Program-made: the position numbers and the translations under genes | In this document: in pieces, positions 1 through 64,000 of the stretch | Numbering within the stretch: the first letter of the stretch is position 1 | Layout of the letters: every line of letters begins with the position of its first letter | The notes under the pieces: model-generated | Told to the model about the DNA's origin: nothing | What the model saw: only the letters and a program-made list of their open reading frames with translations | The model's database searches: none | From: Oligoflexia bacterium | GTDB taxonomy: Bacteria > Bdellovibrionota > UBA1018 | NCBI GenBank assembly: GCA_963758495.1 | Contig: CAVWVI010000004.1 | Span: 471,587 to 535,586, forward strand | Direction of reading: 5' to 3' | Length of the DNA: 64,000 nt

Positions 1-2
1 AT

Positions 3-374
3 GTGCTTGAAATGGAGCAGCGCCTCTCTGGACGAGGAGCCGAGATGTCATTAGACACCCCTGTGAACCACGACAGCGAGAATCAAACCACTCATAGTGA
101 TCTTTTGGTGGATCATAATCAAATTGCTGATCAAGTTTTAGAACAGGCAGAATTACTTAAACTTCTCAGGGATCAGCTTCCCCATTTCCAAAAACTACTC
201 AATGATAAAGAATTGAGAATTCTCAATGACCGACTCTTAGCAGAAGAGCCCAAAACCTTACAAGAAGTCGCAGATCTCTATGGCTTAACTCGAGAGCGAG
301 CACGACAAATCGAAACTAAAGTCATTGAAAAACTTAGGGATTTTATGAAAACCTCATTTTCAGGAAAGCACTAA
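3..374 (+). CDS. RNA polymerase sigma factor, sigma-70 family, C-terminal part (5' end lies outside the window)
   Basis: ORF runs from the window edge; region-4 HTH motif TLQEVADLYGLTRERARQIETKVIEKLR typical of sigma-70/sigma-32 proteins. Confidence 0.7.
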   Translation: MLEMEQRLSGRGAEMSLDTPVNHDSENQTTHSDLLVDHNQIADQVLEQAELLKLLRDQLPHFQKLLNDKELRILNDRLLAEEPKTLQEVADLYGLTRERARQIETKVIEKLRDFMKTSFSGKH

Positions 375-495
375 TTATCAACTCACTCCTACTGAACCTA
401 GCTTTTTCCTTTACAGGAAGGCAGGGATCGTGTTAGTTCCTGACCAAATAAATAGTGAAATTATTAATAAAAACACATTCTTTTAGGTAAAAATC

Positions 496-774
496 ATGGC
501 AGGAAATACAGCAGTTAAAGAGAAAAAGGCCGAAATCGTAGAGAAACACTCTCGCAAAGCAAGCGATACAGGCTCTCCAGAGGTTCAAGTAGCACTCCTC
601 ACTCATCATATTAATGAATTGAACGAGCATTTCAAAATTCATCCAAAAGATCATCATTCTCGTCGCGGCCTCCTTAAAATGGTCGGCCAGCGCCGTCGAC
701 TTCTCACTTATCTTAAAAATGCTGACCAAAAGCGTTATACTCAGCTCATTCAGTCACTTGAACTTCGAAAATAA
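496..774 (+). CDS. rpsO: 30S ribosomal protein S15
   Basis: 92-aa ORF with S15 hallmarks [13 protein letters not shown] and [21 protein letters not shown]; conserved rpsO-pnp synteny. Confidence 0.95.
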
Positions 775-840
775 TACCTTTAAGCTGGGTTGTTATTTTT
801 CAATTTCATTCGAGCTACAGTTAAACCCCAGGAGGGTTTT

Positions 841-3066
841 ATGATCCATCGTGTATCTTGTGAGATGGGCAACAAGACTTTGTCTATCGAAACAGGCAAA
901 TTAGCGAAACAAGCAAATGGCTCCGTTCTCGTCAGCTATGGCGATACTCGAGTCCTTGTCACCGCATGTTCAAGCAAAGAGCCACGTGCAGGAGCGGACT
1001 TTTTTCCGCTTACCGTGGAATTTTCGGAGAAATTTTATGCTGCTGGAAAAATTCCTGGCAGTTTTCATAAACGGGAAGGTCGCCCAACGCAGGAAGCTAC
1101 GCTTTCAGCACGAATGATCGATCGCCCTATCCGACCTTTATTTCCAGAAGGCTATTATTACGACACCCAAGTTGTCGCAACAGTACTTTCTGTGGATCCA
1201 GAAGCTGACGTTGATGTCGCTGCAGCAGTAGGCGCTTCAGCAGCACTCCATATTTCAGATCTTCCTTTCAATGGCCCAACAGCCGCTTGTAGAATGGGGC
1301 GAATTGAGGGTCAGTATGTTGTGAATCCAACCTGGACTCAAATTGAGTCAGGCGTAACCGACATGGAAATTCTTATTGCCGGCACCAAGAACGCCATTAT
1401 GATGGTGGAAGGTGGAGCACGTGAAGTTCCAGAGGATCAAGTTTTAGAAGCCATCCTCAAAGGCCATCAAGAGATTAAAAAAGTAACTGATGTTATTGAA
1501 GAACTCAGGAAGCTTTGTGGAAAACCAAAACGCGCATTTACAGCTGCCGTACTGGATACAAGCATAAAAGCTAAAGTAGAAAAAGAGGCTACATCAGCCC
1601 TTCAAAAAGCGCTTAAGACAAAAGATAAACAGACTCGCTACGATTTAGTAGCAGCTGCAAAAAAAGCAACTGTGGCTGCTTTAGTTCCTAGCTCTCTTGC
1701 AGAGTCCAAGCCGGAAGAAGCAAAGAAGCTTGAAAGTGACGTGAAGTCAGCTTTTGAACTTCTGCAATATAATCTCATGAGAGAGATGATCCTCAGCGAG
1801 AAAATGCGAATTGATGGTCGAGATATGACCACCATTCGCCCGATCTCAGTAGAAGCGGGACTTCTCCCAAGAACACACGGAAGCTCACTCTTTACTCGTG
1901 GTGAAACCCAAGTACTTGCTACCATTACACTGGGAACATCCGAAGATGAGCAAATCGTGGACACCATGTTTCAAAACTCTATGCGGAAATTCATGCTCCA
2001 TTACAACTTCCCTCCTTTCAGCGTAGGAGAGACAGGACGAATGGGTGGACAAAGTCGACGTGAAATTGGACACGGTGCTCTTGCAGAGCGCTCTATCAAA
2101 GCCATGATGCCGACCTACGATAAATTTCCTTACACAGTCCGCATCGTTTGTGAAACCTTAGAAAGTAACGGCTCTTCATCCATGGGCTCCGTTTGTAGCG
2201 CGTCCATGGCTCTTATGGATACCGGAGTGCCTTTTGCTAAGCCTGTTGCAGGAATTGCAATGGGTTTGATTAAAGAAGAGAATCGCGTAGCCATTCTCTC
2301 TGATATCCTAGGAGATGAAGATCATCTCGGTGATATGGATTTCAAAGTCGCCGGAACACGAGAAGGTGTCACTGGAATTCAGATGGACATCAAAATTGAG
2401 GGTGTTGATGAGCCGATTATGAGGACAGCGCTGGCTCAAGCTCGCGAAGGCCGTCTTCATATTATCAATGAAATGAGTAAAGCCATTGAACATCCTCGAA
2501 CAGAGATGTCCAAACTTGCTCCTAGAATTACAACCATTTCTGTTCCAACAGATAAAATTCGTGAAGTCATTGGATCAGGTGGAAAAGTGATCAAAGATAT
2601 CATTGCTCAAACCGGATGTAAGATTGATATCAATGACGATGGAAAAATCAATATTGCTTCAAACGATGGTGTCGCCGCTCAAAAGGCGATCGACATGATC
2701 AAAAGCATTGTTGCTGAAGTCGAAGTAGGTAAGATCTACAAAGGCATTGTTAAAAAGATCGTCGATTTTGGAGCTTTTGTTGGAGTACTTCCTAATCAAG
2801 ACGGACTTCTCCATATTTCAGAAATCGCTCACGAGCGTGTTAATAGCGTTCTCGATTATATAAAAGAAGGCGATGAAATCGAAGTGAAGGTCATCGAAGT
2901 TGATAAATCAGGTAAGATTCGTCTTTCCAGAAAAGTACTTCTTCCAGCACCAGAGAGTGGGAGCAATGCTCCTCGCTCTAGCGGTGGTGGACGAGGGAGT
3001 GACCGTGGACCTCGACCCATTGTAGGGCGCAGTGGAAATGAACCTACAGGTGGGAATCCAGCTTAA
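841..3066 (+). CDS. pnp: polynucleotide phosphorylase (polyribonucleotide nucleotidyltransferase)
   Basis: ATG at 841 preceded by AGGAGG (829-834); two RNase-PH-like domains, KH motif (GSGGKVIKDI) and S1 domain (GIVKKIVDFGAFV); the track's TTG start at 790 is less likely. Confidence 0.95.
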   Translation: MIHRVSCEMGNKTLSIETGKLAKQANGSVLVSYGDTRVLVTACSSKEPRAGADFFPLTVEFSEKFYAAGKIPGSFHKREGRPTQEATLSARMIDRPIRPLFPEGYYYDTQVVATVLSVDPEADVDVAAAVGASAALHISDLPFNGPTAACRMGRIEGQYVVNPTWTQIESGVTDMEILIAGTKNAIMMVEGGAREVPEDQVLEAILKGHQEIKKVTDVIEELRKLCGKPKRAFTAAVLDTSIKAKVEKEATSALQKALKTKDKQTRYDLVAAAKKATVAALVPSSLAESKPEEAKKLESDVKSAFELLQYNLMREMILSEKMRIDGRDMTTIRPISVEAGLLPRTHGSSLFTRGETQVLATITLGTSEDEQIVDTMFQNSMRKFMLHYNFPPFSVGETGRMGGQSRREIGHGALAERSIKAMMPTYDKFPYTVRIVCETLESNGSSSMGSVCSASMALMDTGVPFAKPVAGIAMGLIKEENRVAILSDILGDEDHLGDMDFKVAGTREGVTGIQMDIKIEGVDEPIMRTALAQAREGRLHIINEMSKAIEHPRTEMSKLAPRITTISVPTDKIREVIGSGGKVIKDIIAQTGCKIDINDDGKINIASNDGVAAQKAIDMIKSIVAEVEVGKIYKGIVKKIVDFGAFVGVLPNQDGLLHISEIAHERVNSVLDYIKEGDEIEVKVIEVDKSGKIRLSRKVLLPAPESGSNAPRSSGGGRGSDRGPRPIVGRSGNEPTGGNPA

Positions 3067-3100
3067 CTTTTAGACAAAACTTCAAAATAGTATTTATTTA

Positions 3101-3157
3101 AAAAGCCGCGTTTCTCTCGAGCGAATCCAAGAAGAGAGTAAAACGCGGCTTTTTTAT
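3101..3157. terminator. rho-independent terminator hairpin after pnp, probably bidirectional (also closes the convergent gene 3174..4028)
   Basis: AGCCGCGTTT (3105-3114) pairs with AAACGCGGCT (3141-3150), inner TCTCTC/GAGAGA stem, followed by TTTTTT; A-run on the other side. Confidence 0.8.
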
Positions 3158-3173
3158 AAATTCGTTAAAAATC

Positions 3174-4028
3174 TCACATCAACATCCAACTCACTAAGAG
3201 CCCCAAAGAAGTAGAACTCAGAGAGAGAGACCCATCTCCTATTAAAATATTGAGGTAAGGATTGAACAAGAGAGAAGGAGTGGCCTGCCAACTTATCCCT
3301 GGCTCAATATCCGTTCCATCATTATGAAAAGAATGAAATTTCTCACCGTAGAGATGACTCAGCTGAATCTCATAAAGAAAAGTAAATGCCATCGTAGGCG
3401 AGAATTGATAGTTTAAATTAGGTGCCAAATAGAGCTCCAAATTATTTCCAAACCCGTACTTGCCGTACCAATTACCTCGTAAAGAGCCATAAAGTCCTAA
3501 TAGGATCCTAGAGGATGGGACTTCGTAAGTAAGAGATTGAAAAGTTTGAGCTCCAAACAAAAGATCACTAAAATGTGAATAGGAAGTCACAGGAAAGTGG
3601 AATCGCACATCACTGTAGAGATTTAAGTTTCCACTATGAATTAAAAAATTATCAGACACCCTAACAAAGGGATCTTGTAATACCATTTTCTGACCCTGAA
3701 CAGGTTGCCAGAGCCAATACCCGGTGGCAGCTACTGAATACTCGGGCGAAATATTATATCCCACACTCAGAAAGTTTTTTAGAAATACGGGGCGATCTAT
3801 ATTGGGTTCGCCATTAAAATCAGGTTGATAGCTCGTTGGTTTTTTAACAGATGGGCCATAAAGAATCCCAAAATAGTTCGCATTGAATCTACTCAGTATA
3901 TCCTCATGATCTTGTGAGATATCAGAATGGACACTTTCTGACTCGATGCGTGGTTCAAAGTCCTGCTCCACAGCAAATGCACTTGCTGCAAACGCAGAAA
4001 TGGAAAAGAGAATGAAAAGAAGTTTCAT
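3174..4028 (-). CDS. hypothetical exported protein
   Basis: 284-aa ORF with N-terminal signal peptide MKLLFILFSISAFAASAFA; Tyr/Gly/Asn/Ser-rich; no catalytic motif recognised. Confidence 0.5.
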   Translation of the reverse strand: MKLLFILFSISAFAASAFAVEQDFEPRIESESVHSDISQDHEDILSRFNANYFGILYGPSVKKPTSYQPDFNGEPNIDRPVFLKNFLSVGYNISPEYSVAATGYWLWQPVQGQKMVLQDPFVRVSDNFLIHSGNLNLYSDVRFHFPVTSYSHFSDLLFGAQTFQSLTYEVPSSRILLGLYGSLRGNWYGKYGFGNNLELYLAPNLNYQFSPTMAFTFLYEIQLSHLYGEKFHSFHNDGTDIEPGISWQATPSLLFNPYLNILIGDGSLSLSSTSLGLLVSWMLM

Positions 4029-4180
4029 GACCTATCCCCCTGGAGAGAAAGGACTTAGCAAGGCTCCTGCCAACTTTTTTAGGCCTATAATGCATTCACC
4101 CACTTCAAAGGGGTGAGGATTGTACAAATCATCTGTTTCAAGGCTACCAAATCATTCGTTTCAAGCTACAATGATCGATA

Positions 4181-4972
4181 ATGGATCAAAAAGTAGCGGA
4201 AGAATGGTACATCGACGATCACGATCAGAGAAAGGGGCCATTTTCTGCAAAACAGATCTCAGAGCTATTTGAGAAGGGAGAACTTTCAGCGGCTTGCCAC
4301 ATCTCGAATAAAGACAAAAGTAAAAGTCTAAAAATCGTGAATTTCCTTGAATCTCGAGTAGATACAACACATTCCTTGTTTCAAACACTGCAGATTTCCA
4401 AAGAAAAAGGTTACCATTCTCATCATTCTCACTCCTCCCATCAAGATCCTGATATGCCCTTTGAATCAGGGGAAGTGTATGAAGTGATCCACCTTCCCAC
4501 TAAAAAGAAAAAAAGTAACCTATCGATCCTTTTAATCACCCTACTCACCCTAGGAATCCTCGTAGGGATTCTTGCAATCATGCGCTTGCTCATGACTCCA
4601 AAAGAGACTCCATCCAAACCCGATAGCTCCACTTTAAAAACTGAAACCTCCCCTCATAAAACCGGACTCGAAGCCACCTTACCCCTTCAGAAACTCGCTC
4701 AACCCAAGTTTCCAACTCGTTACTCCTCCCCTTTAAAACCTTCTCCTACGCCAGAAATACCTCCTCCAGCGCCCCTCGTTAATGATGAACAGCTTCCCAC
4801 TTCATCAAATGATGATGGAATGATGAATAATGAAGTGGCATCTGACCCTGCAGATCTTCCTCAGGTGGATGCTCCAGGTCCCAAGGAGTTAGATAACAGC
4901 TTAAACACACTCCCAGATCCATCTCAAACCACAACGACACAACCTATTATCATGCCACCGATTACGGAATGA
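4181..4972 (+). CDS. hypothetical membrane-anchored protein with N-terminal GYF-like (DUF4339-type) domain and Pro/Ser/Thr-rich tail
   Basis: N-terminal WYIDDHDQRKGPFSAKQISELFEKGEL pattern, one predicted TM helix (LSILLITLLTLGILVGILAI), low-complexity proline-rich C-terminus. Confidence 0.5.
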   Translation: MDQKVAEEWYIDDHDQRKGPFSAKQISELFEKGELSAACHISNKDKSKSLKIVNFLESRVDTTHSLFQTLQISKEKGYHSHHSHSSHQDPDMPFESGEVYEVIHLPTKKKKSNLSILLITLLTLGILVGILAIMRLLMTPKETPSKPDSSTLKTETSPHKTGLEATLPLQKLAQPKFPTRYSSPLKPSPTPEIPPPAPLVNDEQLPTSSNDDGMMNNEVASDPADLPQVDAPGPKELDNSLNTLPDPSQTTTTQPIIMPPITE

Positions 4973-5028
4973 ATTACCACTGAATGACTTGACGCAGCTT
5001 CAAACGTCAGTTAACCAAAGTAGTCTTG

Positions 5029-5673
5029 ATGGTAAATACAAAACGTGGGCTTTTTATTAGCTTTGAGGGAACTGAGGGATCTGGAAAATCCACTTTAATC
5101 CGTAAAATTACAACTTTACTTGAGCAAGAGGGTTACAAAATAACTCAAACGAGGGAACCTGGGGGAAACGAACTAGCAGAGAAAATCCGCACGATTTTAT
5201 TAGAAATGCCCATGCACCCCATGACCGAGCTGCTCCTTTACGAAGCGGCCCGAACTGAACATCTTATAAAAACAATTCAACCTGCATTAAATCGCAATGA
5301 ATGGGTTCTCTGTGATCGATTTACTGATTCCACACTCGCTTATCAAGCCCATGCAAGAGGGCTTCCTTGGAGCCAAGTTAAAACCCTAAATCGAATGGCT
5401 ACCTTTGGACTCCGACCTGATTTAACCGTCTTTTTGGATATTGATCCTCGAATCGGATTAGAAAGAGCTCAAAATCCAAACCGCTTTGAAGCTGAAGGCA
5501 TTGAATTTCAAAAACGTGTCCGCTCTGGTTTTTTAAAAGCCCGAGCTGAGGCTCCCAAACGTTGGATGACGTTAAAAACAGGGGACAAAACACCTGATCA
5601 ACTCGCTCGGCTTATATTGAAGCAAATCAACAAGCGTTTTAAATACAGGATGCAAGGCATTCAGCGTGACTAA
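5029..5673 (+). CDS. tmk: thymidylate kinase
   Basis: P-loop FEGTEGSGKST at the N-terminus, dTMP kinase family length and layout; ATG at 5029 (TTG at 5026 also possible). Confidence 0.9.
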   Translation: MVNTKRGLFISFEGTEGSGKSTLIRKITTLLEQEGYKITQTREPGGNELAEKIRTILLEMPMHPMTELLLYEAARTEHLIKTIQPALNRNEWVLCDRFTDSTLAYQAHARGLPWSQVKTLNRMATFGLRPDLTVFLDIDPRIGLERAQNPNRFEAEGIEFQKRVRSGFLKARAEAPKRWMTLKTGDKTPDQLARLILKQINKRFKYRMQGIQRD

Positions 5674-6793
5674 AACGACTGTAGATCAAACGAGTCAGCG
5701 AAATCCGTTGAAAAAGTTACCCGAAACAGTTTTTCGTCATCATGGACAGACGCTCTTAGGCCCTATGAAGGAATGGCAGAAGAGAAAACAAGCACCTCCT
5801 GTTCTTTTACTCACTGGACAAACTGGCATTGGCAAAAAATCCATTGCCTATTTCATAGCTCAATGGATTCTCTGTGAAAGAAGTGGCTTTTCTCCACAAT
5901 TTGACTCAAACAGTTCTTCTCTCCAACTCTCCCCCTGTAATCAATGCTCTTCTTGTCTAAAAATACTCTCTGGGAATCAAGTGGATCTCGTGGAGATCTC
6001 TTCTGAAACAGATGATGAATCAGCCCAGACCTCTGGCTCCCTGAAGATTGATCAATTCCGAAAACTCAAGAACTCCACCGGCTTCGGAGCGCATGAAAGT
6101 CAGTTTAGGATGATACTCATCCCACACTCAGACCGAATGACCCCTCAGGCCTCCAACTCTGTTCTCAAACTTTTAGAAGAGACTCCTCCAGGATGGATTT
6201 TCATCCTCACAGCGAATGACCCCACACTGCTCCTCCCTACTTTAGTTTCTCGATGCCAGATTCTTCGACTCAAACCATTTTCTACAGACGAAATTCAAGA
6301 ACTCTTGAAAGCAAATGGAATAGACGGAGTAAAATGTAAGATTTGTGCAAATCTTGCGCAAGGGAGCTGGAGTCGAGCTCTCTCCTTTGCGCAACCCGAA
6401 ATCTGGGAAAAAAGGCAGGTATTTTTTCAATTTTTAATGAATCCCACTACTGCTATCCAGTCTCTCATCGATTGGTGTTCTCAAGATTCTTCAAATTTAT
6501 TCATACTTTTAGATATAATCGAACAACTCAGTGCCGATCTCATTCGTTGGACCACTTCAGAGAATCTCCCCTCTCTCGAAAACTATTCGTGGACCAATAT
6601 AGATGGTAAAGACGCTCTCTCATTTCATGTTAAACAAGTCCTGCGCCACAGAGGAGGAATCCAAGCTGCAAGAGATTTCTGGATCGAGCGTGTGGAGCAG
6701 CTCGCTCAAGCCAGACAAGAGCTACTAGCCCCCATCAACCGAAAACTTTTAATTCAAAACTTACTCCTTCCATGGATCGGAGCTGCTTCATGA
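5666..6793 (+). CDS. holB: DNA polymerase III delta-prime subunit (clamp-loader AAA+ protein)
   Basis: Walker A LLLTGQTGIGKKS, Cys-rich zinc module CNQCSSC, conserved tmk-holB synteny; GTG start overlapping the tmk end. Confidence 0.75.
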   Translation: MTKTTVDQTSQRNPLKKLPETVFRHHGQTLLGPMKEWQKRKQAPPVLLLTGQTGIGKKSIAYFIAQWILCERSGFSPQFDSNSSSLQLSPCNQCSSCLKILSGNQVDLVEISSETDDESAQTSGSLKIDQFRKLKNSTGFGAHESQFRMILIPHSDRMTPQASNSVLKLLEETPPGWIFILTANDPTLLLPTLVSRCQILRLKPFSTDEIQELLKANGIDGVKCKICANLAQGSWSRALSFAQPEIWEKRQVFFQFLMNPTTAIQSLIDWCSQDSSNLFILLDIIEQLSADLIRWTTSENLPSLENYSWTNIDGKDALSFHVKQVLRHRGGIQAARDFWIERVEQLAQARQELLAPINRKLLIQNLLLPWIGAAS

Positions 6794-7497
6794 TTTCCGT
6801 ATCCCAAGTAAGCAAAAAATTTCAGGAAAACTGGATTTTTAGAAACCTATCTTTGGAGATCAATGATCAAGAATCCGTGGTGCTCATTGGTCCATCTGGC
6901 GGTGGAAAGAGTCTTCTCTTAAAAATGATTGCGGGACTGATCACTCCAGACGAAGGGAGCGTCACTTTAAAGAATCAAAATATTGGAATGTTATTTCAAA
7001 AAAATGCACTTTTTGATTCATTTACTGTAGAAGAAAACCTTTTATTCCCCTTAAGAGAGAGAATGGGAATCACAGGAGCACCCGCTCAAGAAAAAGCTGC
7101 ACGCTTTTTAACTGCAGTAGGTTTGAAAGGATGTGAGGATCTTCTTCCAGATGAAATTTCTGGAGGCATGCAAAAAAGACTGGGAATTGCTCGCGCGCTC
7201 ATTGTCGAGCCCGAACTGATCCTTTACGATGAACCCACAGCCGGACTCGACCCCATCACTTCGAAAACCATAGCAGATTTAATTAAGTCTTTACGTATTG
7301 AAACTAAAAGCACTCTTCTCACCGTAACAAATGATATGCAGAGAGCCTACCAATTAGGTGATCGAATTTATTTACTTGCACAAGGGAGCCTATTCTTAGG
7401 AGGGACCCCTACTCAAGTTCAAGCAACAGATGATCTTAGAATGAGGCAGTTCATCTACGGGCTTAAACAAGGGCCCCTCACGTCGGGACTAGTATGA
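6790..7497 (+). CDS. ABC transporter ATP-binding protein, MlaF-like, subunit 1 (canonical signature, non-canonical H-loop)
   Basis: Walker A GPSGGGKS, signature EISGGMQKR, Walker B ILYDEPTAGLD, H-loop position reads TVTNDMQ (Asn instead of His); ATG at 6790 overlaps the holB stop. Confidence 0.85.
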   Translation: MISVSQVSKKFQENWIFRNLSLEINDQESVVLIGPSGGGKSLLLKMIAGLITPDEGSVTLKNQNIGMLFQKNALFDSFTVEENLLFPLRERMGITGAPAQEKAARFLTAVGLKGCEDLLPDEISGGMQKRLGIARALIVEPELILYDEPTAGLDPITSKTIADLIKSLRIETKSTLLTVTNDMQRAYQLGDRIYLLAQGSLFLGGTPTQVQATDDLRMRQFIYGLKQGPLTSGLV

Positions 7498-8288
7498 GTA
7501 TTTACTTTGAGAAGGTGACTAAATCATTTGGTTCAAAAACTATTCTTCGTGACGTTTCCTTTCAAGTGGCCACGGGAGAAATCCTCTTTATTTTAGGTAA
7601 AAGTGGCATGGGAAAATCAGTGACCCTCAAGCATATTGTAGGAGTCATGAAGCCTGACTCAGGTCGTGTCTTTGTAGATCAAGAAGATGTCACTCTACTT
7701 CGAGAAAATGATCTCGCTCGTATTCGCAGAAAATGCGGAATGGTATTCCAGCAGCCGGCTTTATTAGATTCCCTCTCTATCTATGATAATGTTGCATTTG
7801 GCTTGAAAACAACTCAATACACCCAAAGTATCTCACGATCATTGACTGAAAGCGAAATCACAAAAAAAGTGATTGAGAAACTCGCCTTAGTCAATCTCGG
7901 TCCAGAGATCCTTTCCCGGTTTCCACCCGAGATCTCTTACGGAATGCAAAAACGAGTTTCACTCGCAAGAACACTCGCACCTGACCCTACTTATCTTTTA
8001 TTTGATGAACCCACAACTGGACTTGACCCCATCACCACAAACGCCGTGAATGAGCTCATTTTAAACTTATCTAGAAAACTTCGGGTAACCAGTGTAGTCG
8101 TATCGCACGATATGGCATGTGCTTTAAAAATTGCAGATCAAATTTTAGTCCTCGATCAAGCCCGCATCTTAGCCCATGCGCCAGTTTCAGTGATTAAAAA
8201 GTCTCGAGAGCCTCTCATTCAGGAATTTCTTTCTGAAACATTGGCTCTCCTCTCCCCTGAAGATCGAAGGGACGATTCTCATTTATGA
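7494..8288 (+). CDS. ABC transporter ATP-binding protein, MlaF-like, subunit 2 (degenerate signature, canonical H-loop)
   Basis: Walker A GKSGMGKS, signature reads EISYGMQKR (Gly to Tyr), Walker B LLFDEPTTGLD, H-loop VVSHDMA; ATGA overlap with the upstream gene. Confidence 0.85.
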   Translation: MSIYFEKVTKSFGSKTILRDVSFQVATGEILFILGKSGMGKSVTLKHIVGVMKPDSGRVFVDQEDVTLLRENDLARIRRKCGMVFQQPALLDSLSIYDNVAFGLKTTQYTQSISRSLTESEITKKVIEKLALVNLGPEILSRFPPEISYGMQKRVSLARTLAPDPTYLLFDEPTTGLDPITTNAVNELILNLSRKLRVTSVVVSHDMACALKIADQILVLDQARILAHAPVSVIKKSREPLIQEFLSETLALLSPEDRRDDSHL

Positions 8289-9088
8289 ATCAGCTATTCG
8301 AAAACACGATCATGAAACTTTTGGACGAGCTCGGGAGCGTTTGTCTTTTCTTTCTTACTGTCGTCCGAACTTTTTTTTCGACTCGCGGAAATTTTCGACC
8401 TATTATCGCTCAGATTTCATTTGTTTCTTTTCGCTCTTTATCTACGATTGCATTTGCAGGAGTTTTTGTAGGAGCTATTCTTGTTCTTCAATTCAATTTA
8501 ATTCTAGCCCAATACGACTCCCAATCCCTACTGGGAGGCCTGAATACATCCAGCGTAGTTCGTGAAGTAGGCCCATTGATTATCTCATTCTTACTTGCAG
8601 GAAAGATTGGTGCTTACACAGCTGCCGAACTCGGAACCATGAGAGTTACCGAACAAATTGATGCTATTGAATGTCTGGGTGTCAATCCAATCCAGTACCT
8701 AATTGTCCCACGCCTCATTGGCATTGCTATTTCAAGCCTCATTTTGCTCATCATTGGACTCATAGTCAGCGTAGTCGGCTCCATGTTGGTAGCCTATGTG
8801 GCTTGTAATATCAATTTTCTTGAATTTACTTCAAGCATTCCCCGCTTCACTTCTTTTTCGAGCATAGCGGGGGGATTGTTTAAGTCCATCGTTTATGGAA
8901 CAATCGTTGCGACTGTTTCATGTCAAAAGGGATTTACAGCGACCGGCGGAGCAAGAGGGGTAGGTAGAGCCGTCACCTCAGCCGCGGTATTTACAAATTT
9001 TTACATTTTATTGGCTAACTATTTGACGAGTTATTTGATCGAGTTTATCAGCAACTTAGCACCCTTCTTTTATAGGATCCACCTATGA
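8285..9088 (+). CDS. mlaE: MlaE-type ABC permease, subunit 1
   Basis: Multi-pass membrane protein with MlaE/YrbE motif EQIDAIECLGVNPIQYLIVPRLIGIAIS; ATGA overlap with the ATPase gene. Confidence 0.8.
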   Translation: MNQLFENTIMKLLDELGSVCLFFLTVVRTFFSTRGNFRPIIAQISFVSFRSLSTIAFAGVFVGAILVLQFNLILAQYDSQSLLGGLNTSSVVREVGPLIISFLLAGKIGAYTAAELGTMRVTEQIDAIECLGVNPIQYLIVPRLIGIAISSLILLIIGLIVSVVGSMLVAYVACNINFLEFTSSIPRFTSFSSIAGGLFKSIVYGTIVATVSCQKGFTATGGARGVGRAVTSAAVFTNFYILLANYLTSYLIEFISNLAPFFYRIHL

Positions 9089-9903
9089 ACGCTGAAACTA
9101 CTATCCTCCCTTCTCTCTGGATCAAAGTTCTCCATAAATTGGGGTCCCCCATTCAAGCGCAACTCTCTATTCTTTGCGAAATCTTCATCCTCTTTTTTCA
9201 AATATTAAAAAGGTTTTTTCGACTCAACTGTTGGAGATGGAGCGAAATTATTCAATCCATTGTTCAATCTGGAATCGGCAGTCTTCCTATTATTGCAATT
9301 TCTACAGCTTCTGCGGGACTCGTGATTACCAATGAAATCGCATGGCATATGAACTTTGCTCTTCATTCAGTAACGATGATTCCCGGCTTTGCTGGGCAAT
9401 TCATCATTCGGGAATTAGGAATTGCAATTCCAGCTCTTTTGCTGGTCTCAAAGGTAGGGGCAGCTACCACGGCAGAAATTGGAAGTATGAAGGTCACCGA
9501 ACAAATTGATGCGCTTAAGCTGCTCGGTATTGATCCCATTAATTATCTTGTTTTTCCTCGATTTATCGCGACCATTGTCTCAAGCACCTGTCTTACTTTA
9601 ATTTCAATTTTTATTACGCTGACCTGTGCTACTTTTATTTCGGTAACTCGCTATAATTTTTCTGTACTTGAATTTTTAAATGCACTGAAACATTTTGTTG
9701 GCGCAAAAGATATCGTTTGCGCTCTTGTAAAAGGAAGCATTTACGGAGCCGTGATACCGATCATCTCTTGTGCTTATGGTTTTAGATGTAAGGGTGGCGC
9801 TAACGGCGTGGGAACTGCCACGACCGATTCCGTTGTCTCATCTACCATCGCTATTATTATATTAGATTTCGTTTTGACTTATATTTTTACGCTTATTCTT
9901 TGA
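9085..9903 (+). CDS. mlaE: MlaE-type ABC permease, subunit 2 (distinct paralogue)
   Basis: Motif EQIDALKLLGIDPINYLVFPRFIATIVS; ATGA overlap with the preceding permease. Confidence 0.8.
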   Translation: MNAETTILPSLWIKVLHKLGSPIQAQLSILCEIFILFFQILKRFFRLNCWRWSEIIQSIVQSGIGSLPIIAISTASAGLVITNEIAWHMNFALHSVTMIPGFAGQFIIRELGIAIPALLLVSKVGAATTAEIGSMKVTEQIDALKLLGIDPINYLVFPRFIATIVSSTCLTLISIFITLTCATFISVTRYNFSVLEFLNALKHFVGAKDIVCALVKGSIYGAVIPIISCAYGFRCKGGANGVGTATTDSVVSSTIAIIILDFVLTYIFTLIL

Positions 9904-9907
9904 AAGG

Positions 9908-10753
9908 ATGTACTTCGTGAAAATTTCTAATGAAGCAAAAGTAGGCGGTCTCGTTTTAGCTACGGGTATTCTTGCGTTTATATTTGCCAAGGTAGTCGGA
10001 ATTCAAAATCCCTTTGGCCAATCTGTCAATTTCTATGTCACCTATAATTTTGCAGGAGGAATTGAAGTCGGTTCTCCAGTAAGAGTATCAGGAATTAAAG
10101 TGGGGCAAGTTGAAAGTATTGAATTCTTTTCAGCCATAGATCCGAAAGACCCTAAACTCATTGCACTGAAAGAGCCAGGAAGTGATGTAACTGACAATGG
10201 AAAGGTCATCACTCCTTTAAAAGTAAAAATCTCTGTTCGAAAAGACGCTGCTGTCGGTGTCAGAAAAGATAGTCGTTTCTATATCAACCTAGCTGGAATT
10301 ATTGGTGAACGATATATTGAAATCACTCCGGGCCATTTTAAGTCTCCCCAAGTTCAAGCTGGCAATATAGTCGCAGGAATTGACCCTCCACGAATTGACC
10401 AACTCATTTCCCAAAGCTTTGATTTAGCTGGAAAAATCAAAGACATCGTAGATGAAAACAAGGGGGATATCACCCGCTCCATAGATCTTCTCTACAAGTT
10501 TAGTGGAAATTTAAACAAAACCCTCGGCTGGGTTGATAAAAGTGCGATATTTAAGACTGACCTGTCTAAGTTGGTTGGAAATTTAATCGCCATTACGACA
10601 GACTTCCGCAAAGTGACAGATCAACTTCACTCACCGGAGGGAGAGAAAACTCTCAGTCTCCTTTATAAATTGCTCTGGCGATTAGAGCCTCTGGATTCCA
10701 AAGTGATCCGAGGCTTTTTACAAAAAGAAGGTGTGAAGGTTCAGCTATTTTAA
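9908..10753 (+). CDS. mlaD: MCE-domain protein (MlaD-like) of the Mla-type transporter
   Basis: N-terminal TM anchor (GGLVLATGILAFIF) followed by MCE-fold region; last gene of the coupled operon. Confidence 0.8.
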   Translation: MYFVKISNEAKVGGLVLATGILAFIFAKVVGIQNPFGQSVNFYVTYNFAGGIEVGSPVRVSGIKVGQVESIEFFSAIDPKDPKLIALKEPGSDVTDNGKVITPLKVKISVRKDAAVGVRKDSRFYINLAGIIGERYIEITPGHFKSPQVQAGNIVAGIDPPRIDQLISQSFDLAGKIKDIVDENKGDITRSIDLLYKFSGNLNKTLGWVDKSAIFKTDLSKLVGNLIAITTDFRKVTDQLHSPEGEKTLSLLYKLLWRLEPLDSKVIRGFLQKEGVKVQLF

Positions 10754-10765
10754 CTGACTGCAATA

Positions 10766-11773
10766 TTAAAACGTAATACCGAGAAGCACATTTTTAAAGC
10801 GCTCCTCCGTGCAACGTCCTAATGCAGGTGACGAGGCTTCATACCAATTGGATAAAATGCGCTCTGATACTCGCGGCCTGTGGTGATATTCTCGATTTCG
10901 AGAAATATGATCGGCAAGCCAAATCAACGTTGCACGCATATAGGCCGTACTTCCTAATCTAGATGCGAGAAAGGGCTGGTGATGATACATCACTACCCAA
11001 CTTGAATCTGAAAGAAAACCTAGATTCCATAAGATGAAATGCCCGAAAGTATCATGAGGCATCCCCTCTTCCTCAACTTCCCTCATCCACATTTGATCAG
11101 GTAAAGTTTTTTCTCTTTTAATTTGCTCTAAAGTGAAAGCGTCCTTGTCCGAATAAATGACAAACTTTCCTATATCATGCAAAATTCCATCTACACAAAG
11201 ATCTTTCTCTAAGTTTAAATCCGGTAATAAACCTCTCGCTAATTGACACGCTATGTTTGCTACCTGAAGTCCATGCTTCCACAGTTCATCTACAAACAGA
11301 GGGCGCTCGATTTTTATGCCTTCTTCGGTGGGCTGAGTCAAAATTGAAACAAGTATGTCAAAAACTAGACCGGCCACAAAATAGTCGGCAGAAAGCATTC
11401 CCTCAATCCCATAGATAGATTCTCCTGCTAAGGCATAATGGAGCGTCCTAGATACGCTAGGATCGTCAGGGATAAGATCTTTATCATTTCGTCGAATCAT
11501 TGAAGCCGCCAGAAAGTTTCTGGAAGATAAAAAGCCGATCATACTCAAAGCGACGGCGGCTGAAGTGACGGGTTCTTTCAATCGCGCTGCAAAGACGGAA
11601 TTAGCCACACTCAGGAGATTGGTTTCAATTTCATGATTCTCCTGCAATATTTTTGCAAAATCAGTGTACTTTCCCCCCGCAAAGCGTAATTGCCTCAAAA
11701 ACTCAATTTCTGAGGGGGAGTAAAAGATCGGCACTAAGAATTCCTTAACAAACTTGCTAAAGTCTATAGACAC
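10766..11773 (-). CDS. HD-superfamily (HDOD-like) signalling protein
   Basis: HD motif ILHDIGKFVIY and downstream His/Asp residues; 335 aa. Confidence 0.55.
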   Translation of the reverse strand: MSIDFSKFVKEFLVPIFYSPSEIEFLRQLRFAGGKYTDFAKILQENHEIETNLLSVANSVFAARLKEPVTSAAVALSMIGFLSSRNFLAASMIRRNDKDLIPDDPSVSRTLHYALAGESIYGIEGMLSADYFVAGLVFDILVSILTQPTEEGIKIERPLFVDELWKHGLQVANIACQLARGLLPDLNLEKDLCVDGILHDIGKFVIYSDKDAFTLEQIKREKTLPDQMWMREVEEEGMPHDTFGHFILWNLGFLSDSSWVVMYHHQPFLASRLGSTAYMRATLIWLADHISRNREYHHRPRVSERILSNWYEASSPALGRCTEERFKNVLLGITF

Positions 11774-11846
11774 TTCTAAAATTCTAAAGGAAAGCTGTGA
11801 AAAATGCCAAAGTCGAATTTAAAGAATAGGAAAGAGTACAAAGCGA

Positions 11847-12437
11847 ATGAAATTTAAGCTTCAAAGTACCCCCGAAGGAATCGTGATTTGCCGCATCAAA
11901 GAACCCCTTTCAAAGATAGAAAGTGATCAAGTCACTCAAGGAATTGAAAGAATTCTAACTAGTGGTAAATCTAAACTAATTTTGGAATTTAGCCTCAATG
12001 CTGCCCTTGGCGCGCCCTACTTAGAAAAATCCTTACGCACCCTCAAAGCTACCGCAGGGAGATTAGGTGGCGATATTAAATACGTAGTACCTGACCCTAT
12101 TGGACAACGTATTTTTGGCTCAGTCACTCAACTCGATGTAGCCATAAAAAGTCTATTAGAACTCAAAGGAATTCCTCAACCGAACCCTGTTGGGGAGCCC
12201 GTTCCAGAAAAAAAGCCTGAAAAAGAAAAAAAGGATCCTCCGGATGAAACTCTCCTGACCCTTGAAATGAAGAAATTAACTAATGAAAACCGCATCTTAA
12301 CAGAAAAAGTGAGAGAACTTTTGCAGATTGTACGTCAACCCAGCACTAATGAAGATCTCAAACTAGCCGTAGATCATTATCGAAAACTCGCAACAGAAGT
12401 GGAGGCGAACCAAAATCCTTATATTAAGAAGAAGTAA
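11847..12437 (+). CDS. hypothetical protein, possible STAS-like fold with C-terminal coiled coil
   Basis: 196-aa ORF; alternating beta/alpha pattern resembling anti-sigma-factor antagonist/MlaB-type STAS proteins; Lys/Glu-rich C-terminus. Weak assignment. Confidence 0.4.
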   Translation: MKFKLQSTPEGIVICRIKEPLSKIESDQVTQGIERILTSGKSKLILEFSLNAALGAPYLEKSLRTLKATAGRLGGDIKYVVPDPIGQRIFGSVTQLDVAIKSLLELKGIPQPNPVGEPVPEKKPEKEKKDPPDETLLTLEMKKLTNENRILTEKVRELLQIVRQPSTNEDLKLAVDHYRKLATEVEANQNPYIKKK

Positions 12438-12444
12438 GCACGTT

Positions 12445-14220
12445 TCAAGAAATCATCTGCTGCTGCCACTGAGATCTTCGATCTAATTCTTCTCGCAATA
12501 GCTCGAGTTCTTTTTTGACATCCTGCTGATTGAGTCCTCTCTCTTCCGCCCAAACTTGCGCCAACGCTTCTGCCCAAGGCAAACCACGATCTTTACGAGT
12601 CGCGTAGAGGGGGATTCTCCTCAGATAGAAATCTTCCAAATGTAAAACCATTTCTGTACGAATCGAGTGCCTCAACTGAGCAAGCAGGCAAGGAAACCCT
12701 GCTGGATCTGAAACGCCATGATTGCCACGCAGATGATTTGCATCTTCATAAATAGAAAGTGCTTCAGCACCATAGCGACCTAAGAGTTCTTCCGGTAATT
12801 TCATACCTTTTTGAAGTGCCTCTTCTCTACAACGTTGAATCGACTCTGGGATGGCTTGAGGATTAACAGGTGCCCGCGTGCGAGAGGACTGAATAGAATG
12901 AGAAGGTTTCGGAAAGTCACCCCAAGTCTCCAAAGCAAAATCTACGATTTCTTCTGCCATTTTTCGGTGAGTGGTATATTTGCCACCCGCAACAATCACC
13001 GTACCTCCAGGCCCAAGAGCAATGTGATGTTCGCGACTCACTTTTTGAAGAATACCGGAATGATCTGTTTGATTAGAACCGTCTCCGTTATCAGATACGT
13101 TTTCAGGTGAAGCACTGGGTCCTTGGCCATCAGTCGAACTTCCTGCATTTCCCATTAAGGGTCTCACGCCCACATAAGCACTTAGGATATCCGAAGTTGT
13201 AAGTTTTAATGTAGGAAAATACTGAGTAAGAAGACCCATCAAATACTGCACATCGTCTCGCGTGATTTCTGCTTGATCGGGATCTCTTGGAGTAGGACCA
13301 TCCGTAGTACCCACAATCACTACCCCTGTCCCATAATCTGAACGGGGAATGACAAACGCCACCCGTCCATCCTGAGGGTGACTCATTACCATGGCACCCG
13401 GTAAAGGTAACTTCTTAAGATCGAAGAGGAGATGAATGCCTTTGCTTGGATTCAACCAACGACGCCAATTTTTAGATAATTTTTCACCGATTTGATCTGT
13501 CCACGGTCCAGTACAAACTACGGTCCGATGGGCTCTCAATTTCCATTCTTCTCTACCCTGAGATTGCTCAAGATCTCGGACACGAAATCCCGCAATTTGC
13601 TTACCGTTCCAAAGAGGCTCTAAAGCTTCCACATAATTCGCTACAGCGGCTCCTTCATTTTGTGCAGCTCTCAGCGTTTCAACAGCTAAGACATCATCCC
13701 ACATGGAGGCATCAAAATACCTAAATCCCCCCTTCAATCCATCCGCGCGCAAAAATGGAATATCCGCTAAAATTTTCTTTCGAGAGAGTCCACGATGAAA
13801 TCCAGGAGTCCTAAAGAGTGCGAGTAAATCATAAAGCCATAATCCAAGGGACAATAAGCCACGGCCATGAGAGTCCCCCTGATAAACAGGTAAATAAAAT
13901 GGCATCGGCCGAACCATGTGGGGGGCCGTTTTTAATAATAACGACCGCTCTGCTAAGGCTTCAAAAACTAATCCAAGTTCTGCATTTTGGAGATACCGCA
14001 AACCACCATGAATTAACTTAGAACTACGGGAGGATGTCCCAAATGCAAAATCCCTTCGCTCCACCAAGGCTACTTTTAAACCCCGCGAAGTTGCATCTCG
14101 TGCAACGGCTGCTCCAGTAATTCCACCTCCAATCACGAGTAAATCAAAAGTTTCATTTTTCAAGCGCTGGAGCGATTTCTCACGAGTACGAAATGAGAAT
14201 TCTCCCACTGAATTCGGCAT
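12445..14220 (-). CDS. glpD: FAD-dependent glycerol-3-phosphate dehydrogenase
   Basis: N-terminal FAD Rossmann motif LLVIGGGITGAAVARDATSRGLKVALVE, GLRYLQN motif; 591 aa with a Gly/Ser/Asp-rich internal low-complexity insert. Confidence 0.85.
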   Translation of the reverse strand: MPNSVGEFSFRTREKSLQRLKNETFDLLVIGGGITGAAVARDATSRGLKVALVERRDFAFGTSSRSSKLIHGGLRYLQNAELGLVFEALAERSLLLKTAPHMVRPMPFYLPVYQGDSHGRGLLSLGLWLYDLLALFRTPGFHRGLSRKKILADIPFLRADGLKGGFRYFDASMWDDVLAVETLRAAQNEGAAVANYVEALEPLWNGKQIAGFRVRDLEQSQGREEWKLRAHRTVVCTGPWTDQIGEKLSKNWRRWLNPSKGIHLLFDLKKLPLPGAMVMSHPQDGRVAFVIPRSDYGTGVVIVGTTDGPTPRDPDQAEITRDDVQYLMGLLTQYFPTLKLTTSDILSAYVGVRPLMGNAGSSTDGQGPSASPENVSDNGDGSNQTDHSGILQKVSREHHIALGPGGTVIVAGGKYTTHRKMAEEIVDFALETWGDFPKPSHSIQSSRTRAPVNPQAIPESIQRCREEALQKGMKLPEELLGRYGAEALSIYEDANHLRGNHGVSDPAGFPCLLAQLRHSIRTEMVLHLEDFYLRRIPLYATRKDRGLPWAEALAQVWAEERGLNQQDVKKELELLREELDRRSQWQQQMIS

Positions 14221-14222
14221 GA

Positions 14223-16052
14223 CTATTCCTTTTTCGATCGAGTCACTGAAATTCCTAATTCAACCAATTGTTCAGGATTCACCGACGAAGGCGTTTCTGA
14301 CATCAAGCAGTGTCCCTTTTGAGTTTTAGGAAAAGCCATCACATCTCGAATTGGACCTACTCCACAAAGCAAAGCAGCCATCCGATCTACTCCAAAGGCA
14401 ATCCCTCCATGAGGAGGTGTCCCATACTGAAGAGCGTCCAAGAAAAATCCAAACTTCTCTTTTGCTTCTTCAGGAGTAAGACCCAAAAGTTTAAACATAG
14501 CTGCCTGAACATCAGGGCGATAGATCCTCAAACTTCCCCCCCCAATTTCCACTCCATTCAAAACCATATCGTAAGCGGAAGCTTCGATTTGTTCCAGGTT
14601 TCGACCTTGAATAAAATCCTGAAAAAATTCGGGTCGTGGAGAAGTAAAAGGATGATGACAAGCATAGTAGCGATTTTCTTTCTCATTAAATTCCATGAGT
14701 GGAAAGTTTACAACCCAAAGAAAGGCCGGCTTTCCTTCGCCTAATTTTGGAATCATTCCCAACTTATCGGCTACCGACAGACGAATTGCGCCCAATGCAT
14801 CGAAGACTACTTTATTTTGAGCGTCTGCAATAGCCAGAACCAAATGCCCTGGCTTCAAACCGAGGACCCGTTTCAATGCTTCTTTTTCCGAATCAGAAAA
14901 GAACTTAGCGGCAGGAGACTGCAAATCTCCGTTTGCTTGAACCTTCATCCAAAGAAGTCCCTTCGCTCCAAAACTAGCGGCATAGGCTTGCAAATCATCT
15001 AAATCTTTTCGCGAAAATTTATCGGCCTGTTCAGGCACGACAATTGCCCTAACAGAACCCTTTTTACCGCGAGAATTGACAGATAAAGCATTTTGAAATA
15101 CTTGAAAAGTACTTGCCTTAAATATTTCGGATAAGTCATTTAATTCTAATCCAAATCTTACGTCTGGCTTATCGCTACCAAAGCGACTCATCGCTTCAGC
15201 ATAAGGCATCCTTGGAAAAGGAGTTTTAATCTCTTGTCCTAAAATTTCTTTCCAAACCTGAGCGATCATTGATTCTAGAATAGGGAAAAAAGCTTCTTCG
15301 TCCAAAAATGACGTTTCAATATCAATTTGTGAAAATTCAGGCTGACGATCCGCTCTTAAATCCTCATCACGAAAGCAGCGAGCGATTTGATAATAACGAT
15401 CCATACCACTAATCATCAAGAGCTGCTTCAATGTCTGCGGTGACTGCGGCAGGGCATAAAAATCGCCTGGATTCAAACGACTTGGAACAATAAAATCTCG
15501 AGCACCCTCTGGAGTAGATTTATAAAGAATAGGAGTTTCAATTTCTAAAAACCGATGATGATCCAGATGATTCCGAACGATAGAAAGCATTCGATGCCGG
15601 ATCATCAAATTATGCTGCAAGGTGGGTCGGCGTAGATCCAAATATCGATACTTAAGGCGAACAGTCTCTGCAACATCAACCTCATCATCGATTGCAAAGG
15701 GAGGTGTCTTTGCTTCAGACAAGATCACCAATTGCGTGCAGGCTACTTCGATTTCACCCGTTTTTAGCTTAGAGTTAATCATCCCTTGCGGGCGATTACG
15801 AACTCTTCCTTTACACCAAATGACAAATTCAGACCTAAGTTTCCCTGCCAATTCATAAGCTTGAGTGCTATCCTCTAAAGCCGGATCAAAAACGACTTGA
15901 ACCACCCCATAACGATCCCGAAGATCAATAAAAACCAGACCTCCATGATCCCTTCGCTTGGTCACCCAACCGCAAAGCGAAATCTCTTGTCCCAAATCCT
16001 GAGTTGTTAATTCTCCACAAGTATGCGACCTAACTGTCCTTTGTTGCGCCAT
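14223..16052 (-). CDS. aspS: aspartate--tRNA ligase
   Basis: N-terminal anticodon-binding OB fold (RTHTCGELT...GWVTKRRDHGGLVFIDLRDRYG), class-II aaRS motifs, 609 aa. Confidence 0.95.
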   Translation of the reverse strand: MAQQRTVRSHTCGELTTQDLGQEISLCGWVTKRRDHGGLVFIDLRDRYGVVQVVFDPALEDSTQAYELAGKLRSEFVIWCKGRVRNRPQGMINSKLKTGEIEVACTQLVILSEAKTPPFAIDDEVDVAETVRLKYRYLDLRRPTLQHNLMIRHRMLSIVRNHLDHHRFLEIETPILYKSTPEGARDFIVPSRLNPGDFYALPQSPQTLKQLLMISGMDRYYQIARCFRDEDLRADRQPEFSQIDIETSFLDEEAFFPILESMIAQVWKEILGQEIKTPFPRMPYAEAMSRFGSDKPDVRFGLELNDLSEIFKASTFQVFQNALSVNSRGKKGSVRAIVVPEQADKFSRKDLDDLQAYAASFGAKGLLWMKVQANGDLQSPAAKFFSDSEKEALKRVLGLKPGHLVLAIADAQNKVVFDALGAIRLSVADKLGMIPKLGEGKPAFLWVVNFPLMEFNEKENRYYACHHPFTSPRPEFFQDFIQGRNLEQIEASAYDMVLNGVEIGGGSLRIYRPDVQAAMFKLLGLTPEEAKEKFGFFLDALQYGTPPHGGIAFGVDRMAALLCGVGPIRDVMAFPKTQKGHCLMSETPSSVNPEQLVELGISVTRSKKE

Positions 16053-16108
16053 CCTGTGTTATTAACACCTCACCTTGACTTAGTCTAGACCCGTCGGCCC
16101 TCATAATT

Positions 16109-16156
16109 CATATGACAATACATATGGCAATACAGATGGCCATTCATATGATAATT
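16109..16156. repeat. four tandem 12-nt units (CATATGACAATA / CATATGGCAATA / CAGATGGCCATT / CATATGATAATT) upstream of aspS
   Basis: Read directly from the sequence between the EEP-gene stop and the aspS start. Confidence 0.6.
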
Positions 16157-16160
16157 CCTA

Positions 16161-16916
16161 TCAGTTCAACATGAGTTCCGCAGTCAGGGCGGAGTGATCA
16201 GAAAGATCCCCCCAAGGCCGTCCACTCAAGCAACGAGCATGCTTTAATCGAAGCCCTCTGAAATAAATTCGATCCAGCCGGAACGCGGGCAACCAACTGG
16301 GGAAAGTTCTTGCGTGATAGCCATGAATTGAATGATAGGCCTCGCTGACATCAAGTCTTTTTTCAAGTACTGGAGAAGCCTTCCCTCGCCAATCATTGAA
16401 ATCTCCTCCGATCACCAAAGGTTCGTCATGCGGAACATGGGACTCAATTCGACTGCAAAGTCTCACTATTTGTTGGGCCCTTTCAGCCTCTAATAATCCC
16501 AAATGCACACAGATTGCATGAAGGGGTTTCCTTTTACCAGGTATAGCAATCACGCCATGAAGAAGACCTCTCTTCTCCCATGAGTTTGTGGACACATCGA
16601 TATTCTCATAAAATAAAAAAGGATACTTACTCAAAATCGCATTTCCATGATGCCCCAGAGTATAGACAGCATTTTTTCCATAAGCATAGTGCGGCCAAAG
16701 TTCATGTGCCAAAAACTCAAATTGGGGTTGTGACGGCCAGCCTTTTATATTTTTGCTATGTGCTTCATGCTCACCCTGAACCTCTTGAAGAAAAATAAGT
16801 TCAGGATGTACCGAGTGGAGAGCTTCACGAATTTTTTTTAGAGTAAATTGACCATTACCTGAATTGAACCCCTTATGTATATTATATGAAATAACTCTTA
16901 CCCGTAATTTTTCCAT
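16161..16916 (-). CDS. endonuclease/exonuclease/phosphatase (EEP) family protein
   Basis: N-terminal VISYNIHKG...IFLQEV and C-terminal SDHSAL motifs typical of the EEP fold; overlaps the upstream gene by 19 nt. Confidence 0.7.
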   Translation of the reverse strand: MEKLRVRVISYNIHKGFNSGNGQFTLKKIREALHSVHPELIFLQEVQGEHEAHSKNIKGWPSQPQFEFLAHELWPHYAYGKNAVYTLGHHGNAILSKYPFLFYENIDVSTNSWEKRGLLHGVIAIPGKRKPLHAICVHLGLLEAERAQQIVRLCSRIESHVPHDEPLVIGGDFNDWRGKASPVLEKRLDVSEAYHSIHGYHARTFPSWLPAFRLDRIYFRGLRLKHARCLSGRPWGDLSDHSALTAELMLN

Positions 16917-18958
16917 AATTTAATTACAATTCTCCCTACGCTCATTAAAAATATTATTACAAATATATATCCAGCGTTGCGCTTAATTGGTTCTAAAATC
17001 AAGAGTGGAATGATGTAATGAACTCCCAAATAAAACCAAAAAGGAAGAATATACAAAACAGCAGAAAAAAAAATGACTGTACCTAAAAGATACCAAGGGA
17101 ACGGCACCCAAAATAACCCCTGATATGCAATTTTGGACCGAATACTTACTCTTGGGTCAGAAAGCATGGACACAAGAGTGGAAAATTTTCGAAGTCCCAT
17201 TCTCTCCGATAGCCATTTTGGAGCCGCTTCGCGATAAAACCGAGCTGCTGAAATTGGAAAAGCTCTTACTAAGCTATACCCCACAAAAGAAGCCACCCAG
17301 AAAGATGCCACGCTAATTCGGGCAGCGCGATCAGGACCTAGATGTAACATCGCCAAAACTTCTAGAAAAATAAAAGGCACCGGCAAAAGCCATACTGAAG
17401 ACATAAAAATTATATATAAAACTGACCAATCCCCCCATCCCTTCAAAACTCCCGTAACGCTCCAGGCGATTACAATTTCCAATCCCCAAACAAGCATGAG
17501 AGCATCAACTAAAAATAGAAAATGCCTTCGGGCTAACCGGGTCCCCTTCCATTTAATAAAATAAAACCACGGTAAGGGTGGATCAAAAAATATTTCCCAG
17601 GGTAGCCCTCGAAAATATTCTAATTTTTTACTCATGTGCTCCAACATAATTTTGGGTTTACATTCTCTAAAAAGAATCCCTGAACGAGCGCCATTTTGAT
17701 CTAGATTCCAATGACTCAATACCTTTTCTGCAACTCGCCGAATATGGCTCCGCTCAAACACAGTTTTTGCTTCAAATGTAAGATGAATTTCAGTATCAAT
17801 GCGAAGCGCACGAGATGCAAAATTTGCAGAACCTATTCCAAGGAATTTGTCATCGATCACAATAATTTTTGAATGAATATAAATAGGTCTCGGTGGTAAA
17901 CTAATTTCGGCTAAAGGAGCCCGCGCATACGGAAATCCCATAATTAATTTAATTCCTGAATAATTTGCTGCAATCTGCAGTTTATTTAATAACTCAAGCT
18001 CATAGGCCATCATATAACGTGTCCACGACCGAATCGGCTGTAAATCCGCAAGAACTAAAATAATCTCAAAATCTTTTCCCTTCATTTGATGAATTTTTGA
18101 AATCAACAGATCATTTACTATTTGCGACCAATAATATTGACCTTCAAGAATAATTCGATTCTCTGCGGCCTGGATCAGATCCCTAAATAAAAATTCCACT
18201 TCTCGGACCATTGAACTCCCTCGTAATGGGTGCTCAACTTGCGCAATAGTCCGACTCAAGTAAACACTATGGCCTATAGAATCACTTGAAAGAACTTTAA
18301 ATGAATACGAATCTGGAAATGAAATAGACGAAAGTGCTCGCCATCGAGCCGCAATATGATCATGGATCCCCGCACAAATTGGCCCTGTCACTTGTACTGC
18401 TAAGTCATGATAAGGACCATGATGCTCGCCGCTCCAATTTAAGGATCGACGAGGATCCATATAGAGATGCTGTGGACTATCCCAACGTTCATCACAAAGA
18501 TCAATACCGCCACAAAGAGCCGTTTTTCCATCAAACAAACATATTTTCTCATGATGAGATCCCCCAATAGGGTGCTTGTTATCAAAAATAAAATGAACAC
18601 GTGGATGAATATCTTCCCAGATACGCCCCTGCCAAATTTCTCTTTCAAGAACATAAAAGTAGGCATGATCCCAAATCAAAAAATAAACCCTAAATCCGGG
18701 CTTTTCCTGACAAAGTCGAATCACCTTTTCACGAAGAGTTTCTTTAGGTAAAGCTTGAAAACTCTGACCTTTCCGAAGAGGTCTTTTCAAACATAATCTA
18801 GAATCAATTTGCCATCCTACAAAAATAGCATATTCAGTGGCATCTTCCAGAAGTTCAGATACTCGGTCGTAGTAAGGACCTGCCTCCCAAATCTCTTCCC
18901 ATGAGTTTGCTGCTGCAATCCGATTAAAAGCACGTGCTGAAAGTAGGTTTGAATTCAC
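16898..18958 (-). CDS. phospholipase D/cardiolipin-synthase-like protein fused to a C-terminal DedA/VTT-like membrane domain
   Basis: Two HKD motifs (HHEKICLFDG and HSKIIVIDD...GSANF) in the N-terminal 400 aa; C-terminal ~250 aa polytopic with LLPVP...GPDRAARIS motif. Confidence 0.65.
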   Translation of the reverse strand: MNSNLLSARAFNRIAAANSWEEIWEAGPYYDRVSELLEDATEYAIFVGWQIDSRLCLKRPLRKGQSFQALPKETLREKVIRLCQEKPGFRVYFLIWDHAYFYVLEREIWQGRIWEDIHPRVHFIFDNKHPIGGSHHEKICLFDGKTALCGGIDLCDERWDSPQHLYMDPRRSLNWSGEHHGPYHDLAVQVTGPICAGIHDHIAARWRALSSISFPDSYSFKVLSSDSIGHSVYLSRTIAQVEHPLRGSSMVREVEFLFRDLIQAAENRIILEGQYYWSQIVNDLLISKIHQMKGKDFEIILVLADLQPIRSWTRYMMAYELELLNKLQIAANYSGIKLIMGFPYARAPLAEISLPPRPIYIHSKIIVIDDKFLGIGSANFASRALRIDTEIHLTFEAKTVFERSHIRRVAEKVLSHWNLDQNGARSGILFRECKPKIMLEHMSKKLEYFRGLPWEIFFDPPLPWFYFIKWKGTRLARRHFLFLVDALMLVWGLEIVIAWSVTGVLKGWGDWSVLYIIFMSSVWLLPVPFIFLEVLAMLHLGPDRAARISVASFWVASFVGYSLVRAFPISAARFYREAAPKWLSERMGLRKFSTLVSMLSDPRVSIRSKIAYQGLFWVPFPWYLLGTVIFFSAVLYILPFWFYLGVHYIIPLLILEPIKRNAGYIFVIIFLMSVGRIVIKLWKNYG

Positions 18959-18973
18959 GAAAACAAATTATAT

Positions 18974-19213
18974 CTAGTATTTTTTCCAATACTCAGGCGC
19001 AAGAACCCCAAGAAAACTAATAATAGAAAGTGCAAGAAATACAAAAAGTAAAAATCGACCTTGTTCGAAAGAAACAGCAGACCCATCCCATCCTAACATT
19101 ATTGCAAATAAACCAGCCAGGAGAAATCCGATGGATACTCGCACCATGATATTGCCCTCCACACAAGAGGCAGCAAACCTCATGCCCAGAAAGAAAAAAT
19201 TCTTATGCTGCAC
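18974..19213 (-). CDS. small membrane protein (2 predicted TM helices)
   Basis: 79-aa hydrophobic ORF tightly packed between the response regulator and the PLD gene. Confidence 0.35.
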   Translation of the reverse strand: MQHKNFFFLGMRFAASCVEGNIMVRVSIGFLLAGLFAIMLGWDGSAVSFEQGRFLLFVFLALSIISFLGVLAPEYWKKY

Positions 19214-19568
19214 CTTGGGAGCCTGCGGCTTGGAGGATCACTTGAGCAAGTTGTTCGATAGTATAAGGCTTCCCCAAAAACCAGGCACCTGGTAAATGAC
19301 GAGCTCGGCTTTCACCTTGTTGAGCCGCTGAAAGAACTACGGTGGGAGGCACCCGACTGAAAGTTGCAAGAATATTTTGATAAACGTCTTCGCCGCTCAT
19401 ACCTTGAAGAGTTAAATCTAATAGCATCACGTCAGGCCAACTTTGAGATAGGTAATCTAAAACCTTTTCTCCTTTATCTATCAAATCGGCTTGATGTCCA
19501 TAGGCTTCCAGAACCATTCCCAAGGTCTCTCGGATCGAAGAATCATCTTCAACTACTAAAACCCGCAT
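19203..19568 (-). CDS. single-domain response regulator (CheY-like receiver)
   Basis: MRVLVVEDD...DVMLLDLTLQGMSGEDV receiver motifs; 121 aa, no output domain. Confidence 0.8.
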   Translation of the reverse strand: MRVLVVEDDSSIRETLGMVLEAYGHQADLIDKGEKVLDYLSQSWPDVMLLDLTLQGMSGEDVYQNILATFSRVPPTVVLSAAQQGESRARHLPGAWFLGKPYTIEQLAQVILQAAGSQGAA

Positions 19569-19691
19569 TCAACCTCCTATTTCCAGTTTGTAAAAATACT
19601 GAATAAATCAAGAATAGAACTCGACACAGTGTCGAACTTTTTGCATATTTAAAGCCAATTTTCTAAGCATCTATATTAAGAAAGGTAAATT

Positions 19692-21086
19692 ATGTCAACA
19701 CACCGCGAAGAACACGATTCTTTAGGAAACGTGAAAGTCCCAGCTCATGTACTCTATGGAGCACAAACTTTGAGAGCAATCGAGAACTATCCCATTTCAG
19801 GTCGCACAGCTCATCCATCGCTCATTCGAGCTTACCTGCGAATTAAATCTGCAGCAGCCGCGGCAAATCTGAAATACCAAGTATTAGAAGCAAAGAACTC
19901 TCAACTCATCACTGAAGCCGTAGAAGAGCTTTTGAAATATCCTGAAAAAGACTGGCCACAAATATTTCCTGTTGATCCCTATCAAGCTGGCGCGGGTACG
20001 AGCCAAAATATGAATATAAATGAAGTAGTGGCAAACGTAGCCAATCGAATTGCAAACCACCCTCTTGGAAGCTACAGCCCGATTCACCCTAATGACCATG
20101 TCAATCGATCTCAATCAACCAATGACAGCTTTCCAACCGCAATGAGGTTGGCGATTTTAGAAACCTCAAAATCACTCTCCCAGGCACTCCATGAACTTTC
20201 GAAGGCTTTTAATGAAAAAGCGAAAAAGTGGCAGATGATTCCAAAATCAGCCAGAACCCATCTGCAAGATGCCGTACCGATGACTCTAGGTCAGGAATTT
20301 TCTGCATATAGTGTAACAATTGAAAAATGCGCTCAATGGATTGATGATGGCAGAAATGCGATCAGAGAATTAGGCATCGGCGGAAGTGCTGCCGGCACTG
20401 GCTTAACCGTTCCTAAAGGTTATGCTGAAACCATAGTCTCTGAACTGGAAAAACTCACAGGTGAAAAATTAAGGTTATCCAAAAATCTCTGTGAAGCCAT
20501 GCAATCTCAATCTCCAGTGACTTACTATTCATCCATGTTAAGACTGGTCGCAATTGAAATGACCCGAATCTGCAATGATCTTAGACTGATGGCATCAGGT
20601 CCTATGACCGGCTTAGCTGAAATTCTACTTCCTGCAGTACAGCCAGGCAGCAGCATTATGCCTGGCAAAGTAAATCCATCTATTCTCGAAATGGCGAACC
20701 AAACTTGGTTTTCTGTATTAGGTTATGATCAGACCGTGATTTTTTCAGGACAAGCCGGACAACTTGAACTCAATGTAATGATGCCTATTATGGCCTATTC
20801 TATGCTGGAAGCTACACATGTCGCAACTCACACCCTAGAAGTGTTAAGGAAGCGTTGCATTGTAGGACTTGAACCTAATGAACCCCGTCTCAAACGATAT
20901 TTCGAAAGCACACCTCAAACCGCAACTGCCCTCAGCCCAAAACTAGGGTATGAAAAGACGGCTAAATTAGTTTCGGAATCTCTAGAAAAAGGAATATCCG
21001 TGATTGATTTAGTACGCGAAAAAGGCTTAATCCCCGAGGAGGAGCTAAAATCTCTCTTGGACATCCGTGCTTTGACGGGACTTTAA
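19692..21086 (+). CDS. class II fumarase/aspartase family lyase, motifs closest to aspartate ammonia-lyase
   Basis: Signature GSSIMPGKVNPS, LRAIENYPISG and HPNDHVNRSQSTNDSFPT motifs; 464 aa. Confidence 0.8.
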   Translation: MSTHREEHDSLGNVKVPAHVLYGAQTLRAIENYPISGRTAHPSLIRAYLRIKSAAAAANLKYQVLEAKNSQLITEAVEELLKYPEKDWPQIFPVDPYQAGAGTSQNMNINEVVANVANRIANHPLGSYSPIHPNDHVNRSQSTNDSFPTAMRLAILETSKSLSQALHELSKAFNEKAKKWQMIPKSARTHLQDAVPMTLGQEFSAYSVTIEKCAQWIDDGRNAIRELGIGGSAAGTGLTVPKGYAETIVSELEKLTGEKLRLSKNLCEAMQSQSPVTYYSSMLRLVAIEMTRICNDLRLMASGPMTGLAEILLPAVQPGSSIMPGKVNPSILEMANQTWFSVLGYDQTVIFSGQAGQLELNVMMPIMAYSMLEATHVATHTLEVLRKRCIVGLEPNEPRLKRYFESTPQTATALSPKLGYEKTAKLVSESLEKGISVIDLVREKGLIPEEELKSLLDIRALTGL

Positions 21087-22103
21087 TTCATCATGGACGG
21101 AGATTTCAACATCATCCATTGAGTCTCCGTCTTCTTCAAATTCAAGTTCCGGTTTAGCATCAGAACTGCATCCAGGTTGACCAGGGCCATTACCAATTCG
21201 AATATGAAGATGGTTACCATGTCCCGGCATATGACGAATGAACCGTTGGTAAACTTTCCACTCAGGGTCTTTCATTGCAAATTTGGAAAGCGCCCGAATA
21301 TGGCGTCGATCTAAAAAAACCGCCTTAATACATGCAAAAGGATTCTTAAAAATCTTTTTCAAAAGCCACCAATTTGTGACCGAATCAAATTGACGATGGA
21401 ACTTGATAGGTGATGTACTGTTCTTATTCACAGTTAAAAAACCAATATCTGCATCTTGTCCTGAAGTATGAGAAGCATGCCCTTTTTTACAACCGCCTCT
21501 AGGAGCTGAGATATTTCCAATGACTAAATTCACGCCAGATAGAGAGGGGCCCGAGTAGTTTTTGCTAATTTCACGGCCTACCCACTCCAACATTCCAGCC
21601 ATCGCATCCGTACCAAAATTTAAGCATTTCTGAGGAGACTGAATGATGAGTCGGTTCACAGAACTCGGAATCACTCTACGACCATAAGCCAAAAAACCGT
21701 TATTTACAGTACAGTAAGCTTGATCACCCCGTTTACCCATTTCTTGTGTCAATAAGCTGAGAATATCTCCTAATTTACCCGATGTAGCGGCGGCAGAATA
21801 CTCCATCTGCTCCGCTGTCATTTCATCACAATAACTGGCTTTAATACGCTTCGGGGAACAGCGCCCTCCCTTTGACCGCTTCTTCCTTCCTGGCACTCGC
21901 GCCCTTCCACAGCACTTATTCCCATTAAAAATAAAATCGGGGCTCCATTTTGAGCAAAACTGTGGAGAAGGTTCAGATGAAAAAACCGGCTTCATGAACT
22001 CAGATTCGGGAGAACAAGGCGGAAAAATAGGCAAAGTTTCAGCCAAACGTGTCGCAGCCTGTGCTGACACGCATTGAAATAAAAGGATTAAAATTGAAAG
22101 CAC
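21045..22103 (-). CDS. LAS-family zinc peptidase, MepA-like murein endopeptidase, exported
   Basis: Signal peptide MLSILILLFQCVSAQA; metal-ligand motifs GHASHTSGQDADIGF and HGNHLHIRIG. Confidence 0.5.
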   Translation of the reverse strand: MLSILILLFQCVSAQAATRLAETLPIFPPCSPESEFMKPVFSSEPSPQFCSKWSPDFIFNGNKCCGRARVPGRKKRSKGGRCSPKRIKASYCDEMTAEQMEYSAAATSGKLGDILSLLTQEMGKRGDQAYCTVNNGFLAYGRRVIPSSVNRLIIQSPQKCLNFGTDAMAGMLEWVGREISKNYSGPSLSGVNLVIGNISAPRGGCKKGHASHTSGQDADIGFLTVNKNSTSPIKFHRQFDSVTNWWLLKKIFKNPFACIKAVFLDRRHIRALSKFAMKDPEWKVYQRFIRHMPGHGNHLHIRIGNGPGQPGCSSDAKPELEFEEDGDSMDDVEISVHDELKSRQSTDVQERF

Positions 22104-22162
22104 CTACTGACAATAAGAAGGAAATGGTTCAGAGTCAACCCTATCGTCAAAACTAACTATTC

Positions 22163-22585
22163 ATGATAGGGTCAAAAGTTTATAGGAAAATTCTATGCCA
22201 GACAGTAATGAACCCAACGAATATAATGACGAATATAATGACGAATATAATAATGAATAGTAATAGTAATAATAATAAAAATGACGAATATTATTACCTG
22301 AACCCAGAAGATGTGGATCCGGTTCGAATTAAGAAAGAACGAGAAAAAGCTCGAAAATTAAAAAAATCTCAATGGTGGCTCAGATTGCTCAATCAAGGCC
22401 TATGTCATTATTGTCAAAAAAAGTTTCCTTCCTCTCAATTGACGATGGACCATGTAGTCCCATTAGCTCGCGGTGGAGAAAGCAAGCCTGGAAATATTGT
22501 ACCCGCTTGTTCAGATTGTAATCGTAATAAAAAACTGGCCACCCCTGTGGACTTGCTTTTGAGAAAAATAGACGAGGAAAGTTGA
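22163..22585 (+). CDS. HNH endonuclease (small); N-terminal boundary uncertain
   Basis: HNH core CHYCQKKF...MDHVVPLARGG...NIVPACSDCNRNK; upstream part is AT-rich low complexity (NIMTNIMTNI), in-frame GTG near 22308 is an alternative start. Confidence 0.7.
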   Translation: MIGSKVYRKILCQTVMNPTNIMTNIMTNIIMNSNSNNNKNDEYYYLNPEDVDPVRIKKEREKARKLKKSQWWLRLLNQGLCHYCQKKFPSSQLTMDHVVPLARGGESKPGNIVPACSDCNRNKKLATPVDLLLRKIDEES

Positions 22586-22617
22586 GCAAGGAAAGTTGAA
22601 CGAGGAAAAGAATAGTC

Positions 22618-23640
22618 ATGCCTGAATCCAATCAAGGTTTTTTTTATGCGCTGACGCCGGATCGCGTATTAGATGCGGTAGAGACCTTCAACCTAAAATG
22701 CACGGGCCGCTGTATCACTCTGAATAGCTTTGAAAATCGAGTCTATGATGTCGAACTCGAAAGTGAAGAAGAATCATCTTTAAAACATTTAGCCGCTCAC
22801 AGAAGAATCGTGAAGTTTTATCGCCCAGAAAGATGGAGCCCAGAGCAGATTCTAGAAGAACATGAATTTTTAACCGACTTAAAAGAAGCAGAAATCCCTG
22901 TCATTTCTCCCTTACTTTTTCCTGATGAAAAAACCCTTCAATGCACTCCTGAAAGTAAAATCTGGTTTGCACTTTTTCCAAAAGTAGGAGGGCGAGCGCC
23001 TAGTGAACTTTCTGATGAACAATTGATTCGGGTCGGTCGCCTTCTCGGACGAATTCATAATGTAGGGGCTTCAAAAACTGCCAAGCATCGCTTTTCATTA
23101 ACACCGACTACTTATGGACATTCAAACCTTGATTTCCTACTCAGCGGAAATTGGATCCCTCTTGAATTTCAAAAAAGATATCAAACAGCGGTTGAAACGA
23201 TTTGCAAAACCAGTCAACCCTGGTTTGATGAAACACCCATCCAACGGATTCACGGAGATTGTCACTTAGGCAATCTTCTTTGGAATGATTCAGGTCCATT
23301 CTTTTTGGATTTTGACGACATGGTGATGGGCCCCGAGGTTCAAGACATTTGGCTACTCGTTCCAGGACGAGATCAGGAATCTCTTCTTCAAAGAGAAGTA
23401 TTATTAGAAGGCTATCGCGAATTTCGCAACTTCCCTTCGATTCACCTTAGGTTAGTGGAACCTCTTCGCGCCCTCCGATTTGTGCATTATTCTGCCTGGA
23501 TTGCCAGGCGATGGAGCGACCCCGCTTTTCCTCTCGCATTTCCTCAGTTCGGCTCACATGAATACTGGAGCAATGAAGTGAGAGACATGGAAGAACAGGT
23601 GCGGTTAGTGACGGAGATTTCTTCACTATCAGTTATTTAA
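22618..23640 (+). CDS. SrkA/RdoA (YihE)-like protein kinase, aminoglycoside-phosphotransferase fold
   Basis: Catalytic motif RIHGDCHLGNLLWNDSGPFFLDFDDM; 340 aa. Confidence 0.7.
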   Translation: MPESNQGFFYALTPDRVLDAVETFNLKCTGRCITLNSFENRVYDVELESEEESSLKHLAAHRRIVKFYRPERWSPEQILEEHEFLTDLKEAEIPVISPLLFPDEKTLQCTPESKIWFALFPKVGGRAPSELSDEQLIRVGRLLGRIHNVGASKTAKHRFSLTPTTYGHSNLDFLLSGNWIPLEFQKRYQTAVETICKTSQPWFDETPIQRIHGDCHLGNLLWNDSGPFFLDFDDMVMGPEVQDIWLLVPGRDQESLLQREVLLEGYREFRNFPSIHLRLVEPLRALRFVHYSAWIARRWSDPAFPLAFPQFGSHEYWSNEVRDMEEQVRLVTEISSLSVI

Positions 23641-23710
23641 AAACTAATGAACAGAGAATTGCGGCAATCAATCAAAAGTAATCACTAAAGCAACGGTTCA
23701 AGAACTTGGG

Positions 23711-25669
23711 TTACGGCAGAATCACAAGGCGAAAACCCAGATTCTCACTGCGGAGTACCGGCCACACCCACCCAACGCGCCCAGCCGGCCGACAGTCCTG
23801 GGCACCAGTGCCCCAGTCGCCGCCCCGAATGACACGGATAACGCCATAATTTGGCCCTTGCGGATCTTGAATAGGAATCAGAGTCCCATCCCTCCTTCGA
23901 GAGTTCCTTGAGTAAGATCCATACCACGAGTCAGACCACTCCAACACATTTCCTAATACGTCTTTCATTCCATAAGAGTTTACCGGTATTTCTGTAGTTC
24001 CTACCGGATGAACATGACCTCCAGAGTTCTCAAAATACCAAGCATATTTCCTGAGTTGAGTTAGATCGGTGCCCCATGGATAGGTAGTTTGAGTGATCTT
24101 CTTTTCGTCATAACTCAATCTCATATAATATTCCTGCTGAGCTTCCGTTGGAAGCTTCGCTCGAATCCCTTTTTTTTCCAGTTTTTGAATCACCTTTTGA
24201 GCGTCATCCCAATTCACATGTGTCATTGGACAAGTCAGACACTCCCTCCAGTTTGTAATCTCATGAGAGCCAGGATCTTCGCCTGTAATTTTATTCCACT
24301 GCTCCCGAGTCAGTTTCGTATCCATTACGAAAAAAGGGCTTAACTCTACCAGATGTTCCGTTTCACTATCGACTCGACCTCGGCGTCTTTCCTCTGCTGT
24401 GTCTGGAGTTCCCATCGTAAACCTTCCACCAGGAAGTGCCACAACATGAATTCCAAATTCCGCCAGCTTCTGGTTCATTCTCTTTTCTGGATTGTTCATG
24501 TCATCCAGGAAGTCATGCGCCGCCCGATGCCCTTGCTCGACCGCTTTCTTTAACCAATTCTTTGCTTGGGCTTCATCTCTAGGTACCTCAAACCCATCGG
24601 CATACATCACTCCAAGACCAAACTGGATCTGCATATCTCCCTCTTGAGCTGCCTTTAAACTGTCGCTCCAGTGCTTCTTGAGCCACTGAGATGCCAATTG
24701 AAAATCTTGAGCAATCCAATCATTCCCATGCAAATAAATTTTTACCAGTGCTCGCTCTGCTTCTGCTAAATGAGAAAAGTGTTCGTCATGGGCATTTTTC
24801 CATATTTGCACGAACTTTCGAAATCCACGGCGTTTCAAAGCTTCATGAGCCTGGGAGTTTCCACTTCTTGCGGCTTTCTCATACCATTCCGCCGCTTTCA
24901 CAAAGTCCTGAGGACACTCCTCCCCTTTTTCCATAGCTTGTCCCACTACAAATTGAGCTTCAGGATTTCCTGCTTCTGCCAGTTTCTCCGTAATCCGAAT
25001 TCCCTTCTTCAGAAATCTCTGGGCAACTTCAGGTAAACCCCTACTCTTAAATTCAGCCCCCTTCGCTATGTAAGCCTGACTGATTTCACCCAAACTCGCC
25101 ATTCGTTCCGATCCATTTCCTCCGTGCGGAATTTCACGAACCAAGTAAATAGAAATCGGATTCCCTTCCGTATGCAAAGTCATCATCGGATCAAAAATAT
25201 ATTCATATCCTGCAAAAGACCCATCCCACCGGACAGTGTCATCATGAATGCCTTCAAAAAGCTCACGCGTTTCCTGAGTTAACTTCACTGGATCAGCCGT
25301 TACGGGGTGAAGCGGAATCTTCTTTCCCTGCGACTCATCGCTTTGTGCTTGGACTAGCAACTTTTTACGATTATTTTGATCTCCTTGCCGCGTCCAAACA
25401 GAGAGTTCTCCCAGTCCAGTTCCCCTGACCTTCCAACCTTCAAAGTCATCTACATCAATCAAGACATCTGAGAAAAGCTGGACCACCGTTATTTCCGGAG
25501 CTTTAAGAGAAGAGTGACGGGCATGCGCACTTTGTGGGGTCGCAGTTGCTTGAGGCTCCGAACTTGAGGAGTTCTCAGCACCCATAGCGATCCCTGCCCA
25601 ACAAAATACACTCACGCCCAAAATCCCTAAGCCTCGGCAAATCAGTTTTATACCCATACTTCCCCTCAA
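23711..25669 (-). CDS. exported Sel1/TPR-repeat protein with C-terminal FGE-sulfatase (SUMF1-like) domain
   Basis: Signal peptide; Sel1-like repeats (AAEWYEKAARSGNSQAHEAL, AKNWLKKAVEQGHRAAHDFL); C-terminal RGGDWGTGAQDCRPAGRV...GFRLV. Confidence 0.65.
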   Translation of the reverse strand: MRGSMGIKLICRGLGILGVSVFCWAGIAMGAENSSSSEPQATATPQSAHARHSSLKAPEITVVQLFSDVLIDVDDFEGWKVRGTGLGELSVWTRQGDQNNRKKLLVQAQSDESQGKKIPLHPVTADPVKLTQETRELFEGIHDDTVRWDGSFAGYEYIFDPMMTLHTEGNPISIYLVREIPHGGNGSERMASLGEISQAYIAKGAEFKSRGLPEVAQRFLKKGIRITEKLAEAGNPEAQFVVGQAMEKGEECPQDFVKAAEWYEKAARSGNSQAHEALKRRGFRKFVQIWKNAHDEHFSHLAEAERALVKIYLHGNDWIAQDFQLASQWLKKHWSDSLKAAQEGDMQIQFGLGVMYADGFEVPRDEAQAKNWLKKAVEQGHRAAHDFLDDMNNPEKRMNQKLAEFGIHVVALPGGRFTMGTPDTAEERRRGRVDSETEHLVELSPFFVMDTKLTREQWNKITGEDPGSHEITNWRECLTCPMTHVNWDDAQKVIQKLEKKGIRAKLPTEAQQEYYMRLSYDEKKITQTTYPWGTDLTQLRKYAWYFENSGGHVHPVGTTEIPVNSYGMKDVLGNVLEWSDSWYGSYSRNSRRRDGTLIPIQDPQGPNYGVIRVIRGGDWGTGAQDCRPAGRVGWVWPVLRSENLGFRLVILP

Positions 25670-25879
25670 CCGTTATTATCGGTTGTCTCAAAACTAAGCT
25701 TGAGGACCATTGCAACCTCTCAATAACTTTAGGAAAACTTAGATGGAATTAGGCAAACGACCGATTGACAAAGGTATGGCTAAGCGAATTGCCAAGGACT
25801 TGAAGGTGGACTACCGTATATTTCTATAGATATTTTATTCCTAAACTCAACGCTTAACGAATTACGGTTATACCTACCC

Positions 25880-27058
25880 CTATCCCCTCAGAGGATGAAT
25901 TTCAAAATCCTTCTCAAAATAAGAATTTGCAGTGTGAGTTAAAATAAGAAGACGAAAAAGCTGATCCACTTTCTTTTGAAACGCATGAAGCGAGTCCATA
26001 TCACCGCGAGTAGTTACTTCCTGAGGTTGAATTTGAATAGCTAAACTTGCTGGAGAATTTCTTTTACCACCCCAATCAAAAATCAGTGGCACGCGAGAAG
26101 TTTTTTGATTTCTATAATAATAAACCTGAGGACGACCTAATCCTTGATTTTCAAAATACGCAAGTGCTTCAAAAAGCACATGGGTTCTAGCGACATTTGC
26201 TGGTGTTGCTCCTAAGTGACTCATGAACCCAGCATCGCATAAAGTGTAGAGAGCTTTTCCAACCCCACTTCGATGAGGTTCAATTCGATAAACGACCAAA
26301 ATAGCTTCTAAAGCTTTTAGATACCGCCCAATAACACGGGCGTCTTTTCTAAGTCTTTTCGCTAAATGAGCGAGTGTTGCTTCTTCTGCTTTGGCAATTT
26401 CCATCAGAATCGCCAGACCCAGTCCCCCGTCTAATTTCGAACCTTGAACTTGTTGTAGATCTCTGTAGCAGGTCGTTTCTAGCCACATATCACAAGAAAC
26501 GCTAAATTCGTTAGAATCACGTAAAAAACAAAGACCAGGCATTCCGCCTCGGGTTACTTTTTTTTCATATTCCTCAAGAGATAAAATAGCTTTACACTCT
26601 GCCTTCTTTGAAAAATAATTTCCGACTTCTTTTCCGTAGAGTTCCCGCAAAGTCATAGGATAAAGATGCAAAATCCCTATTCTTCCCGTCAAAGATTCTC
26701 TAATTCCTGTGAGTTTTGAAAACTCTGTGGAACCACTTATGACAAACATTCCAGGACGGCGATTCTGATCTACATGATATTTTATGGAATCAAAGAGATC
26801 TCCTGCTTTTTGAACTTCATCAATAATTTTAATTTTCTGGTCACTAGGCTCAGTAAATGCCTCGGGGGTATTTTGAGCTCGTGCTCTTTCAGTAAGAGAA
26901 TCTAACGTAATATATTTGCCGTCTATTTTTGGTAGCAAAAGGTCTCGTAATAAAACACTTTTTCCTGTTTGCCTTGCGCCCACCAATCCCACCACTGGCC
27001 AAAGTTTGAGTCTTTTTAATAAGATCGGGAGAATTTCTCGTTTTCTTTGATGCGGCAT
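25880..27058 (-). CDS. AAA+ ATPase of the DUF4143-type family, paralogue 1
   Basis: Walker A VGLVGARQTGKS, Walker B IIDEVQ; 392 aa; paralogous to 48517..49695. Confidence 0.7.
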   Translation of the reverse strand: MPHQRKREILPILLKRLKLWPVVGLVGARQTGKSVLLRDLLLPKIDGKYITLDSLTERARAQNTPEAFTEPSDQKIKIIDEVQKAGDLFDSIKYHVDQNRRPGMFVISGSTEFSKLTGIRESLTGRIGILHLYPMTLRELYGKEVGNYFSKKAECKAILSLEEYEKKVTRGGMPGLCFLRDSNEFSVSCDMWLETTCYRDLQQVQGSKLDGGLGLAILMEIAKAEEATLAHLAKRLRKDARVIGRYLKALEAILVVYRIEPHRSGVGKALYTLCDAGFMSHLGATPANVARTHVLFEALAYFENQGLGRPQVYYYRNQKTSRVPLIFDWGGKRNSPASLAIQIQPQEVTTRGDMDSLHAFQKKVDQLFRLLILTHTANSYFEKDFEIHPLRG

Positions 27059-27296
27059 TGAATCTCAGTATATCTTACCGATTTCTGCATGTATACGTAT
27101 AAATCAGTATGACATAAGAGTCCAAAAAGTATTTATATGTGTGTATTCAACTTTAAAATACGTTAAGTTTTAAGGTAGTTTGAAATCTTATTAAGTCCAA
27201 ATTTCCTTATAGATTCCGATTGGTTATGATTAAAACAGAGCAACCTGAGATTGAAAACCTCCGTCTTCCCGCCTAGGGCCAGTGGATGAACGTGGT

Positions 27297-27584
27297 CTAG
27301 CTGAATTTTATGTCGTGAATTACAGATTCTGCCAGTATATCCTTCAATAGTTTCATTGCCCCTAATCGCCGCGCAGCTGCACCTTCCGAATAGTGAAGCC
27401 CTCTTACCAAATAATCGAATAAAGTATTGAATCCCCTCTGTGCATGTAATCTGCGCCGACCGACTTCCTTGATATGATGCAACACTGCTAAAATTAATTT
27501 TCGCTCCTCTTGAGCAAGAGATTGGGTTTTTGAAAATAAGTCACTATCGGTCAGATTTCTTAAGTTTTGCATCGTAAAAATCAC
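27297..27584 (-). pseudogene. N-terminal remnant of an HNH-endonuclease-type gene (first ~95 codons only)
   Basis: Pattern LTDSDLFSKTQSLAQEERKLILAVLHHIKEVGRRRLHAQRGFNTLFDYLVRGLHYSEGAAARRL matches, from memory, the conserved N-terminus of long HNH proteins; ORF stops after 95 aa and only 240 bp remain before the next gene. Confidence 0.35.
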
Positions 27585-27882
27585 ATAACACGAAAATCCT
27601 CCATGACCTGGAAAATACTGATGAGTCCGAATTCAAGTCTCAAGGTCCAATTTCAACACGATTTGTTTCGCATTTTTTAGTCTCTACATGACCTGATTTT
27701 TGCACAAGTGAAACCCTATGCAATACTTCAGAGAATTACACATACAGATGCAGAAACAAGATTATTACCGAATACTTGGATTTTTTAGAAAAAGTAAATA
27801 AATTTAATAAATTACTTGACTATAATATTAAAAAAGAGTAGGTTGCTCCAAATTACTTTGGGTAAAAAAAGGGAAAGTTGTC

Positions 27883-29142
27883 ATGTTGAAAGAAATTTCA
27901 AAAATTAAAATAGTGTTAAAAGCAGTCTATTTAGCCCTATCACTAAGTAGTGTTGTTATAGGTGGTTGTGGCAAGAACTCAAGTGATACAATACATGACC
28001 CCACAAGAAAGGGCTTTACAGAAAATGGAAATTGCTCCCCTTCATTTGAAGCAACCTATAACCAATACTCCGTTTTCGGCGATTGGAAGGGCCATAAATA
28101 TAAATATGCCTACTTGAGCATTTCTGATGGGCTAGAATCTAATCTGACTGACGCTAAGAAAATAGTTCAACACTCCGACCAAGTTCTTTCAGAGGTCACA
28201 GACCTTAGAAATCAAGGAAGTTGCTATTCTAGAAAGAAATATAGACAGATCCATCCTCATACTGACCCCGACCTTACAGATGCCGTAAGTACGGCGCAAT
28301 CTCTTACTCAGAAATTGGCTCCGGTTATAAACTTTTCAAATGCTAGAGATGAGCTCAGTAAACATGTGGGTATTCGAATCTCCCCAATTCCACTTTATTC
28401 CTTTAAACTGGAAAAAATATTCGATGAAAATCATTTTAAAAATCAAAAGTTAAATCCTACATTAGGTGAAGTGATCTTGCGTATTGGCACTTACCGCAAC
28501 AATCTTACTCAGCTTGATGCAAGTAAGTTCCCTGAGGTCTGCTATAATTGCAACCCTCGCGAAGAAATAGAAAGAGTTAACTTTTTTACGAATGAATTAC
28601 TTAAAATGAGTGCGAGACACGCAAGCGATACTCCATTCTATACAGCATATCAGCAAGCCAGCAGTTACGGCACTGGCAATAGTTACGGCACTGGCAATAG
28701 TTACGGCACTGGCAATAGTTACGGCACTGGCAATAGTTACGGCACTGGCAATAGTTACGGCACTGGCAATAGTTACGGCACTGGCAATAGTTACGGCACT
28801 GGCAATAGTTACGGCACTGGCAATAGTTACGGCACTGGCAATATTAGGAGAAATTACGACAGAAGAGATCATCATAATAGCGATAATCATAATGACAATA
28901 ATAGAGGATATGGTTTTCCTTCAAGCTTGACTCCACACAAAGACAAATTGGTCGCTTACTTACGAGCACTCGATGGTAAATTTGGATATACTTGTAATCT
29001 CTCTTCAGGGTCGCCCTCTAAAGAGGAAGTACAATCCGCTGCCAGAAAAGCCGCTTTTAAATTACATCCTGACAAAGGCGGTAGTGAAGATGAGTTCAAA
29101 ACTTTTAATTATTTTTGGGATAAATTTAAAAATGAAACTTAA
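27883..29142 (+). CDS. lipoprotein-like protein with (SYGTGN)x10 tandem repeat and C-terminal J-domain-like segment
   Basis: N-terminal hydrophobic segment ending VIGGCGK (lipobox-like); ten identical hexapeptide repeats; C-terminal KAAFKLHPDKGGSEDEFKTFNYFWDKF resembles J-domain helix II-HPD-helix III. Confidence 0.6.
   Translation: MLKEISKIKIVLKAVYLALSLSSVVIGGCGKNSSDTIHDPTRKGFTENGNCSPSFEATYNQYSVFGDWKGHKYKYAYLSISDGLESNLTDAKKIVQHSDQVLSEVTDLRNQGSCYSRKKYRQIHPHTDPDLTDAVSTAQSLTQKLAPVINFSNARDELSKHVGIRISPIPLYSFKLEKIFDENHFKNQKLNPTLGEVILRIGTYRNNLTQLDASKFPEVCYNCNPREEIERVNFFTNELLKMSARHASDTPFYTAYQQASSYGTGNSYGTGNSYGTGNSYGTGNSYGTGNSYGTGNSYGTGNSYGTGNSYGTGNSYGTGNIRRNYDRRDHHNSDNHNDNNRGYGFPSSLTPHKDKLVAYLRALDGKFGYTCNLSSGSPSKEEVQSAARKAAFKLHPDKGGSEDEFKTFNYFWDKFKNET
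28663..28842 (+). repeat. 10 perfect tandem copies of the 18-bp unit AGTTACGGCACTGGCAAT, in frame inside the CDS
   Basis: Read directly from the sequence; all ten copies identical. Confidence 0.95.
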
Positions 29143-29273
29143 TAGCAAAAGAGATCCATCAAAAGATGAGTCTCGATAGCTGTAAAAGCTAAAACCTGTT
29201 ATTTATGGCATCTGATAAAGTACCCGACAATTACACTACTATTTCTGCAATGCAGATGATATTGTAGATTGAT

Positions 29274-30083
29274 ATGCGCATTGCTGCAATACAGATGACG
29301 ACGTCTCCGGACAAAGTTAAGAATTTAAATGAAGCCTACCGCCTTCTTCAAGAAGCTCTAGAGAGGGGCTCTGACCTCATCGCTTTTCCAGAAAACTTTT
29401 CACTCTTGACAGGCAATGGTGATCAGTTCCTGGAAGAAGCGGAAACCCTGCAAGGACTTACGGTAAGCACTCTTCAAGAATGGGCTGCGGACTTCGACGT
29501 ATGGATTCTGGGTGGCAGTATTGCTCTTAAAGCAAAATCAGATCCTAAACGAGTCACAAATACGAGTATCTTATTCTCAGACGAAGGTGATATTCATGCA
29601 CGTTACGATAAGATTCATCTATTTGATGTCAATGTAAAAAATGATCAAGTTTATGAAGAATCGAAATTAGTGACTCCCGGCAAGAAAGTTGTTGTCGCTG
29701 AAACCCCCTGGGCCATGACTGGTTTATCGATCTGTTATGACCTCAGATTTCCTGAACTCTATCGCAAGCAATCTAATGCTGAAGCAAAGATCCTTTTCAT
29801 TCCATCCGCTTTTACAAAACCCACTGGCGCTGCCCATTGGGACGTCCTCACTCGTGCCCGCGCGATTGAGAACCTCTCTTATGTCGTTGCACCTTCACAA
29901 ACTGGGACAGCATATCCGGGACGTGAGACCTATGGTCACACACGAATTGTAGATCCCTGGGGAAGAGTGATTTCGGAAAGACCTGCCGGACCCGGTATCG
30001 TTTGGGCGAGGCTTGATTTGGAAAAACTGGAAGAGACTCGAAGAAATTTTCCTGCGTTAAAAAATCGAAAATTAAGAGCGTAA
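29274..30083 (+). CDS. carbon-nitrogen hydrolase (nitrilase-superfamily amidohydrolase)
   Basis: MRIAAIQM start, catalytic Cys context GLSICYDLRFPE, 269 aa. Confidence 0.85.
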   Translation: MRIAAIQMTTSPDKVKNLNEAYRLLQEALERGSDLIAFPENFSLLTGNGDQFLEEAETLQGLTVSTLQEWAADFDVWILGGSIALKAKSDPKRVTNTSILFSDEGDIHARYDKIHLFDVNVKNDQVYEESKLVTPGKKVVVAETPWAMTGLSICYDLRFPELYRKQSNAEAKILFIPSAFTKPTGAAHWDVLTRARAIENLSYVVAPSQTGTAYPGRETYGHTRIVDPWGRVISERPAGPGIVWARLDLEKLEETRRNFPALKNRKLRA

Positions 30084-30090
30084 ATAAACC

Positions 30091-30966
30091 TTAATTTAAA
30101 GTTTTCTTTAGCTCTGTCCCTAGAGGTTGGATCAGTTTCTCTATCTTTTGAACAAAAGATACACGAACGCCTTCTTTTACGTGGGAGACGAAAATTCCTT
30201 CTGGCGCATACCAAGGTTTTTCGACTTGTACGACCAGGGATGCTTTCAATGAAAACTTCTTAGAATCAACCGAGTCTTGCGACACTTCATAGGTGTAGCG
30301 ATTCGATTTCAAATAGATTGTATTACCGCTTCCTTTTATGCTTTTGGATTCGGAATCAAGTTTAAGAAAGCTTTTTTTATCCGAGAGAAGGGTTAGGACC
30401 TGACGGATCGACACCTGATCTCCATTTTCAACAGTGGTAGCCGTCACCTTAAACCGTTTTTCAAATAAACCCTGCGGAGTCTCAGATTCTATTGTAGCGT
30501 GAATCTCGAATTCTTTAGAAATCCAGTTCAAAAAATAAGTTTCTAGTTCCGTCAAATCACCTAAATTTTCCAAAGTGATGTTACAAAGTGTGGATAAATG
30601 GACTTCAAAGTAACCTTGATCATTTTTCCGTTTTGTTCCGTCCCAATCGAAATCCTCACATTGTGACGCGAATGAAGTAGGAGTGATTGATTGACTCAAT
30701 CCAACTCCACCTAAAGTACCTCCAACAAGAGGTCGGAGGTTTCGTTTTGAATAAAATGAAGAGTGAACTGTTCTTACTCGATGACCCCAAGACCCTGCAC
30801 TAGACACAGACTGAACAGGCTGCCTCAAAAAATTCCCAAGAACCACCCTGCGAGGCGTCCGAGTTACTGAAAGAGCGCTGAGAGCCTTTCTCATAGTCCC
30901 ATGAGCTGGATTGGAGCCTAGACAAAAAACGAGGATTAAAAAAACTAGAGTCTTGATACTATCCAT
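30091..30966 (-). CDS. hypothetical exported protein
   Basis: Signal peptide MDSIKTLVFLILVFCLGSNPAHG; no recognisable motif. Confidence 0.45.
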   Translation of the reverse strand: MDSIKTLVFLILVFCLGSNPAHGTMRKALSALSVTRTPRRVVLGNFLRQPVQSVSSAGSWGHRVRTVHSSFYSKRNLRPLVGGTLGGVGLSQSITPTSFASQCEDFDWDGTKRKNDQGYFEVHLSTLCNITLENLGDLTELETYFLNWISKEFEIHATIESETPQGLFEKRFKVTATTVENGDQVSIRQVLTLLSDKKSFLKLDSESKSIKGSGNTIYLKSNRYTYEVSQDSVDSKKFSLKASLVVQVEKPWYAPEGIFVSHVKEGVRVSFVQKIEKLIQPLGTELKKTLN

Positions 30967-31043
30967 GGGGTGGGTCTTAACATAATAAATTACATATTTT
31001 ATCCAGAATTTTAAAAAATATCACAAACTAGTTTAAACTCATT

Positions 31044-32798
31044 TTAAAAATGAAAAAGCTGAGTTCCGATATCCTTATACGAAATCGGTTTAGCTAGAAT
31101 AACGGGAGGACCTTGAACAAGCCAATAAACAGGTTGAATAGAGTGAACGACCTCAAACCCATCCATTAAGTTCATTCCAATATAGAATTTTTTATTTGGA
31201 GTTAAACCATTCAAAGCACCGTATACATGTCGATTCCAACCATTGACCTCATAGCCTCCATCCACCTGAAATGGAGATACCCCAGACTTTACGATTTCAT
31301 CAAATAAACTCCATCTCACTTCATTCCATCGAAATTCATCATGAACTCCCGCTATGGAGAAAAAGCCTAGCGGCATGCATGCGATAAGAAAGGTCGCGAT
31401 TCGTGCTCTAAAGAATTGTGGTGAAATTTTCGGTAAAGATATCCATGTGATCAATGCGGGCAATAAGAATAATAACACTGGAAAATGATAACGATCATAA
31501 ACAAAATTTCCATAAACTTGAACCGTAACAAAAAAAATAATACTAGAAAGCAGCACTGAAAATGTAATCACTCCTCCATAGCTCTTTCGTTTTTTCAATA
31601 AGGCAGAAAAACTCATGGATAAAAACAAACAGGATCCAAAAATCGTCAGAGCTTCGACACATCTCCAAATCCACACTGGCCACTGGGGCCTTCCCTGTAA
31701 ATGATGTTCGTAAACATCCTCTAAAGTAATGGGTCCAATACCCGCATTATAAATAATATTACCAAGAAATGGGAACCCCTGATGAACAAATGTGTCCACA
31801 TGATAGGGTTGAAAAACTCGAGATCGATAAAAAATAAGCGCCCCTTCGAATAACAAAGTAAATAATAAAGCCGTAACCACTTTCTTACGAGAGAAGACTT
31901 GTATCGGCATCAGAAAAAAAAGAGGATAGAAATAAGCCACCGCATAGATAAGAAAAATGAATATTTCTTTAAAAAAAGTTTCTGGATTCACGCTCGTAAG
32001 ACGAGATAGTGGAATCGCAAACTCCTGCTTAAAATTTCCGGTACTTTTAGCCCAAGGGAAATAGAGTAAAATCACCCCGCTGAATATCAGTATCCCCACC
32101 AGCCACTTTAAAATGACTGCCCGATTCTCTTTCTCTTTAAAGTTAAAGCACCATCCTCGATCAAGAAGCCAAGCTCCCAATAAGGCTGGATAAACAAGCA
32201 CTGCAAACTGACGGACCCAAAAAAGCAAACCGGAGAGCACACTAACTAGGATCATTAAAAGCCAGGTGGGGTGACTTGCCTTTCCACGACACTTTGAAAA
32301 CCAAAGAACAGCAATCCACAAAGCAGGAACAAACCCATACATTTCGTTCATGAACGTCGTTGAGAGGTAAAGGAAAAGGGGGTTAACGATAAAAAGGATT
32401 AAACCCAAAGCACGAGCTAATGCCGGGGTACCCGCCAGAACCATCAATCGGTCCATGGCTCTTAAGCCTAAAATACTCATTCCGAGAGTTACACCCCGCA
32501 AGAGCTGATGAGAAAATCCAAATAGTTTAACCCACGGAAACACCCAAAGAACTTGCCCTACTAATGAGGGGGCAATGGGCGTTTCAATCCAAACCTTTCC
32601 CAGCTCGAGCAAGCGCTTTACGACGAGTGCATACTGCCAATCATCGTTTAGCGGAAAATTTCCCCACGGAGCAATCACCGCAATGATCACTAAATAAAGG
32701 ATAAAAGGGATCCACCAGTAAAGATCGAGCTTGTTATTATTGATAAAAAGACTCCTTGAAGACTGAATATAACTCGATCTTTCTTCTATTTCCAACAA
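31044..32798 (-). CDS. polytopic membrane protein, GT-C-like glycosyltransferase candidate (ArnT/PMT-like)
   Basis: 584 aa with more than 10 predicted TM helices; acidic motif FPLNDDWQY in the first extracytoplasmic loop as in GT-C enzymes. Fold assignment tentative. Confidence 0.45.
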   Translation of the reverse strand: MLEIEERSSYIQSSRSLFINNNKLDLYWWIPFILYLVIIAVIAPWGNFPLNDDWQYALVVKRLLELGKVWIETPIAPSLVGQVLWVFPWVKLFGFSHQLLRGVTLGMSILGLRAMDRLMVLAGTPALARALGLILFIVNPLFLYLSTTFMNEMYGFVPALWIAVLWFSKCRGKASHPTWLLMILVSVLSGLLFWVRQFAVLVYPALLGAWLLDRGWCFNFKEKENRAVILKWLVGILIFSGVILLYFPWAKSTGNFKQEFAIPLSRLTSVNPETFFKEIFIFLIYAVAYFYPLFFLMPIQVFSRKKVVTALLFTLLFEGALIFYRSRVFQPYHVDTFVHQGFPFLGNIIYNAGIGPITLEDVYEHHLQGRPQWPVWIWRCVEALTIFGSCLFLSMSFSALLKKRKSYGGVITFSVLLSSIIFFVTVQVYGNFVYDRYHFPVLLFLLPALITWISLPKISPQFFRARIATFLIACMPLGFFSIAGVHDEFRWNEVRWSLFDEIVKSGVSPFQVDGGYEVNGWNRHVYGALNGLTPNKKFYIGMNLMDGFEVVHSIQPVYWLVQGPPVILAKPISYKDIGTQLFHF

Positions 32799-32832
32799 TT
32801 GACTAAGTGCCTCAACAACAGTATAAAATCGT

Positions 32833-34464
32833 ATGATTCATTTAACCAACATCAGTAAACAATACGGTACCCGTGTTCTTTTCAAAGACGCCAGCTTCCA
32901 GGTTCGTCCAGGAGATAAAATAGGTTTAGTAGGGCCAAATGGAGCAGGAAAGACTACTGTATTTCGATTGATCATGAAAGAAGAAGGGGTCGATGAGGGG
33001 GATATCAACATTGCAGATAAACTCATCATTGGCTATTTTTCTCAAGATGTCGGAGAAATGCGAGGAAGATCTGCCCTCGAAGAAGTGAAAGCAGGAGCGG
33101 GCCGCATTTCCACCCTCGCCCAACAGATTGAGAAAATAGAAAAACGCTTAGAACAATCGGTAGAAAATCCTCTTTCTGATGACGATATGGCCGCACTTCT
33201 TGAGAAATACGGAGAAGCTCAGCTCGAGTTTGAACAACGAGGCGGATACGATCTCGACTCTCGAGCAAAAGCGATTTTAACAGGATTACGCATAGGTCCC
33301 GACGACTATGATCGACCGGTTGAGACCTTCAGCGGTGGATGGAAAATGCGTATTGCCTTAGCCCGAATCTTGGCGTTAAATCCTGATGTTTTACTCATTG
33401 ACGAACCTACCAATCACTTAGACTTAGAGTCTATTGTTTGGCTTGAAGAGTGGCTCGTTGCCTTTAAGGGTTCTGTCGTCATGACGAGTCACGATCGAGA
33501 TTTTATGAATCGAATCGTCTCTCGAATTGTCGAAGTAGCGAATAAGGCGATCACCACCTATAGTGGTAATTATGATTTTTACCTTAAAGAAAGAGAAATT
33601 AGAAAAACCCAACTCTTAGCCGCTCACTCAAAACAACAAGATATGCTTGCAAAGGAAGAAGAATTTATTGCTCGATTTGCGGCACGAGCCTCCCATGCAG
33701 CACAAGTTCAATCGCGAGTTAAAAAACTGGATAAAATTGATAGAATAGAAATTCCGGTTGAAGAGAAGACCATGCAGTTCGAGTTCCCTACTCCACCCAG
33801 GAGCGGGAACGATGTCGTTAAAATGCAGAATCTCAGCAAATCCTGGCCTCTCGAAAACGGATCCGAAAAACATGTCTTCAGTGGCGTGAGCGGTGTTGTT
33901 CGCCGATTAGACAAAATAGCCGTAGTCGGAGTCAATGGAGCAGGTAAATCTACTTTATTAAAAACTATTTGTGGCCAAACAGAGTCATCTACCGGAAACG
34001 TGTCTTTAGGTGCGAGTGTGCACGTTGGCTACTTTAGCCAACACTCACTTGAAGTTTTAAATCCGGAAAATACGATTTATGACGAAGTTCATAATCTTAT
34101 CCCACAGTCGACTATTGGATTTGTGAGAAATTTACTAGGTGCCTTCCTTTTTACAGGTGATGATGTTTATAAAAAAATCTCAATTCTCTCTGGCGGTGAA
34201 AAAAGTCGTGTAGTTTTAGCGACTATTCTTGCTAAACCCATGAATCTTCTGATTTTGGATGAACCTACCAACCATTTAGATATTCGGTCTCGTGAGCTTC
34301 TCTTGAAAGCCGTACAGAACTTTGACGGCACTGTTCTGATCGTAAGTCACGATAGACATTTTCTCCGATCTGTCGCCAATCGAGTTTTTGAAATGAATCA
34401 CGGCGAAATGAGAATCTATGAGGGTAATTATGAATATTATACTTCACAGAAAGAAAAAGTTTAG
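32833..34464 (+). CDS. ABC-F family ATPase (two tandem ABC domains, no membrane domain)
   Basis: Two Walker A motifs (GPNGAGKTT, GVNGAGKST), two signature motifs (FSGGWKMR, LSGGEKSR), inter-domain linker; 543 aa. Confidence 0.9.
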   Translation: MIHLTNISKQYGTRVLFKDASFQVRPGDKIGLVGPNGAGKTTVFRLIMKEEGVDEGDINIADKLIIGYFSQDVGEMRGRSALEEVKAGAGRISTLAQQIEKIEKRLEQSVENPLSDDDMAALLEKYGEAQLEFEQRGGYDLDSRAKAILTGLRIGPDDYDRPVETFSGGWKMRIALARILALNPDVLLIDEPTNHLDLESIVWLEEWLVAFKGSVVMTSHDRDFMNRIVSRIVEVANKAITTYSGNYDFYLKEREIRKTQLLAAHSKQQDMLAKEEEFIARFAARASHAAQVQSRVKKLDKIDRIEIPVEEKTMQFEFPTPPRSGNDVVKMQNLSKSWPLENGSEKHVFSGVSGVVRRLDKIAVVGVNGAGKSTLLKTICGQTESSTGNVSLGASVHVGYFSQHSLEVLNPENTIYDEVHNLIPQSTIGFVRNLLGAFLFTGDDVYKKISILSGGEKSRVVLATILAKPMNLLILDEPTNHLDIRSRELLLKAVQNFDGTVLIVSHDRHFLRSVANRVFEMNHGEMRIYEGNYEYYTSQKEKV

Positions 34465-34479
34465 CTCACGAATATTTCA

Positions 34480-35190
34480 TTATGCAAATGAATACACTTT
34501 GTAAGCACGTCGAATAACCATTTGCGCAACATTACGAACAGGAATACCGCCAGGCGTGGCGGATCTCTCAACCCCAAAATGTGCATGACCATGAAAAACT
34601 GCATCCACCGGGGCTGAATCTATGGCCTCAGCAAGAAGATAACTTCCCAAGAAAGGATAAATTTCTCTTTTTTCTCCCAAGAGCGTTCCCTCCACTGGGG
34701 AAAAATGAAGAAGCGCAAATAAATAATCCGTATTGAGTTTCTTCAAGCCTAAACGTAAAGTCTCTGCTTGAGCATGGCAATGCTTCGCAAATGACTTCAT
34801 TTCAGGCTCACCAAACTCTGTAATACAGGCCCCAAAGAACCCTCCTCCGAATCCTTTCAAGCCCATCACACCCACAGTCTCACCTCGCACTTCAATAATA
34901 GCAGATGTACCTTCCAAACCTATCACTCCGACATCTTTGAGCAGTTTTAATATCTCACTTTGGCGATTTTGATTAAAATCGTGGTTTCCTAAAACTGCCA
35001 CTACAGGGATGGGTACAAAGGAAAGATCATGAGCCAGAGCTTTAGCTTCCTCTACCGTACCTGATTGAGTTAGATCACCTGCGATCAATAATAAATCCGC
35101 TTTCTCATCTAAAACTTGAAAATAGGATCGCAACCGCTCTCTTGAGTGCTGATCATAATGAACATCTCCCACTGCAGCTACCCGAATCAC
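34480..35190 (-). CDS. calcineurin-like metallophosphoesterase
   Basis: Motifs GDVHYD, GDLTQSG, GNHDF and GHAH; 236 aa; start overlaps the upstream gene stop by 4 nt. Confidence 0.8.
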   Translation of the reverse strand: MIRVAAVGDVHYDQHSRERLRSYFQVLDEKADLLLIAGDLTQSGTVEEAKALAHDLSFVPIPVVAVLGNHDFNQNRQSEILKLLKDVGVIGLEGTSAIIEVRGETVGVMGLKGFGGGFFGACITEFGEPEMKSFAKHCHAQAETLRLGLKKLNTDYLFALLHFSPVEGTLLGEKREIYPFLGSYLLAEAIDSAPVDAVFHGHAHFGVERSATPGGIPVRNVAQMVIRRAYKVYSFA

Positions 35191-36212
35191 TTCATGTCCT
35201 CAGTTTCGGATGGCTCTGAAAAATCGAAAACTCGAATTTGATTTTCAATTGAGCTATTCGGAAAAGCTTCCTTTGCAATTTTCTCAACGGCGTCTTTACG
35301 TTCTTGTAATGGTACTTCTCCCCGTAAAAGAATCTTATTTTCTTGCTGTTCAATTTGAATATCTAACTCATTTGTTCGAGAATCTTCAGCCAATCTCTCA
35401 CGAAGATGAGCTACTGCATAGGCGCTTTGACCTTCTCGCGCGAGTAAATTCGATGGAGTCGGAGATCTTATTTGTTTACTCTTTCCTATCTCAGCCTTTC
35501 TTATTGCAGTAAGACGCTCATCTGTCACTCCGTTTGTAGGCAAAATCACTCCAGATTTATGAGTCACGTTTTCAAATATTCCGGAATAGAGCTCATGAAC
35601 TACATAGTTTGGAACCCAAATATCGTTTGATTGCGCATAAAGTAAAAGACTTAGAATTCGACGCGGAGCTCGTCTGGCTCTCCGAATTAAATAATGCCAA
35701 TCAATATTGGCATAGGATAAGAGAGCAATTGCATCATGCCAATGACCAGGTGTCAGTTCGCTGTGTGCAACGGCCTTAATAATGAGTAAATCCTCCGGCG
35801 CAACTAAGCGAAGACGCTTTCCATGAAATTCAGCTGTAATCATTCTCTGGTACATTTCTGCGTCTAAATAAATTTCCCCTTTAGATTTAAATATAATGTC
35901 TACTAAGATGTTTTTCTTAAATCCTTTATATAACCAGCTAGGATCCGTTTTTTCTGTTTTAAAGCCTTTTTTCGCGAGCGCCCTAAGAGCCAACTCCGCC
36001 TCTTCAGGTATTACAAATAAATCAATATCATGAGTAGAACGCGGTCTTCCTAATCCGCCCGATGCGATTCCTCCAATAAACATATATCGAATACCCGACT
36101 CCTCCATTGCTTCAACCGTCTCACCCAAGACCTCATTGAATCGATCTACCAGATCGGGGTCCTCGGTTGTCGATATTTCGGTTTGAGTTACAGTGTTCTT
36201 CAAGGGTTTCAT
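35187..36212 (-). CDS. pol-beta-superfamily nucleotidyltransferase-like protein with C-terminal BON domain
   Basis: NTase signature IGGIASGGLGRPRSTHDIDLFV (G[GS]...DxD); C-terminal ILLRGEVPLQERKDAVEKIAKEAFPNSSIENQIRV resembles a BON domain. Confidence 0.5.
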   Translation of the reverse strand: MKPLKNTVTQTEISTTEDPDLVDRFNEVLGETVEAMEESGIRYMFIGGIASGGLGRPRSTHDIDLFVIPEEAELALRALAKKGFKTEKTDPSWLYKGFKKNILVDIIFKSKGEIYLDAEMYQRMITAEFHGKRLRLVAPEDLLIIKAVAHSELTPGHWHDAIALLSYANIDWHYLIRRARRAPRRILSLLLYAQSNDIWVPNYVVHELYSGIFENVTHKSGVILPTNGVTDERLTAIRKAEIGKSKQIRSPTPSNLLAREGQSAYAVAHLRERLAEDSRTNELDIQIEQQENKILLRGEVPLQERKDAVEKIAKEAFPNSSIENQIRVFDFSEPSETEDMK

Positions 36213-36330
36213 GATTCAATATCCTATCAAATCCCGCGCCAGACAGCCCTGCGCCAGGGAATGCAGCTTGCACCCATAAATATTATATTAACTGAATAGA
36301 TGACGATTAAAGACCGTTTAGGGAGGAAAA

Positions 36331-36747
36331 ATGTCAAATTTTACCGAACAAGATCGAGAACCCACACACTCAACTTCGAATCCAGAAACCTCTTCTCACG
36401 AAGATCAAAAACAGCCAGAACATAAACGTGACTTGGAATCTCAGCAGCCATCCAATAAGTCTGACCTTTCTGAAAGCCCTGGGCAAGAAAACCCACCCGC
36501 CCCACCACCTGAAAGCCGTCCTATTGAACGAAATAGAGGCCATGGAAGACCAGGAGCACGGGGCACGGCTGCAATGGATCCTCAAACTCGCCAAGAAGTT
36601 GCGAGAAAAGGAGGTTTAGCTGTTTCACGAAACAAACAGCACATGGCGGAAATTGGACGAAAAGGAGGTCAAAGCGTGTCTAAGAATCGGGAACACATGG
36701 CTCAAATTGGTCGTAAGGGCGGCGCTGCCTCGAGAGGTCATCGTTAA
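36331..36747 (+). CDS. KGG-repeat general stress protein
   Basis: Three KGG repeats (ARKGGLAVSRNKQHMAEIGRKGGQSVSKNREHMAQIGRKGGAA); GGGAGG RBS before the ATG. Confidence 0.7.
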   Translation: MSNFTEQDREPTHSTSNPETSSHEDQKQPEHKRDLESQQPSNKSDLSESPGQENPPAPPPESRPIERNRGHGRPGARGTAAMDPQTRQEVARKGGLAVSRNKQHMAEIGRKGGQSVSKNREHMAQIGRKGGAASRGHR

Positions 36748-36786
36748 GCTGAGGGATTAAGCTGAGTTTTCAAGAGTAGTACCCGT

Positions 36787-37803
36787 TTGGGCATTTTTAT
36801 GCTTTTGCATCAAGAGAGGCTAATTGCTGCGATCCGTAAAACATTCACTCGTCTGATACGTTCTTACAAAAGTTTTACATCTGGTTTTCTCATTTCGAAG
36901 CAAGATAGGGCCATGCACACGCAACCTCGAAAAATTAACTGGCTGATGAGTATTCCCTTCTTTTTAGTTCATTTGTCTGTCATTGCGATTTTCTGGGTCC
37001 CCTTTCATTGGGGATTCGTGGCGCTTTGCATAGGCAGTTATTATTTGAGAATGTTTGCTATAACGGCTGGTTATCATCGATTTTTTTCACATCGATCATA
37101 TAAAATGAACCGTGTCGCTCAATTTGCTATGGCATGGCTCGGAAGCACCTCTTTACAAAAAGGGGTTCTTTGGTGGGCCGCAAACCATCGCTGGCACCAT
37201 CGTCACTCGGATCAACCGGCAGATCTTCACTCCCCCCTTCAGCATGGATTTTTATGGTCCCATGTGGGTTGGATTTTGAGTAACAGCTATGACGATACCC
37301 GCTGGGAACAAATTCAAGACCTTGCAAAATACCCAGAATTATGCTGGCTCAATCGCTTTCATTATATCCCGCCGATTCTTTATGGCGTCCTGCTTTTCGT
37401 TTGCGCTGGCTGGAGCGGCTTTGTGTGGGGATTTATTATGAGTACCGTTTTACTTTGGCACGCCACCTTTACAATTAATTCTTTAGCTCATGTATGCGGG
37501 ACGACTCGTTACTCAACAACAGATACAAGTAAAAATAACTTCTGGTTAGCATTACTGACACTCGGAGAAGGCTGGCATAATAACCACCATTGCTATATGA
37601 GCAGTGCTAATCAGGGCTTTTTCTGGTGGGAAATTGATGGTAGTTTCTACGTTCTTAAAATGCTTTCTTGGCTAGGATGGGTTTCAGATTTAAGAAAACC
37701 TCCACTCAAGCTTTTAGATGCTAAACGTTTAAAACCATTCCTTCATACCCAAATGACCAATCCACTTCCTGCAAATGAGGAACAGTGTCTTGAGCGTGCT
37801 TAA
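36787..37803 (+). CDS. membrane fatty-acid desaturase (acyl-lipid/acyl-CoA desaturase family); start uncertain
   Basis: Three His boxes (HRFFSHRS, HRWHHRHSD, HNNHHCY); homologous region starts near KINW, so ATG at 36913 may be the real start. Confidence 0.8.
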   Translation: MGIFMLLHQERLIAAIRKTFTRLIRSYKSFTSGFLISKQDRAMHTQPRKINWLMSIPFFLVHLSVIAIFWVPFHWGFVALCIGSYYLRMFAITAGYHRFFSHRSYKMNRVAQFAMAWLGSTSLQKGVLWWAANHRWHHRHSDQPADLHSPLQHGFLWSHVGWILSNSYDDTRWEQIQDLAKYPELCWLNRFHYIPPILYGVLLFVCAGWSGFVWGFIMSTVLLWHATFTINSLAHVCGTTRYSTTDTSKNNFWLALLTLGEGWHNNHHCYMSSANQGFFWWEIDGSFYVLKMLSWLGWVSDLRKPPLKLLDAKRLKPFLHTQMTNPLPANEEQCLERA

Positions 37804-38779
37804 GTTGGGTTTGATAATACCGTCTCCCTTGGGCTTCTGCCGCAGCAATCTTTTCGTCTGAAGACGCAGGGTCATGGTGCATAAAGACAACACGCTTAAT
37901 TCCTTCACGCATAGCAATATCTAAACCCAGAGAAGCCGTGGCATGACCCCAGTTTACTTTCTCAATATTTTCCATCAAGGTATATTGAGCATCAAAAATC
38001 ATCATATCAACGCCCTGATAAAGAGGAAGGTCTGGACCCAATGCTTCTCTTGTAACGCGAGTGCACTCGGTATCTACGCAATGGGAGTATACGTGACCCT
38101 CTTTTTCAATCTTAAATCCCCAACACGGATCAGGATGATCGAGTTGATAGGGCGTAATTGTAATGTCACCCAAGATCATTGGCTTGCGCGGTTCAAGCTG
38201 ATGATATTCAATTTTTGAAGGTAAATTTTCTAAGGGCACTGGAAAGAATGGTTTCTTAAATACAGCTTTAAAGATTTCCTTTAAGTCAGGCTGAACGGAA
38301 TAAACATGGATTCGATTGCCAGGAATAAAAAGGGGGGTAAAAAAAGGCAATCCGATCAGATGATCCCAATGGAAATGAGTAAAGAATATATGAACTTCAC
38401 CAGTCCCCTTGCTACAAGGGCCTTTCATTAACTCATAGCCAAGGGGTCTAATCCCACTACCGCCGTCAATAATAAATTGCTGTCGATTTGAACTCACTTC
38501 AATACAAGGTGTATTACCGCCGTACCCTCCCCATCGGTAACGCGGTTGATGAATGAGAAAATCATCTATTTCCGACTCGCCACGACCCCCAATACTCACA
38601 AAATCACTCATGAGAGATCTGATGTGATTTTGAAGGACAAGCGGTTGAAGCGGGGTTGGAAAAGATCCACGTGCACCCCAAATTTTCACTCTCAATAAAG
38701 TGCTATTTTCTACGGGGGCTTTAGGGTTCGTCATAGGTTTTATCTGCGGGTTTATCTGTGGTTTTATCTGTTGATTCAT
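37721..38779 (-). CDS. metallo-beta-lactamase-fold hydrolase
   Basis: HFHWDHLIGLPFF metal-binding motif; N-terminus encoded by three 12-nt tandem repeats (QIKPQINPQIKP). Confidence 0.75.
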   Translation of the reverse strand: MNQQIKPQINPQIKPMTNPKAPVENSTLLRVKIWGARGSFPTPLQPLVLQNHIRSLMSDFVSIGGRGESEIDDFLIHQPRYRWGGYGGNTPCIEVSSNRQQFIIDGGSGIRPLGYELMKGPCSKGTGEVHIFFTHFHWDHLIGLPFFTPLFIPGNRIHVYSVQPDLKEIFKAVFKKPFFPVPLENLPSKIEYHQLEPRKPMILGDITITPYQLDHPDPCWGFKIEKEGHVYSHCVDTECTRVTREALGPDLPLYQGVDMMIFDAQYTLMENIEKVNWGHATASLGLDIAMREGIKRVVFMHHDPASSDEKIAAAEAQGRRYYQTQLKHAQDTVPHLQEVDWSFGYEGMVLNV

Positions 38780-38826
38780 GAGTTTTACTTCCGAAAAATT
38801 AATAAAAGCATAACATTAAAATAGAC

Positions 38827-39693
38827 TTATTCTCTAAATTTCTTTTTTTGTTCTATCGCTTTATTTACCGGAAACAACTCCAATATTTTTTGACTCTCTT
38901 CTTTCACCTGCTTAAAACTCCAGCGAGGGTGTTCTGCCATAAGCTTAATCGCAACATCCGAGAGATAAATGCCCTCTACACTGTCTTTCCAAATTCGACC
39001 CGGTGCGACGGTCTTTACAATACCCCAGTCAGCATCAAAAAAATCATATTCAGTATAACGGGTCCGAGGTGTATTAACAGCAACCGGCGAGTCCTCTTCA
39101 ATGATAATCACTCCATCATTCGTCTTTAAATTTTTACTGTTTTTGAGTTTGTAGCGATAAATTTTTCGATGACTTGATGTTTTATCCGTTAAATATAAAA
39201 CCTGATAAGTAACGTTGGGTACAAAAAAGAAGGGGACGTGCTGCTCCCAATAGGTGAGGATCTTATTTTCCTGTTGGGAAACAATATGGATATCATCAAA
39301 GCCTGGAAATAGATCTTTATAATGGTTAATATCATCTAAAATCTCTTCAACTCGTCCTAAAGGAGCATTCACCCGCATGAATTGCTCCAATCCAATATAA
39401 TAAGGATTTCCTATAGTTTCAATACATTGTAACTGAACTGGATTCGGACTATTTTCTTGAGCGACAAAACTATCCTTGGGCCATACTCGGATCAAATTGA
39501 GTATGTAATTTGTATAAATACTCTCGGGGCCTTCTAATTTTTCATCTATTGAGTGCATTACGGGATGAATGCCCTTTGCTTGGGCTCCGAACGCTATCAA
39601 AAACAAAAAGCTAAGCAGTAAAAGCAATAGCTTCCTATGAAACACGAAATAATTTTGCCTTTTTGAAATTCTCCGTGCTTGAACCATATGCAC
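38827..39693 (-). CDS. hypothetical exported protein
   Basis: Signal peptide LLLLLLSFLFLIAFGAQA; 288 aa; no motif recognised. Confidence 0.45.
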   Translation of the reverse strand: MHMVQARRISKRQNYFVFHRKLLLLLLSFLFLIAFGAQAKGIHPVMHSIDEKLEGPESIYTNYILNLIRVWPKDSFVAQENSPNPVQLQCIETIGNPYYIGLEQFMRVNAPLGRVEEILDDINHYKDLFPGFDDIHIVSQQENKILTYWEQHVPFFFVPNVTYQVLYLTDKTSSHRKIYRYKLKNSKNLKTNDGVIIIEEDSPVAVNTPRTRYTEYDFFDADWGIVKTVAPGRIWKDSVEGIYLSDVAIKLMAEHPRWSFKQVKEESQKILELFPVNKAIEQKKKFRE

Positions 39694-39717
39694 CGTATAT
39701 CATAAGAATTGAATATT

Positions 39718-40977
39718 ATGGCTATTTTGATTGTAGATGACGAAACAAAAACTCGAGATGCCTTGCGAAATCTTCTGAGCCATCTTGGACATAAAGTACT
39801 CTTAGAAGCCAAAAATGGAGAGGAAGCTCTTAAAGTCGCTCACTCTGAGAAATCTCGAATTAAACTAGTCCTTGCTGATTTAGAAATGCCTCATATGGAC
39901 GGGCTGACTTTAGCCAAAAAAATTGGAGAACTGCCCATTCTCGACTTGGCACCCTTTCTTTTGATTACTTCCGATCTATCTCGATCTCAATTATCTGAGC
40001 ATAGAAAACAAATCCCACGAATCGATTTCTACCTGCTTAAGCCTTTTCGAATGGCAACATTAGCAGAGGCTCTGAATCGTGCCTATATCCAGAGAAGCCT
40101 TACACGAAGTCAGATACTCTATGTGGGAAAAAATATTCCTATCTCCCTTTCTCAGGCTATTCACCAAAGCTCTCATGATACCCTTTGGACAGAACTAGTC
40201 CTCATTCAAAGCCCAACAGCACTCAAAGAAAAACTAGTCAGCTTCGCGCAAAAACCAGGAGTGATCTTACCAGGAGCTATCTTCATTCATCCGTCAGACC
40301 TAAACCAGGACGAAAAAATACAATACAGTGAGATCCTCTCAATCTTCAAAAAGACACCTCTAGGTAACATGATGCAGTTTGCGTGCTTAAGCCGGAATCC
40401 AGAGGAAGTATTTAACTTTAGAATAATTTGTCAGCTTTTCTACACACCCCAAAGCACTATTCAGGATTGGCATTCACTCCTCACGCAAATCACGATGAGA
40501 ATTCATCATAGCTGGGAAATAGAACTACTTGCTCAAGAAACTAAATTTAAAATTCAGGAAAGGCAATACAAAACAGCACTAAAAACTGCTGAACAAGCAT
40601 TAAAGTTAGATCAAAATAATTCCGAATCCCATATTACGATCGGCGAAATTCTGGAGCACCTCAATCAACAGGACAAAGCAGCACTTCACTATCAAAAGGC
40701 CATTCAACTCAATCCTACTTTACCACGTCCGTATATTAAACTTTTTAAGCTTTGCTCTCATTCAAAAGCTTTTCATGACAAACCCCAAGATATCTTCGAA
40801 ATAATCACGATGGGTGTGCAGTTCTGTCCACAGAATTTGGATTTTCTCTTTTTCGCAGCAACAGAATTATTTAAACTTGGAAATAAAAGAACCTCTAAAG
40901 ATCTTTTAGAGATCATTCTTAATATAGAGCCTCAACATTCAAGTGCCAAGATACTATTGAAACAAATCCAATGTTAA
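39718..40977 (+). CDS. response regulator with receiver domain and C-terminal TPR repeats
   Basis: ILIVDDE...LADLEMPHMDGL receiver motifs; C-terminal TPR-like helices; ATG at 39718 (TTG at 39709 also possible). Confidence 0.7.
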   Translation: MAILIVDDETKTRDALRNLLSHLGHKVLLEAKNGEEALKVAHSEKSRIKLVLADLEMPHMDGLTLAKKIGELPILDLAPFLLITSDLSRSQLSEHRKQIPRIDFYLLKPFRMATLAEALNRAYIQRSLTRSQILYVGKNIPISLSQAIHQSSHDTLWTELVLIQSPTALKEKLVSFAQKPGVILPGAIFIHPSDLNQDEKIQYSEILSIFKKTPLGNMMQFACLSRNPEEVFNFRIICQLFYTPQSTIQDWHSLLTQITMRIHHSWEIELLAQETKFKIQERQYKTALKTAEQALKLDQNNSESHITIGEILEHLNQQDKAALHYQKAIQLNPTLPRPYIKLFKLCSHSKAFHDKPQDIFEIITMGVQFCPQNLDFLFFAATELFKLGNKRTSKDLLEIILNIEPQHSSAKILLKQIQC

Positions 40978-42755
40978 ATTTTTTCTTACCCATCATAACG
41001 CTTTTTTTACTGATTTTTGTAATCGACCTCTTCTTTCGTAACAGCAGAGACTTACTCTATCGTACAAATATTTTATCAGGAAAAATTCCTCTTAACGAGC
41101 AACAGCTATTGGAAGTCGTTCAAAAATACGGAAACAATAGCAATTCCTTCATGACGCTTTACCCTGGCTTTGATTACTTTAAATCAAAAGATCCAACTAT
41201 TCCTGGAGCTATAGCATTTTTAGAAATGTCGTACGCTTGGATCGGTGGGACCGAACCTCTCACTTCTCCAGAATGTGAAAATAGGCTCCTCACTGAATTC
41301 GCCGAAGCTGCTGCGAAAGTAGGAAAAACTGCTGTTTTATTGCCTGTGAATCAAGAAGTCGCCAAAAGAGCTTCAAAAGCAGGATATGGCAGCTTAATGA
41401 TTGGACGTGAACCTGTCTTTGATTTATCTTTTTATCCCAAAACTGGAAACACTTGGATTGATATCATACCGACAGCTAAGCAACTTGATGCAAAAGGTGC
41501 AAGAATTATTGAAATTTCTCCCACTCAATGCTCCCAGCAAATCAAACATGAACTCGATGCGATCACAACCGAATGGTTATCTACTAGAAAAATGGATCCA
41601 TTAGGCTTTTTAAATAAAGTAGAACCTTGGACCCTTTCTGAACATAAAAAGTATTTTTACCTTGAGCTTTCAGGAAAAATACTAGCATTTTTAGCAGCAA
41701 TCCCCATTTGGCCACGACGTGGCTGGTATCTTATTGATTTAGTGCGAAAAAAAGACACTCCCGCAGGAACTACTGAGTTACTCACCCTTCGAAGTATGCA
41801 GCTTCTAAAAAATGCAGGTGCCCAAGAGGTTACTCTAGGTGTCTCACCTCTTGCTCAACTGGACTCTGACCCTTCAAACCCAAAACTATCAGCATTTCTT
41901 CGTATGATGTACGAAAAAGGAAATCTATTTTATAATTTCAAATCTCTTTATCAATACAAACTCAAGTTTGATCCCACAAGATGCGATGCTGCTTATCTTA
42001 TATTTAAAAATATAGAAACACAGCAGACTCACCTTCGACTCAAGGATGTCCTCAGCATATTTCAAGCTTTCTCTCGAAAGGGACTGATGCATGCAACGTG
42101 GTCAGGGCTCACTCGTTCCGTAAAACAAACCCATCTTTCTGAATTAATCAGAAATCAGTTAAAATTGGCAGTAGTCGTGCGTTCAGTTCCAAGATCTTGG
42201 CGCCTTCTCCTTTTGCGTTGTAAATTTACTGTGTCCATATTGGTTTTCAATTTAGTTCTGTTTTTTGCCACGACAGAATCTTCTGGATTACTGAAATCAA
42301 GCATTGAAGCCCAATGGGGTTACCGATGGGATACTCTTCATCAATCCCCCGTCCACGCACTCGCACTTTCTCCTTTTCTTCATTGGAATTTAACTCATTT
42401 AAATATCAATTTAATCCTACTCATTTGTTTCACTGGAGGATTAGAATATCTTGCAGGCACAGGCTTTGTGGCCCTGTGTTACCTGATTCCCATGATCCTT
42501 TCAAACCCTCTCACCTCATTATGCCTGGGTGCAATGAATTTTCCGCTGACAGAGCTTGATGTGGGGGCGTCTTTAGGAATTTTTGGCTGTGTCGGCGCTC
42601 TGAATGGGTTTTTGCGACATGGAATCATCTTGAGCGCTAGCCTATGCGGCATCACCTTGATTCAAGCACTGGTGACGCATAATGGACTTGTTTTGAATCA
42701 TTGGACGGCTCTCTTTCTTGGAACCTTAATTGGAAGACTTGCACTCAAAAAGTAA
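40971..42755 (+). CDS. membrane protein with DUF2156 (MprF C-terminal/aminoacyl-lipid-synthase-like) domain fused to a rhomboid-like C-terminal domain
   Basis: N-terminal TM; central region has DUF2156-like blocks (MIGREPVF, IPIWPRRGWYLIDLVRK); C-terminal TM domain has rhomboid-like HWNLTHLNINL, VGASLGIFG and NHWTALFLG. Start overlaps the regulator's stop. Confidence 0.5.
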   Translation: MLNFFLPIITLFLLIFVIDLFFRNSRDLLYRTNILSGKIPLNEQQLLEVVQKYGNNSNSFMTLYPGFDYFKSKDPTIPGAIAFLEMSYAWIGGTEPLTSPECENRLLTEFAEAAAKVGKTAVLLPVNQEVAKRASKAGYGSLMIGREPVFDLSFYPKTGNTWIDIIPTAKQLDAKGARIIEISPTQCSQQIKHELDAITTEWLSTRKMDPLGFLNKVEPWTLSEHKKYFYLELSGKILAFLAAIPIWPRRGWYLIDLVRKKDTPAGTTELLTLRSMQLLKNAGAQEVTLGVSPLAQLDSDPSNPKLSAFLRMMYEKGNLFYNFKSLYQYKLKFDPTRCDAAYLIFKNIETQQTHLRLKDVLSIFQAFSRKGLMHATWSGLTRSVKQTHLSELIRNQLKLAVVVRSVPRSWRLLLLRCKFTVSILVFNLVLFFATTESSGLLKSSIEAQWGYRWDTLHQSPVHALALSPFLHWNLTHLNINLILLICFTGGLEYLAGTGFVALCYLIPMILSNPLTSLCLGAMNFPLTELDVGASLGIFGCVGALNGFLRHGIILSASLCGITLIQALVTHNGLVLNHWTALFLGTLIGRLALKK

Positions 42756-44574
42756 ACTCAATAAAAACCATGGGCCAAACGGTTAAAGAATGCCCAGTAC
42801 CCTGAAGCTCCGCTTCATTCATCCGATACGCTGCCCATTGCTCTTGTAGCCATATACCTACCGTCAAAGTATCATTTAAAGGATGCGAAAATTCTAGATT
42901 TCCGCTTTGTGCATATCGGTAGGAAAGCCCTGTGTTTTGGTAGAGCCCCCCCACGCTTAAGCTTGCTAAATAACTTCCAAAAAACCTTTTGTGAATTCCT
43001 CCTTCTAGATAAGGTCCAAAAAATCCAAAGTTGTTAAAACCAAATTGGCTCGTAGGTTCTTCAATCACACGACCTAGATAGGAAACTCGCACACCCGCAT
43101 TTAAAGTGAAATAGAATTTAGGCTGAAAAAACCTACGTACTATACCGATCAGAATTTGAGTCTCATGAGCAACCAATCTCACTTGATTCGGAACATGAGT
43201 TTCAAAATCCCCTGGTTCAACATAATTTTTATTAACGCTGATCAGTGATTCAATTGAGTAATGTGGATTGAGCCAATAATCATACTGGACTTGACCTTGA
43301 GTGAAAGTAGAAGTTTTTAAGATAACGCTAGCCGGAGAATTTGAGTCATTACCTGAAAAATAATAATTTGTATACTCACTCCCATAAAAAAGTCGAAGAG
43401 CATTCTGATGTTTTGAGTATTCATCGAACATCAGATAAGTTTCATAGGTCTCTTCAGCTCCAGTACGATTTCGCGCGGCCTGAATTTCCAAAGGCATAAA
43501 CTCACTATAGGGTCCACGCTCACCTGCCGTATCGACCGCTGCCACACGCCAATAATAGAAACCAGCCGTATCGGTCTTCCAAACATACTTGATGTTGGAA
43601 ACAGACCTTTCTTGAATCAAATGTTTAAATTCAGAATCTGTTGAAATTTGAATGACATAATCACGAGCGCCTAAAACAGATTTCCATTCCAACTCTACCG
43701 AGTATTTACCGCCATTCGAACCTTCATCGGCATACGCTTCAGCAATAAATAACTGATTCAGAGTTTGCATCCATTTTCTATCGACTCTTCTTTGTTGGGC
43801 TCCTTCATTCGGATAATGAATGACAGGTCGTTTTAAAATAGGTGGATCAATACTTTGAAGAATCACTTCGTTATTCTGAATCATTTGAATATTTACTTTC
43901 GGTCTCAAAAGCTCAGGAGGTTGAATCAAATGATGAACGATAACAGGAGGCGTCGGGCTACTTAAAATTTTATGATTTCCAGGAGTTTGAAATACGAGTC
44001 CAAGCTCTACAGATGCCAAGCTCGAATCGGTAATTTCCACATCTCCTTGATTGATATCAATGATGGGCTCCCCTTGAACTGAGCTCTTAATTTTAAAACT
44101 TGCAGAACCGGTACTCACTACTTTTTTACTACCCACTTGGATCTCAAGAGAAGCTCGATTTTCCCCTTGCTTATTTAAATCTTGCTGCACTGTCCCCTTC
44201 ACTAAAGTCAAAATAAATGCCCGACTATTCAACGATGGCGTCTTTCGCAGCATCACTACCGAATCAGGACCGAGGCTTACCGATTGACCATCTATAAACT
44301 TCAAGGTGACGGCGGATGAAGCTCCCGTCATAATTTCGTCTCCCTCAAATAAGCTCATTCCTTCCTTAATTTGCTTCCAATAGAGCTGATGCCTCGAATG
44401 ACTCTTCGCTGTTCGAGACACTGATTGGACTTGAGCAATACGAACTGCTTGAGAATGCCTATCGGTAGGTTTCCACAAAAAATGGAAATTAGAAAATAGC
44501 ATCCACACTTCAATTACCAATGCAAATAAGATGAGTACTACCCATTTACGCTCTACATAATTCAAAAACTTCAC
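42745..44574 (-). CDS. exported protein with FecR-like and fibronectin-III-like regions and C-terminal beta-barrel-like region
   Basis: N-terminal hydrophobic segment, FecR-like LFEGDEIMTGASSAVTLKFIDGQSVSLGPDSVVML, FN3-like YYWRVAAVD, aromatic-rich C-terminus ending FIEFTF. Confidence 0.45.
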   Translation of the reverse strand: MKFLNYVERKWVVLILFALVIEVWMLFSNFHFLWKPTDRHSQAVRIAQVQSVSRTAKSHSRHQLYWKQIKEGMSLFEGDEIMTGASSAVTLKFIDGQSVSLGPDSVVMLRKTPSLNSRAFILTLVKGTVQQDLNKQGENRASLEIQVGSKKVVSTGSASFKIKSSVQGEPIIDINQGDVEITDSSLASVELGLVFQTPGNHKILSSPTPPVIVHHLIQPPELLRPKVNIQMIQNNEVILQSIDPPILKRPVIHYPNEGAQQRRVDRKWMQTLNQLFIAEAYADEGSNGGKYSVELEWKSVLGARDYVIQISTDSEFKHLIQERSVSNIKYVWKTDTAGFYYWRVAAVDTAGERGPYSEFMPLEIQAARNRTGAEETYETYLMFDEYSKHQNALRLFYGSEYTNYYFSGNDSNSPASVILKTSTFTQGQVQYDYWLNPHYSIESLISVNKNYVEPGDFETHVPNQVRLVAHETQILIGIVRRFFQPKFYFTLNAGVRVSYLGRVIEEPTSQFGFNNFGFFGPYLEGGIHKRFFGSYLASLSVGGLYQNTGLSYRYAQSGNLEFSHPLNDTLTVGIWLQEQWAAYRMNEAELQGTGHSLTVWPMVFIEFTF

Positions 44575-44656
44575 GTATACTCGACTCCCCCCCTTAATGC
44601 AGGTAATATACTATTAAAGTTTCAATAATTTTAAACTTATTCAAGAGTATAACTGC

Positions 44657-46756
44657 ATGAGATGGTCATTACGGACAAAAATATTAATCATTCTTTCGAC
44701 TCTTTTATTAATTGTAGTCACAGCACACCTTATTTTATCTGAAAAAATACTCCGTGAAGATAAAGAATTACTTATTTATGATAGTAATCGATCCAATACT
44801 GAGCAACTTGCAAACGAACTCGACAATTCAATGCATCGAGTTATCGACAAAATGGAGCTTCTTGCGGAGCTAGTTCTCAATAATTCAAACTTATCTAAAA
44901 GCAATGGCAAAGTGCTTGCTGAGCTTTTCATCGAAAAGGATCCAGATCTACTTGTCTTTCAAATCATCCAACCTAAAAAAAGCCACACCCCCATACAAGG
45001 GGAGCTTTTATCCAAAAAGAAAATCCAAGCAATCAAATTAAGCTTATCGCAAATTCATAATAATCATATTTTACCCATTTCATTTGATTCTTCTCAAAGT
45101 GAAATTTCAATAGAAAATCGCTCTATTGCAAACACCATTCTTTATTTAATTCGAGTACCGGTTCAGATCAATGGAACCAAGAAGCAAGAACCCATTTTTG
45201 CACAAGCCTTAATCGATGGCCGCTCCTTGGAACTGATTTTTCGTGAAAGTCAGTCGTTAGCAGTAAATTTTGCAGTCACCCACACTGGACAAATTTTCAC
45301 ACACCCAAACCTCGACTGGGTGACCTCAAGAAAGAATTTAAATAATCTAGAAATCGTAAAAAAGGCCCAACTTCAACAATTCACGATGCAGCAGATGGTC
45401 TTTGATTTTGAGAAAAAAAGCTATATGGGAGTTTACCAAAAAACTACCCTGGGGTCTCTAACAGTGATCTCTATGATCGATAAAAGCATCGCTCGAAGAG
45501 CAAGTCGTATTCTTCTTGAAAAGACTATGATTCTTTCGCTCATTATTGTCACTGTCGTATTATTGATCAGTTTATTTTTTGCGGGATCTTTAAGCACCCC
45601 TCTCTTGAGTCTCGTGGATGCTACAAAGCAAATTTCTTTAGGCAATTTCGACACTCCGATTGACGTTCATACTCAGGACGAGATTGGAGTCCTCGCTCTC
45701 GCATTTTCAAAAATGACAAAAGAACTTAAGTCCTCACGATTGCTACTCGAAGAATATAATCGAGATCTCTCTCTTAAAGTTCATGAACGAACCCAAGAAC
45801 TCGAAAGCAAAAATGCTGCAATTCGTCAACAGCATGAAGTCCTGATTCAATCGACTCATTTAGCTACCCTGGGAGAAATTGCTGGAAAAGCTGCACATGA
45901 AGTTCTCAACCCCCTTACGGCTATGATTTCCAACCTCGAAAAGTTATTGAACTATACAAAGCAACTGAGTCAATCACCCTCTACTTCGCTTTCATTATTT
46001 AAAACCATCTTAGATAGCTGGAGAGAAGCTTATCATTTAGGAGGTCTTCAAGCTTGGTTGGAGAATGTCAAACAGCCCAGCCGCATACTCCCAGGAAAAT
46101 CCCTCCTTGAAGAGGATATCGAAAACTTAAATTTAATCTTAGGGCAGTTCAGTAGTTTTACTCAAAAATCCAATTCGGACTTACAACTGATTCTAAGCGA
46201 ATCTCACCGAATCTCCAGAATCGTGGATCAATTGAGAGGACTGAGCCGAACTACCCGATTGACCTCACCTATAGATATCAATACGATTATTACTGATAGC
46301 ATTCAAGTTACTGAAGATCTGCTCGCCCGTTATAAAATCAAAATCGAAACTCGACTCGATGAGTCACCTCTTTATATTGTAGCTAATGACGATGAAATGA
46401 GACAAATTTTCTTTAATCTCATTAAAAACTCTATGGATGCCATTCATGCTTCAAACTCTCATTCCGGTGGAAGAATTCAAATCACCACCCAAGCATTAAA
46501 AGAACAAGTCAAACTGAACTTTTGGGATAATGGTATTGGGATTCCTTTAAAAAACCGGGATAAGATTTTTGAGTCCGACTTTAGCACTAAAGGAGCCTAT
46601 GGGACGGGATTCGGTTTAGGCATCTGTCGCCGTTTTGCACGTGCAGCTGGAGGAGAAATTATCGTGAAAGCAAGCGAGCCAGGAAAATTTACGGAATTTG
46701 AACTTACTTTTCCTCGTGGATACCCACCTAACTCTCTTGAACCAGAAAAGAAATAA
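44657..46756 (+). CDS. membrane sensor histidine kinase (periplasmic sensor domain, HAMP, HisKA, HATPase)
   Basis: Two TM helices flanking a ~270-aa periplasmic region; H-box HEVLNPLTAM; N, G1, G2 boxes (NLIKNSMDA, WDNGIGIP, GTGFGLGI). Confidence 0.85.
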   Translation: MRWSLRTKILIILSTLLLIVVTAHLILSEKILREDKELLIYDSNRSNTEQLANELDNSMHRVIDKMELLAELVLNNSNLSKSNGKVLAELFIEKDPDLLVFQIIQPKKSHTPIQGELLSKKKIQAIKLSLSQIHNNHILPISFDSSQSEISIENRSIANTILYLIRVPVQINGTKKQEPIFAQALIDGRSLELIFRESQSLAVNFAVTHTGQIFTHPNLDWVTSRKNLNNLEIVKKAQLQQFTMQQMVFDFEKKSYMGVYQKTTLGSLTVISMIDKSIARRASRILLEKTMILSLIIVTVVLLISLFFAGSLSTPLLSLVDATKQISLGNFDTPIDVHTQDEIGVLALAFSKMTKELKSSRLLLEEYNRDLSLKVHERTQELESKNAAIRQQHEVLIQSTHLATLGEIAGKAAHEVLNPLTAMISNLEKLLNYTKQLSQSPSTSLSLFKTILDSWREAYHLGGLQAWLENVKQPSRILPGKSLLEEDIENLNLILGQFSSFTQKSNSDLQLILSESHRISRIVDQLRGLSRTTRLTSPIDINTIITDSIQVTEDLLARYKIKIETRLDESPLYIVANDDEMRQIFFNLIKNSMDAIHASNSHSGGRIQITTQALKEQVKLNFWDNGIGIPLKNRDKIFESDFSTKGAYGTGFGLGICRRFARAAGGEIIVKASEPGKFTEFELTFPRGYPPNSLEPEKK

Positions 46757-46779
46757 GTGACCAGGAGAAGAAATTAGCT

Positions 46780-48042
46780 ATGCCGACAGTTACGCGTCAT
46801 CATCATAATAACCTTCTAAACAACATATTCAATAATCGCATTCTGATAGTCGAAGATGAGCCTAATATTCGAGAGGGGTATCGAAGTATCTTAACACCTA
46901 CCCAAATTCCAGAACTCAGTAGTTCCCGCATTTCTTCCCCAGCTCTCTCCCCTAATCCCGTGCAACACTCCCCCTCTACTTTAAGCTTTGAGATCGTAGA
47001 AGCAGAGAGTGGAGAAAATGCCTTAAAAACTCTTTTGACAGATCTGCAAGAAGGGCGTCGCTTTGCAGGAGCCATTGTCGATGTAAGAATGCCTGGAAAG
47101 TTAGATGGACTCCAATTTATTCAAGAAGCCTGGAAAAATGATCCAGACCTCATCGTGGTGGTGGCCACCGCCTACCAAGATCGCTCTGTCGACGAAATCC
47201 ATAGACTCTTCACCGAATCCTTTCAAGACCAGTGGGATTATCTGAATAAACCTTTTACTGCCGGGGAGATTACTCAAAAAGCGAGGAATCTCGTCTCCAC
47301 TTGGAATCGGAGGTATCGAGAAAAGGAATATTTGAGACAAATTAAAGAACAGCAACAAGCTTTAATAGGTCAAGAAAAACTAGCTGCTGTAGGAAGACTC
47401 GCAAGAAGCGTGGGCCATGAATTTGGAAATATTTTACAACCGCTCATATCCACTCTTGAGCTTACTAAAGAACAAGTGAAATTAGGGGAATTGAATTCAA
47501 TTGAATCATTCGTGGATGAAATGCTTGAAATAGCTAGCCTGGGTGCAAATATTTGTCAGGATTTACTTACATTTTCCGACGAAAATCTAAACCCAAAAAC
47601 TCAATTAAATAAGGTTCTCATTGAACCGATCATCGAAACTTCCACTCGACTCTTAAGACATGAGATCAAAAAGCATGATATCCATATTACCACTCTCATC
47701 GAAAAAAACCTTCAAGGTCTTATAGATGAATCTCGCTTGATCCAAATATTAGTGAACTTATTAAAAAATGCTTTAGATGCACTCCCCGATGGTGGAATCA
47801 TAGAAATTCGTGGTTACTCAACTCCTCAAAATGCAGTCTTGGAAATTAAAGATTACGGTTGTGGCATATCTGACACAGATTTACCCAAACTTTTCCAGCC
47901 TCTATTTTCCACAAAAGGCAACTGCGGTAATGGCATCGGATTGATTGCGTGTAAGCAAATCATGGAAGAACACGGTGGTGAAATTTTAATCCAATCCAAG
48001 CTTGGCATTGGCACTACTGTCATGCTTAAGTTTTCTCTCTAA
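46780..48042 (+). CDS. response-regulator/histidine-kinase hybrid (N-terminal receiver, C-terminal HisKA-HATPase)
   Basis: Receiver ILIVEDE...DVRMPGKLDG with a low-complexity insert; H-box GHEFGNILQPL; NLLKNALDA, DYGCGI, GNGIGL. Confidence 0.8.
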   Translation: MPTVTRHHHNNLLNNIFNNRILIVEDEPNIREGYRSILTPTQIPELSSSRISSPALSPNPVQHSPSTLSFEIVEAESGENALKTLLTDLQEGRRFAGAIVDVRMPGKLDGLQFIQEAWKNDPDLIVVVATAYQDRSVDEIHRLFTESFQDQWDYLNKPFTAGEITQKARNLVSTWNRRYREKEYLRQIKEQQQALIGQEKLAAVGRLARSVGHEFGNILQPLISTLELTKEQVKLGELNSIESFVDEMLEIASLGANICQDLLTFSDENLNPKTQLNKVLIEPIIETSTRLLRHEIKKHDIHITTLIEKNLQGLIDESRLIQILVNLLKNALDALPDGGIIEIRGYSTPQNAVLEIKDYGCGISDTDLPKLFQPLFSTKGNCGNGIGLIACKQIMEEHGGEILIQSKLGIGTTVMLKFSL

Positions 48043-48504
48043 AATCAAAAAGCTATAAGAAAACTGCCCGGTGTGGTCTTCTCGACTGATTTCACGAAAT
48101 TCACTTAATTTAAAATCGGGAAAGAACGTATCCCCATCCATATCTTGATGAATTAAAGTCAGATAAAGCCGCTCAATACGAGGAAACGCTAATCGATAAA
48201 TTTCCGAGCCACCTATGATAAATAGTTCTTCTTCTTTATGCTGATAATAGTCTATCGCTTGTTCAAGGGATTGAACTACACGAGCTCCTTGAACATGATA
48301 ACCCGCTTGCCGCGAAATAATCACATTCTCACGATGAGGTAATACTCGGCCAATGGATTCAAATGTCTTTCTTCCCATCACGATAGGATGCCCTGAAGTG
48401 ATCTCGCGGAATTTTTTTAAATCTTCGGGTAACTTCCAAGGTAGCTGGTTTTTGTTTCCAATCACTCGATTTTGTGACATCGCAACAATAGCTGAAAGCC
48501 TCAT
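47986..48504 (-). CDS. folA: dihydrofolate reductase
   Basis: MRLSAIVAMSQNRVIGNKNQLPWKLPEDLKKFREITSGHPIVMGRKTFESIG matches DHFR N-terminal consensus; 172 aa. Confidence 0.9.
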   Translation of the reverse strand: MRLSAIVAMSQNRVIGNKNQLPWKLPEDLKKFREITSGHPIVMGRKTFESIGRVLPHRENVIISRQAGYHVQGARVVQSLEQAIDYYQHKEEELFIIGGSEIYRLAFPRIERLYLTLIHQDMDGDTFFPDFKLSEFREISREDHTGQFSYSFLILERKLKHDSSANAKLGLD

Positions 48505-48516
48505 AAACCATTTTCC

Positions 48517-49695
48517 TTATACAACGGCTTCGAAAGGGAAAAACTCAATCCCATTTTCTTGGTATGCTTCCGAAAATGGCCCTACTCCAACAAGCCGAAT
48601 TGAAGTTGATGAAGGGACCTTTTCACGAAGTTTGTTCAAAATCAAAATATCCGTTTTTCGGACACGAGATTCGTCAAAGATTTTTATCGCGCAAATCTCG
48701 GAATCAGTATCAATAATAAAGTCAATAGAGCTTCCTCTCTGAGTGGAATAACAATGCATTTTCCACTTCAACTGTCCCAGATTGGTTCTCTGACTCAGTT
48801 GCTCATTCAGGAACCAAGTTTGAATCACTCGATTTTGGCTCGCGCCTAAAAATCTGGCTAATGCACAGTCATAAATAAAAAATAGACTTTTTCCAAATCC
48901 GAGGCGATGAGGGTCCACTTGATGAATCACAAAAAGTTCCCTCAGCACTTCAAGATGCCTTTTGATTCGACGACTGTCTATTCGAAGAGCTGAGGAAATT
49001 TCAGAAATATTAGAAACGTCCAACCGAGCCACCTGCTCCAATATCTCCCGACCCAGCTCAGGGTCAAACCATTTGGCAAATCGCGCGTCACGAAATAAAA
49101 TCAGATCCAGTAGATCTGACATGGCTTGTTCACGCTCTAGATTTGAACGGATGGAAAATAATCCTGGCAAGCCTCCCTTTTCCAAATAGAGATGAAGATC
49201 TTCCCGGCAAACTCGTGGCTTATTATTTAAAAGGTGAATGCCACGAGCTGGATTCAAGGAGAGAGAAAGGCTCTCTGCAATATTAAATGGAAAGATGCGA
49301 ACACGAGACAATCTTCCCGTTAATGATTCGCGAATTCTTGTGAGCCTTGAAAACTCGGTGGACCCAAGTAAGATAAACTTCCCAGGGATTCGATTCTGAT
49401 CAATATTTAACTTAAGTGCGTCAAAAAGATCAGGCGATTTTTGTACTTCGTCAATAATCAGGGGTATTGCCCCCGGATATCGCAAAAGAAAATCATCCGG
49501 TGAGTGTTGAGCAGCTAACCGCAAGGCTTTTTCATCTAAACTCAGATAATGGGCCTGATTCAAATTTTTAGGAAGAATCTCTCGACCTATAAAGCTCTTT
49601 CCTGTTTGCCTTGCGCCCTGGATGGCAACGGCAGGTGCGAAAGAAAGCTTTTTTAAAATCAGTTTTATAGCGTGGCGATTTCTGGCATGAGGCAT
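48517..49695 (-). CDS. AAA+ ATPase of the DUF4143-type family, paralogue 2
   Basis: Walker A VAIQGARQTGKS, Walker B IIDEVQ; 392 aa, collinear with 25880..27058. Confidence 0.7.
   Translation of the reverse strand: MPHARNRHAIKLILKKLSFAPAVAIQGARQTGKSFIGREILPKNLNQAHYLSLDEKALRLAAQHSPDDFLLRYPGAIPLIIDEVQKSPDLFDALKLNIDQNRIPGKFILLGSTEFSRLTRIRESLTGRLSRVRIFPFNIAESLSLSLNPARGIHLLNNKPRVCREDLHLYLEKGGLPGLFSIRSNLEREQAMSDLLDLILFRDARFAKWFDPELGREILEQVARLDVSNISEISSALRIDSRRIKRHLEVLRELFVIHQVDPHRLGFGKSLFFIYDCALARFLGASQNRVIQTWFLNEQLSQRTNLGQLKWKMHCYSTQRGSSIDFIIDTDSEICAIKIFDESRVRKTDILILNKLREKVPSSTSIRLVGVGPFSEAYQENGIEFFPFEAVV

Positions 49696-64000: not shown

What the first reader, a model, noticed from the sequence alone, without database searches (positions are those of the whole stretch)
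6790..10753. Mla/MCE-type lipid transporter built from two different ATPases and two different permeases with complementary degenerate ATP-site motifs
Five genes are translationally coupled (ATGA overlaps at 6790, 7494, 8285, 9085) and follow tmk-holB without a gap. They encode two distinct ABC ATPases, two distinct MlaE-type permeases and one MCE/MlaD protein. ATPase 1 has a canonical signature (EISGGMQKR) but Asn where the H-loop His should be (TVTNDMQ). ATPase 2 has a canonical H-loop (VVSHDMA) but a degenerate signature (EISYGMQKR). In a head-to-tail dimer this predicts one consensus and one degenerate ATP site, as in heterodimeric ABC exporters; I am not aware of this being described for Mla-type systems. 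No MlaB or MlaC gene is in the operon.
Basis: partly seen in the sequence, partly recalled or inferred. Interest (0 to 1): 0.6.

Follow-up and report, generated by a model that had tools for sequence, protein, structure and literature searches.

The report
Asymmetric two-ATPase Mla lipid transporter
This operon of a predatory-bacteria lineage (Bdellovibrionota) encodes an Mla/MCE-type lipid transporter whose two ATP-burning subunits are different proteins, apparently giving one working and one crippled ATP site; that design is well known in drug exporters, but I found no description of it for this transporter class.

Summary
Five + strand genes (6790-10753) follow tmk-holB and encode two ABC ATPases (A1, A2; 34% identical), two MlaE permeases (E1, E2; 32%) and one MCE protein (D). 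Four ATGA overlaps are real.

A1 has a canonical SGG signature but Asn181 where MlaF has the H-loop His. A2 has His205 but signature ISYG (Tyr149).

The pattern is phylum-wide, not a quirk of this genome.
- In 80 genome loci, including Bdellovibrio bacteriovorus and Bacteriovorax stolpii, the order A1-A2-E1-E2-D is conserved.
- A1 lacks the H-loop His in 80 of 81 sequences and always keeps SGG.
- A1 also carries Walker-B Glu->Asp in 28 of 81.
- A2 always has S[Y/F]G, His and Asp-Glu (76 of 76).

All relaxations fall in one composite ATP site (A1 catalytic side plus A2 signature). The other site is always canonical.

The best reading is an obligate A1/A2 heterodimer with one consensus and one degenerate site, driving an E1/E2 heterodimer under an MCE ring.

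The missing MlaB and MlaC are ordinary: MlaEFD is the ancestral core. I found no paper describing this arrangement. Heterodimer formation and single-site catalysis are inferred, not shown. Verdict: a new variant of a known kind.

The parts
5026..5673 (+). tmk (thymidylate kinase), first gene of the translationally coupled run
   Evidence: Pfam Thymidylate_kin 1.3e-46. It overlaps the holB start. tmk-holB lies upstream of the transporter in most related loci that reach that far.
5666..6793 (+). holB (DNA polymerase III delta')
   Evidence: Pfam DNA_pol3_delta2 5.4e-35. Its stop overlaps the A1 start as ATGA at 6790.
6790..7497 (+). A1: MlaF-like ABC ATPase, 235 aa. It has a canonical Walker A, Q-loop, signature and Walker B Asp-Glu, but Asn181 at the H-loop. 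Proposed catalytic side of the degenerate site.
   Evidence: ABC_tran. The best NCBIfam hit is MlaF, below the equivalog cut-off. The best PDB hit is A. baumannii MlaF, 1.1e-46. The 235-aa start matches orthologues.
6889..6912 (+). A1 Walker A, GPSGGGKS
   Evidence: G.SG.GK[ST] is kept in all 81 A1 sequences.
7156..7179 (+). A1 signature ISGGMQKR (canonical; contributes to the consensus site)
   Evidence: SGG in 81 of 81 and in 117 of 120 close orthologues. The other three were not matched by the search pattern.
7216..7251 (+). A1 Walker B and D-loop, LILYDEPTAGLD (Glu148 kept here)
   Evidence: Glu->Asp in 28 of 81 orthologues, including B. bacteriovorus.
7321..7341 (+). A1 H-loop TVTNDMQ, with Asn181 in place of His
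   Evidence: Alignments to MlaF and to A2. Across 81 sequences the position is Asn 72, Ser 5, Thr 3, His 1.
7494..8288 (+). A2: MlaF/MceG-like ABC ATPase, 264 aa. Catalytically canonical, with an aromatic residue in the signature. Proposed catalytic side of the consensus site.
   Evidence: ABC_tran. The best PDB hit is M. smegmatis MceG, 4.9e-47.
7596..7619 (+). A2 Walker A, GKSGMGKS
7932..7955 (+). A2 degenerate signature ISYGMQKR (Tyr149 in place of the first Gly)
   Evidence: It aligns with EISGGMRKR of MceG. The motif is S[Y/F]G in 76 of 76 sequences (68 Tyr, 8 Phe).
7992..8027 (+). A2 Walker B and D-loop, YLLFDEPTTGLD (Glu172)
   Evidence: Asp-Glu in 76 of 76
8097..8117 (+). A2 H-loop VVSHDMA (His205)
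   Evidence: His in 76 of 76
8285..9088 (+). E1: MlaE-family permease, 267 aa
   Evidence: Pfam MlaE 9.9e-61. PDB MlaE 8.7e-29 and YrbE1A 2.7e-21. In each of the 74 related loci where a permease ORF scored best as E1, a distinct E1 orthologue is present.
9085..9903 (+). E2: second MlaE-family permease, 272 aa, 32% identical to E1
   Evidence: Pfam MlaE 2.5e-56. BLASTP against E1. PDB hits.
9917..10753 (+). D: a single MCE protein with an N-terminal membrane helix, an MCE beta-barrel and about 110 aa of C-terminal helices. The ORF opens at ATG 9908; the likely start is GTG 9917.
   Evidence: Pfam MlaD 3.1e-16. AF2 secondary structure, mean pLDDT 65.8. Foldseek hits to Mce1B/C and MlaD. Start.

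Best explanation
The operon encodes one inner-membrane Mla/MCE-type (MlaEFD-core) lipid transporter that is asymmetric throughout. It has an obligate A1/A2 ATPase heterodimer on an E1/E2 permease heterodimer, capped by a ring (by analogy a hexamer) of the single MCE protein D.

In the universal head-to-tail NBD dimer there are two composite ATP sites:
- Site 1 = A2 Walker A, Walker B Glu172 and H-loop His205, plus the A1 signature SGG. It is fully canonical and hydrolyses ATP.
- Site 2 = A1 Walker A, Walker B and H-loop Asn181, plus the A2 signature S-Tyr149-G. It still binds ATP, because the Walker A, Q-loop and D-loop are conserved, but it hydrolyses poorly or not at all.

Site 2 would then act as a latch or hinge that holds the NBDs together, while one ATP per cycle is consumed at site 1. 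This is how heterodimeric exporters with a degenerate site work. The power stroke is passed unequally to E1 and E2, which move phospholipid between the membrane and the central channel of the MCE ring.

Shown here: gene content, motif identities, and their phylum-wide conservation and complementarity.
Inferred: heterodimer formation, which ATPase sits under which permease, loss of catalysis at site 2, the lipid substrate and the direction of transport.
For: - Domains and closest solved relatives are MlaF/MceG, MlaE/YrbE and MlaD/Mce1.
- Motif alignment is unambiguous.
- The gene order A1-A2-E1-E2-D, each gene orthologous to its window counterpart, holds in 80 Bdellovibrionota loci down to about 50% identity. 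These include B. bacteriovorus Bd16 (L065) and Bacteriovorax stolpii (L035).
- The same order holds in more divergent metagenome contigs.
- Every relaxation falls on one composite site:
  - A1 H-loop: Asn 72, Ser 5, Thr 3, His 1, of 81.
  - A1 Walker-B Glu->Asp in 28 of 81, in several separate lineages.
  - A2 signature S[Y/F]G in 76 of 76, and further decayed variants (SLG, AFG, NFS, GFA) in distant A2-like proteins.
- The other site is never touched: A1 SGG 81 of 81; A2 His 76 of 76 and Asp-Glu 76 of 76.
- Asp for Glu and a non-His switch residue in one NBD are the hallmarks of a structurally characterised degenerate site (Asp497/Gln528 against Glu553/His584 in MsRv1273c/72c; PMC12038006).
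- The paralogues are ancient. A1-A2 identity (33%) is lower than A1-MlaF (40%) and A2-MceG (39%), and A1 forms its own clade in a crude NJ tree.
- ATGA coupling fits equimolar co-synthesis.
- A permease heterodimer has a precedent in YrbE1A/B (8fed).
Against: - There is no direct evidence that A1 and A2 pair.
- In the window's own A1 the catalytic Glu148 is intact, and Asn could in principle still contact the gamma-phosphate, so site 2 may retain some activity.
- Two A1 orthologues keep the H-loop His. L047 also has Asp-Asp in Walker B. L086 has Asp-Glu, so its A1 is fully canonical. Loss of catalysis in A1 is therefore not absolute, and the primary conserved asymmetry is the A2 signature.
- In B. 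bacteriovorus and a relative, extra DNA separates A1 from A2 (L065, L070).
- In L068 an A1 orthologue lies next to unrelated exporter genes.
Confidence: 0.7

Rival explanations
1. A heterodimer forms, but both ATP sites are catalytically competent. Asn (or Ser/Thr) at the A1 H-loop and Tyr/Phe in the A2 signature are lineage-specific variants that tune hydrolysis at site 2 rather than abolish it.
For: A1 keeps the Walker-B Glu in 53 of 81 sequences, including the window. A1 keeps its Walker A, Q-loop and D-loop. One lineage (L086) has a fully canonical A1 opposite an SYG A2. The aromatic residue is conserved as Tyr/Phe rather than drifting among closer orthologues, which suggests a positive role.
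Against: Recurrent Glu->Asp occurs only in A1. The H-loop position tolerates Asn, Ser and Thr. The A2 signature decays further in distant lineages. This is the pattern of a site released from catalytic constraint. From established ABC enzymology, which is not tested here, H-loop His and signature Gly substitutions strongly reduce hydrolysis in other ABC ATPases.
Confidence: 0.17
2. The operon encodes two separate homodimeric transporters (A1 dimer with one permease dimer, A2 dimer with the other) that share or compete for the MCE protein.
For: Canonical Mla complexes are MlaF and MlaE homodimers (6xbd, 7d06). Nothing here shows physical pairing.
Against: An A1 homodimer would have two sites without the H-loop His, and in 28 of 81 species without the catalytic Glu. 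An A2 homodimer would have two sites with a bulky aromatic in the signature. So no fully canonical site would exist anywhere, although each protein strictly conserves exactly the half-site the other one needs. The genes are ordered ATPase-ATPase-permease-permease with a single MCE gene, and this order is invariant across the phylum.
Confidence: 0.06
3. A1 is a non-transport regulatory or scaffold subunit that substitutes functionally for the missing MlaB, or is a decaying duplicate.
For: MlaB is absent. In one genome A1 is separated from the rest of the operon (L068).
Against: A1 is as conserved as A2 (mean column identity 0.66 against 0.70). Its signature, Walker A, Q-loop and D-loop are nearly invariant. 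This is the profile of a working NBD partner, not of decay or a mere scaffold.
Confidence: 0.05

Closest known systems
Minimal MlaEFD lipid transporters (e.g. Veillonella parvula MlaEFD; ancestral core of Mla, PMC10665443)
   Same: Both have an MlaE permease, an MlaF-type ATPase and a membrane-anchored MCE protein in one operon. Neither has MlaA, MlaB or MlaC. In both, the MCE protein is longer than E. coli MlaD and has an extended alpha-helical region.
   Different: Here there are two different ATPases and two different permeases instead of homodimers, and one ATP site carries degenerate motifs. D (about 278 aa) is shorter than V. parvula MlaD (419 aa), and no C-terminal beta-barrel is predicted.
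Proteobacterial MlaFEDB (E. coli 6xbd, A. baumannii 7d06, P. aeruginosa 7ch8)
   Same: These are the closest solved relatives of A1 (1.1e-46) and of E1/E2 (about 1e-24 to 1e-29), and the MCE ring protein is shared.
   Different: Those complexes are homodimeric in MlaF and MlaE, have fully canonical ATP sites, and work with the MlaB STAS subunit, the MlaC shuttle and MlaA. None of these three was found in the window.
Mycobacterial Mce1 transporter (YrbE1A/YrbE1B + MceG dimer + Mce1A-F; 8fed/8fee)
   Same: It has a heterodimeric MlaE-type permease pair. MceG is the best solved match for A2 (4.9e-47). Its MCE proteins have long helical extensions.
   Different: It has one ATPase (a homodimer, signature EISGGMRKR), six different MCE proteins and accessory Mas/LucB proteins. 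Here there are two ATPases and one MCE gene.
Heterodimeric ABC exporters with one degenerate nucleotide-binding site (MsRv1273c/72c, BmrCD, PatAB; from memory also TM287/288, TAP1/2, CFTR)
   Same: One NBD carries non-canonical catalytic residues (Asp for Glu, non-His switch residue) and the partner carries a non-canonical signature. All of these meet in one composite site, leaving one consensus site.
   Different: Those are type IV exporter folds with the TMD fused to the NBD. Here the NBDs are separate soluble subunits of an MlaE-fold transporter with a periplasmic MCE ring. The signature substitution is an aromatic Tyr/Phe.

Membership tests
Mla/MCE-type ABC transporter (MlaEFD core) | MlaE-family (PF02405) integral-membrane permease | tested here: met
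   E1 9.9e-61 and E2 2.5e-56, both covering the whole profile. NCBIfam TIGR00056 scores are 177.7 and 190.6 bits, below its 212.2 cut-off. PDB MlaE/YrbE hits.
Mla/MCE-type ABC transporter (MlaEFD core) | Membrane-anchored protein with an MCE (PF02470) domain encoded with the permease | tested here: met
   D matches MlaD at 3.1e-16. The model has an N-terminal helix at residues 5-27 and then a beta-barrel. Foldseek hits MlaD and Mce1 chains.
Mla/MCE-type ABC transporter (MlaEFD core) | MlaF/MceG-type ABC ATPase in synteny | tested here: met
   The best solved matches are MlaF for A1 and MceG for A2. The NCBIfam MlaF model is the top hit for A1, but at 155.7 bits against a 441-bit equivalog cut-off. 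Neither protein is therefore an MlaF equivalog.
Mla/MCE-type ABC transporter (MlaEFD core) | 2 ATPase : 2 permease : 6 MCE assembly that transports phospholipid | not testable with these tools
There is no biochemistry.
Proteobacterial six-component Mla system (MlaFEDCB + MlaA) | MlaB (STAS), MlaC (PF05494) and MlaA (PF04333) present | tested here: not met
   None is in the operon, and none is among the ORFs of at least 150 aa across the 64-kb window. The 196-aa ORF at 11847-12437 that looked STAS-like has no Pfam hit and is not conserved next to the operon. The rest of the genome was not available.
Proteobacterial six-component Mla system (MlaFEDCB + MlaA) | Homodimeric MlaF and MlaE (one gene each) | tested here: not met
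   There are two paralogous genes of each, 34% and 32% identical, conserved as distinct orthologue groups.
Actinobacterial Mce transporter | Two different YrbE permeases | tested here: met
   E1 and E2. Both match YrbE1A better than YrbE1B, so there is no one-to-one orthology.
Actinobacterial Mce transporter | Six different MCE genes (MceA-F) and a single MceG ATPase | tested here: not met
   There is one MCE gene and two ATPase genes.
ABC transporters with one consensus and one degenerate nucleotide-binding site | Two non-identical NBDs, one carrying non-canonical catalytic residues (Walker-B Glu and/or H-loop His) | tested here: met
   A1 has Asn181. 80 of 81 A1 sequences lack His, and 28 of 81 also have Glu->Asp.
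ABC transporters with one consensus and one degenerate nucleotide-binding site | Non-canonical signature in the opposite NBD, so that all deviations share one composite site while the other site is fully canonical | tested here: met
   A2 S[Y/F]G in 76 of 76. A1 SGG in 81 of 81. A2 His and Asp-Glu in 76 of 76. Assignment to one site follows from the universal head-to-tail NBD dimer, which is established knowledge and was not modelled here.
ABC transporters with one consensus and one degenerate nucleotide-binding site | Hydrolysis impaired at the degenerate site while ATP is still bound | not testable with these tools
   This needs ATPase assays or structures.
ABC transporters with one consensus and one degenerate nucleotide-binding site | Type IV exporter architecture (TMD fused to NBD), as in the characterised examples | tested here: not met
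   The NBDs are separate 235- and 264-aa proteins, and the TMDs have the MlaE fold.

The most novel reading that the evidence does not exclude
The built-in asymmetry (degenerate ATP latch plus unequal permeases) makes this a one-ATP-per-cycle, directionally biased lipid pump specific to predatory Bdellovibrionota. It might drive anterograde phospholipid supply for rapid envelope growth during the replicative phase, since in most lineages it is co-transcribed with tmk-holB. Alternatively it might take up prey-derived lipid, as Mce systems take up host lipid in mycobacteria. Either way it would be the first Mla-type system whose direction and stoichiometry are hard-wired and experimentally separable site by site.
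Probability: 0.12. Interest if true: 0.8.

Novelty: new variant of a known kind. Interest (0 to 1): 0.6.

Why it matters
Degenerate ATP sites have been characterised in exporter-fold ABC transporters. Finding the same solution, conserved across a phylum, in the structurally unrelated Mla/MCE class would show that keeping one catalytic site and one latch site evolved independently as a general ABC strategy.

It would also give the Mla field a natural asymmetric model. Each ATP site, and each permease half, could be mutated separately. That could help settle how many ATP are used per lipid, how NBD closure couples to the MlaE pocket, and in which direction lipid moves. The last point is still disputed for Mla.

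The system is present in B. bacteriovorus, which is genetically tractable, so the predictions can be tested directly.

Tried and rejected
1. MlaB candidate. The 196-aa ORF at 11847-12437 looked STAS-like by eye. It has no STAS or other Pfam hit even at E<=10. Neither it nor the HDOD gene next to it occurs near the operon in any of the 80 loci. Rejected.
2. Heterodimer modelling.
3. Exact-match look-up of A1 to name the source genome. The source is inferred only as Bdellovibrionota, close to Bacteriovoracaceae/Oligoflexia MAGs, from 74-77% identical orthologues.
4. Fused relatives. The top hits of the 1.84-billion-protein search were ~550-aa tandem MlaF-like ATPases with one odd signature. I considered them fused versions of A1-A2. 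The one examined is an orphan gene beside mreBCD-pbp2-rodA with no MlaE or MCE nearby. I set these aside as a separate phenomenon.
5. Promoter and terminator scan of 4000-12500. Promoter-like sites are no more frequent than in shuffles and terminator-like sites only modestly so, and none lies in the short gap after D. Uninformative.
6. AF2 model of D. Mean pLDDT was only 65.8, and below 50 for residues 159-216. I used it for secondary structure only; the tertiary arrangement of the helices is not trusted.
7. Spread beyond Bdellovibrionota. A few loci are labelled Pseudomonadota, Nitrosovibrio, WWE3 or Deltaproteobacteria. They are MAG contigs whose operons and flanks look like the others, so old taxonomy or mis-binning seems more likely than real spread. 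This was not resolved.

Full report
**1. What is in the sequence**

The ORF list and the junction sequences confirm a run of + strand genes:

| Gene | Coordinates |
|---|---|
| tmk | 5026-5673 |
| holB | 5666-6793 |
| A1 | 6790-7497 |
| A2 | 7494-8288 |
| E1 | 8285-9088 |
| E2 | 9085-9903 |
| D | up to 10753 |

E2 and D do not overlap. D probably starts at GTG 9917 rather than ATG 9908. The AAAGGA box then has a normal 8-nt spacing, the database version of the protein is 278 aa, and orthologues begin MKLSNEAKVG.

Pfam assigns the following:
- A1 and A2: ABC_tran
- E1 and E2: MlaE (9.9e-61 and 2.5e-56)
- D: MlaD (3.1e-16)
- the two upstream genes: thymidylate kinase and DNA polymerase III delta'

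The paralogues are old. A1/A2 are 34% identical and E1/E2 are 32% identical.

**2. The motifs**

phmmer against PDB chains puts A. baumannii MlaF at the top for A1 (1.1e-46). In that alignment A1 'tvtNdmq' pairs with 'ivsHdvp'. M. smegmatis MceG is at the top for A2 (4.9e-47), and A2 'eisYgmqkr' pairs with 'eisGgmrkr'. The direct A1/A2 alignment shows the same two columns.

Motif positions:

| Motif | A1 | A2 |
|---|---|---|
| Walker A | GPSGGGKS | GKSGMGKS |
| Q-loop | LFQ | VFQ |
| Signature | ISGGMQKR | IS-Tyr149-GMQKR |
| Walker B | DE (Glu148) | DE (Glu172) |
| D-loop | AGLD | TGLD |
| H-loop | Asn181 | His205 |

**3. Conservation**

The 120 closest A1 homologues (67-100% identical) all lack His at the H-loop where the motif could be read: Asn in 115 and Thr in 2. 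The few that carry organism names are named Bdellovibrionota or Oligoflexia.

A scan of one genome per species returned 364 relatives. The best 80 were kept. Nearly all are labelled Bdellovibrionota, Bacteriovoracaceae, Bdellovibrionales or Oligoflexia. They include B. bacteriovorus strain Bd16 (L065) and Bacteriovorax stolpii (L035).

I called ORFs in every locus and assigned each to the most similar window protein.
- Contig length permitting, the order is always A1-A2-E1-E2-D, apart from L068.
- tmk-holB lies upstream in most lineages, but not in the Bdellovibrio group.

Motif columns from MAFFT alignments:

| Protein | Feature | Count |
|---|---|---|
| A1 | signature SGG | 81 of 81 |
| A1 | H-loop residue | Asn 72, Ser 5, Thr 3, His 1 |
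| A1 | Walker B Asp-Asp instead of Asp-Glu | 28 of 81 |
| A2 | signature S-[Tyr 68 / Phe 8]-G | 76 of 76 |
| A2 | H-loop His | 76 of 76 |
| A2 | Walker B Asp-Glu | 76 of 76 |

The Asp-Asp change occurs in several separate groups. Examples are L010 inside an otherwise Asp-Glu group, the B. stolpii-like group and the whole Bdellovibrio group.

A search of 1.84 billion cluster representatives with A2 found A2-like single-domain proteins down to about 43% identity. Their signatures have drifted further (SLG, AFG, NFS, GFA), but they always keep the H-loop His and Asp-Glu.

Five of the six such proteins whose contigs I examined sit in the same ABC-ABC-MlaE-MlaE-MlaD arrangement where the contig reaches that far. 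The sixth contig was too short to tell. Their A1 partners have Ser or Asn at the H-loop. One exception, L086, has a fully canonical A1 with His and Asp-Glu opposite an SYG A2.

So the invariant hallmark is the aromatic residue in the A2 signature. Loss of the A1 catalytic residues is nearly universal but may be secondary.

**4. Interpretation**

In every ABC ATPase dimer (established knowledge), ATP is held between two elements. One is the Walker A, Walker B, Q-loop and H-loop of one NBD. The other is the signature and D-loop of the partner NBD.

If A1 pairs with A2, all observed deviations fall into one composite site. These are A1 Asn181, the recurrent A1 Glu->Asp change and A2 Tyr149. The other site (A2 catalytic residues plus A1 SGG) is canonical in every genome examined.

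This sorting argues against two homodimers. An A1 dimer or an A2 dimer would each have two impaired sites, although each protein rigorously conserves exactly the half-site the other lacks.

The substitution types are the classical ones. In the mycobacterial exporter MsRv1273c/72c the consensus site has Glu553/His584 and the degenerate site has Asp497/Gln528. ATP stays unhydrolysed at the degenerate site while ADP is found at the consensus site (PMC12038006).

I therefore favour an obligate A1/A2 heterodimer with one catalytic site and one ATP-binding, poorly hydrolysing latch site. It would sit on an E1/E2 heterodimer; a permease heterodimer has a precedent in YrbE1A/B of Mce1 (8fed).

The remaining uncertainty is real.
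- The window's own A1 still has Glu148.
- L086 shows that a canonical A1 can coexist with the odd A2 signature.

**5. The rest of the machine**

D has an N-terminal membrane helix, an MCE beta-barrel and about 110 residues of predicted helices. The AF2 model has mean pLDDT 65.8, with the helical part poorly placed. Foldseek matches Mce1B/C and MlaD.

D thus belongs to the 'elongated alpha-helical, no beta-barrel' type of MlaD described by Grasekamp et al. That paper also shows that MlaEFD without MlaABC is the ancestral and commonest form of the system (PMC10665443).

The conserved C-terminal '...EGVKVxLF' could contribute one strand per subunit to a small barrel at the tip, as reported for Mce1 and some barrel-less MlaDs in that paper. 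This is speculation.

No MlaA, MlaC or STAS protein is encoded by any ORF of at least 150 aa in the 64-kb window. The neighbourhood is housekeeping: pnp, tmk, holB, glpD, aspS.

**6. Evolution**

A1 is closer to MlaF (40%) and A2 is closer to MceG (39%) than they are to each other (33%). In a crude NJ tree A1 forms its own clade, while A2 nests among canonical single-copy MlaF-like proteins. The tree is only indicative: distance method, midpoint root, and an outgroup sample biased towards A2. It does exclude a recent duplication.

**7. Novelty**

Nine full-text searches combined Mla, MCE, YrbE or Bdellovibrio with terms such as heterodimer, degenerate and two ATPases. None returned a paper describing two-ATPase Mla systems or a degenerate site in MlaF-type ATPases.

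The phylogenomic survey of Mla mentions 'several duplications' in Gracilicutes. It left MlaF out of its phylogeny, citing uncertain MlaF annotation, and it has no hits for Bdellovibrio, heterodimer or paralog. The library lacks most subscription journals, so prior description cannot be excluded.

I classify the finding as a new variant of a known kind. It is an Mla/MCE transporter by every testable family criterion. Its energising module, however, works like that of degenerate-site heterodimeric exporters, to which it is not related in fold or architecture.

**8. Verdict**

- Observation: confirmed.
- Interpretation: supported at the sequence and comparative level.
- Mechanism: inferred, confidence about 0.7.
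- Interest: 0.6. This is a clean, phylum-wide, testable asymmetry in a transporter class whose mechanism and direction are still debated, and it is present in a tractable organism.

Noticed in passing
P0121, P0122, P0124, P0125 (about 550 aa); locus L081 6001-7668: These are fused tandem MlaF-like ATPases. NBD1 has a canonical LSGGM[RK]KR signature. NBD2 has S[A/S/N]G, and both H-loops keep His. They were the top hits to A2 in the representative search. The one examined is an orphan gene next to mreB-mreC-pbp2-rodA, with no MlaE or MCE gene nearby.
   Followed up: partly
window 3174-4028 (-): A 284-aa protein with a signal peptide and no Pfam match. Homologues lie close to the operon in 29 of 80 related loci. 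In the divergent locus L084, a small OMP_b-brl gene directly follows the MCE gene (8103-8732). It could be an outer-membrane partner; this was not tested.
   Followed up: partly
L068 5983-10479: An A1 orthologue (Asp-Asp Walker B, Asn H-loop) is followed by two ~640-aa exporter-type ABC genes with fused TMD-NBD instead of A2-E1-E2-D. This is either a rearrangement or a different partnership for A1.
   Followed up: no
L065 6778-7206 (B. bacteriovorus Bd16); L070 6741-9106: In the Bdellovibrio group the two ATPase genes are not always adjacent. A 143-aa hydrophobic ORF in L065, and about 2.3 kb with two ORFs of more than 340 aa in L070, lie between A1 and A2.
   Followed up: no
window 9908-9917: The MCE gene probably starts at GTG 9917 rather than at the first ATG (9908). 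The evidence is the RBS spacing, the 278-aa database entry and the orthologue N-termini.
   Followed up: yes
PDB entry 13hr chain I: The best sequence match for D among solved structures (1.9e-07) is a 312-aa 'Mce/MlaD domain-containing protein' with 8 chains in one entry. It is not accompanied by MlaE-like chains. Its organism and context were not examined.
   Followed up: no
window 25880-27058 (-) and 48517-49695 (-): Two 392-aa AAA_14 ATPase paralogues lie 22 kb apart. The second also matches DUF4143.
   Followed up: no
window 40971-42755 (+): A 594-aa ORF combines an LPG_synthase_C domain (phosphatidylglycerol lysyltransferase C-terminal domain) with a C-terminal rhomboid domain. This is an unusual fusion in a lipid-related context.
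   Followed up: no
window 57565-58200 (-): The thymidylate synthase ORF is only 211 aa and matches positions 1-178 of the 266-position Pfam profile. It may be truncated or frameshifted, or it may be a short form.
   Followed up: no
window 10766-11773 (-) and 11847-12437 (+): An HDOD/HD-domain gene lies convergent to the operon, followed by a 196-aa ORF with no family match. Neither has a homologue in any of the 80 related loci, so both appear specific to this genome's arrangement.
   Followed up: yes

What the first reader, a model, noticed from the sequence alone, without database searches (positions are those of the whole stretch)
16161..19568. Operon of receiver-only regulator, small membrane protein, PLD-DedA fusion and EEP phosphoesterase
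Four minus-strand genes overlap or abut (19203/19213, 18958/18974, 16898/16916). The large protein has two HKD motifs of phospholipase D/cardiolipin synthase fused to a C-terminal polytopic DedA/VTT-like domain, a family implicated in lipid translocation. It is followed by an endonuclease/exonuclease/phosphatase-fold enzyme. The layout suggests a regulated membrane-lipid remodelling module in which headgroup chemistry and a flippase-like domain sit in one polypeptide.
Basis: partly seen in the sequence, partly recalled or inferred. Interest (0 to 1): 0.45.

Follow-up and report, generated by a model that had tools for sequence, protein, structure and literature searches.

The report
PLD–DedA lipid enzyme with YbhP partner
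This is a real, conserved gene pair in a Bdellovibrio-like bacterium: a phospholipase-D-type lipid enzyme fused to a divergent DedA/VTT lipid-flipping membrane domain, followed by an orthologue of the uncharacterised E. coli enzyme YbhP; the fusion type is already catalogued and the neighbouring response regulator is not a conserved partner.

Summary
All four minus-strand ORFs exist, and the 686-aa protein is one uninterrupted gene with two intact HKD motifs. The PLD half is closest in fold to human PLD1/2 and plant PLDα, not to ClsB. The C-terminal 230 aa gives no Pfam hit on its own. It is nevertheless a divergent VTT/DedA domain: 8 of 70 family members hit PF09335, the profile–profile match to verified VTT domains has 94% probability, and an exhaustive profile search finds only VTT proteins outside the family.

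The downstream EEP protein is 44% identical over its full length to E. coli YbhP. YbhP sits in the ybhP–clsB–ybhN operon, which also combines an EEP, a PLD and a putative lipid translocase. PLD‑VTT followed by EEP is the conserved unit: 27 of 31 Bdellovibrionota loci have it, as do canonical PLD‑VTT fusions in other phyla.

The small membrane gene is real but sporadic (5 loci) and starts at Met23 (57 aa), so it does not overlap the regulator gene. The receiver gene is convergent with the pair in 25 of 26 relatives. It lies on the same strand here only because the cassette is inverted, so "regulated operon" is not supported. PLD–DedA fusions were already listed by Roney & Rudner (2023). This is a new, divergent member of a known kind. 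Substrate and chemistry remain unknown.

The parts
16161..16916 (-). YbhP-type EEP (endonuclease/exonuclease/phosphatase fold) Mg2+-dependent phosphoesterase, 251 aa, no signal peptide or TM segment
   Evidence: PF03372 E=4e-21. 44% identity over full length to E. coli YbhP, E=3e-78. Catalytic set N12, E45, D172, N174, D215, D240, H241 invariant in 39 homologues. AF2 pLDDT 93.1. Nearest folds are bacterial EEPs, TDP2 and neutral sphingomyelinase.
16898..18958 (-). PLD-VTT fusion protein, 686 aa, GTG start; one continuous ORF
   Evidence: ORF. An identical 686-aa gene call exists in public data. More than 100 full-length homologues at 37-56% identity. AF2 pLDDT 90.8, pTM 0.89.
17594..18958 (-). 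N-terminal PLD catalytic domain (aa 1-455), eukaryote-type 'true PLD' fold, inferred cytoplasmic
   Evidence: PLDc and PLDc_2 above Pfam cut-offs. Foldseek best hits are human PLD1/PLD2 (E~1e-23) and plant PLD-alpha. Only 19% identity to ClsB.
18530..18553 (-). HKD motif 1 (H136-E-K-x4-D143)
   Evidence: Translates to HEKICLFD. H136, K138 and D143 are invariant in 70 sequences.
17852..17875 (-). HKD motif 2 (H362-S-K-x4-D369)
   Evidence: Translates to HSKIIVID. H362, K364 and D369 are invariant.
16901..17593 (-). Linker motif FFDPxxPW plus divergent VTT/DedA membrane domain (aa 456-686)
   Evidence: No direct Pfam hit. 8/70 family members hit PF09335, best 3.2e-7. hhalign against verified VTT domains: 94.3% probability, E=9.7e-8, 135 columns. 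In an exhaustive profile search, 10 of 10 out-of-family hits tested are VTT_dom. The helix pattern in the AF2 model is compatible with two re-entrant loops.
18974..19147 (-). Small two-TM membrane protein, 57 aa from Met23 (the longest ORF would extend to 19213); sporadic accessory of the cassette
   Evidence: Homologues lie immediately upstream of the PLD gene on the same strand in L002, L003, L008 and L014. A leave-one-out HMM finds it at E=2.9e-7 versus next best 2.5. An independent gene call also gives 57 aa. No family assignment.
19203..19568 (-). Receiver-only response regulator, 121 aa; a syntenic neighbour, possibly co-transcribed in this genome only, not a conserved module member
   Evidence: PF00072 E=3.3e-16. 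Convergent orientation in 25 relatives; same strand upstream only in L016 and the window.

Best explanation
The conserved unit is a two-gene (sometimes three-gene) membrane-lipid module, not a four-gene regulated operon. Gene 1 encodes a cytoplasm-facing HKD phospholipase-D-type enzyme that hydrolyses or transfers phosphatidyl groups. It is covalently anchored to a divergent DedA/VTT domain, a family whose characterised members move lipids between bilayer leaflets. Gene 2 encodes a soluble Mg2+-dependent phosphoesterase orthologous to E. coli YbhP. Proposed mechanism: the PLD domain changes the head group of a glycerophospholipid at the inner leaflet. The attached VTT domain feeds substrate to it or redistributes product across the bilayer. 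The YbhP-type enzyme performs a coupled phosphoester cleavage in the same pathway. The module parallels E. coli ybhP-clsB-ybhN, with the translocase role taken by a fused VTT domain instead of a separate PplT/YbhN protein. Shown here: domain identities, intact catalytic residues, the fusion, and conservation of the PLD-VTT/EEP pair. Inferred: topology, lipid substrate, direction of transport, and what the EEP enzyme cleaves.
For: Two invariant HKD motifs and a PLD1/2-like fold. VTT identity from three independent tests. The EEP gene lies directly downstream on the same strand in 27 of 31 fusion loci with enough flanking DNA. This holds in a second, unrelated genomic context (L018, L020, L022). 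Canonical PLD-VTT fusions from Alphaproteobacteria, Acidobacteriota and a delta-proteobacterial MAG (VTT_dom E 1e-22 to 1e-25) also have an EEP gene directly downstream, and nothing else is conserved around them. The window EEP is 44% identical to YbhP, and a distant-fusion EEP is 29% identical, E=8e-20. The E. coli ybhP-clsB-ybhN layout was confirmed. YbhN/PplT is proposed as a phospholipid translocator that interacts with ClsB (10.1101/2022.03.11.483950). DedA members are implicated in lipid transport, and DedA-PLD fusions have been noted (PMC10193950). There is no signal peptide or TM segment before the PLD domain, and a positively charged juxtamembrane stretch (KWKGTRLARRH) precedes TM1.
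Against: There are no biochemical data for any PLD-VTT fusion or for YbhP. The window family's VTT domain has lost the canonical second re-entrant-loop signature (R..P..PF...N..AG replaced by DPRxSxRSKIAYQG) and falls below Pfam detection, so it may serve only as an anchor. The EEP fold matches do not distinguish lipid from nucleic-acid phosphodiesterases. The PLD half is not ClsB-like (19% identity), so the E. coli analogy rests on the shared EEP partner and the architecture. Three fusion loci lack the EEP gene.
Confidence: 0.6

Rival explanations
1. One reading: a four-gene operon in which the receiver-only response regulator controls a lipid-remodelling module made of the small membrane protein, PLD-VTT and EEP.
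For: In this genome all four genes are on one strand with short gaps (55 bp, 15 bp, and a 19-bp overlap). No terminator-like site lies between the receiver gene and the PLD gene. L016 shows the same orientation. The receiver has an intact acidic pocket, acceptor Asp and Lys (read from the sequence).
Against: The receiver gene is convergent with the EEP gene in 25 of 26 relatives that have it. It is absent from the pair in other contexts and in other phyla. The surrounding block is ordinary housekeeping synteny. A receiver-only protein has no output domain to regulate transcription, and no histidine kinase gene is adjacent.
Confidence: 0.12
2. The VTT-derived domain is only a membrane anchor with no transport function. 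The protein is then simply a membrane-tethered hydrolytic PLD producing phosphatidic acid, and the EEP gene is an independent neighbour.
For: The canonical VTT signature motifs are degraded and Pfam fails to detect the domain in 62 of 70 members. Some relatives (L039, L040, L045) carry only a two-TM tail instead of VTT.
Against: Family-specific residues in the two predicted re-entrant loops are strongly conserved (P528, G541, G560, Y561, R565, R590, P602, K609, G614, W622), which argues for selection on more than hydrophobicity. The EEP gene stays linked in three different contexts and across phyla, and L039 and L045 keep it too.
Confidence: 0.2
3. The pair is a nucleic-acid-directed system, such as a defence or repair nuclease pair. 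PLD-family nucleases (Nuc, DrmC) and EEP nucleases (ExoIII, TDP2) both exist.
For: Weak DrmC similarity (22-25 bits). TDP2 is among the best structural matches of the EEP protein.
Against: The DrmC scores are far below the cut-off (25 vs 133 bits) and reflect only the shared HKD motif. The best fold matches are lipid PLDs (PLD1/2, PLD-alpha). The enzyme is fused to a polytopic lipid-transporter-family domain. The genes sit in core housekeeping synteny with no mobile-element or defence-island features. PADLOC gives no hit for the EEP protein.
Confidence: 0.04

Closest known systems
DedA-phospholipase D domain fusions catalogued by Roney & Rudner, PNAS 2023 (PMC10193950, Fig. 5)
   Same: Same architecture: an N-terminal two-HKD PLD domain and a C-terminal DedA/VTT domain. 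The window protein is homologous along its whole length to canonical examples found here (L036-L044: PLD half 26-31% identity, shared DPxxP[LW] linker motif, VTT match by hhalign).
   Different: The window family (Bdellovibrionota/Oligoflexia) has a VTT domain so divergent that Pfam misses it in most members. The conserved YbhP-type EEP partner and the occasional small 2-TM gene are not mentioned in the text of that paper that I could read. None of these fusions has been characterised experimentally.
E. coli/Salmonella ybhP-clsB-ybhN operon (EEP + PLD-type cardiolipin synthase B + PplT/PF03706 membrane protein)
   Same: It has the same three kinds of component. The EEP proteins are clear orthologues (44% identity). 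Genes overlap or abut on one strand. Both translocase candidates belong to families proposed to flip phospholipids.
   Different: The gene order is EEP-PLD-membrane protein, with three separate proteins. The PLD is ClsB-type (19% identity to the window PLD). The membrane partner belongs to an unrelated family (PF03706, no similarity).
Eukaryote-type phospholipase D (human PLD1/PLD2, plant PLD-alpha)
   Same: Best structural match of the catalytic half (Foldseek E 1e-23 to 1e-17). It shares the extended motifs HHEK...GG(I)DL(C)..RWD and IYIHSK...DD...IGSAN.
   Different: It has no PX/PH or C2 regulatory domains, is only ~455 aa, has 17-20% identity, and is fused to a membrane domain.
Standalone bacterial DedA/TVP38 proteins (PetA, UptA, YqjA/YghB)
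   Same: Superfamily membership of the C-terminal domain.
   Different: It is fused rather than free, has divergent signature motifs, and has no functional data.

Membership tests
PLD superfamily (HKD enzymes) | Two HxKxxxxD motifs in one chain | tested here: met
   H136/K138/D143 and H362/K364/D369 are invariant in 70 homologues.
PLD superfamily (HKD enzymes) | Pfam PLDc / PLDc_2 above the gathering score | tested here: met
   PLDc 41.3 bits (cut-off 21.9); PLDc_2 44.3 bits (cut-off 27).
PLD superfamily (HKD enzymes) | Bilobed PLD fold | tested here: met
   AF2 pLDDT 90.8. Foldseek PLD1/PLD2 E~1e-23, probability 1.00.
PLD superfamily (HKD enzymes) | Phosphatidyl-transfer or hydrolysis activity on lipid | not testable with these tools
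   Needs an enzyme assay or lipidomics.
DedA / VTT domain (PF09335) | Pfam VTT_dom hit on the protein itself | tested here: not met
   No hit for the window protein or its isolated C-terminus even at E<=10.
DedA / VTT domain (PF09335) | Homology to verified VTT domains by transitive or profile methods | tested here: met
   8/70 orthologues hit PF09335 (best 3.2e-7). hhalign 94.3% probability, E=9.7e-8. 10 of 10 out-of-family hits of the family profile are VTT_dom.
DedA / VTT domain (PF09335) | Canonical re-entrant-loop signatures (P-x-P...G...G-R; R..P..PF...N..AG) | tested here: inconclusive
   The loop-1 P-x-P and the G...R motif are kept (LLPVPF; GY...R.FP). The loop-2 signature is replaced by DPRxSxRSKIAYQG, with only the Pro and final Gly aligned.
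DedA / VTT domain (PF09335) | Lipid scrambling or flipping activity | not testable with these tools
   Needs a proteoliposome or in vivo leaflet assay.
YbhP-type EEP phosphoesterase | Full-length similarity to E. coli YbhP, with EEP catalytic residues | tested here: met
   44% identity over 249 aa, E=3e-78. PF03372 E=4e-21. Invariant N12, E45, D172, N174, D215, D240, H241.
YbhP-type EEP phosphoesterase | Gene adjacent to a PLD-superfamily gene | tested here: met
   19-bp overlap in the window. 27/31 relatives, the distant fusions and the E. coli operon show the same adjacency.
ClsB-type cardiolipin synthase | NCBIfam ClsB / bacterial cardiolipin synthase model above cut-off | tested here: not met
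   ClsB 20.2 bits vs cut-off 281; bac_cardiolipin 22.4 vs 290. 19% identity to ClsB.
Two-component-regulated operon | Regulator gene conserved in the same transcription unit as the targets | tested here: not met
   Opposite strand in 25 of 26 relatives with the gene; absent in other contexts.
DISARM DrmC / defence PLD | DrmC model above cut-off, with a defence gene context | tested here: not met
   25 bits vs cut-off 133. PADLOC 22 bits, with no partner genes.

The most novel reading that the evidence does not exclude
A PLD-type phosphatidyl-transferase, a YbhP-type EEP phosphoesterase and a leaflet translocase may form an ancient, widely distributed three-part lipid synthesis and export module. 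In it, two unrelated translocase families substitute for each other: a fused DedA/VTT domain in Bdellovibrionota, Alphaproteobacteria and Acidobacteriota, and a separate PplT/YbhN protein in Enterobacteria. YbhP would be an obligatory catalytic partner of the PLD enzyme. That would give the orphan proteins YbhP and YbhN, and the PLD-DedA fusions, one shared and testable function.
Probability: 0.3. Interest if true: 0.6.

Novelty: new member of a known kind. Interest (0 to 1): 0.35.

Why it matters
DedA proteins are only now being recognised as lipid flippases or scramblases, and their substrates are mostly unknown. A fusion to a catalytic PLD domain points to the class of lipid that is handled. 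The shared YbhP-type partner links these fusions to the E. coli ybhP-clsB-ybhN operon, where genetics is easy. YbhP is a conserved orphan enzyme, and YbhN is a proposed translocator without a phenotype. If the parallel holds, one set of experiments could assign functions to three orphan families. For this window specifically, the result is an annotation correction: a VTT domain missed by Pfam, a corrected small-ORF start, and a regulator that is not part of the module.

Tried and rejected
- YbhN-like C-terminus: I tested whether the C-terminal domain was YbhN/PF03706-like, which would mirror E. coli exactly. There is no similarity.
- ClsB orthology of the PLD half: rejected.
- Family for the small protein: Pfam gave only sub-threshold noise, with a faint DUF1328 hit (E=0.059) for one homologue and NCBIfam PRK13682 at E=0.031. 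It is left unassigned.
- Inversion breakpoints: no convincing inverted repeats flank the cassette.
- Promoter and terminator scan: not above the shuffled expectation for promoters, and nothing informative lies between the receiver and PLD genes.
- Foldseek against AFDB50: the library was unavailable.
- Sequence search of the EEP protein against PDB: no hit. The fold search gave only generic EEP phosphodiesterases.
- Defence-system reading: rejected.
Taxonomy is inferred only from relatives.
- Literature: searches for YbhP function and for PLD-VTT/TVP38 fusions returned nothing beyond PMC10193950 and the PplT preprint.
Full report
**Observation**

The window carries four minus-strand ORFs at exactly the stated coordinates. 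These are a 251-aa protein (16161-16916), a 686-aa protein (16898-18958, GTG start), a 79-aa ORF (18974-19213) and a 121-aa protein (19203-19568).

Pfam confirms Exo_endo_phos for the first (E=4e-21). It gives PLDc and PLDc_2 above their cut-offs for the second, and Response_reg for the fourth (E=3.3e-16). The small ORF has no hit.

The large ORF is one uninterrupted frame. Its two HKD motifs are HEKICLFD (aa 136-143, nt 18530-18553) and HSKIIVID (aa 362-369, nt 17852-17875). An identical 686-aa gene call exists in public data. So the refutation condition "two genes split by an overlooked stop" does not apply.

**The C-terminal domain**

A direct scan does not support DedA. Neither the whole protein nor its isolated last 248 aa hits PF09335, even at E<=10. 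I therefore tested the assignment three other ways.

- The protein belongs to a family of more than 100 full-length homologues (37-56% identity), nearly all from Bdellovibrionota, Oligoflexia or Bacteriovoracaceae MAGs. Scanning 70 aligned members one by one, 8 hit VTT_dom, the best at 3.2e-7.
- More distant loci from Alphaproteobacteria (Geminicoccaceae, Benzoatithermus), Acidobacteriota and a delta-proteobacterial MAG encode PLD proteins with unambiguous VTT domains (E 1e-22 to 1e-25). An hhalign comparison of the window family's C-terminal profile (A2) with these verified VTT domains (A3) gives 94.3% probability and E=9.7e-8 over 135 columns.
- An exhaustive hmmsearch of the A2 profile against 1.84 billion representatives finds the family itself and then about 60 standalone proteins of roughly 200-260 aa. 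All 10 that I tested are VTT_dom proteins (E 1e-6 to 1e-27).

The domain is therefore a divergent VTT/DedA domain, and no other family competes. It keeps the loop-1 P-x-P (LLPVPF) and a G-Y-x3-R motif. The canonical loop-2 signature R..P..PF...N..AG is replaced by DPRxSxRSKIAYQG, which explains why Pfam misses it. A conserved juxtamembrane motif (FFDPxxPW here, DPxxPL in the canonical fusions) links the two halves in both groups. This argues for one ancestral fusion rather than independent events.

**The catalytic half**

The AF2 model built from the 70-sequence alignment is confident (pLDDT 90.8, pTM 0.89).

- Foldseek against PDB ranks the human PLD1/PLD2 catalytic domains first (E~1e-23). 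Plant PLD-alpha, P. aeruginosa PldA, PssA and Streptomyces PLD follow.
- The extended motifs (HHEK...GGIDLCDERWD; IYIHSK...DD...IGSANF) are those of eukaryote-type PLDs; this point rests on my own knowledge.
- The domain is not ClsB-like. It has 19% identity to E. coli ClsB and scores 20 bits against a cut-off of 281 for the NCBIfam ClsB model.
- No signal peptide or TM segment precedes the PLD domain, and a basic stretch precedes TM1. From this I infer a cytoplasmic catalytic domain with N-in, C-in topology. This is not demonstrated.

**The EEP partner**

The 251-aa protein is 44% identical over its whole length to E. coli YbhP (E=3e-78). I confirmed in NC_000913.3 that ybhP, clsB and ybhN overlap or abut on one strand. 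YbhN is a PF03706 protein, renamed PplT in a preprint that proposes it as a phospholipid translocator and reports a two-hybrid interaction with ClsB; the same preprint describes YbhP as of unknown function (10.1101/2022.03.11.483950).

The EEP catalytic residues are invariant in 39 homologues. The AF2 model is confident (pLDDT 93.1). However, the nearest solved folds are unannotated bacterial EEPs, TDP2 and human neutral sphingomyelinase, so the fold does not reveal the substrate. Within the clade the EEP protein is more conserved (60-74% identity) than the PLD-VTT protein (45-56%).

**What is conserved around it**

I compared the window proteins with all ORFs of 79 related loci.

- Of the 31 fusion loci with at least 1 kb of downstream sequence, 27 have the EEP gene directly downstream on the same strand. 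One has it inverted (L025), and three lack it (L009, L017, L024).
- The pair persists in a second, unrelated context of hemerythrin, O-methyltransferase and HAD hydrolase genes (L018, L020).
- The pair is also present in the canonical PLD-VTT fusions of other phyla, where nothing else is conserved. The EEP of one such locus is 29% identical to YbhP (E=8e-20).

The receiver gene behaves differently. It sits in a block of housekeeping synteny: GlpD, AspRS, [PLD-VTT, EEP], receiver, aspartase/fumarase-class lyase, M74 peptidase. In 25 relatives it lies on the opposite strand, convergent with the EEP gene. Only L016 and the window have it upstream on the same strand, because the PLD-VTT/EEP cassette is inverted between AspRS and the receiver gene. 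It is absent from the pair in other contexts. Regulation of the module by this receiver is thus not supported by comparative evidence. Read-through transcription in this particular genome remains possible, since no terminator-like site lies between them.

**The small ORF**

A two-TM ORF with a shared motif (M-[LV]-[RK]-x-S...G-[VI]-[SP]-F-E-x-[GA]-R...F) lies immediately upstream of the PLD gene on the same strand in L002, L003, L008 and L014. An HMM built from those four alone finds the window ORF at E=2.9e-7 among 13,802 ORFs, with the next best hit at E=2.5.

All homologues begin at the position of the window's Met23, and an independent gene call gives 57 aa. The gene is therefore 18974-19147. 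It sits 55 bp after the receiver gene and 15 bp before the PLD gene, so the reported 19203/19213 overlap is an artefact. The gene follows the cassette rather than the regulator, but it is present in only about 5 of 32 loci. It has no family assignment.

**Mechanism**

Best-supported reading (confidence about 0.6): a cytoplasm-facing HKD enzyme exchanges or removes phospholipid head groups. A DedA-type domain anchors it and probably couples it functionally, moving substrate or product between leaflets. It works together with a YbhP-type Mg2+-dependent phosphoesterase.

The domain identities, catalytic residues and gene linkage are shown. The topology, the substrate, the direction of transport and the EEP reaction are inferred.

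The closest functional analogue is ybhP-clsB-ybhN. In Salmonella, ClsB is linked to the biosynthesis of trehalose phospholipids (abstract of PMC6446866); that ClsB transfers phosphatidyl groups to trehalose rather than mainly making cardiolipin is my recollection of that paper, which I did not read here. This shows that such PLD enzymes can have unexpected acceptors.

Rivals:
- A regulated four-gene operon (about 0.12).
- The VTT remnant acts as a mere anchor and the EEP gene is unrelated (about 0.2).
- A nucleic-acid or defence role (about 0.04). Only sub-threshold DrmC similarity exists.

**Novelty**

Roney & Rudner (PMC10193950) already list DedA fusions to phospholipase D domains as bioinformatic support for DedA lipid transport, so the architecture is a known kind, though uncharacterised.

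What this analysis adds:
- A Bdellovibrionota-wide divergent branch that domain databases annotate as PLD only.
- The constant YbhP-type partner, which ties the fusions to the enterobacterial ybhP-clsB-ybhN operon and suggests non-homologous replacement of the translocase (VTT versus PplT).
- A sporadic small membrane-protein accessory.

I found no paper making the YbhP connection, but the searchable library is incomplete.

Interest is moderate to low (0.35). This is a solid, well-conserved module of unknown chemistry and a useful lead for orphan proteins. It is not a surprising new system, and part of the original interpretation (regulation) fails.

Noticed in passing
window 16161-19147 versus L001-L035: The small/PLD-VTT/EEP cassette is inverted in the window (and in L016) relative to about 25 related genomes, between otherwise collinear AspRS and receiver genes. 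No inverted repeats flank the breakpoints.
   Followed up: partly
window 17510-17593 (aa 456-483 of the fusion): A conserved juxtamembrane motif FFDPxxPW (D459 and P460 invariant) lies between the PLD and VTT halves. A related DPxxPL motif occupies the same position in canonical PLD-VTT fusions of other phyla, suggesting a functional hinge or interface.
   Followed up: partly
L039, L040, L045: PLD relatives from Alphaproteobacteria MAGs (L040 and L045 named Geminicoccaceae) end in a short two-TM tail instead of a VTT domain. L039 and L045 still keep the EEP gene downstream, so these may be fusions that lost the VTT domain.
   Followed up: no
L024, L025, L012: There are signs of decay or rearrangement in some relatives. 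In L024 the PLD match stops at aa 464 and there is no EEP gene. In L025 the PLD ORF is split and the EEP gene is on the opposite strand. In L012 the PLD-VTT match is split across two frames.
   Followed up: no
L018 4375-4893, L020 974-1630 and downstream: A second conserved context for the pair: a hemerythrin-domain gene lies divergently upstream, with O-methyltransferase and HAD hydrolase genes downstream.
   Followed up: partly
window 21045-22103 (-) and 19692-21086 (+): A Peptidase_M74 (MepA-like murein endopeptidase) gene converges on the aspartase/fumarase-class lyase gene, and their 3' ends overlap by 42 bp. Both are part of the conserved synteny block.
   Followed up: no
window 22163-22585 (+): A 140-aa ORF with an Asn/Thr-rich low-complexity N-terminus (TNIMTNIMTNIIMNSNSNNNKN), followed by what looks like an HNH-type Cys/His nuclease motif. 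This was read from the translation only.
   Followed up: no
window 16161-16916 versus 16898-18958: Within the clade the EEP protein is markedly more conserved (60-74% identity) than its PLD-VTT partner (45-56%), and the VTT part is the least conserved (22-41%).
   Followed up: partly
L080 (E. coli NC_000913.3 823736-825040): A Salmonella ChIP-seq paper reports a sigma-E binding site in the ybhP/ybhQ intergenic region (PMC4577112). This hints that the enterobacterial counterpart operon responds to envelope stress.
   Followed up: no

Follow-up and report, generated by a model that had tools for sequence, protein, structure and literature searches.

The window (the whole 64,000-nucleotide stretch of DNA analysed) is ordinary chromosome, encoding PNPase, thymidylate kinase, DNA polymerase III delta' and an Mla-type ABC system, together with AspRS, fumarase, ThyA and two-component regulators; a search for Rfam families in the window found none. 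The PNPase is 84-86% identical to those of Bacteriovoracaceae/Oligoflexia MAGs, the closest of which are represented by contigs CANHSO010000020, JANNCA010000398 and CAZCBS010000036, and the organism is accordingly assigned to the Bdellovibrionota; the GC content is 41.6%. The host is, by this sequence comparison, Bacteriovoracaceae-like, and it probably has the predatory lifestyle that its taxonomy alone suggests. The gene under study (Table 1) encodes, in order, a signal with a lipobox, an N-domain of ~230 aa, a disordered repeat spacer and a J-like domain, in a reading frame that is established. Its surroundings include two genes without homologues and a CN-hydrolase gene, the latter of which was used to sample synteny at 50 metagenome loci. 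The closest of these CN-hydrolase loci (54-62% identity) have no further gene in common with the window and carry no J-like ORF; thus, synteny is uninformative.

Table 1. Features of the gene under study and its neighbours, in window coordinates
Feature	Positions	Strand	Remarks
AAA_14 ATPase	25880..27058	-	neighbour
Disrupted HNH endonuclease gene	about 27140..27584	-	neighbour
Shine-Dalgarno-like AGGGA	27870..27874	+	8 nt 5' of ATG; read from sequence, tentative
Coding sequence	27883..29142	+	419 aa plus stop; ORF list
Type II signal peptide (predicted)	27883..27969	+	n-region MLKEISKIKIVLK (+3), h-region AVYLALSLSSVVIGG, lipobox I-G-G-C; regular expressions
Predicted lipid-attachment site, Cys29	27967..27969	+
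N-domain, residues 30-260	27970..28662	+	four Cys (51, 114, 220 and 223), the last two as CYNC
Tandem array (SYGTGN)x10, residues 261-320	28663..28842	+	ten perfect 18-bp units AGTTACGGCACTGGCAAT; TRF, pattern search
Low-complexity linker, residues 321-350	28843..28932	+	N/D/H/R/G-rich; first 6 nt ATTAGG, swapped for AATTACGGTACTGGT in L001
J-like domain, residues 351-419	28933..29139	+	helix I ~351-367, helix II ~380-394, helix III ~402-417; no helix IV
HPD motif, residues 395-397	29065..29073	+
CN-hydrolase	29274..30083	+	neighbour
Gene without homologues	30091..30966	-	neighbour
Gene without homologues	31044..32798	-	neighbour

The ORF is a genuine gene. The earliest start in the open frame is at 27883, and M1, L2 and V11 are the only start candidates in the first 60 codons; thus, an N-domain without the signal cannot be produced from another start. 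A codon-usage log-odds score, for which 35 long ORFs from the window served as the training set, ranks the annotated frame above the other five in both the N-part and the C-part. The C-part scores 0.209 (~0.21) compared to a window gene mean of 0.215 +/- 0.04, and the N-part scores 0.057 compared to -0.20 to -0.61 for the remaining five frames. While the N-part score is below the minimum among the training genes (0.13), it is comparable to that of neighbouring genes that are without homologues (e.g., 0.12 for 30091..30966) and is compatible with a young or fast-evolving gene. The 3' third of the gene is recovered independently in a Logan contig (L001, run ERR11523676).

Relatives of the protein are not found in the collections searched. 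When the N-terminal 260 aa were compared exhaustively by phmmer with 1.84 billion representative proteins, zero matches were obtained and the protein itself was likewise not recovered; DNA-level scans for the N-domain in (i) GTDB species genomes, (ii) JGI metagenomes and (iii) IMG/VR and GenBank phages revealed no relative. In a collection of 5.8 billion proteins searched by word index, the whole protein had no match at E <=1e-3, a result in which repeat words probably swamped the candidates, and the C-terminal 99 aa yielded one candidate and no match. Exact-product look-ups with the full protein and with the window-type C-terminal fragment gave no match. The protein is missing from a 15-billion-protein collection in which neighbours on the same 1,107,183-bp contig are present, and the window encodes neither a paralogue nor a second HPD protein. 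The N-domain matches no protein family above threshold, and its Pfam matches are sub-threshold only. A resemblance to the CTD1 of ABC-3C systems (E 5.6e-4) was under the cut-off and set aside, as were weak matches to Abi_C and Het-C; a PADLOC search gave no match. The single-sequence AlphaFold model of the N-domain is unusable (pLDDT 34). Among the collections searched, the gene appears restricted to this lineage, on a Bacteriovoracaceae-like chromosome.

The tandem array and its 3' edge

The spacer comprises ~90 aa in total, is Gly/Tyr/Ser/Asn-rich and disordered, and has the perfect array of 10 x 18 bp at its core. The initial annotation had described ten mismatch-free, in-frame 18-bp repeats encoding SYGTGN, a description on which Tandem Repeats Finder (TRF) and a pattern search agree. 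TRF reports a single array (28663..28843, period 18, 10.1 copies, 100% matches, 0 indels), and the pattern search of the window finds exactly 10 zero-mismatch copies of AGTTACGGCACTGGCAAT, all within the array, where 0.02 would be expected by chance; further copies elsewhere in the window are absent, even when 3 mismatches are allowed. The locus shares one hallmark of contingency or variable-number tandem-repeat loci, namely perfect units inside a gene with a unit length divisible by three. The repeat would serve as a flexible spacer, the length of which may shift by slipped-strand mispairing in six-residue steps with the frame unbroken. Matches to TrAA12 and to a serine-rich NCBIfam model are confined to the repeat and, thus, are treated as compositional. 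The repeat dimer, used as a DNA pattern, has no match in IMG/VR.

The Logan contig L001 (k=31) provides a second assembly that is independent of the window. L001 begins within the array, a break that is expected for a 180-bp perfect repeat, and is identical to the window over its remaining 7.2 kb, the 3' edge of the array excepted. At this edge the window reads ...GGCAAT ATTAGG AGAAAT (N-IR-RN), whereas L001 reads ...GGCAAT AATTACGGTACTGGT AGAAAT (N-NYGTG-RN), in which AATTACGGTACTGGT is a degenerate eleventh unit, NYGTG, with synonymous changes. The two versions are 9 nt apart, in frame, and require three separate indels to interconvert; the reading frame is preserved in both. Real arrays usually end in a diverged terminal unit; thus, the L001 edge looks the more natural of the two. 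The window edge may reflect an error in the consensus where the repeat meets the linker (possibly from reads of unequal length) or a second allele. As the window and L001 disagree, neither the count of ten nor the exact edge is to be taken as fixed, and the edge of the array, and possibly its copy number, is uncertain or variable. A second full-length copy of the gene, against which the number of units could be compared, is absent from every collection searched. The perfect 18-bp array is a candidate length-variable locus, of a kind that is also a known trap for assemblers; the break of L001 and its differing in-frame edge are the sole hint of length polymorphism.

The lipoprotein-type signal and the J-like C-terminus

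The lipobox-like N-terminal signal of the initial annotation is upheld, as the N-terminus matches both types of lipoprotein pattern and has a charge balance consistent with an N-in, C-out orientation. The N-terminus reads MLKEISKIKIVLKAVYLALSLSSVVIGGC followed by GK, and residues 1-29 match the PROSITE PS51257-style and the G+LPP-style lipoprotein regular expressions. The lipobox I-G-G-C departs from the strictest consensus, [LVI][ASTVI][GAS]C, by a Gly at position -2. The n-region carries a charge of +3, the h-region is formed by 15 uncharged residues, and the net charge after the hydrophobic stretch is +1; charges distributed in this way predict an N-in, C-out topology. Among the real ORFs of the window, the gene under study is the sole one to carry a lipobox signal pattern. 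By the E. coli +2 rule, a Gly at +2 directs a lipoprotein to the outer membrane. The protein is, thus, predicted to exit the cytoplasm and to be lipid-anchored at Cys29, with the outer membrane as its likely location if the E. coli rule applies.

The C-terminus carries KAAFKLHPDKGGSEDEFKTF, which includes the HPD motif. The top profile match outside of the repeat is to the Pfam DnaJ family (PF00226; E 7.8e-4, 19.9 bits, profile positions 13-45 of 63), and its score is below the gathering threshold of 27.8 bits. As this E-value is already corrected for 24,736 models, the probability for the single comparison is ~3e-8 by our own calculation. Of the 18 PDB sequences matched by phmmer, 13 are J domains, among them the best three; the best match is the J domain of murine polyomavirus T antigen (1faf), with LHPDKGGS and W..FK.E in common. 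Three phage protein families (PHROG) match the HPD segment (E 2e-5 to 1.6e-4), and the 8-mer AFKLHPDK is common to an IMG/VR phage protein, where it is located at the start of a small J protein. Among the weak tblastn matches to phage genomes, many are annotated as DnaJ-domain proteins and most others are hypothetical.

Structure modelling is consistent with these sequence matches. Modelled by AlphaFold2 from the single sequence, residues 345-419 (a 75-aa fragment; pLDDT 75) form three helices, and the HPD sits in the loop of helices 2 and 3 (helices 36-50 and 58-73 of the fragment). When this model is compared to the PDB by Foldseek, a T-antigen J domain ranks at the top, followed by auxilin, DNAJB12, Tim14, Thermus DnaJ and CbpA; in a comparison with BFVD, T antigens and phage J proteins account for nearly all of the named matches among the best 45. 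These are weak structural matches, with E values of 0.02 or worse. When the module is aligned with T antigen, with two phage J proteins and with DnaJ and DjlA of E. coli, the invariant residues are one Ala plus the H, P and D of the HPD motif. The module has basic residues in helix II (R388, K389 and K393) and the pattern FKxFNxxW in helix III, in keeping with the antiparallel hairpin of a basic helix II and a hydrophobic helix III that is a criterion of J domains. Ala takes the place of the Tyr that is conserved in helix II (Y25 of DnaJ). Helix IV is missing; the chain stops 22 residues past the HPD and three helices are predicted.

The J-domain-like C-terminus that was initially annotated is, therefore, borne out: the HPD motif falls in the helix 2-3 loop and the neighbours in sequence and structure are mostly J domains, while the DnaJ profile match, although found by the HMM search, does not reach the score that Pfam requires of a family member. 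We consider it quite probable that the C-terminal module is a genuine J-type fold. By its sequence and predicted structure, the module appears to be a minimal J domain that comprises helices I-III, keeps its HPD intact and is of the 'HPDKGG' type, as viral J domains typically are.

A J domain predicted to be exported and its possible partner

J domains have one known job, which is to switch on Hsp70. Thus, an exported J domain implies (i) an Hsp70 on the outside, (ii) a J-domain function that is not yet recognised or (iii) a topology rule that is wrong in this case. The bacterial periplasm is without Hsp70 and without ATP; a functional exported J domain would, therefore, need an Hsp70 that belongs to a different cell. 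For a predatory lineage, the candidate partner would be the DnaK of the prey, met once the protein has been released or delivered in the course of predation; ATP hydrolysis by this DnaK would be switched on by the J domain, while the N-domain would provide the target or location. HopI1 offers the nearest functional model, and viral T antigens and phage J proteins follow a like logic. The whole chain, of an exported and lipid-tethered J-domain protein acting on a foreign (prey) Hsp70, is our preferred but tentative reading, and it falls somewhat short of being probable. The more specific proposal, that a predator exports a lipid-anchored protein in which a tether of variable length carries a minimal J domain of viral type, and so commandeers the DnaK of its prey, is decidedly improbable at that level of detail. 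We know of no route that takes a Sec-exported lipoprotein into the prey cytoplasm.

The pairing of an export signal with a J domain had initially been judged contradictory. This judgement does not hold, as J proteins that act on the Hsp70 of other cells are known (HopI1 and those of Plasmodium). Plasmodium exports J proteins (PMC1431722). In the literature searched, the combination of a J domain with a lipoprotein or periplasmic location, or with Bdellovibrio, was not found described, and a J domain behind a Sec/lipobox signal is unusual in a bacterium. Exported J-domain proteins as such are already known; the case made here rests on a single sequence without homologues.

The protein may instead be a membrane-anchored J protein of the DjlA type, in which an uncleaved N-terminal anchor leaves the J domain facing the cytoplasm and the cell's own DnaK is recruited to the membrane. 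Only such an arrangement brings the J domain together with an Hsp70 at no cost in extra assumptions, and the order of modules is the same in DjlA, which has a Gly-rich linker (GGAQFGGGYQQQTGGGNWQQ) and a J domain at its extreme C-terminus. By contrast, the anchor of E. coli DjlA (N-out, J domain cytoplasmic) has the reverse charges, with +1 before and +3 after the hydrophobic stretch, whereas the charges of the protein described here predict N-in, C-out. Its hydrophobic stretch is, moreover, just 15 residues long and ends in the lipobox Cys, BLASTP against DjlA gives a best E of 0.58, and a TerB-type domain is not found. A cytoplasm-facing anchor of this kind is unlikely.

The gene could also encode an ordinary size-variable lipoprotein of the surface or periplasm, in which the J motif is decayed or arose by chance and is inert toward Hsp70. 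Consistent with such an inert tail, the DnaJ match scores too low for Pfam's curated cut-off, the Tyr of helix II is substituted and there is no helix IV; three-helix bundles are generic, selection on the HPD is unsupported by any homologue, and an Hsp70 partner is not available outside of the cytoplasm. Against it stand the low per-comparison probability of the DnaJ match and the agreement of separate sequence and structure searches, both of which point to J domains. The exact identities to a phage J protein (AFKLHPDK) and to the murine polyomavirus T antigen (LHPDKGGS), and the position of the HPD precisely in the predicted helix 2-3 loop, likewise argue against decay or chance, and we regard an inert J-like tail as improbable. 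Were it correct, the gene would be merely another lineage-specific repeat lipoprotein. That the locus is no single genuine gene, and is instead an ORF that arose by chance or a chimera that the assembly joined via the repeat, is very improbable indeed: the absence of the protein from the 15-billion-protein collection that holds its same-contig neighbours, the N-domain codon score under that of every training gene and the discrepancy between the window and L001 at the array edge would fit an artefact, whereas the 419-codon ORF in a genome of 41.6% GC, the annotated frame that is best of six and intact in both edge versions, the repeat unit that is unique within the window and the coherent set of signal, lipobox and J-like domain argue for one gene.

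If the exported J domain does act on an Hsp70 of the outside, the manipulation of prey DnaK would be a mechanism of predation that was not found described in the literature searched. The protein would then be the first J-domain effector routed by the Sec/lipoprotein pathway and the first evidence that a prey chaperone is exploited in bacterial predation. It would also be a bacterial-predator counterpart of the J proteins of phages and polyomaviruses and of the plant-pathogen effector HopI1.

Comparison with known systems

The Vlp/Vsa proteins of Mycoplasma are size-variable lipoproteins with in-frame tandem repeats. The protein described here shares with them a lipoprotein signal and perfect in-frame repeats, in which slippage can alter the length and not the frame. 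The repeats of Vlp/Vsa proteins form the exposed C-terminal body, whereas those of the window gene form an internal spacer between two domains.

DjlA is similar in general architecture, with an N-terminal membrane segment, a central domain of ~200 aa, a Gly-rich linker and, at the very C-terminal end, a J domain. The window protein differs from DjlA in its opposite predicted topology and its lipobox Cys, and it has neither sequence similarity to DjlA nor a TerB-like domain; DjlA membership is rejected on the basis of the reversed charge bias, the BLASTP result and the lack of a TerB match.

Viral J domains, such as those of polyomavirus T antigens and of the J proteins of large phages, serve to hijack host Hsp70 and are the top matches to the J-like domain in both sequence and structure. 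The matches are all weak, and common descent with the J-like domain is not established. The viral J domains are N-terminal or free-standing and are cytoplasmic or nuclear, whereas the J-like domain is C-terminal and lies behind an export signal.

The exported J proteins of eukaryotes, including the ERdj proteins of the ER lumen and those of Plasmodium (PMC1431722), likewise combine a signal peptide with a J domain, and act where an Hsp70 exists outside the producer's cytosol. In these eukaryotic systems the Hsp70 partner of the target compartment is known, whereas none is known for the bacterial periplasm.

In HopI1, an effector of Pseudomonas syringae, an N-region without a known function is followed by central tandem repeats and then by a J domain at the C-terminus; HopI1 leaves its producer to exploit the Hsp70 of the target cell (PMC4617103). 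HopI1 enters plant cells by type III secretion, whereas the protein described here carries a Sec/lipobox signal; thus, by its delivery route, it is no member of the HopI1 family. The repeats also differ, being four imperfect P/Q-rich units of 27-38 aa in HopI1 and ten perfect 6-aa units of G/S/Y/T/N in the window protein, which further differs in its Bdellovibrionota host and in a J domain without helix IV. When set against the published description (PMC4617103), the likeness is one of architecture only, in which an N-domain (residues 30-260), a tandem-repeat spacer (residues 261-320, extended by 321-350) and a C-terminal J-like domain (residues 351-419) follow one another in the same order as the modules of HopI1.

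Target protein and array edge

The 419-aa lipoprotein-type protein that carries the SYGTGN array (the target) was not found in a 15-billion-protein collection or in its 1.84-billion representative library, nor was any protein with its N-domain (residues 30-260). By contrast, the genes adjoining the target on the same 1.1-Mb contig are present in the collection. L001, a Logan contig from an independent k-mer assembly of run ERR11523676, overlaps the 3' third of the target gene, and its 5' end lies inside the array (L001 1..60 compared with window 28796..28860). At the 3' edge of the array, L001 has a degenerate eleventh unit (NYGTG), in-frame, where the window has IR; the remaining 7.2 kb outside this edge are without difference. 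The disagreement represents either a local consensus error of the window or allelic variation.

Genomic neighborhood

The target is located in a patch of lineage-specific genes flanked by housekeeping genes. The two genes just downstream have no significant family match in Pfam, PADLOC or PHROGs, and the 291-aa product of this pair has a signal-peptide-like N-terminus (MDSIKTLVFLILVFCLGSNPAHG). The disrupted HNH endonuclease gene is a remnant of a selfish element, residing in the 0.8-kb gap that precedes the target. Translation of ORF 27297..27584 yields no more than the helical N-terminal part of the endonuclease before a stop; the HNH motif LDHVHPLALGGKTEVFNLRLLCFNHN resumes farther downstream in a different frame. 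In PADLOC, the AAA_14 ATPase upstream of the target hits PDC-S01, a candidate defence family (E 2e-52). Elsewhere in the window are short, imperfect 12-bp tandem arrays between ORFs (4.8 and 4.9 copies, 77-91% matches).

Features of the window and of phage contig L134
Feature	Coordinates	Strand	Remark
Imperfect 12-bp arrays	16105..16161; 22217..22278
Sel1 repeats + C-terminal FGE-sulfatase (formylglycine-generating-enzyme-like) domain	23711..25669	-	652 aa
AAA_14 ATPase	25880..27058	-	392 aa; paralogue of 48517..49695
HNH endonuclease gene, disrupted	27140..27584	-	directly upstream of target
Downstream pair	30091..30966; 31044..32798	-
LPG_synthase_C (lysyl-phosphatidylglycerol-synthase C-terminal domain) fused to rhomboid protease domain	40971..42755	+	594 aa
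AAA_14 ATPase + DUF4143 domain	48517..49695	-	392 aa; paralogue of 25880..27058
Fic/DOC-domain protein	58453..59688	+	411 aa
Phage protein	L134 2974..3381		135 aa; N-terminal J motif

A phage protein with a J motif

The 8-mer AFKLHPDK occurs without change both in the target and in the phage protein of L134 (IMG/VR contig IMGVR_UViG_2785510824_000030), whose J motif reads ...KQAYKKYAFKLHPDKQGG...

What the first reader, a model, noticed from the sequence alone, without database searches (positions are those of the whole stretch)
39718..42755. Response regulator-TPR protein coupled to a DUF2156-rhomboid fusion
The 594-aa membrane protein combines a DUF2156-type domain (the fold of the aminoacyl-phosphatidylglycerol synthase catalytic domain of MprF) with a C-terminal rhomboid-like domain showing HWNLTHLNINL, VGASLGIFG and NHWTALFLG in the positions of the rhomboid TM2 motif, catalytic Ser and catalytic His. 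Its start overlaps the stop of a receiver-TPR protein. A lipid-aminoacylation-like domain fused to an intramembrane protease-like domain under a receiver protein would be an unusual envelope-modification or signalling module.
Basis: partly seen in the sequence, partly recalled or inferred. Interest (0 to 1): 0.55.

Follow-up and report, generated by a model that had tools for sequence, protein, structure and literature searches.

The report
Aminoacyl-lipid synthase fused to rhomboid
A membrane protein of Bdellovibrionota bacteria joins an enzyme domain that loads amino acids from tRNA onto membrane lipids to an intramembrane serine-protease (rhomboid) domain, and sits in a conserved gene trio with a receiver-TPR regulator and a secreted lipid-binding protein; I found no description of this way of building an envelope-lipid remodelling system.

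Summary

The fusion is a real family. 51 homologs down to 32% identity were retrieved, and 93 of the top 150 hits in a 1.84-billion-protein search have this architecture. All named genomes are Bdellovibrionota apart from one MAG labelled candidate division WWE3.

Mutagenesis-validated synthase residues (D256, R259) and K330/K332 are kept in 50-51 of 51 members. The rhomboid Ser534/His577 pair is kept in 44. Six members lost both together. One of those operons carries an intact stand-alone rhomboid of the same subtype.

The receiver-TPR gene lies directly upstream in 15 of 17 loci. A Sec-exported START/SRPBCC protein is adjacent in 11.

Best reading: a tRNA-dependent aminoacyl-lipid synthase whose membrane module is a rhomboid instead of the MprF flippase. 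What the Ser-His dyad hydrolyses (aminoacyl-lipid or a protein) is unresolved. I found no paper describing it. It is a new variant of a known kind.

The parts
38827..39693 (-). Divergently transcribed 288-aa Sec-exported START/SRPBCC (helix-grip) protein; conserved third member of the module and a candidate periplasmic binder or carrier of the modified lipid.
   Evidence: Orthologs are adjacent to the fusion in 11 of 17 loci. 136 homologs were found, some above the Pfam threshold for Polyketide_cyc2 or Polyketide_cyc. 94 of 109 full-length members have a hydrophobic N-terminus, often ending in an AxA-type site. The AF2 model has pLDDT 91.7. Foldseek hits include ARO/CYC cyclases, PYR/PYL receptors, a Xanthomonas StAR-related lipid-transfer protein and CERT START domains bound to ceramide or DAG.
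39718..40977 (+). Receiver-TPR protein (419 aa): receiver at residues 3-119 (nt 39724-40074), a conserved middle region of unknown fold at residues 120-276, and TPR repeats at residues 277-419 (nt 40546-40974). No DNA-binding domain. Presumed regulatory or scaffolding subunit.
   Evidence: Pfam Response_reg scores 62 bits and several TPR models pass their thresholds. The phospho-acceptor pocket is complete: D7, D8, D54, T84, K108. The ortholog lies directly upstream, overlapping the fusion's start, in 15 of 17 loci.
40971..40977 (+). ATGTTAA start/stop overlap between the receiver-TPR gene and the fusion gene, suggesting translational coupling.
   Evidence: Sequence read directly. Equivalent 4-8 nt overlaps occur in L002-L005, L016 and L017-L019. 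No terminator-like site lies between the two genes.
40974..41072 (+). N-terminal helix (residues 2-34). Its hydrophobic part is a probable N-out/C-in transmembrane anchor. It is present only in the closer relatives.
   Evidence: AF2 predicts a helix at 2-34. There are no charges before it and 4 K/R residues after it. It is absent from P0030, P0032 and P0039-P0050.
41115..42002 (+). DUF2156/LPG_synthase_C domain (residues 49-344): a tandem-GNAT aminoacyl-tRNA-dependent transferase, cytoplasmic. Key codons are D256 (41736-41738), R259 (41745-41747), Y329 (41955-41957), K330 and K332.
42003..42197 (+). Linker (residues 345-409) with three predicted helices, ending in an Arg-rich juxtamembrane stretch (VVVRSVPRSWRLLLLRCK).
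   Evidence: AF2 secondary structure. The consensus 'VVxRSxPxSW..LL.RxK' is conserved. 4 K/R residues mark the cytoplasmic side.
42198..42752 (+). Rhomboid domain (residues 410-594) with six transmembrane helices. Key positions: TM2 H471/H476/N480 (42381-42410), E492 (42444-42446), putative catalytic S534 (42570-42572) in GASLG, and putative catalytic H577 (42699-42701) in NHxxAxxxG.
42745..44574 (-). Convergent FecR-domain membrane protein (609 aa) whose 3' end overlaps the fusion's 3' end by 11 nt. Only a possible associate, because conservation is partial.
   Evidence: Pfam FecR scores 32.2 bits. A gene of similar size occupies the same position in L003 and L017 but not in L002, L004, L005 or L006.
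44657..48042 (+). HAMP histidine kinase (44657-46756) and a receiver-histidine-kinase hybrid (46780-48042). These are candidate phosphodonors for the receiver-TPR protein; conservation is partial.
   Evidence: Pfam HAMP, HisKA, HATPase_c and Response_reg hits. The same pair follows in L003, and a HAMP kinase follows in L017. It is absent from other loci.

Best explanation
The 594-aa protein is the catalytic core of a three-gene envelope-lipid remodelling module found in Bdellovibrionota.

Step 1. The fold and catalytic residues are shown; the chemistry is inferred. I put this step at about 0.8. The cytoplasmic DUF2156 domain takes an amino acid from an aminoacyl-tRNA and esterifies it onto a membrane lipid hydroxyl. 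The acceptor is phosphatidylglycerol or another lipid, as in MprF, LysX and ErdS.

Step 2. The fold and topology are shown; the role is inferred. I put this step at about 0.8. The C-terminal rhomboid six-helix bundle replaces the MprF transmembrane domain as the element that holds the synthase at the inner face of the cytoplasmic membrane. This anchor role persists even in family members whose rhomboid catalytic residues have decayed.

Step 3. Inferred only; about 0.35, only marginally ahead of the protease rival. In most members, including this one, the rhomboid half is still an active Ser534-His577 hydrolase opening to the periplasmic leaflet. My favoured target is the aminoacyl-lipid itself. 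The domain would then be a built-in deacylase that sets the steady-state level of the modified lipid, equivalent to the separate hydrolases AcvB/VirJ, AhyD and ErdH (and the putative esterase PesT) that accompany other DUF2156 synthases.

Step 4. Inferred. The translationally coupled receiver-TPR protein is a stoichiometric cytoplasmic regulatory subunit. In this genome it is probably switched by phosphorylation of D54, possibly by the adjacent kinases.

Step 5. Inferred. The Sec-exported START/SRPBCC protein binds the lipid product in the periplasm, for transfer or sensing.
For: Synthase domain.
- Pfam, NCBIfam and PDB matches.
- AF2 model with pLDDT 88.8.
- D256 and R259 align to AfMprF D750 and R753, whose alanine mutants abolish LysPG. 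Y329 aligns to F824.
- D256, K330 and K332 are kept in 51 of 51 members, R259 in 50 of 51, and Y329 is always Y or F.

Need for a membrane module. The isolated MprF catalytic domain does not make aaPG in vivo; the transmembrane domain positions it (PMC8131360).

Rhomboid fold and topology.
-.
- K/R counts are 4, 4, 0, 1 and 3 on the predicted cytoplasmic segments, against 0-2 on the periplasmic loops. Members without the N-terminal helix have no signal peptide. The DUF2156 domain is therefore cytoplasmic, where aa-tRNA is available.

The dyad is probably functional but accessory.
- S534 and H577 are kept in 44 of 51 members and lost together in 6, with different replacement residues (Fisher p = 4e-7).
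- In L016 the fused copy is degenerate (24 bits), and an intact stand-alone rhomboid of the same subtype (183 bits) lies in the same operon beside the SRPBCC gene.

Precedent for a partner hydrolase.
- Three structurally unrelated hydrolases are encoded in operons with aaPGS (PMC6103681); two (AhyD, VirJ) are shown aa-PG hydrolases and PesT's function is unclear.
- ErdS pairs with ErdH in fungi (PMC7334510).
- The closest stand-alone DUF2156 relative found (L015, 235 bits to the family's DUF profile) is start/stop-overlapped by an alpha/beta esterase, in the position the rhomboid occupies here.

Module conservation. Receiver-TPR lies upstream in 15 of 17 loci and SRPBCC is adjacent in 11 of 17. 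The SRPBCC signal peptides and fold are supported.
Against: - No lipid product, tRNA dependence or hydrolytic activity was or could be measured here.
- As far as I know, no rhomboid has been shown to hydrolyse a lipid ester. Every characterised active rhomboid I am aware of is a protease (my knowledge of the field; not tested here).
- The Ser/His pair could not be aligned to GlpG S201/H254 by sequence.
- The family has GASLG rather than GxSG, and AxxxG rather than GxxxG after the His. It lacks the L1 W-R pair and has almost no L5 loop, so it is an atypical rhomboid.
- Two second-shell residues needed in AfMprF (M752, M763) are V258 and T268 here.
- The L015 sister pair has no transmembrane segment by eye. 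This DUF2156 clade is therefore not necessarily restricted to membrane lipids.
- The receiver pocket is degenerate in at least 6 of 12 orthologs, so phospho-control is not general.
- Ser-His geometry in the model could not be measured because coordinates are not exposed.
Confidence: 0.45

Rival explanations
1. The rhomboid half is a conventional intramembrane protease that cleaves a transmembrane protein. That substrate could be an unidentified envelope or signalling protein, possibly the neighbouring FecR-type protein in this genome. Proteolysis would be coordinated with lipid aminoacylation only through co-localisation and through the shared receiver-TPR regulator, which might act as an RssB/CpdR-like adaptor.
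For: All characterised catalytically active rhomboids are proteases (established knowledge). The TM2 H..H...N motif, E492/G496, the Ser and the His are conserved. The fold matches GlpG and iRhom2. An active stand-alone copy is retained in L016 where the fused copy has decayed. A single-pass FecR-domain protein is encoded convergently here and in L003 and L017.
Against: No candidate substrate is conserved across the family. The FecR-like gene is absent from most loci. The SRPBCC partner has an ordinary cleavable Sec signal rather than a membrane anchor. No C-terminal sorting-signal proteins relevant to this module were seen in the window. This reading gives no reason for the fusion to a lipid synthase being kept in at least 93 representative clusters. 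The near-absent L5 cap and missing WR motif are atypical for substrate-gated proteases.
Confidence: 0.3
2. The rhomboid half is only a membrane anchor and lipid-handling platform. It would thin or distort the bilayer, present the acceptor lipid to the synthase or help move the product to the outer leaflet, as a functional substitute for the MprF flippase. The Ser-His pair would be a relic with no role in the module.
For: Six of 51 members keep a full synthase and a decayed rhomboid remnant, which shows that a non-catalytic role exists. E492 in GGLEYLAG is kept in 51 of 51 members, including those without the dyad. The MprF synthase needs a transmembrane partner in vivo. iRhom2, a pseudoprotease, is the best structural match.
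Against: Ser and His are kept in 44 of 51 members across sequences only 32-50% identical, and they are lost only together. L016 keeps an intact copy as a separate gene. Both patterns indicate selection on catalysis. GlpG is used as a bona fide negative control for lipid scrambling (PMC11047089).
Confidence: 0.12
3. Rhombosortase-like lipidation. The rhomboid cleaves a protein, and the acyl-enzyme is resolved by the free alpha-amine of the aminoacyl-lipid made by the fused synthase rather than by water. The protein's new C-terminus would thereby be anchored to the lipid.
For: Rhombosortase-cleaved VesB carries a glycerophosphoethanolamine on its new C-terminus, and transamidation by a lipid amine has been proposed (PMC6219818). 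A synthase that makes an amine-bearing lipid, fused to a rhomboid, would place nucleophile and acyl-enzyme in the same protein. This last point is my inference.
Against: The fusion has no match to rhombosortase models in NCBIfam. No GlyGly-CTERM-like tails were seen in the window (a 64-kb sample only). The aminoacyl-lipid is made on the cytoplasmic leaflet while the rhomboid site opens to the periplasmic leaflet, so a flipping step would be needed. Transamidation is unproven even for rhombosortase. Loss of the dyad in 6 members, with everything else kept, argues that the dyad step is not the purpose of the module.
Confidence: 0.06
4. The DUF2156 domain does not aminoacylate a lipid. It would act on a peptide, cell-wall precursor or small molecule, as FemX, Sbb17 or VlmA do, and the membrane location would serve another purpose.
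Confidence: 0.06
5. The fusion is an artefact: two adjacent genes merged by an assembly or frameshift error.
For: A split arrangement (separate rhomboid gene) does exist in L016.
Against: The same single ORF occurs in an independent Logan assembly of this organism, in 51 homologs from many samples and in 93 of the top 150 representatives. The linker is conserved. AF2 models the whole chain confidently (pTM 0.74).
Confidence: 0.01

Closest known systems
MprF / aminoacyl-phosphatidylglycerol synthases (LysPGS, AlaPGS; e.g. R. tropici LpiA 6lv0/7duw, B. licheniformis 4v36, P. aeruginosa 4v34)
   Different: The domain order is inverted, with the synthase N-terminal. The 14-helix flippase domain is absent: NCBIfam bifunc_MprF scores 108 bits against a cut-off of 600, and only model positions 513-814 match. 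It is replaced by a six-helix rhomboid. The sulphur-aromatic residues M752 and M763 are not kept. The amino-acid and lipid specificity are unknown.
aaPGS or DUF2156 synthase plus dedicated hydrolase pairs (LpiA-AcvB/VirJ, PA0920-PA0919, aaPGS-AhyD, AlaDAGS-PesT, fungal ErdS-ErdH)
   Same: A DUF2156 synthase is genetically coupled to a serine hydrolase. In the shown cases the hydrolase acts on the far side of the membrane or controls product level. The hydrolase partner is only semi-conserved, as the rhomboid dyad is here.
   Different: The known partners are soluble or anchored alpha/beta-type or VirJ-type enzymes encoded as separate genes. Here the candidate hydrolase is an intramembrane rhomboid fused in the same polypeptide, and its activity on lipids is untested.
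Rhomboid intramembrane serine proteases (E. coli and H. influenzae GlpG) and rhomboid pseudoproteases (iRhom2)
   Different: The motif is GASLG instead of GxSG, and AxxxG instead of GxxxG. There is no W-R pair in L1, and L5 is reduced to 2-5 residues. TM4-TM6 have no detectable sequence similarity to GlpG (z = -0.3). The cytoplasmic N-terminal domain is an enzyme. A minority of members are pseudo-rhomboids.
Rhombosortase / GlyGly-CTERM system
   Same: It is a rhomboid-family enzyme whose action is linked to a membrane lipid carrying a free amine.
   Different: There is no similarity to rhombosortase models beyond the general rhomboid family. No cognate sorting-signal proteins were identified. 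The link to the lipid here is a fused synthase, not a detected protein-lipid adduct.
Other DUF2156 fusions: LysX (LysRS-MprF) and ErdS (AspRS-DUF2156)
   Same: The DUF2156 transferase is fused to a functionally related module, a Rosetta-stone type of coupling.
   Different: In those proteins the fused module supplies the aa-tRNA substrate. Here the fused module is a membrane-embedded hydrolase fold.
START/SRPBCC lipid-transfer and ligand-binding proteins (CERT START, bacterial StAR-related 3qsz, PYR/PYL)
   Same: The partner protein at 38827-39693 has the helix-grip fold with a central pocket (Foldseek target-normalised TM 0.5-0.68).
   Different: It carries a Sec signal, has an extra N-terminal segment and C-terminal helices, and belongs to a distinct sequence family that is mostly below Pfam thresholds. 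Its ligand is unknown.

Membership tests
DUF2156 / LPG_synthase_C (aaPGS catalytic domain, PF09924) | Match to the curated profile above its threshold | tested here: met
   111.9 bits against a cut-off of 27.5, covering residues 49-344 and profile positions 3-297 of 298. All 10 other members tested also pass.
DUF2156 / LPG_synthase_C (aaPGS catalytic domain, PF09924) | Tandem GNAT fold as in solved aaPGS domains | tested here: met
DUF2156 / LPG_synthase_C (aaPGS catalytic domain, PF09924) | Catalytic Asp and Arg (AfMprF D750, R753) and the tRNA-stacking aromatic (F824) | tested here: met
   These correspond to D256, R259 and Y329 via the alignment to 5vrv and 7f47. Conservation is 51/51 for D256, 50/51 for R259 and 51/51 for Y or F at position 329.
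DUF2156 / LPG_synthase_C (aaPGS catalytic domain, PF09924) | aa-tRNA-dependent aminoacylation of a lipid | not testable with these tools
   This needs lipid analysis or an in vitro assay.
Bifunctional MprF (NCBIfam NF033480) | Full-length match including the N-terminal flippase and membrane domain | tested here: not met
   108 bits against a cut-off of 600. Only model positions 513-814 of 841 match. The membrane domain has a rhomboid fold instead.
Rhomboid family (PF01694) | Match to the curated profile above its threshold | tested here: met
   33.2 bits against a cut-off of 22.6. Relatives score 25-42 bits, with coverage up to profile positions 6-141 of 143.
Rhomboid family (PF01694) | Six-helix rhomboid core fold | tested here: met
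Rhomboid family (PF01694) | TM2 HxxxN oxyanion-hole motif aligned with GlpG H150/N154 | tested here: met
   H476 aligns to H150 and N480 to N154. H471 also aligns to H145, E492 to E166 and G496 to G170. H476 and N480 are each kept in 45 of 51 members.
Rhomboid family (PF01694) | Catalytic Ser (TM4 GxSx) and His (TM6 HxxGxxxG) at positions equivalent to GlpG S201 and H254 | tested here: inconclusive
   Direct alignment to GlpG fails for TM4-TM6: hmmalign and hhalign stop after TM3 and the pairwise z-score is -0.3. In favour: Pfam matches run through TM6 in 6 of 10 members. S534 lies at the N-terminal end of the short TM4 helix. The G532/G542 and H577/A580/G584 spacing equals GlpG G199/G209 and H254/G257/G261. 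L013 has the canonical HxxGxxxG. Ser and His are lost together. The Ser-His distance in the model could not be measured.
Rhomboid family (PF01694) | L1-loop W-R motif of active rhomboids (that this motif is a family hallmark is from my own knowledge) | tested here: not met
   In the hhalign alignment, GlpG W136-R137 falls opposite non-conserved positions of the family. The family's conserved L1 motif is W-G-[FY]-S-W instead.
Rhomboid family (PF01694) | Intramembrane proteolytic activity | not testable with these tools
   This needs activity-based probes or substrate assays.
Rhombosortase (GlyGly-CTERM system) | Match to rhombosortase-specific models and co-occurring GlyGly-CTERM proteins | tested here: not met
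   Only MprF and LysX models hit in NCBIfam at E <= 0.1. No relevant C-terminal TM-plus-basic-tail proteins were found in the 64-kb window; the whole genome was not available.
Response-regulator receiver (PF00072) | Profile match and a complete phospho-acceptor pocket (CheY D12, D13, D57, T87, K109) | tested here: met
   62 bits against a cut-off of 30.2. The pocket residues are D7, D8, D54, T84 and K108. The pocket is degenerate in orthologs from L004, L006, L012, L016 and others.
SRPBCC / START superfamily (partner protein at 38827-39693) | Helix-grip fold or a profile match | tested here: met
   The window protein itself is below Pfam thresholds. Homologs P0066, P0134 and P0164 pass Polyketide_cyc2 or Polyketide_cyc. 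The AF2 model has pLDDT 91.7. Foldseek E is about 1e-7 to ARO/CYC, PYL, StAR-related and CERT START structures.
Anti-phage defence systems (PADLOC) | Any match of the module's proteins | tested here: not met
   No hits for the four proteins tested.

The most novel reading that the evidence does not exclude
The rhomboid domain works on a lipid rather than on a protein. It would use the aminoacyl-lipid made by its own fused synthase in one of two ways. It could hydrolyse it, which as far as I know would make this the first rhomboid lipid esterase and a self-contained synthase/deacylase rheostat for membrane charge. Or it could use the lipid's amine as the nucleophile that resolves a protein acyl-enzyme, giving sortase-like anchoring of proteins onto aminoacyl-phosphatidylglycerol. 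Either way, a bacterial rhomboid would gain a defined non-proteolytic or lipid-coupled biochemical role.
Probability: 0.35. Interest if true: 0.85.

Novelty: new variant of a known kind. Interest (0 to 1): 0.64.

Why it matters
Two fields meet here.

tRNA-dependent lipid aminoacylation (MprF and relatives) underlies resistance to cationic peptides and daptomycin. It has so far been described with the MprF flippase-type membrane domain, with aaRS fusions, or as free-standing domains. A rhomboid as the membrane module would be a different solution to positioning the synthase and handling its product.

For most bacterial rhomboids the physiological substrate is still unknown (my knowledge of the field). 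This family offers a Rosetta-stone link between a rhomboid subtype and a defined lipid pathway. The link is supported by a natural split-gene variant (L016) and by natural dyad-less variants. That makes rhomboid function directly testable with a few point mutants and lipid TLC or mass spectrometry.

The conserved receiver-TPR and periplasmic START-like partners suggest regulated, trans-envelope handling of a modified lipid in a phylum of mostly predatory bacteria whose envelope biology is poorly known.

Tried and rejected
1. Direct alignment of S534 and H577 to GlpG S201 and H254 did not succeed. The profile-versus-PDB search aligned TM1-TM3 only. hhalign against a single GlpG sequence aligned 56 columns. 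hmmalign aligned TM2-TM3 only. A global pairwise alignment of TM4-TM6 gave z = -0.3 and did not pair the residues. hhalign against a 14-sequence GlpG alignment reached 97 columns and stopped after TM3. The last homolog search, used to build that profile, returned only GlpGs at 78% identity or more, so the profile was too narrow.

2. The first two genome contigs attempts failed: the 27-sequence alignment had no sufficiently conserved stretch and the single-sequence patterns gave no confirmed hit. A 7-sequence alignment then worked.

3. The idea of the rhomboid as a lipid scramblase replacing the flippase was weakened. GlpG is a published negative control for scrambling.

4. The SRPBCC partner as a rhomboid substrate was rejected. 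It has ordinary cleavable Sec signal peptides, not a signal anchor.

5. The fusion's own N-terminal helix as substrate was rejected. The helix is absent from many members.

6. The idea that DUF2156 N-terminally aminoacylates rhomboid cleavage products, as an N-degron, was rejected on topology. New termini arise on the periplasmic side, whereas the transferase is cytoplasmic.

7. A defence-system assignment was rejected: no PADLOC hits.

8. Assembly or frameshift artefact was rejected.

9. The promoter and terminator scan found nothing above shuffled expectation.

10. Looking for a compensating stand-alone rhomboid near other dyad-less members (L017-L019 and the P0042 locus) found none. Three of those contigs are only 4-7.5 kb, so this is uninformative.

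11. Database names for the window's own proteins: none on record.

12. Model coordinates are not exposed, so the Ser-His distance and the domain interface could not be measured.

Full report
**What is in the sequence**

The window holds two same-strand ORFs exactly as reported. A 419-aa gene runs 39718-40977, and a 594-aa gene runs 40971-42755. The second gene's ATG (40971-40973) overlaps the first gene's TAA (40975-40977) as ATGTTAA. No terminator-like site separates them, and promoter and terminator consensus counts in the region do not exceed shuffled expectation. Base composition is unremarkable at about 39-45% GC.

**Domains of the 594-aa protein**

Pfam gives two hits.
- LPG_synthase_C/DUF2156 covers residues 49-344 (E 4.1e-32, 111.9 bits, cut-off 27.5).
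- Rhomboid covers residues 462-568 (E 7.1e-8, 33.2 bits, cut-off 22.6).

NCBIfam matches only the C-terminal synthase part of bifunctional MprF (model positions 513-814 of 841; 108 bits against a cut-off of 600). The protein is therefore not an MprF in the full-length sense. A sequence search of the PDB finds MprF/LpiA synthase domains (7f47 at 5.9e-23, 6lv0, 5vrv, 4v36, 4v34) and fungal ErdS.

An AlphaFold2 model built on 27 family members is confident (mean pLDDT 88.8, pTM 0.74). It shows, in order:
- an N-terminal helix (residues 2-34);
- a mixed alpha/beta domain;
- a helical linker;
- six helices at 418-434, 474-495, 497-521, 535-544, 551-569 and 572-593.

**Catalytic residues of the synthase domain**

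In Agrobacterium MprF, the mutations D750A, R753A and F824A abolish Lys-PG formation (bioRxiv 10.64898/2026.04.24.720753). Through the HMMER alignments to the Agrobacterium and Rhizobium domains, these residues correspond to D256, R259 and Y329.

Across 51 fusion homologs the conservation is as follows:

| Residue | Kept in |
|---|---|
| D256 | 51 of 51 |
| R259 | 50 of 51 |
| Y329 (Y or F) | 51 of 51 |
| K330, K332 | 51 of 51 |

Two second-shell methionines that matter in AfMprF (M752, M763) are V258 and T268 here. The transferase is predicted to be active. Its amino-acid and acceptor specificity cannot be read from the sequence.

**Catalytic residues of the rhomboid domain**

A profile of the family's C-terminal domain (alignment A2) finds H. 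influenzae GlpG (E 6e-7) and E. coli GlpG in the PDB. It aligns H471, H476, N480, E492 and G496 with GlpG H145, H150, N154, E166 and G170.

The second half (TM4-TM6) could not be aligned to GlpG by sequence.
- hmmalign and hhalign stop after TM3.
- An unconstrained pairwise alignment is no better than shuffled sequence (z = -0.3).
- The GlpG sequence used was verified as exact.

The equivalence of S534 and H577 to the catalytic dyad therefore rests on other evidence:
- The curated Pfam Rhomboid model aligns in one nearly gap-free stretch through TM6 in several relatives. Examples are P0030 residues 426-564 to profile 6-141 of 143, P0040 to 4-137, and the L016 stand-alone copy to 7-138.
- S534 sits immediately before the short helix 535-544, as S201 does in GlpG.
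- The spacings G532/S534/G542 and H577/A580/G584 equal GlpG G199/S201/G209 and H254/G257/G261.
- The most divergent member (L013) has a canonical HxxGxxxG.
- The evolutionary pattern described in the next section fits a catalytic pair.

The family is an atypical rhomboid. It has GASLG rather than GxSG and no W-R pair in loop L1. Loop L5, which caps the active site in GlpG, is reduced to a few residues.

**Family size, taxonomy and the fate of the dyad**

The word-indexed search found 51 full-length relatives at 32-52% identity, almost all carrying both Pfam domains. The exhaustive search of 1.84 billion representatives with the rhomboid-domain profile found 242 proteins at E <= 1e-10. Of the best 150, 93 are at least 500 aa long with the match in the C-terminal third, which is the fusion architecture. 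The others are fragments or proteins of 200-320 aa.

Named genomes are Bdellovibrionota: Oligoflexia, Bacteriovoracaceae, a Bdellovibrio sp. MAG and 'Bdellovibrionota bacterium FG-1'. One fusion-bearing MAG (L011) is labelled candidate division WWE3, which I take to be mis-binned.

S534 and H577 are present in 44 of 51 members. Six members (P0026, P0029, P0031, P0034, P0042, P0051) have lost both, with different replacement residues, and none has clearly lost just one (Fisher p = 4e-7). In these members the rhomboid half scores only 13-35 bits against the family profile, or 78-111 bits for P0029 and P0042. The synthase half still scores 388-415 bits.

In the operon of one such member (L016), an intact 245-aa stand-alone rhomboid of the same subtype lies two genes downstream. 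It scores 183 bits and keeps all key residues.

I conclude the following. The membrane-anchor role of the rhomboid fold is universal. The dyad is under selection as a unit and is functionally tied to the module. Its catalysis is nevertheless an accessory function that can be lost or supplied in trans.

**The conserved module**

In 15 of 17 distinct loci an ortholog of the receiver-TPR gene lies directly upstream, usually overlapping the fusion's start by 4-8 nt. The exceptions are the most divergent locus, L013, and the P0042 locus.

It is the divergently transcribed 288-aa gene at 38827-39693, and it is adjacent in 11 of 17 loci. In L016 it is on the same strand, between the fusion and the split-off rhomboid.
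- The family has at least 136 members.
- It carries Sec-type signal peptides: 94 of 109 full-length members have a hydrophobic N-terminus, and only 3 have a lipobox-like motif.
- Some members pass Pfam thresholds for Polyketide_cyc2 or Polyketide_cyc.
- It models confidently (pLDDT 91.7) as a helix-grip START/SRPBCC fold. Foldseek matches include CERT START domains bound to ceramide or diacylglycerol and a Xanthomonas StAR-related lipid-transfer protein.

The receiver of the window's protein has the complete phospho-acceptor pocket (D7, D8, D54, T84, K108). So do the orthologs in L003, L007 and L011. The pocket is degenerate in at least six other orthologs, so phosphorylation control is lineage-specific.

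A FecR-domain protein, a HAMP histidine kinase and a receiver-kinase hybrid follow in the window and in L003. A FecR-position gene and a HAMP kinase also follow in L017, but not elsewhere.

**Topology**

K/R residues cluster after the N-terminal helix (4), before rhomboid TM1 (4), in the TM4-TM5 turn (1) and in the C-terminal tail (3). Loops L1, L3 and L5 are neutral or acidic. Members lacking the N-terminal helix have no signal peptide.

This gives the GlpG topology. The DUF2156 domain sits in the cytoplasm, where aminoacyl-tRNA is available, and the rhomboid active site faces the periplasmic leaflet.

**How it most likely works**

Shown:
- an MprF-type transferase domain with intact catalytic residues;
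- a rhomboid-fold membrane domain with an intact, co-conserved Ser/His pair;
- tight genetic coupling to a receiver-TPR protein and a secreted START-like protein.

From established knowledge:
- DUF2156 domains transfer amino acids from aa-tRNA to lipid hydroxyls, namely PG, cardiolipin, DAG and ergosterol (PMC6103681, PMC7334510).
- The isolated MprF catalytic domain is inactive in vivo and needs its membrane domain to be positioned at the bilayer (PMC8131360).
- aaPGS genes are repeatedly paired with structurally unrelated hydrolase genes. AcvB/VirJ and AhyD are shown aa-PG hydrolases, ErdH is a shown Erg-Asp hydrolase, and PesT is a putative esterase whose function is unclear.

Inferred: the fusion is an aminoacyl-lipid synthase in which a rhomboid replaces the MprF membrane domain. 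The dyad's target is not determined.

I favour, narrowly, deacylation of the aminoacyl-lipid at the outer leaflet. Four observations point that way.
- The dyad is 'semi-conserved', exactly like the known partner hydrolases.
- The closest stand-alone DUF2156 relative found (L015, 235 bits) is start/stop-overlapped by an alpha/beta esterase in the position the rhomboid occupies here.
- No conserved candidate protein substrate exists.
- The active-site cap loop is missing.

The conventional alternative, a protease acting on an unidentified membrane protein, is almost as likely. A pure anchor or flippase role is disfavoured by the conservation pattern and by GlpG's lack of scramblase activity. A rhombosortase-like transfer onto the lipid amine remains a low-probability but interesting possibility.

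**Comparison with what is known, and novelty**

Full-text searches found no paper containing both DUF2156 and rhomboid. None of the papers containing both MprF and rhomboid, judged from titles and abstracts, describes such a protein. Searches on Bdellovibrio with MprF or rhomboid gave nothing relevant. Databases label members automatically as 'rhomboid family intramembrane serine protease' or 'phosphatidylglycerol lysyltransferase'.

Each domain is a member of a known family. The architecture, the loss of the MprF flippase domain, the conserved receiver-TPR and periplasmic START partners, and the implied functional link between a rhomboid and lipid aminoacylation are not described in the literature I could search. 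I rate it a new variant of a known kind.

**Limits**

No activity, lipid or interaction was measured. The organism's whole genome was not available, so I could not test for a canonical MprF, other rhomboids or sorting-signal proteins. Model coordinates could not be inspected. Several loci are short metagenomic contigs.

Noticed in passing
L016:4928-9217: A natural split variant of the module, all on one strand: receiver-TPR (4928-6004), a synthase with a decayed rhomboid remnant (6001-7593), the SRPBCC gene (7666-8475), then an intact stand-alone rhomboid of the same subtype (8480-9217). The SRPBCC protein here has a lipobox-like LTSC in its signal peptide.
   Followed up: yes
L015:1784-3771: In a MAG labelled 'Cyanobacteria bacterium SZAS LIN-3', a stand-alone DUF2156 protein with no apparent TM segment (377 aa, the closest non-fused relative found) is overlapped at its stop by a 291-aa alpha/beta esterase (Esterase_PHB, GFSSG motif). 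This looks like a soluble synthase/hydrolase pair with an unknown acceptor.
   Followed up: partly
window 39694-39717: The divergent SRPBCC and receiver-TPR genes are only about 24-30 nt apart here, and 33-107 nt apart in other loci. Both promoters must therefore overlap or lie inside the neighbouring coding regions. No convincing sigma-70-like site was found.
   Followed up: partly
window 42745-42755 and 42745-48042: A 609-aa FecR-domain membrane protein is convergent with the fusion and overlaps its 3' end by 11 nt. It is followed by a HAMP histidine kinase and a receiver-kinase hybrid. The block recurs in L003 and partly in L017.
   Followed up: partly
window 37721-37803: The fatty-acid desaturase gene (36787-37803, +) and a metallo-beta-lactamase-fold gene (37721-38779, -) converge, and their 3' ends overlap by 83 nt. 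Both are present upstream of the module in the relative L003; L002 carries the desaturase gene but not the MBL-fold gene.
   Followed up: no
window 36331-36747: A 138-aa protein with KGG stress-induced repeats (Pfam KGG, 24.5 bits) and a low-complexity acidic/Pro-rich N-terminus. Next to it at 35187-36212 (-) is a DUF2204 nucleotidyltransferase with a C-terminal BON domain.
   Followed up: partly
window 16898-18958 (-): A 686-aa phospholipase-D-family protein (PLDc_2/PLDc) with a C-terminal hydrophobic segment and a basic tail, so another lipid-related membrane enzyme in the window. A stand-alone CheY-like receiver lies nearby at 19203-19568 (-).
   Followed up: partly
locus of P0042 (JGI 3300071358; no DNA available): This dyad-less fusion member lacks the upstream receiver-TPR gene; a CrcB gene sits there instead. 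It is followed downstream by a 566-aa multi-TPR protein, possibly a rearranged or replaced partner.
   Followed up: no
fusion residue E492 (window 42444-42446), motif GGLEYLAG: The Glu equivalent to GlpG E166 at the TM2-TM3 turn is kept in 51 of 51 members, including all members that lost the Ser/His dyad. It may be structural or may contact the cytoplasmic synthase domain.
   Followed up: no
literature: B. bacteriovorus Bd2426: An RNA-seq table in PMC3818213 lists Bd2426, 'rhomboid-like protein (RRP)', as up-regulated in a host-independent strain. I could not check whether it belongs to this fusion family.
   Followed up: no
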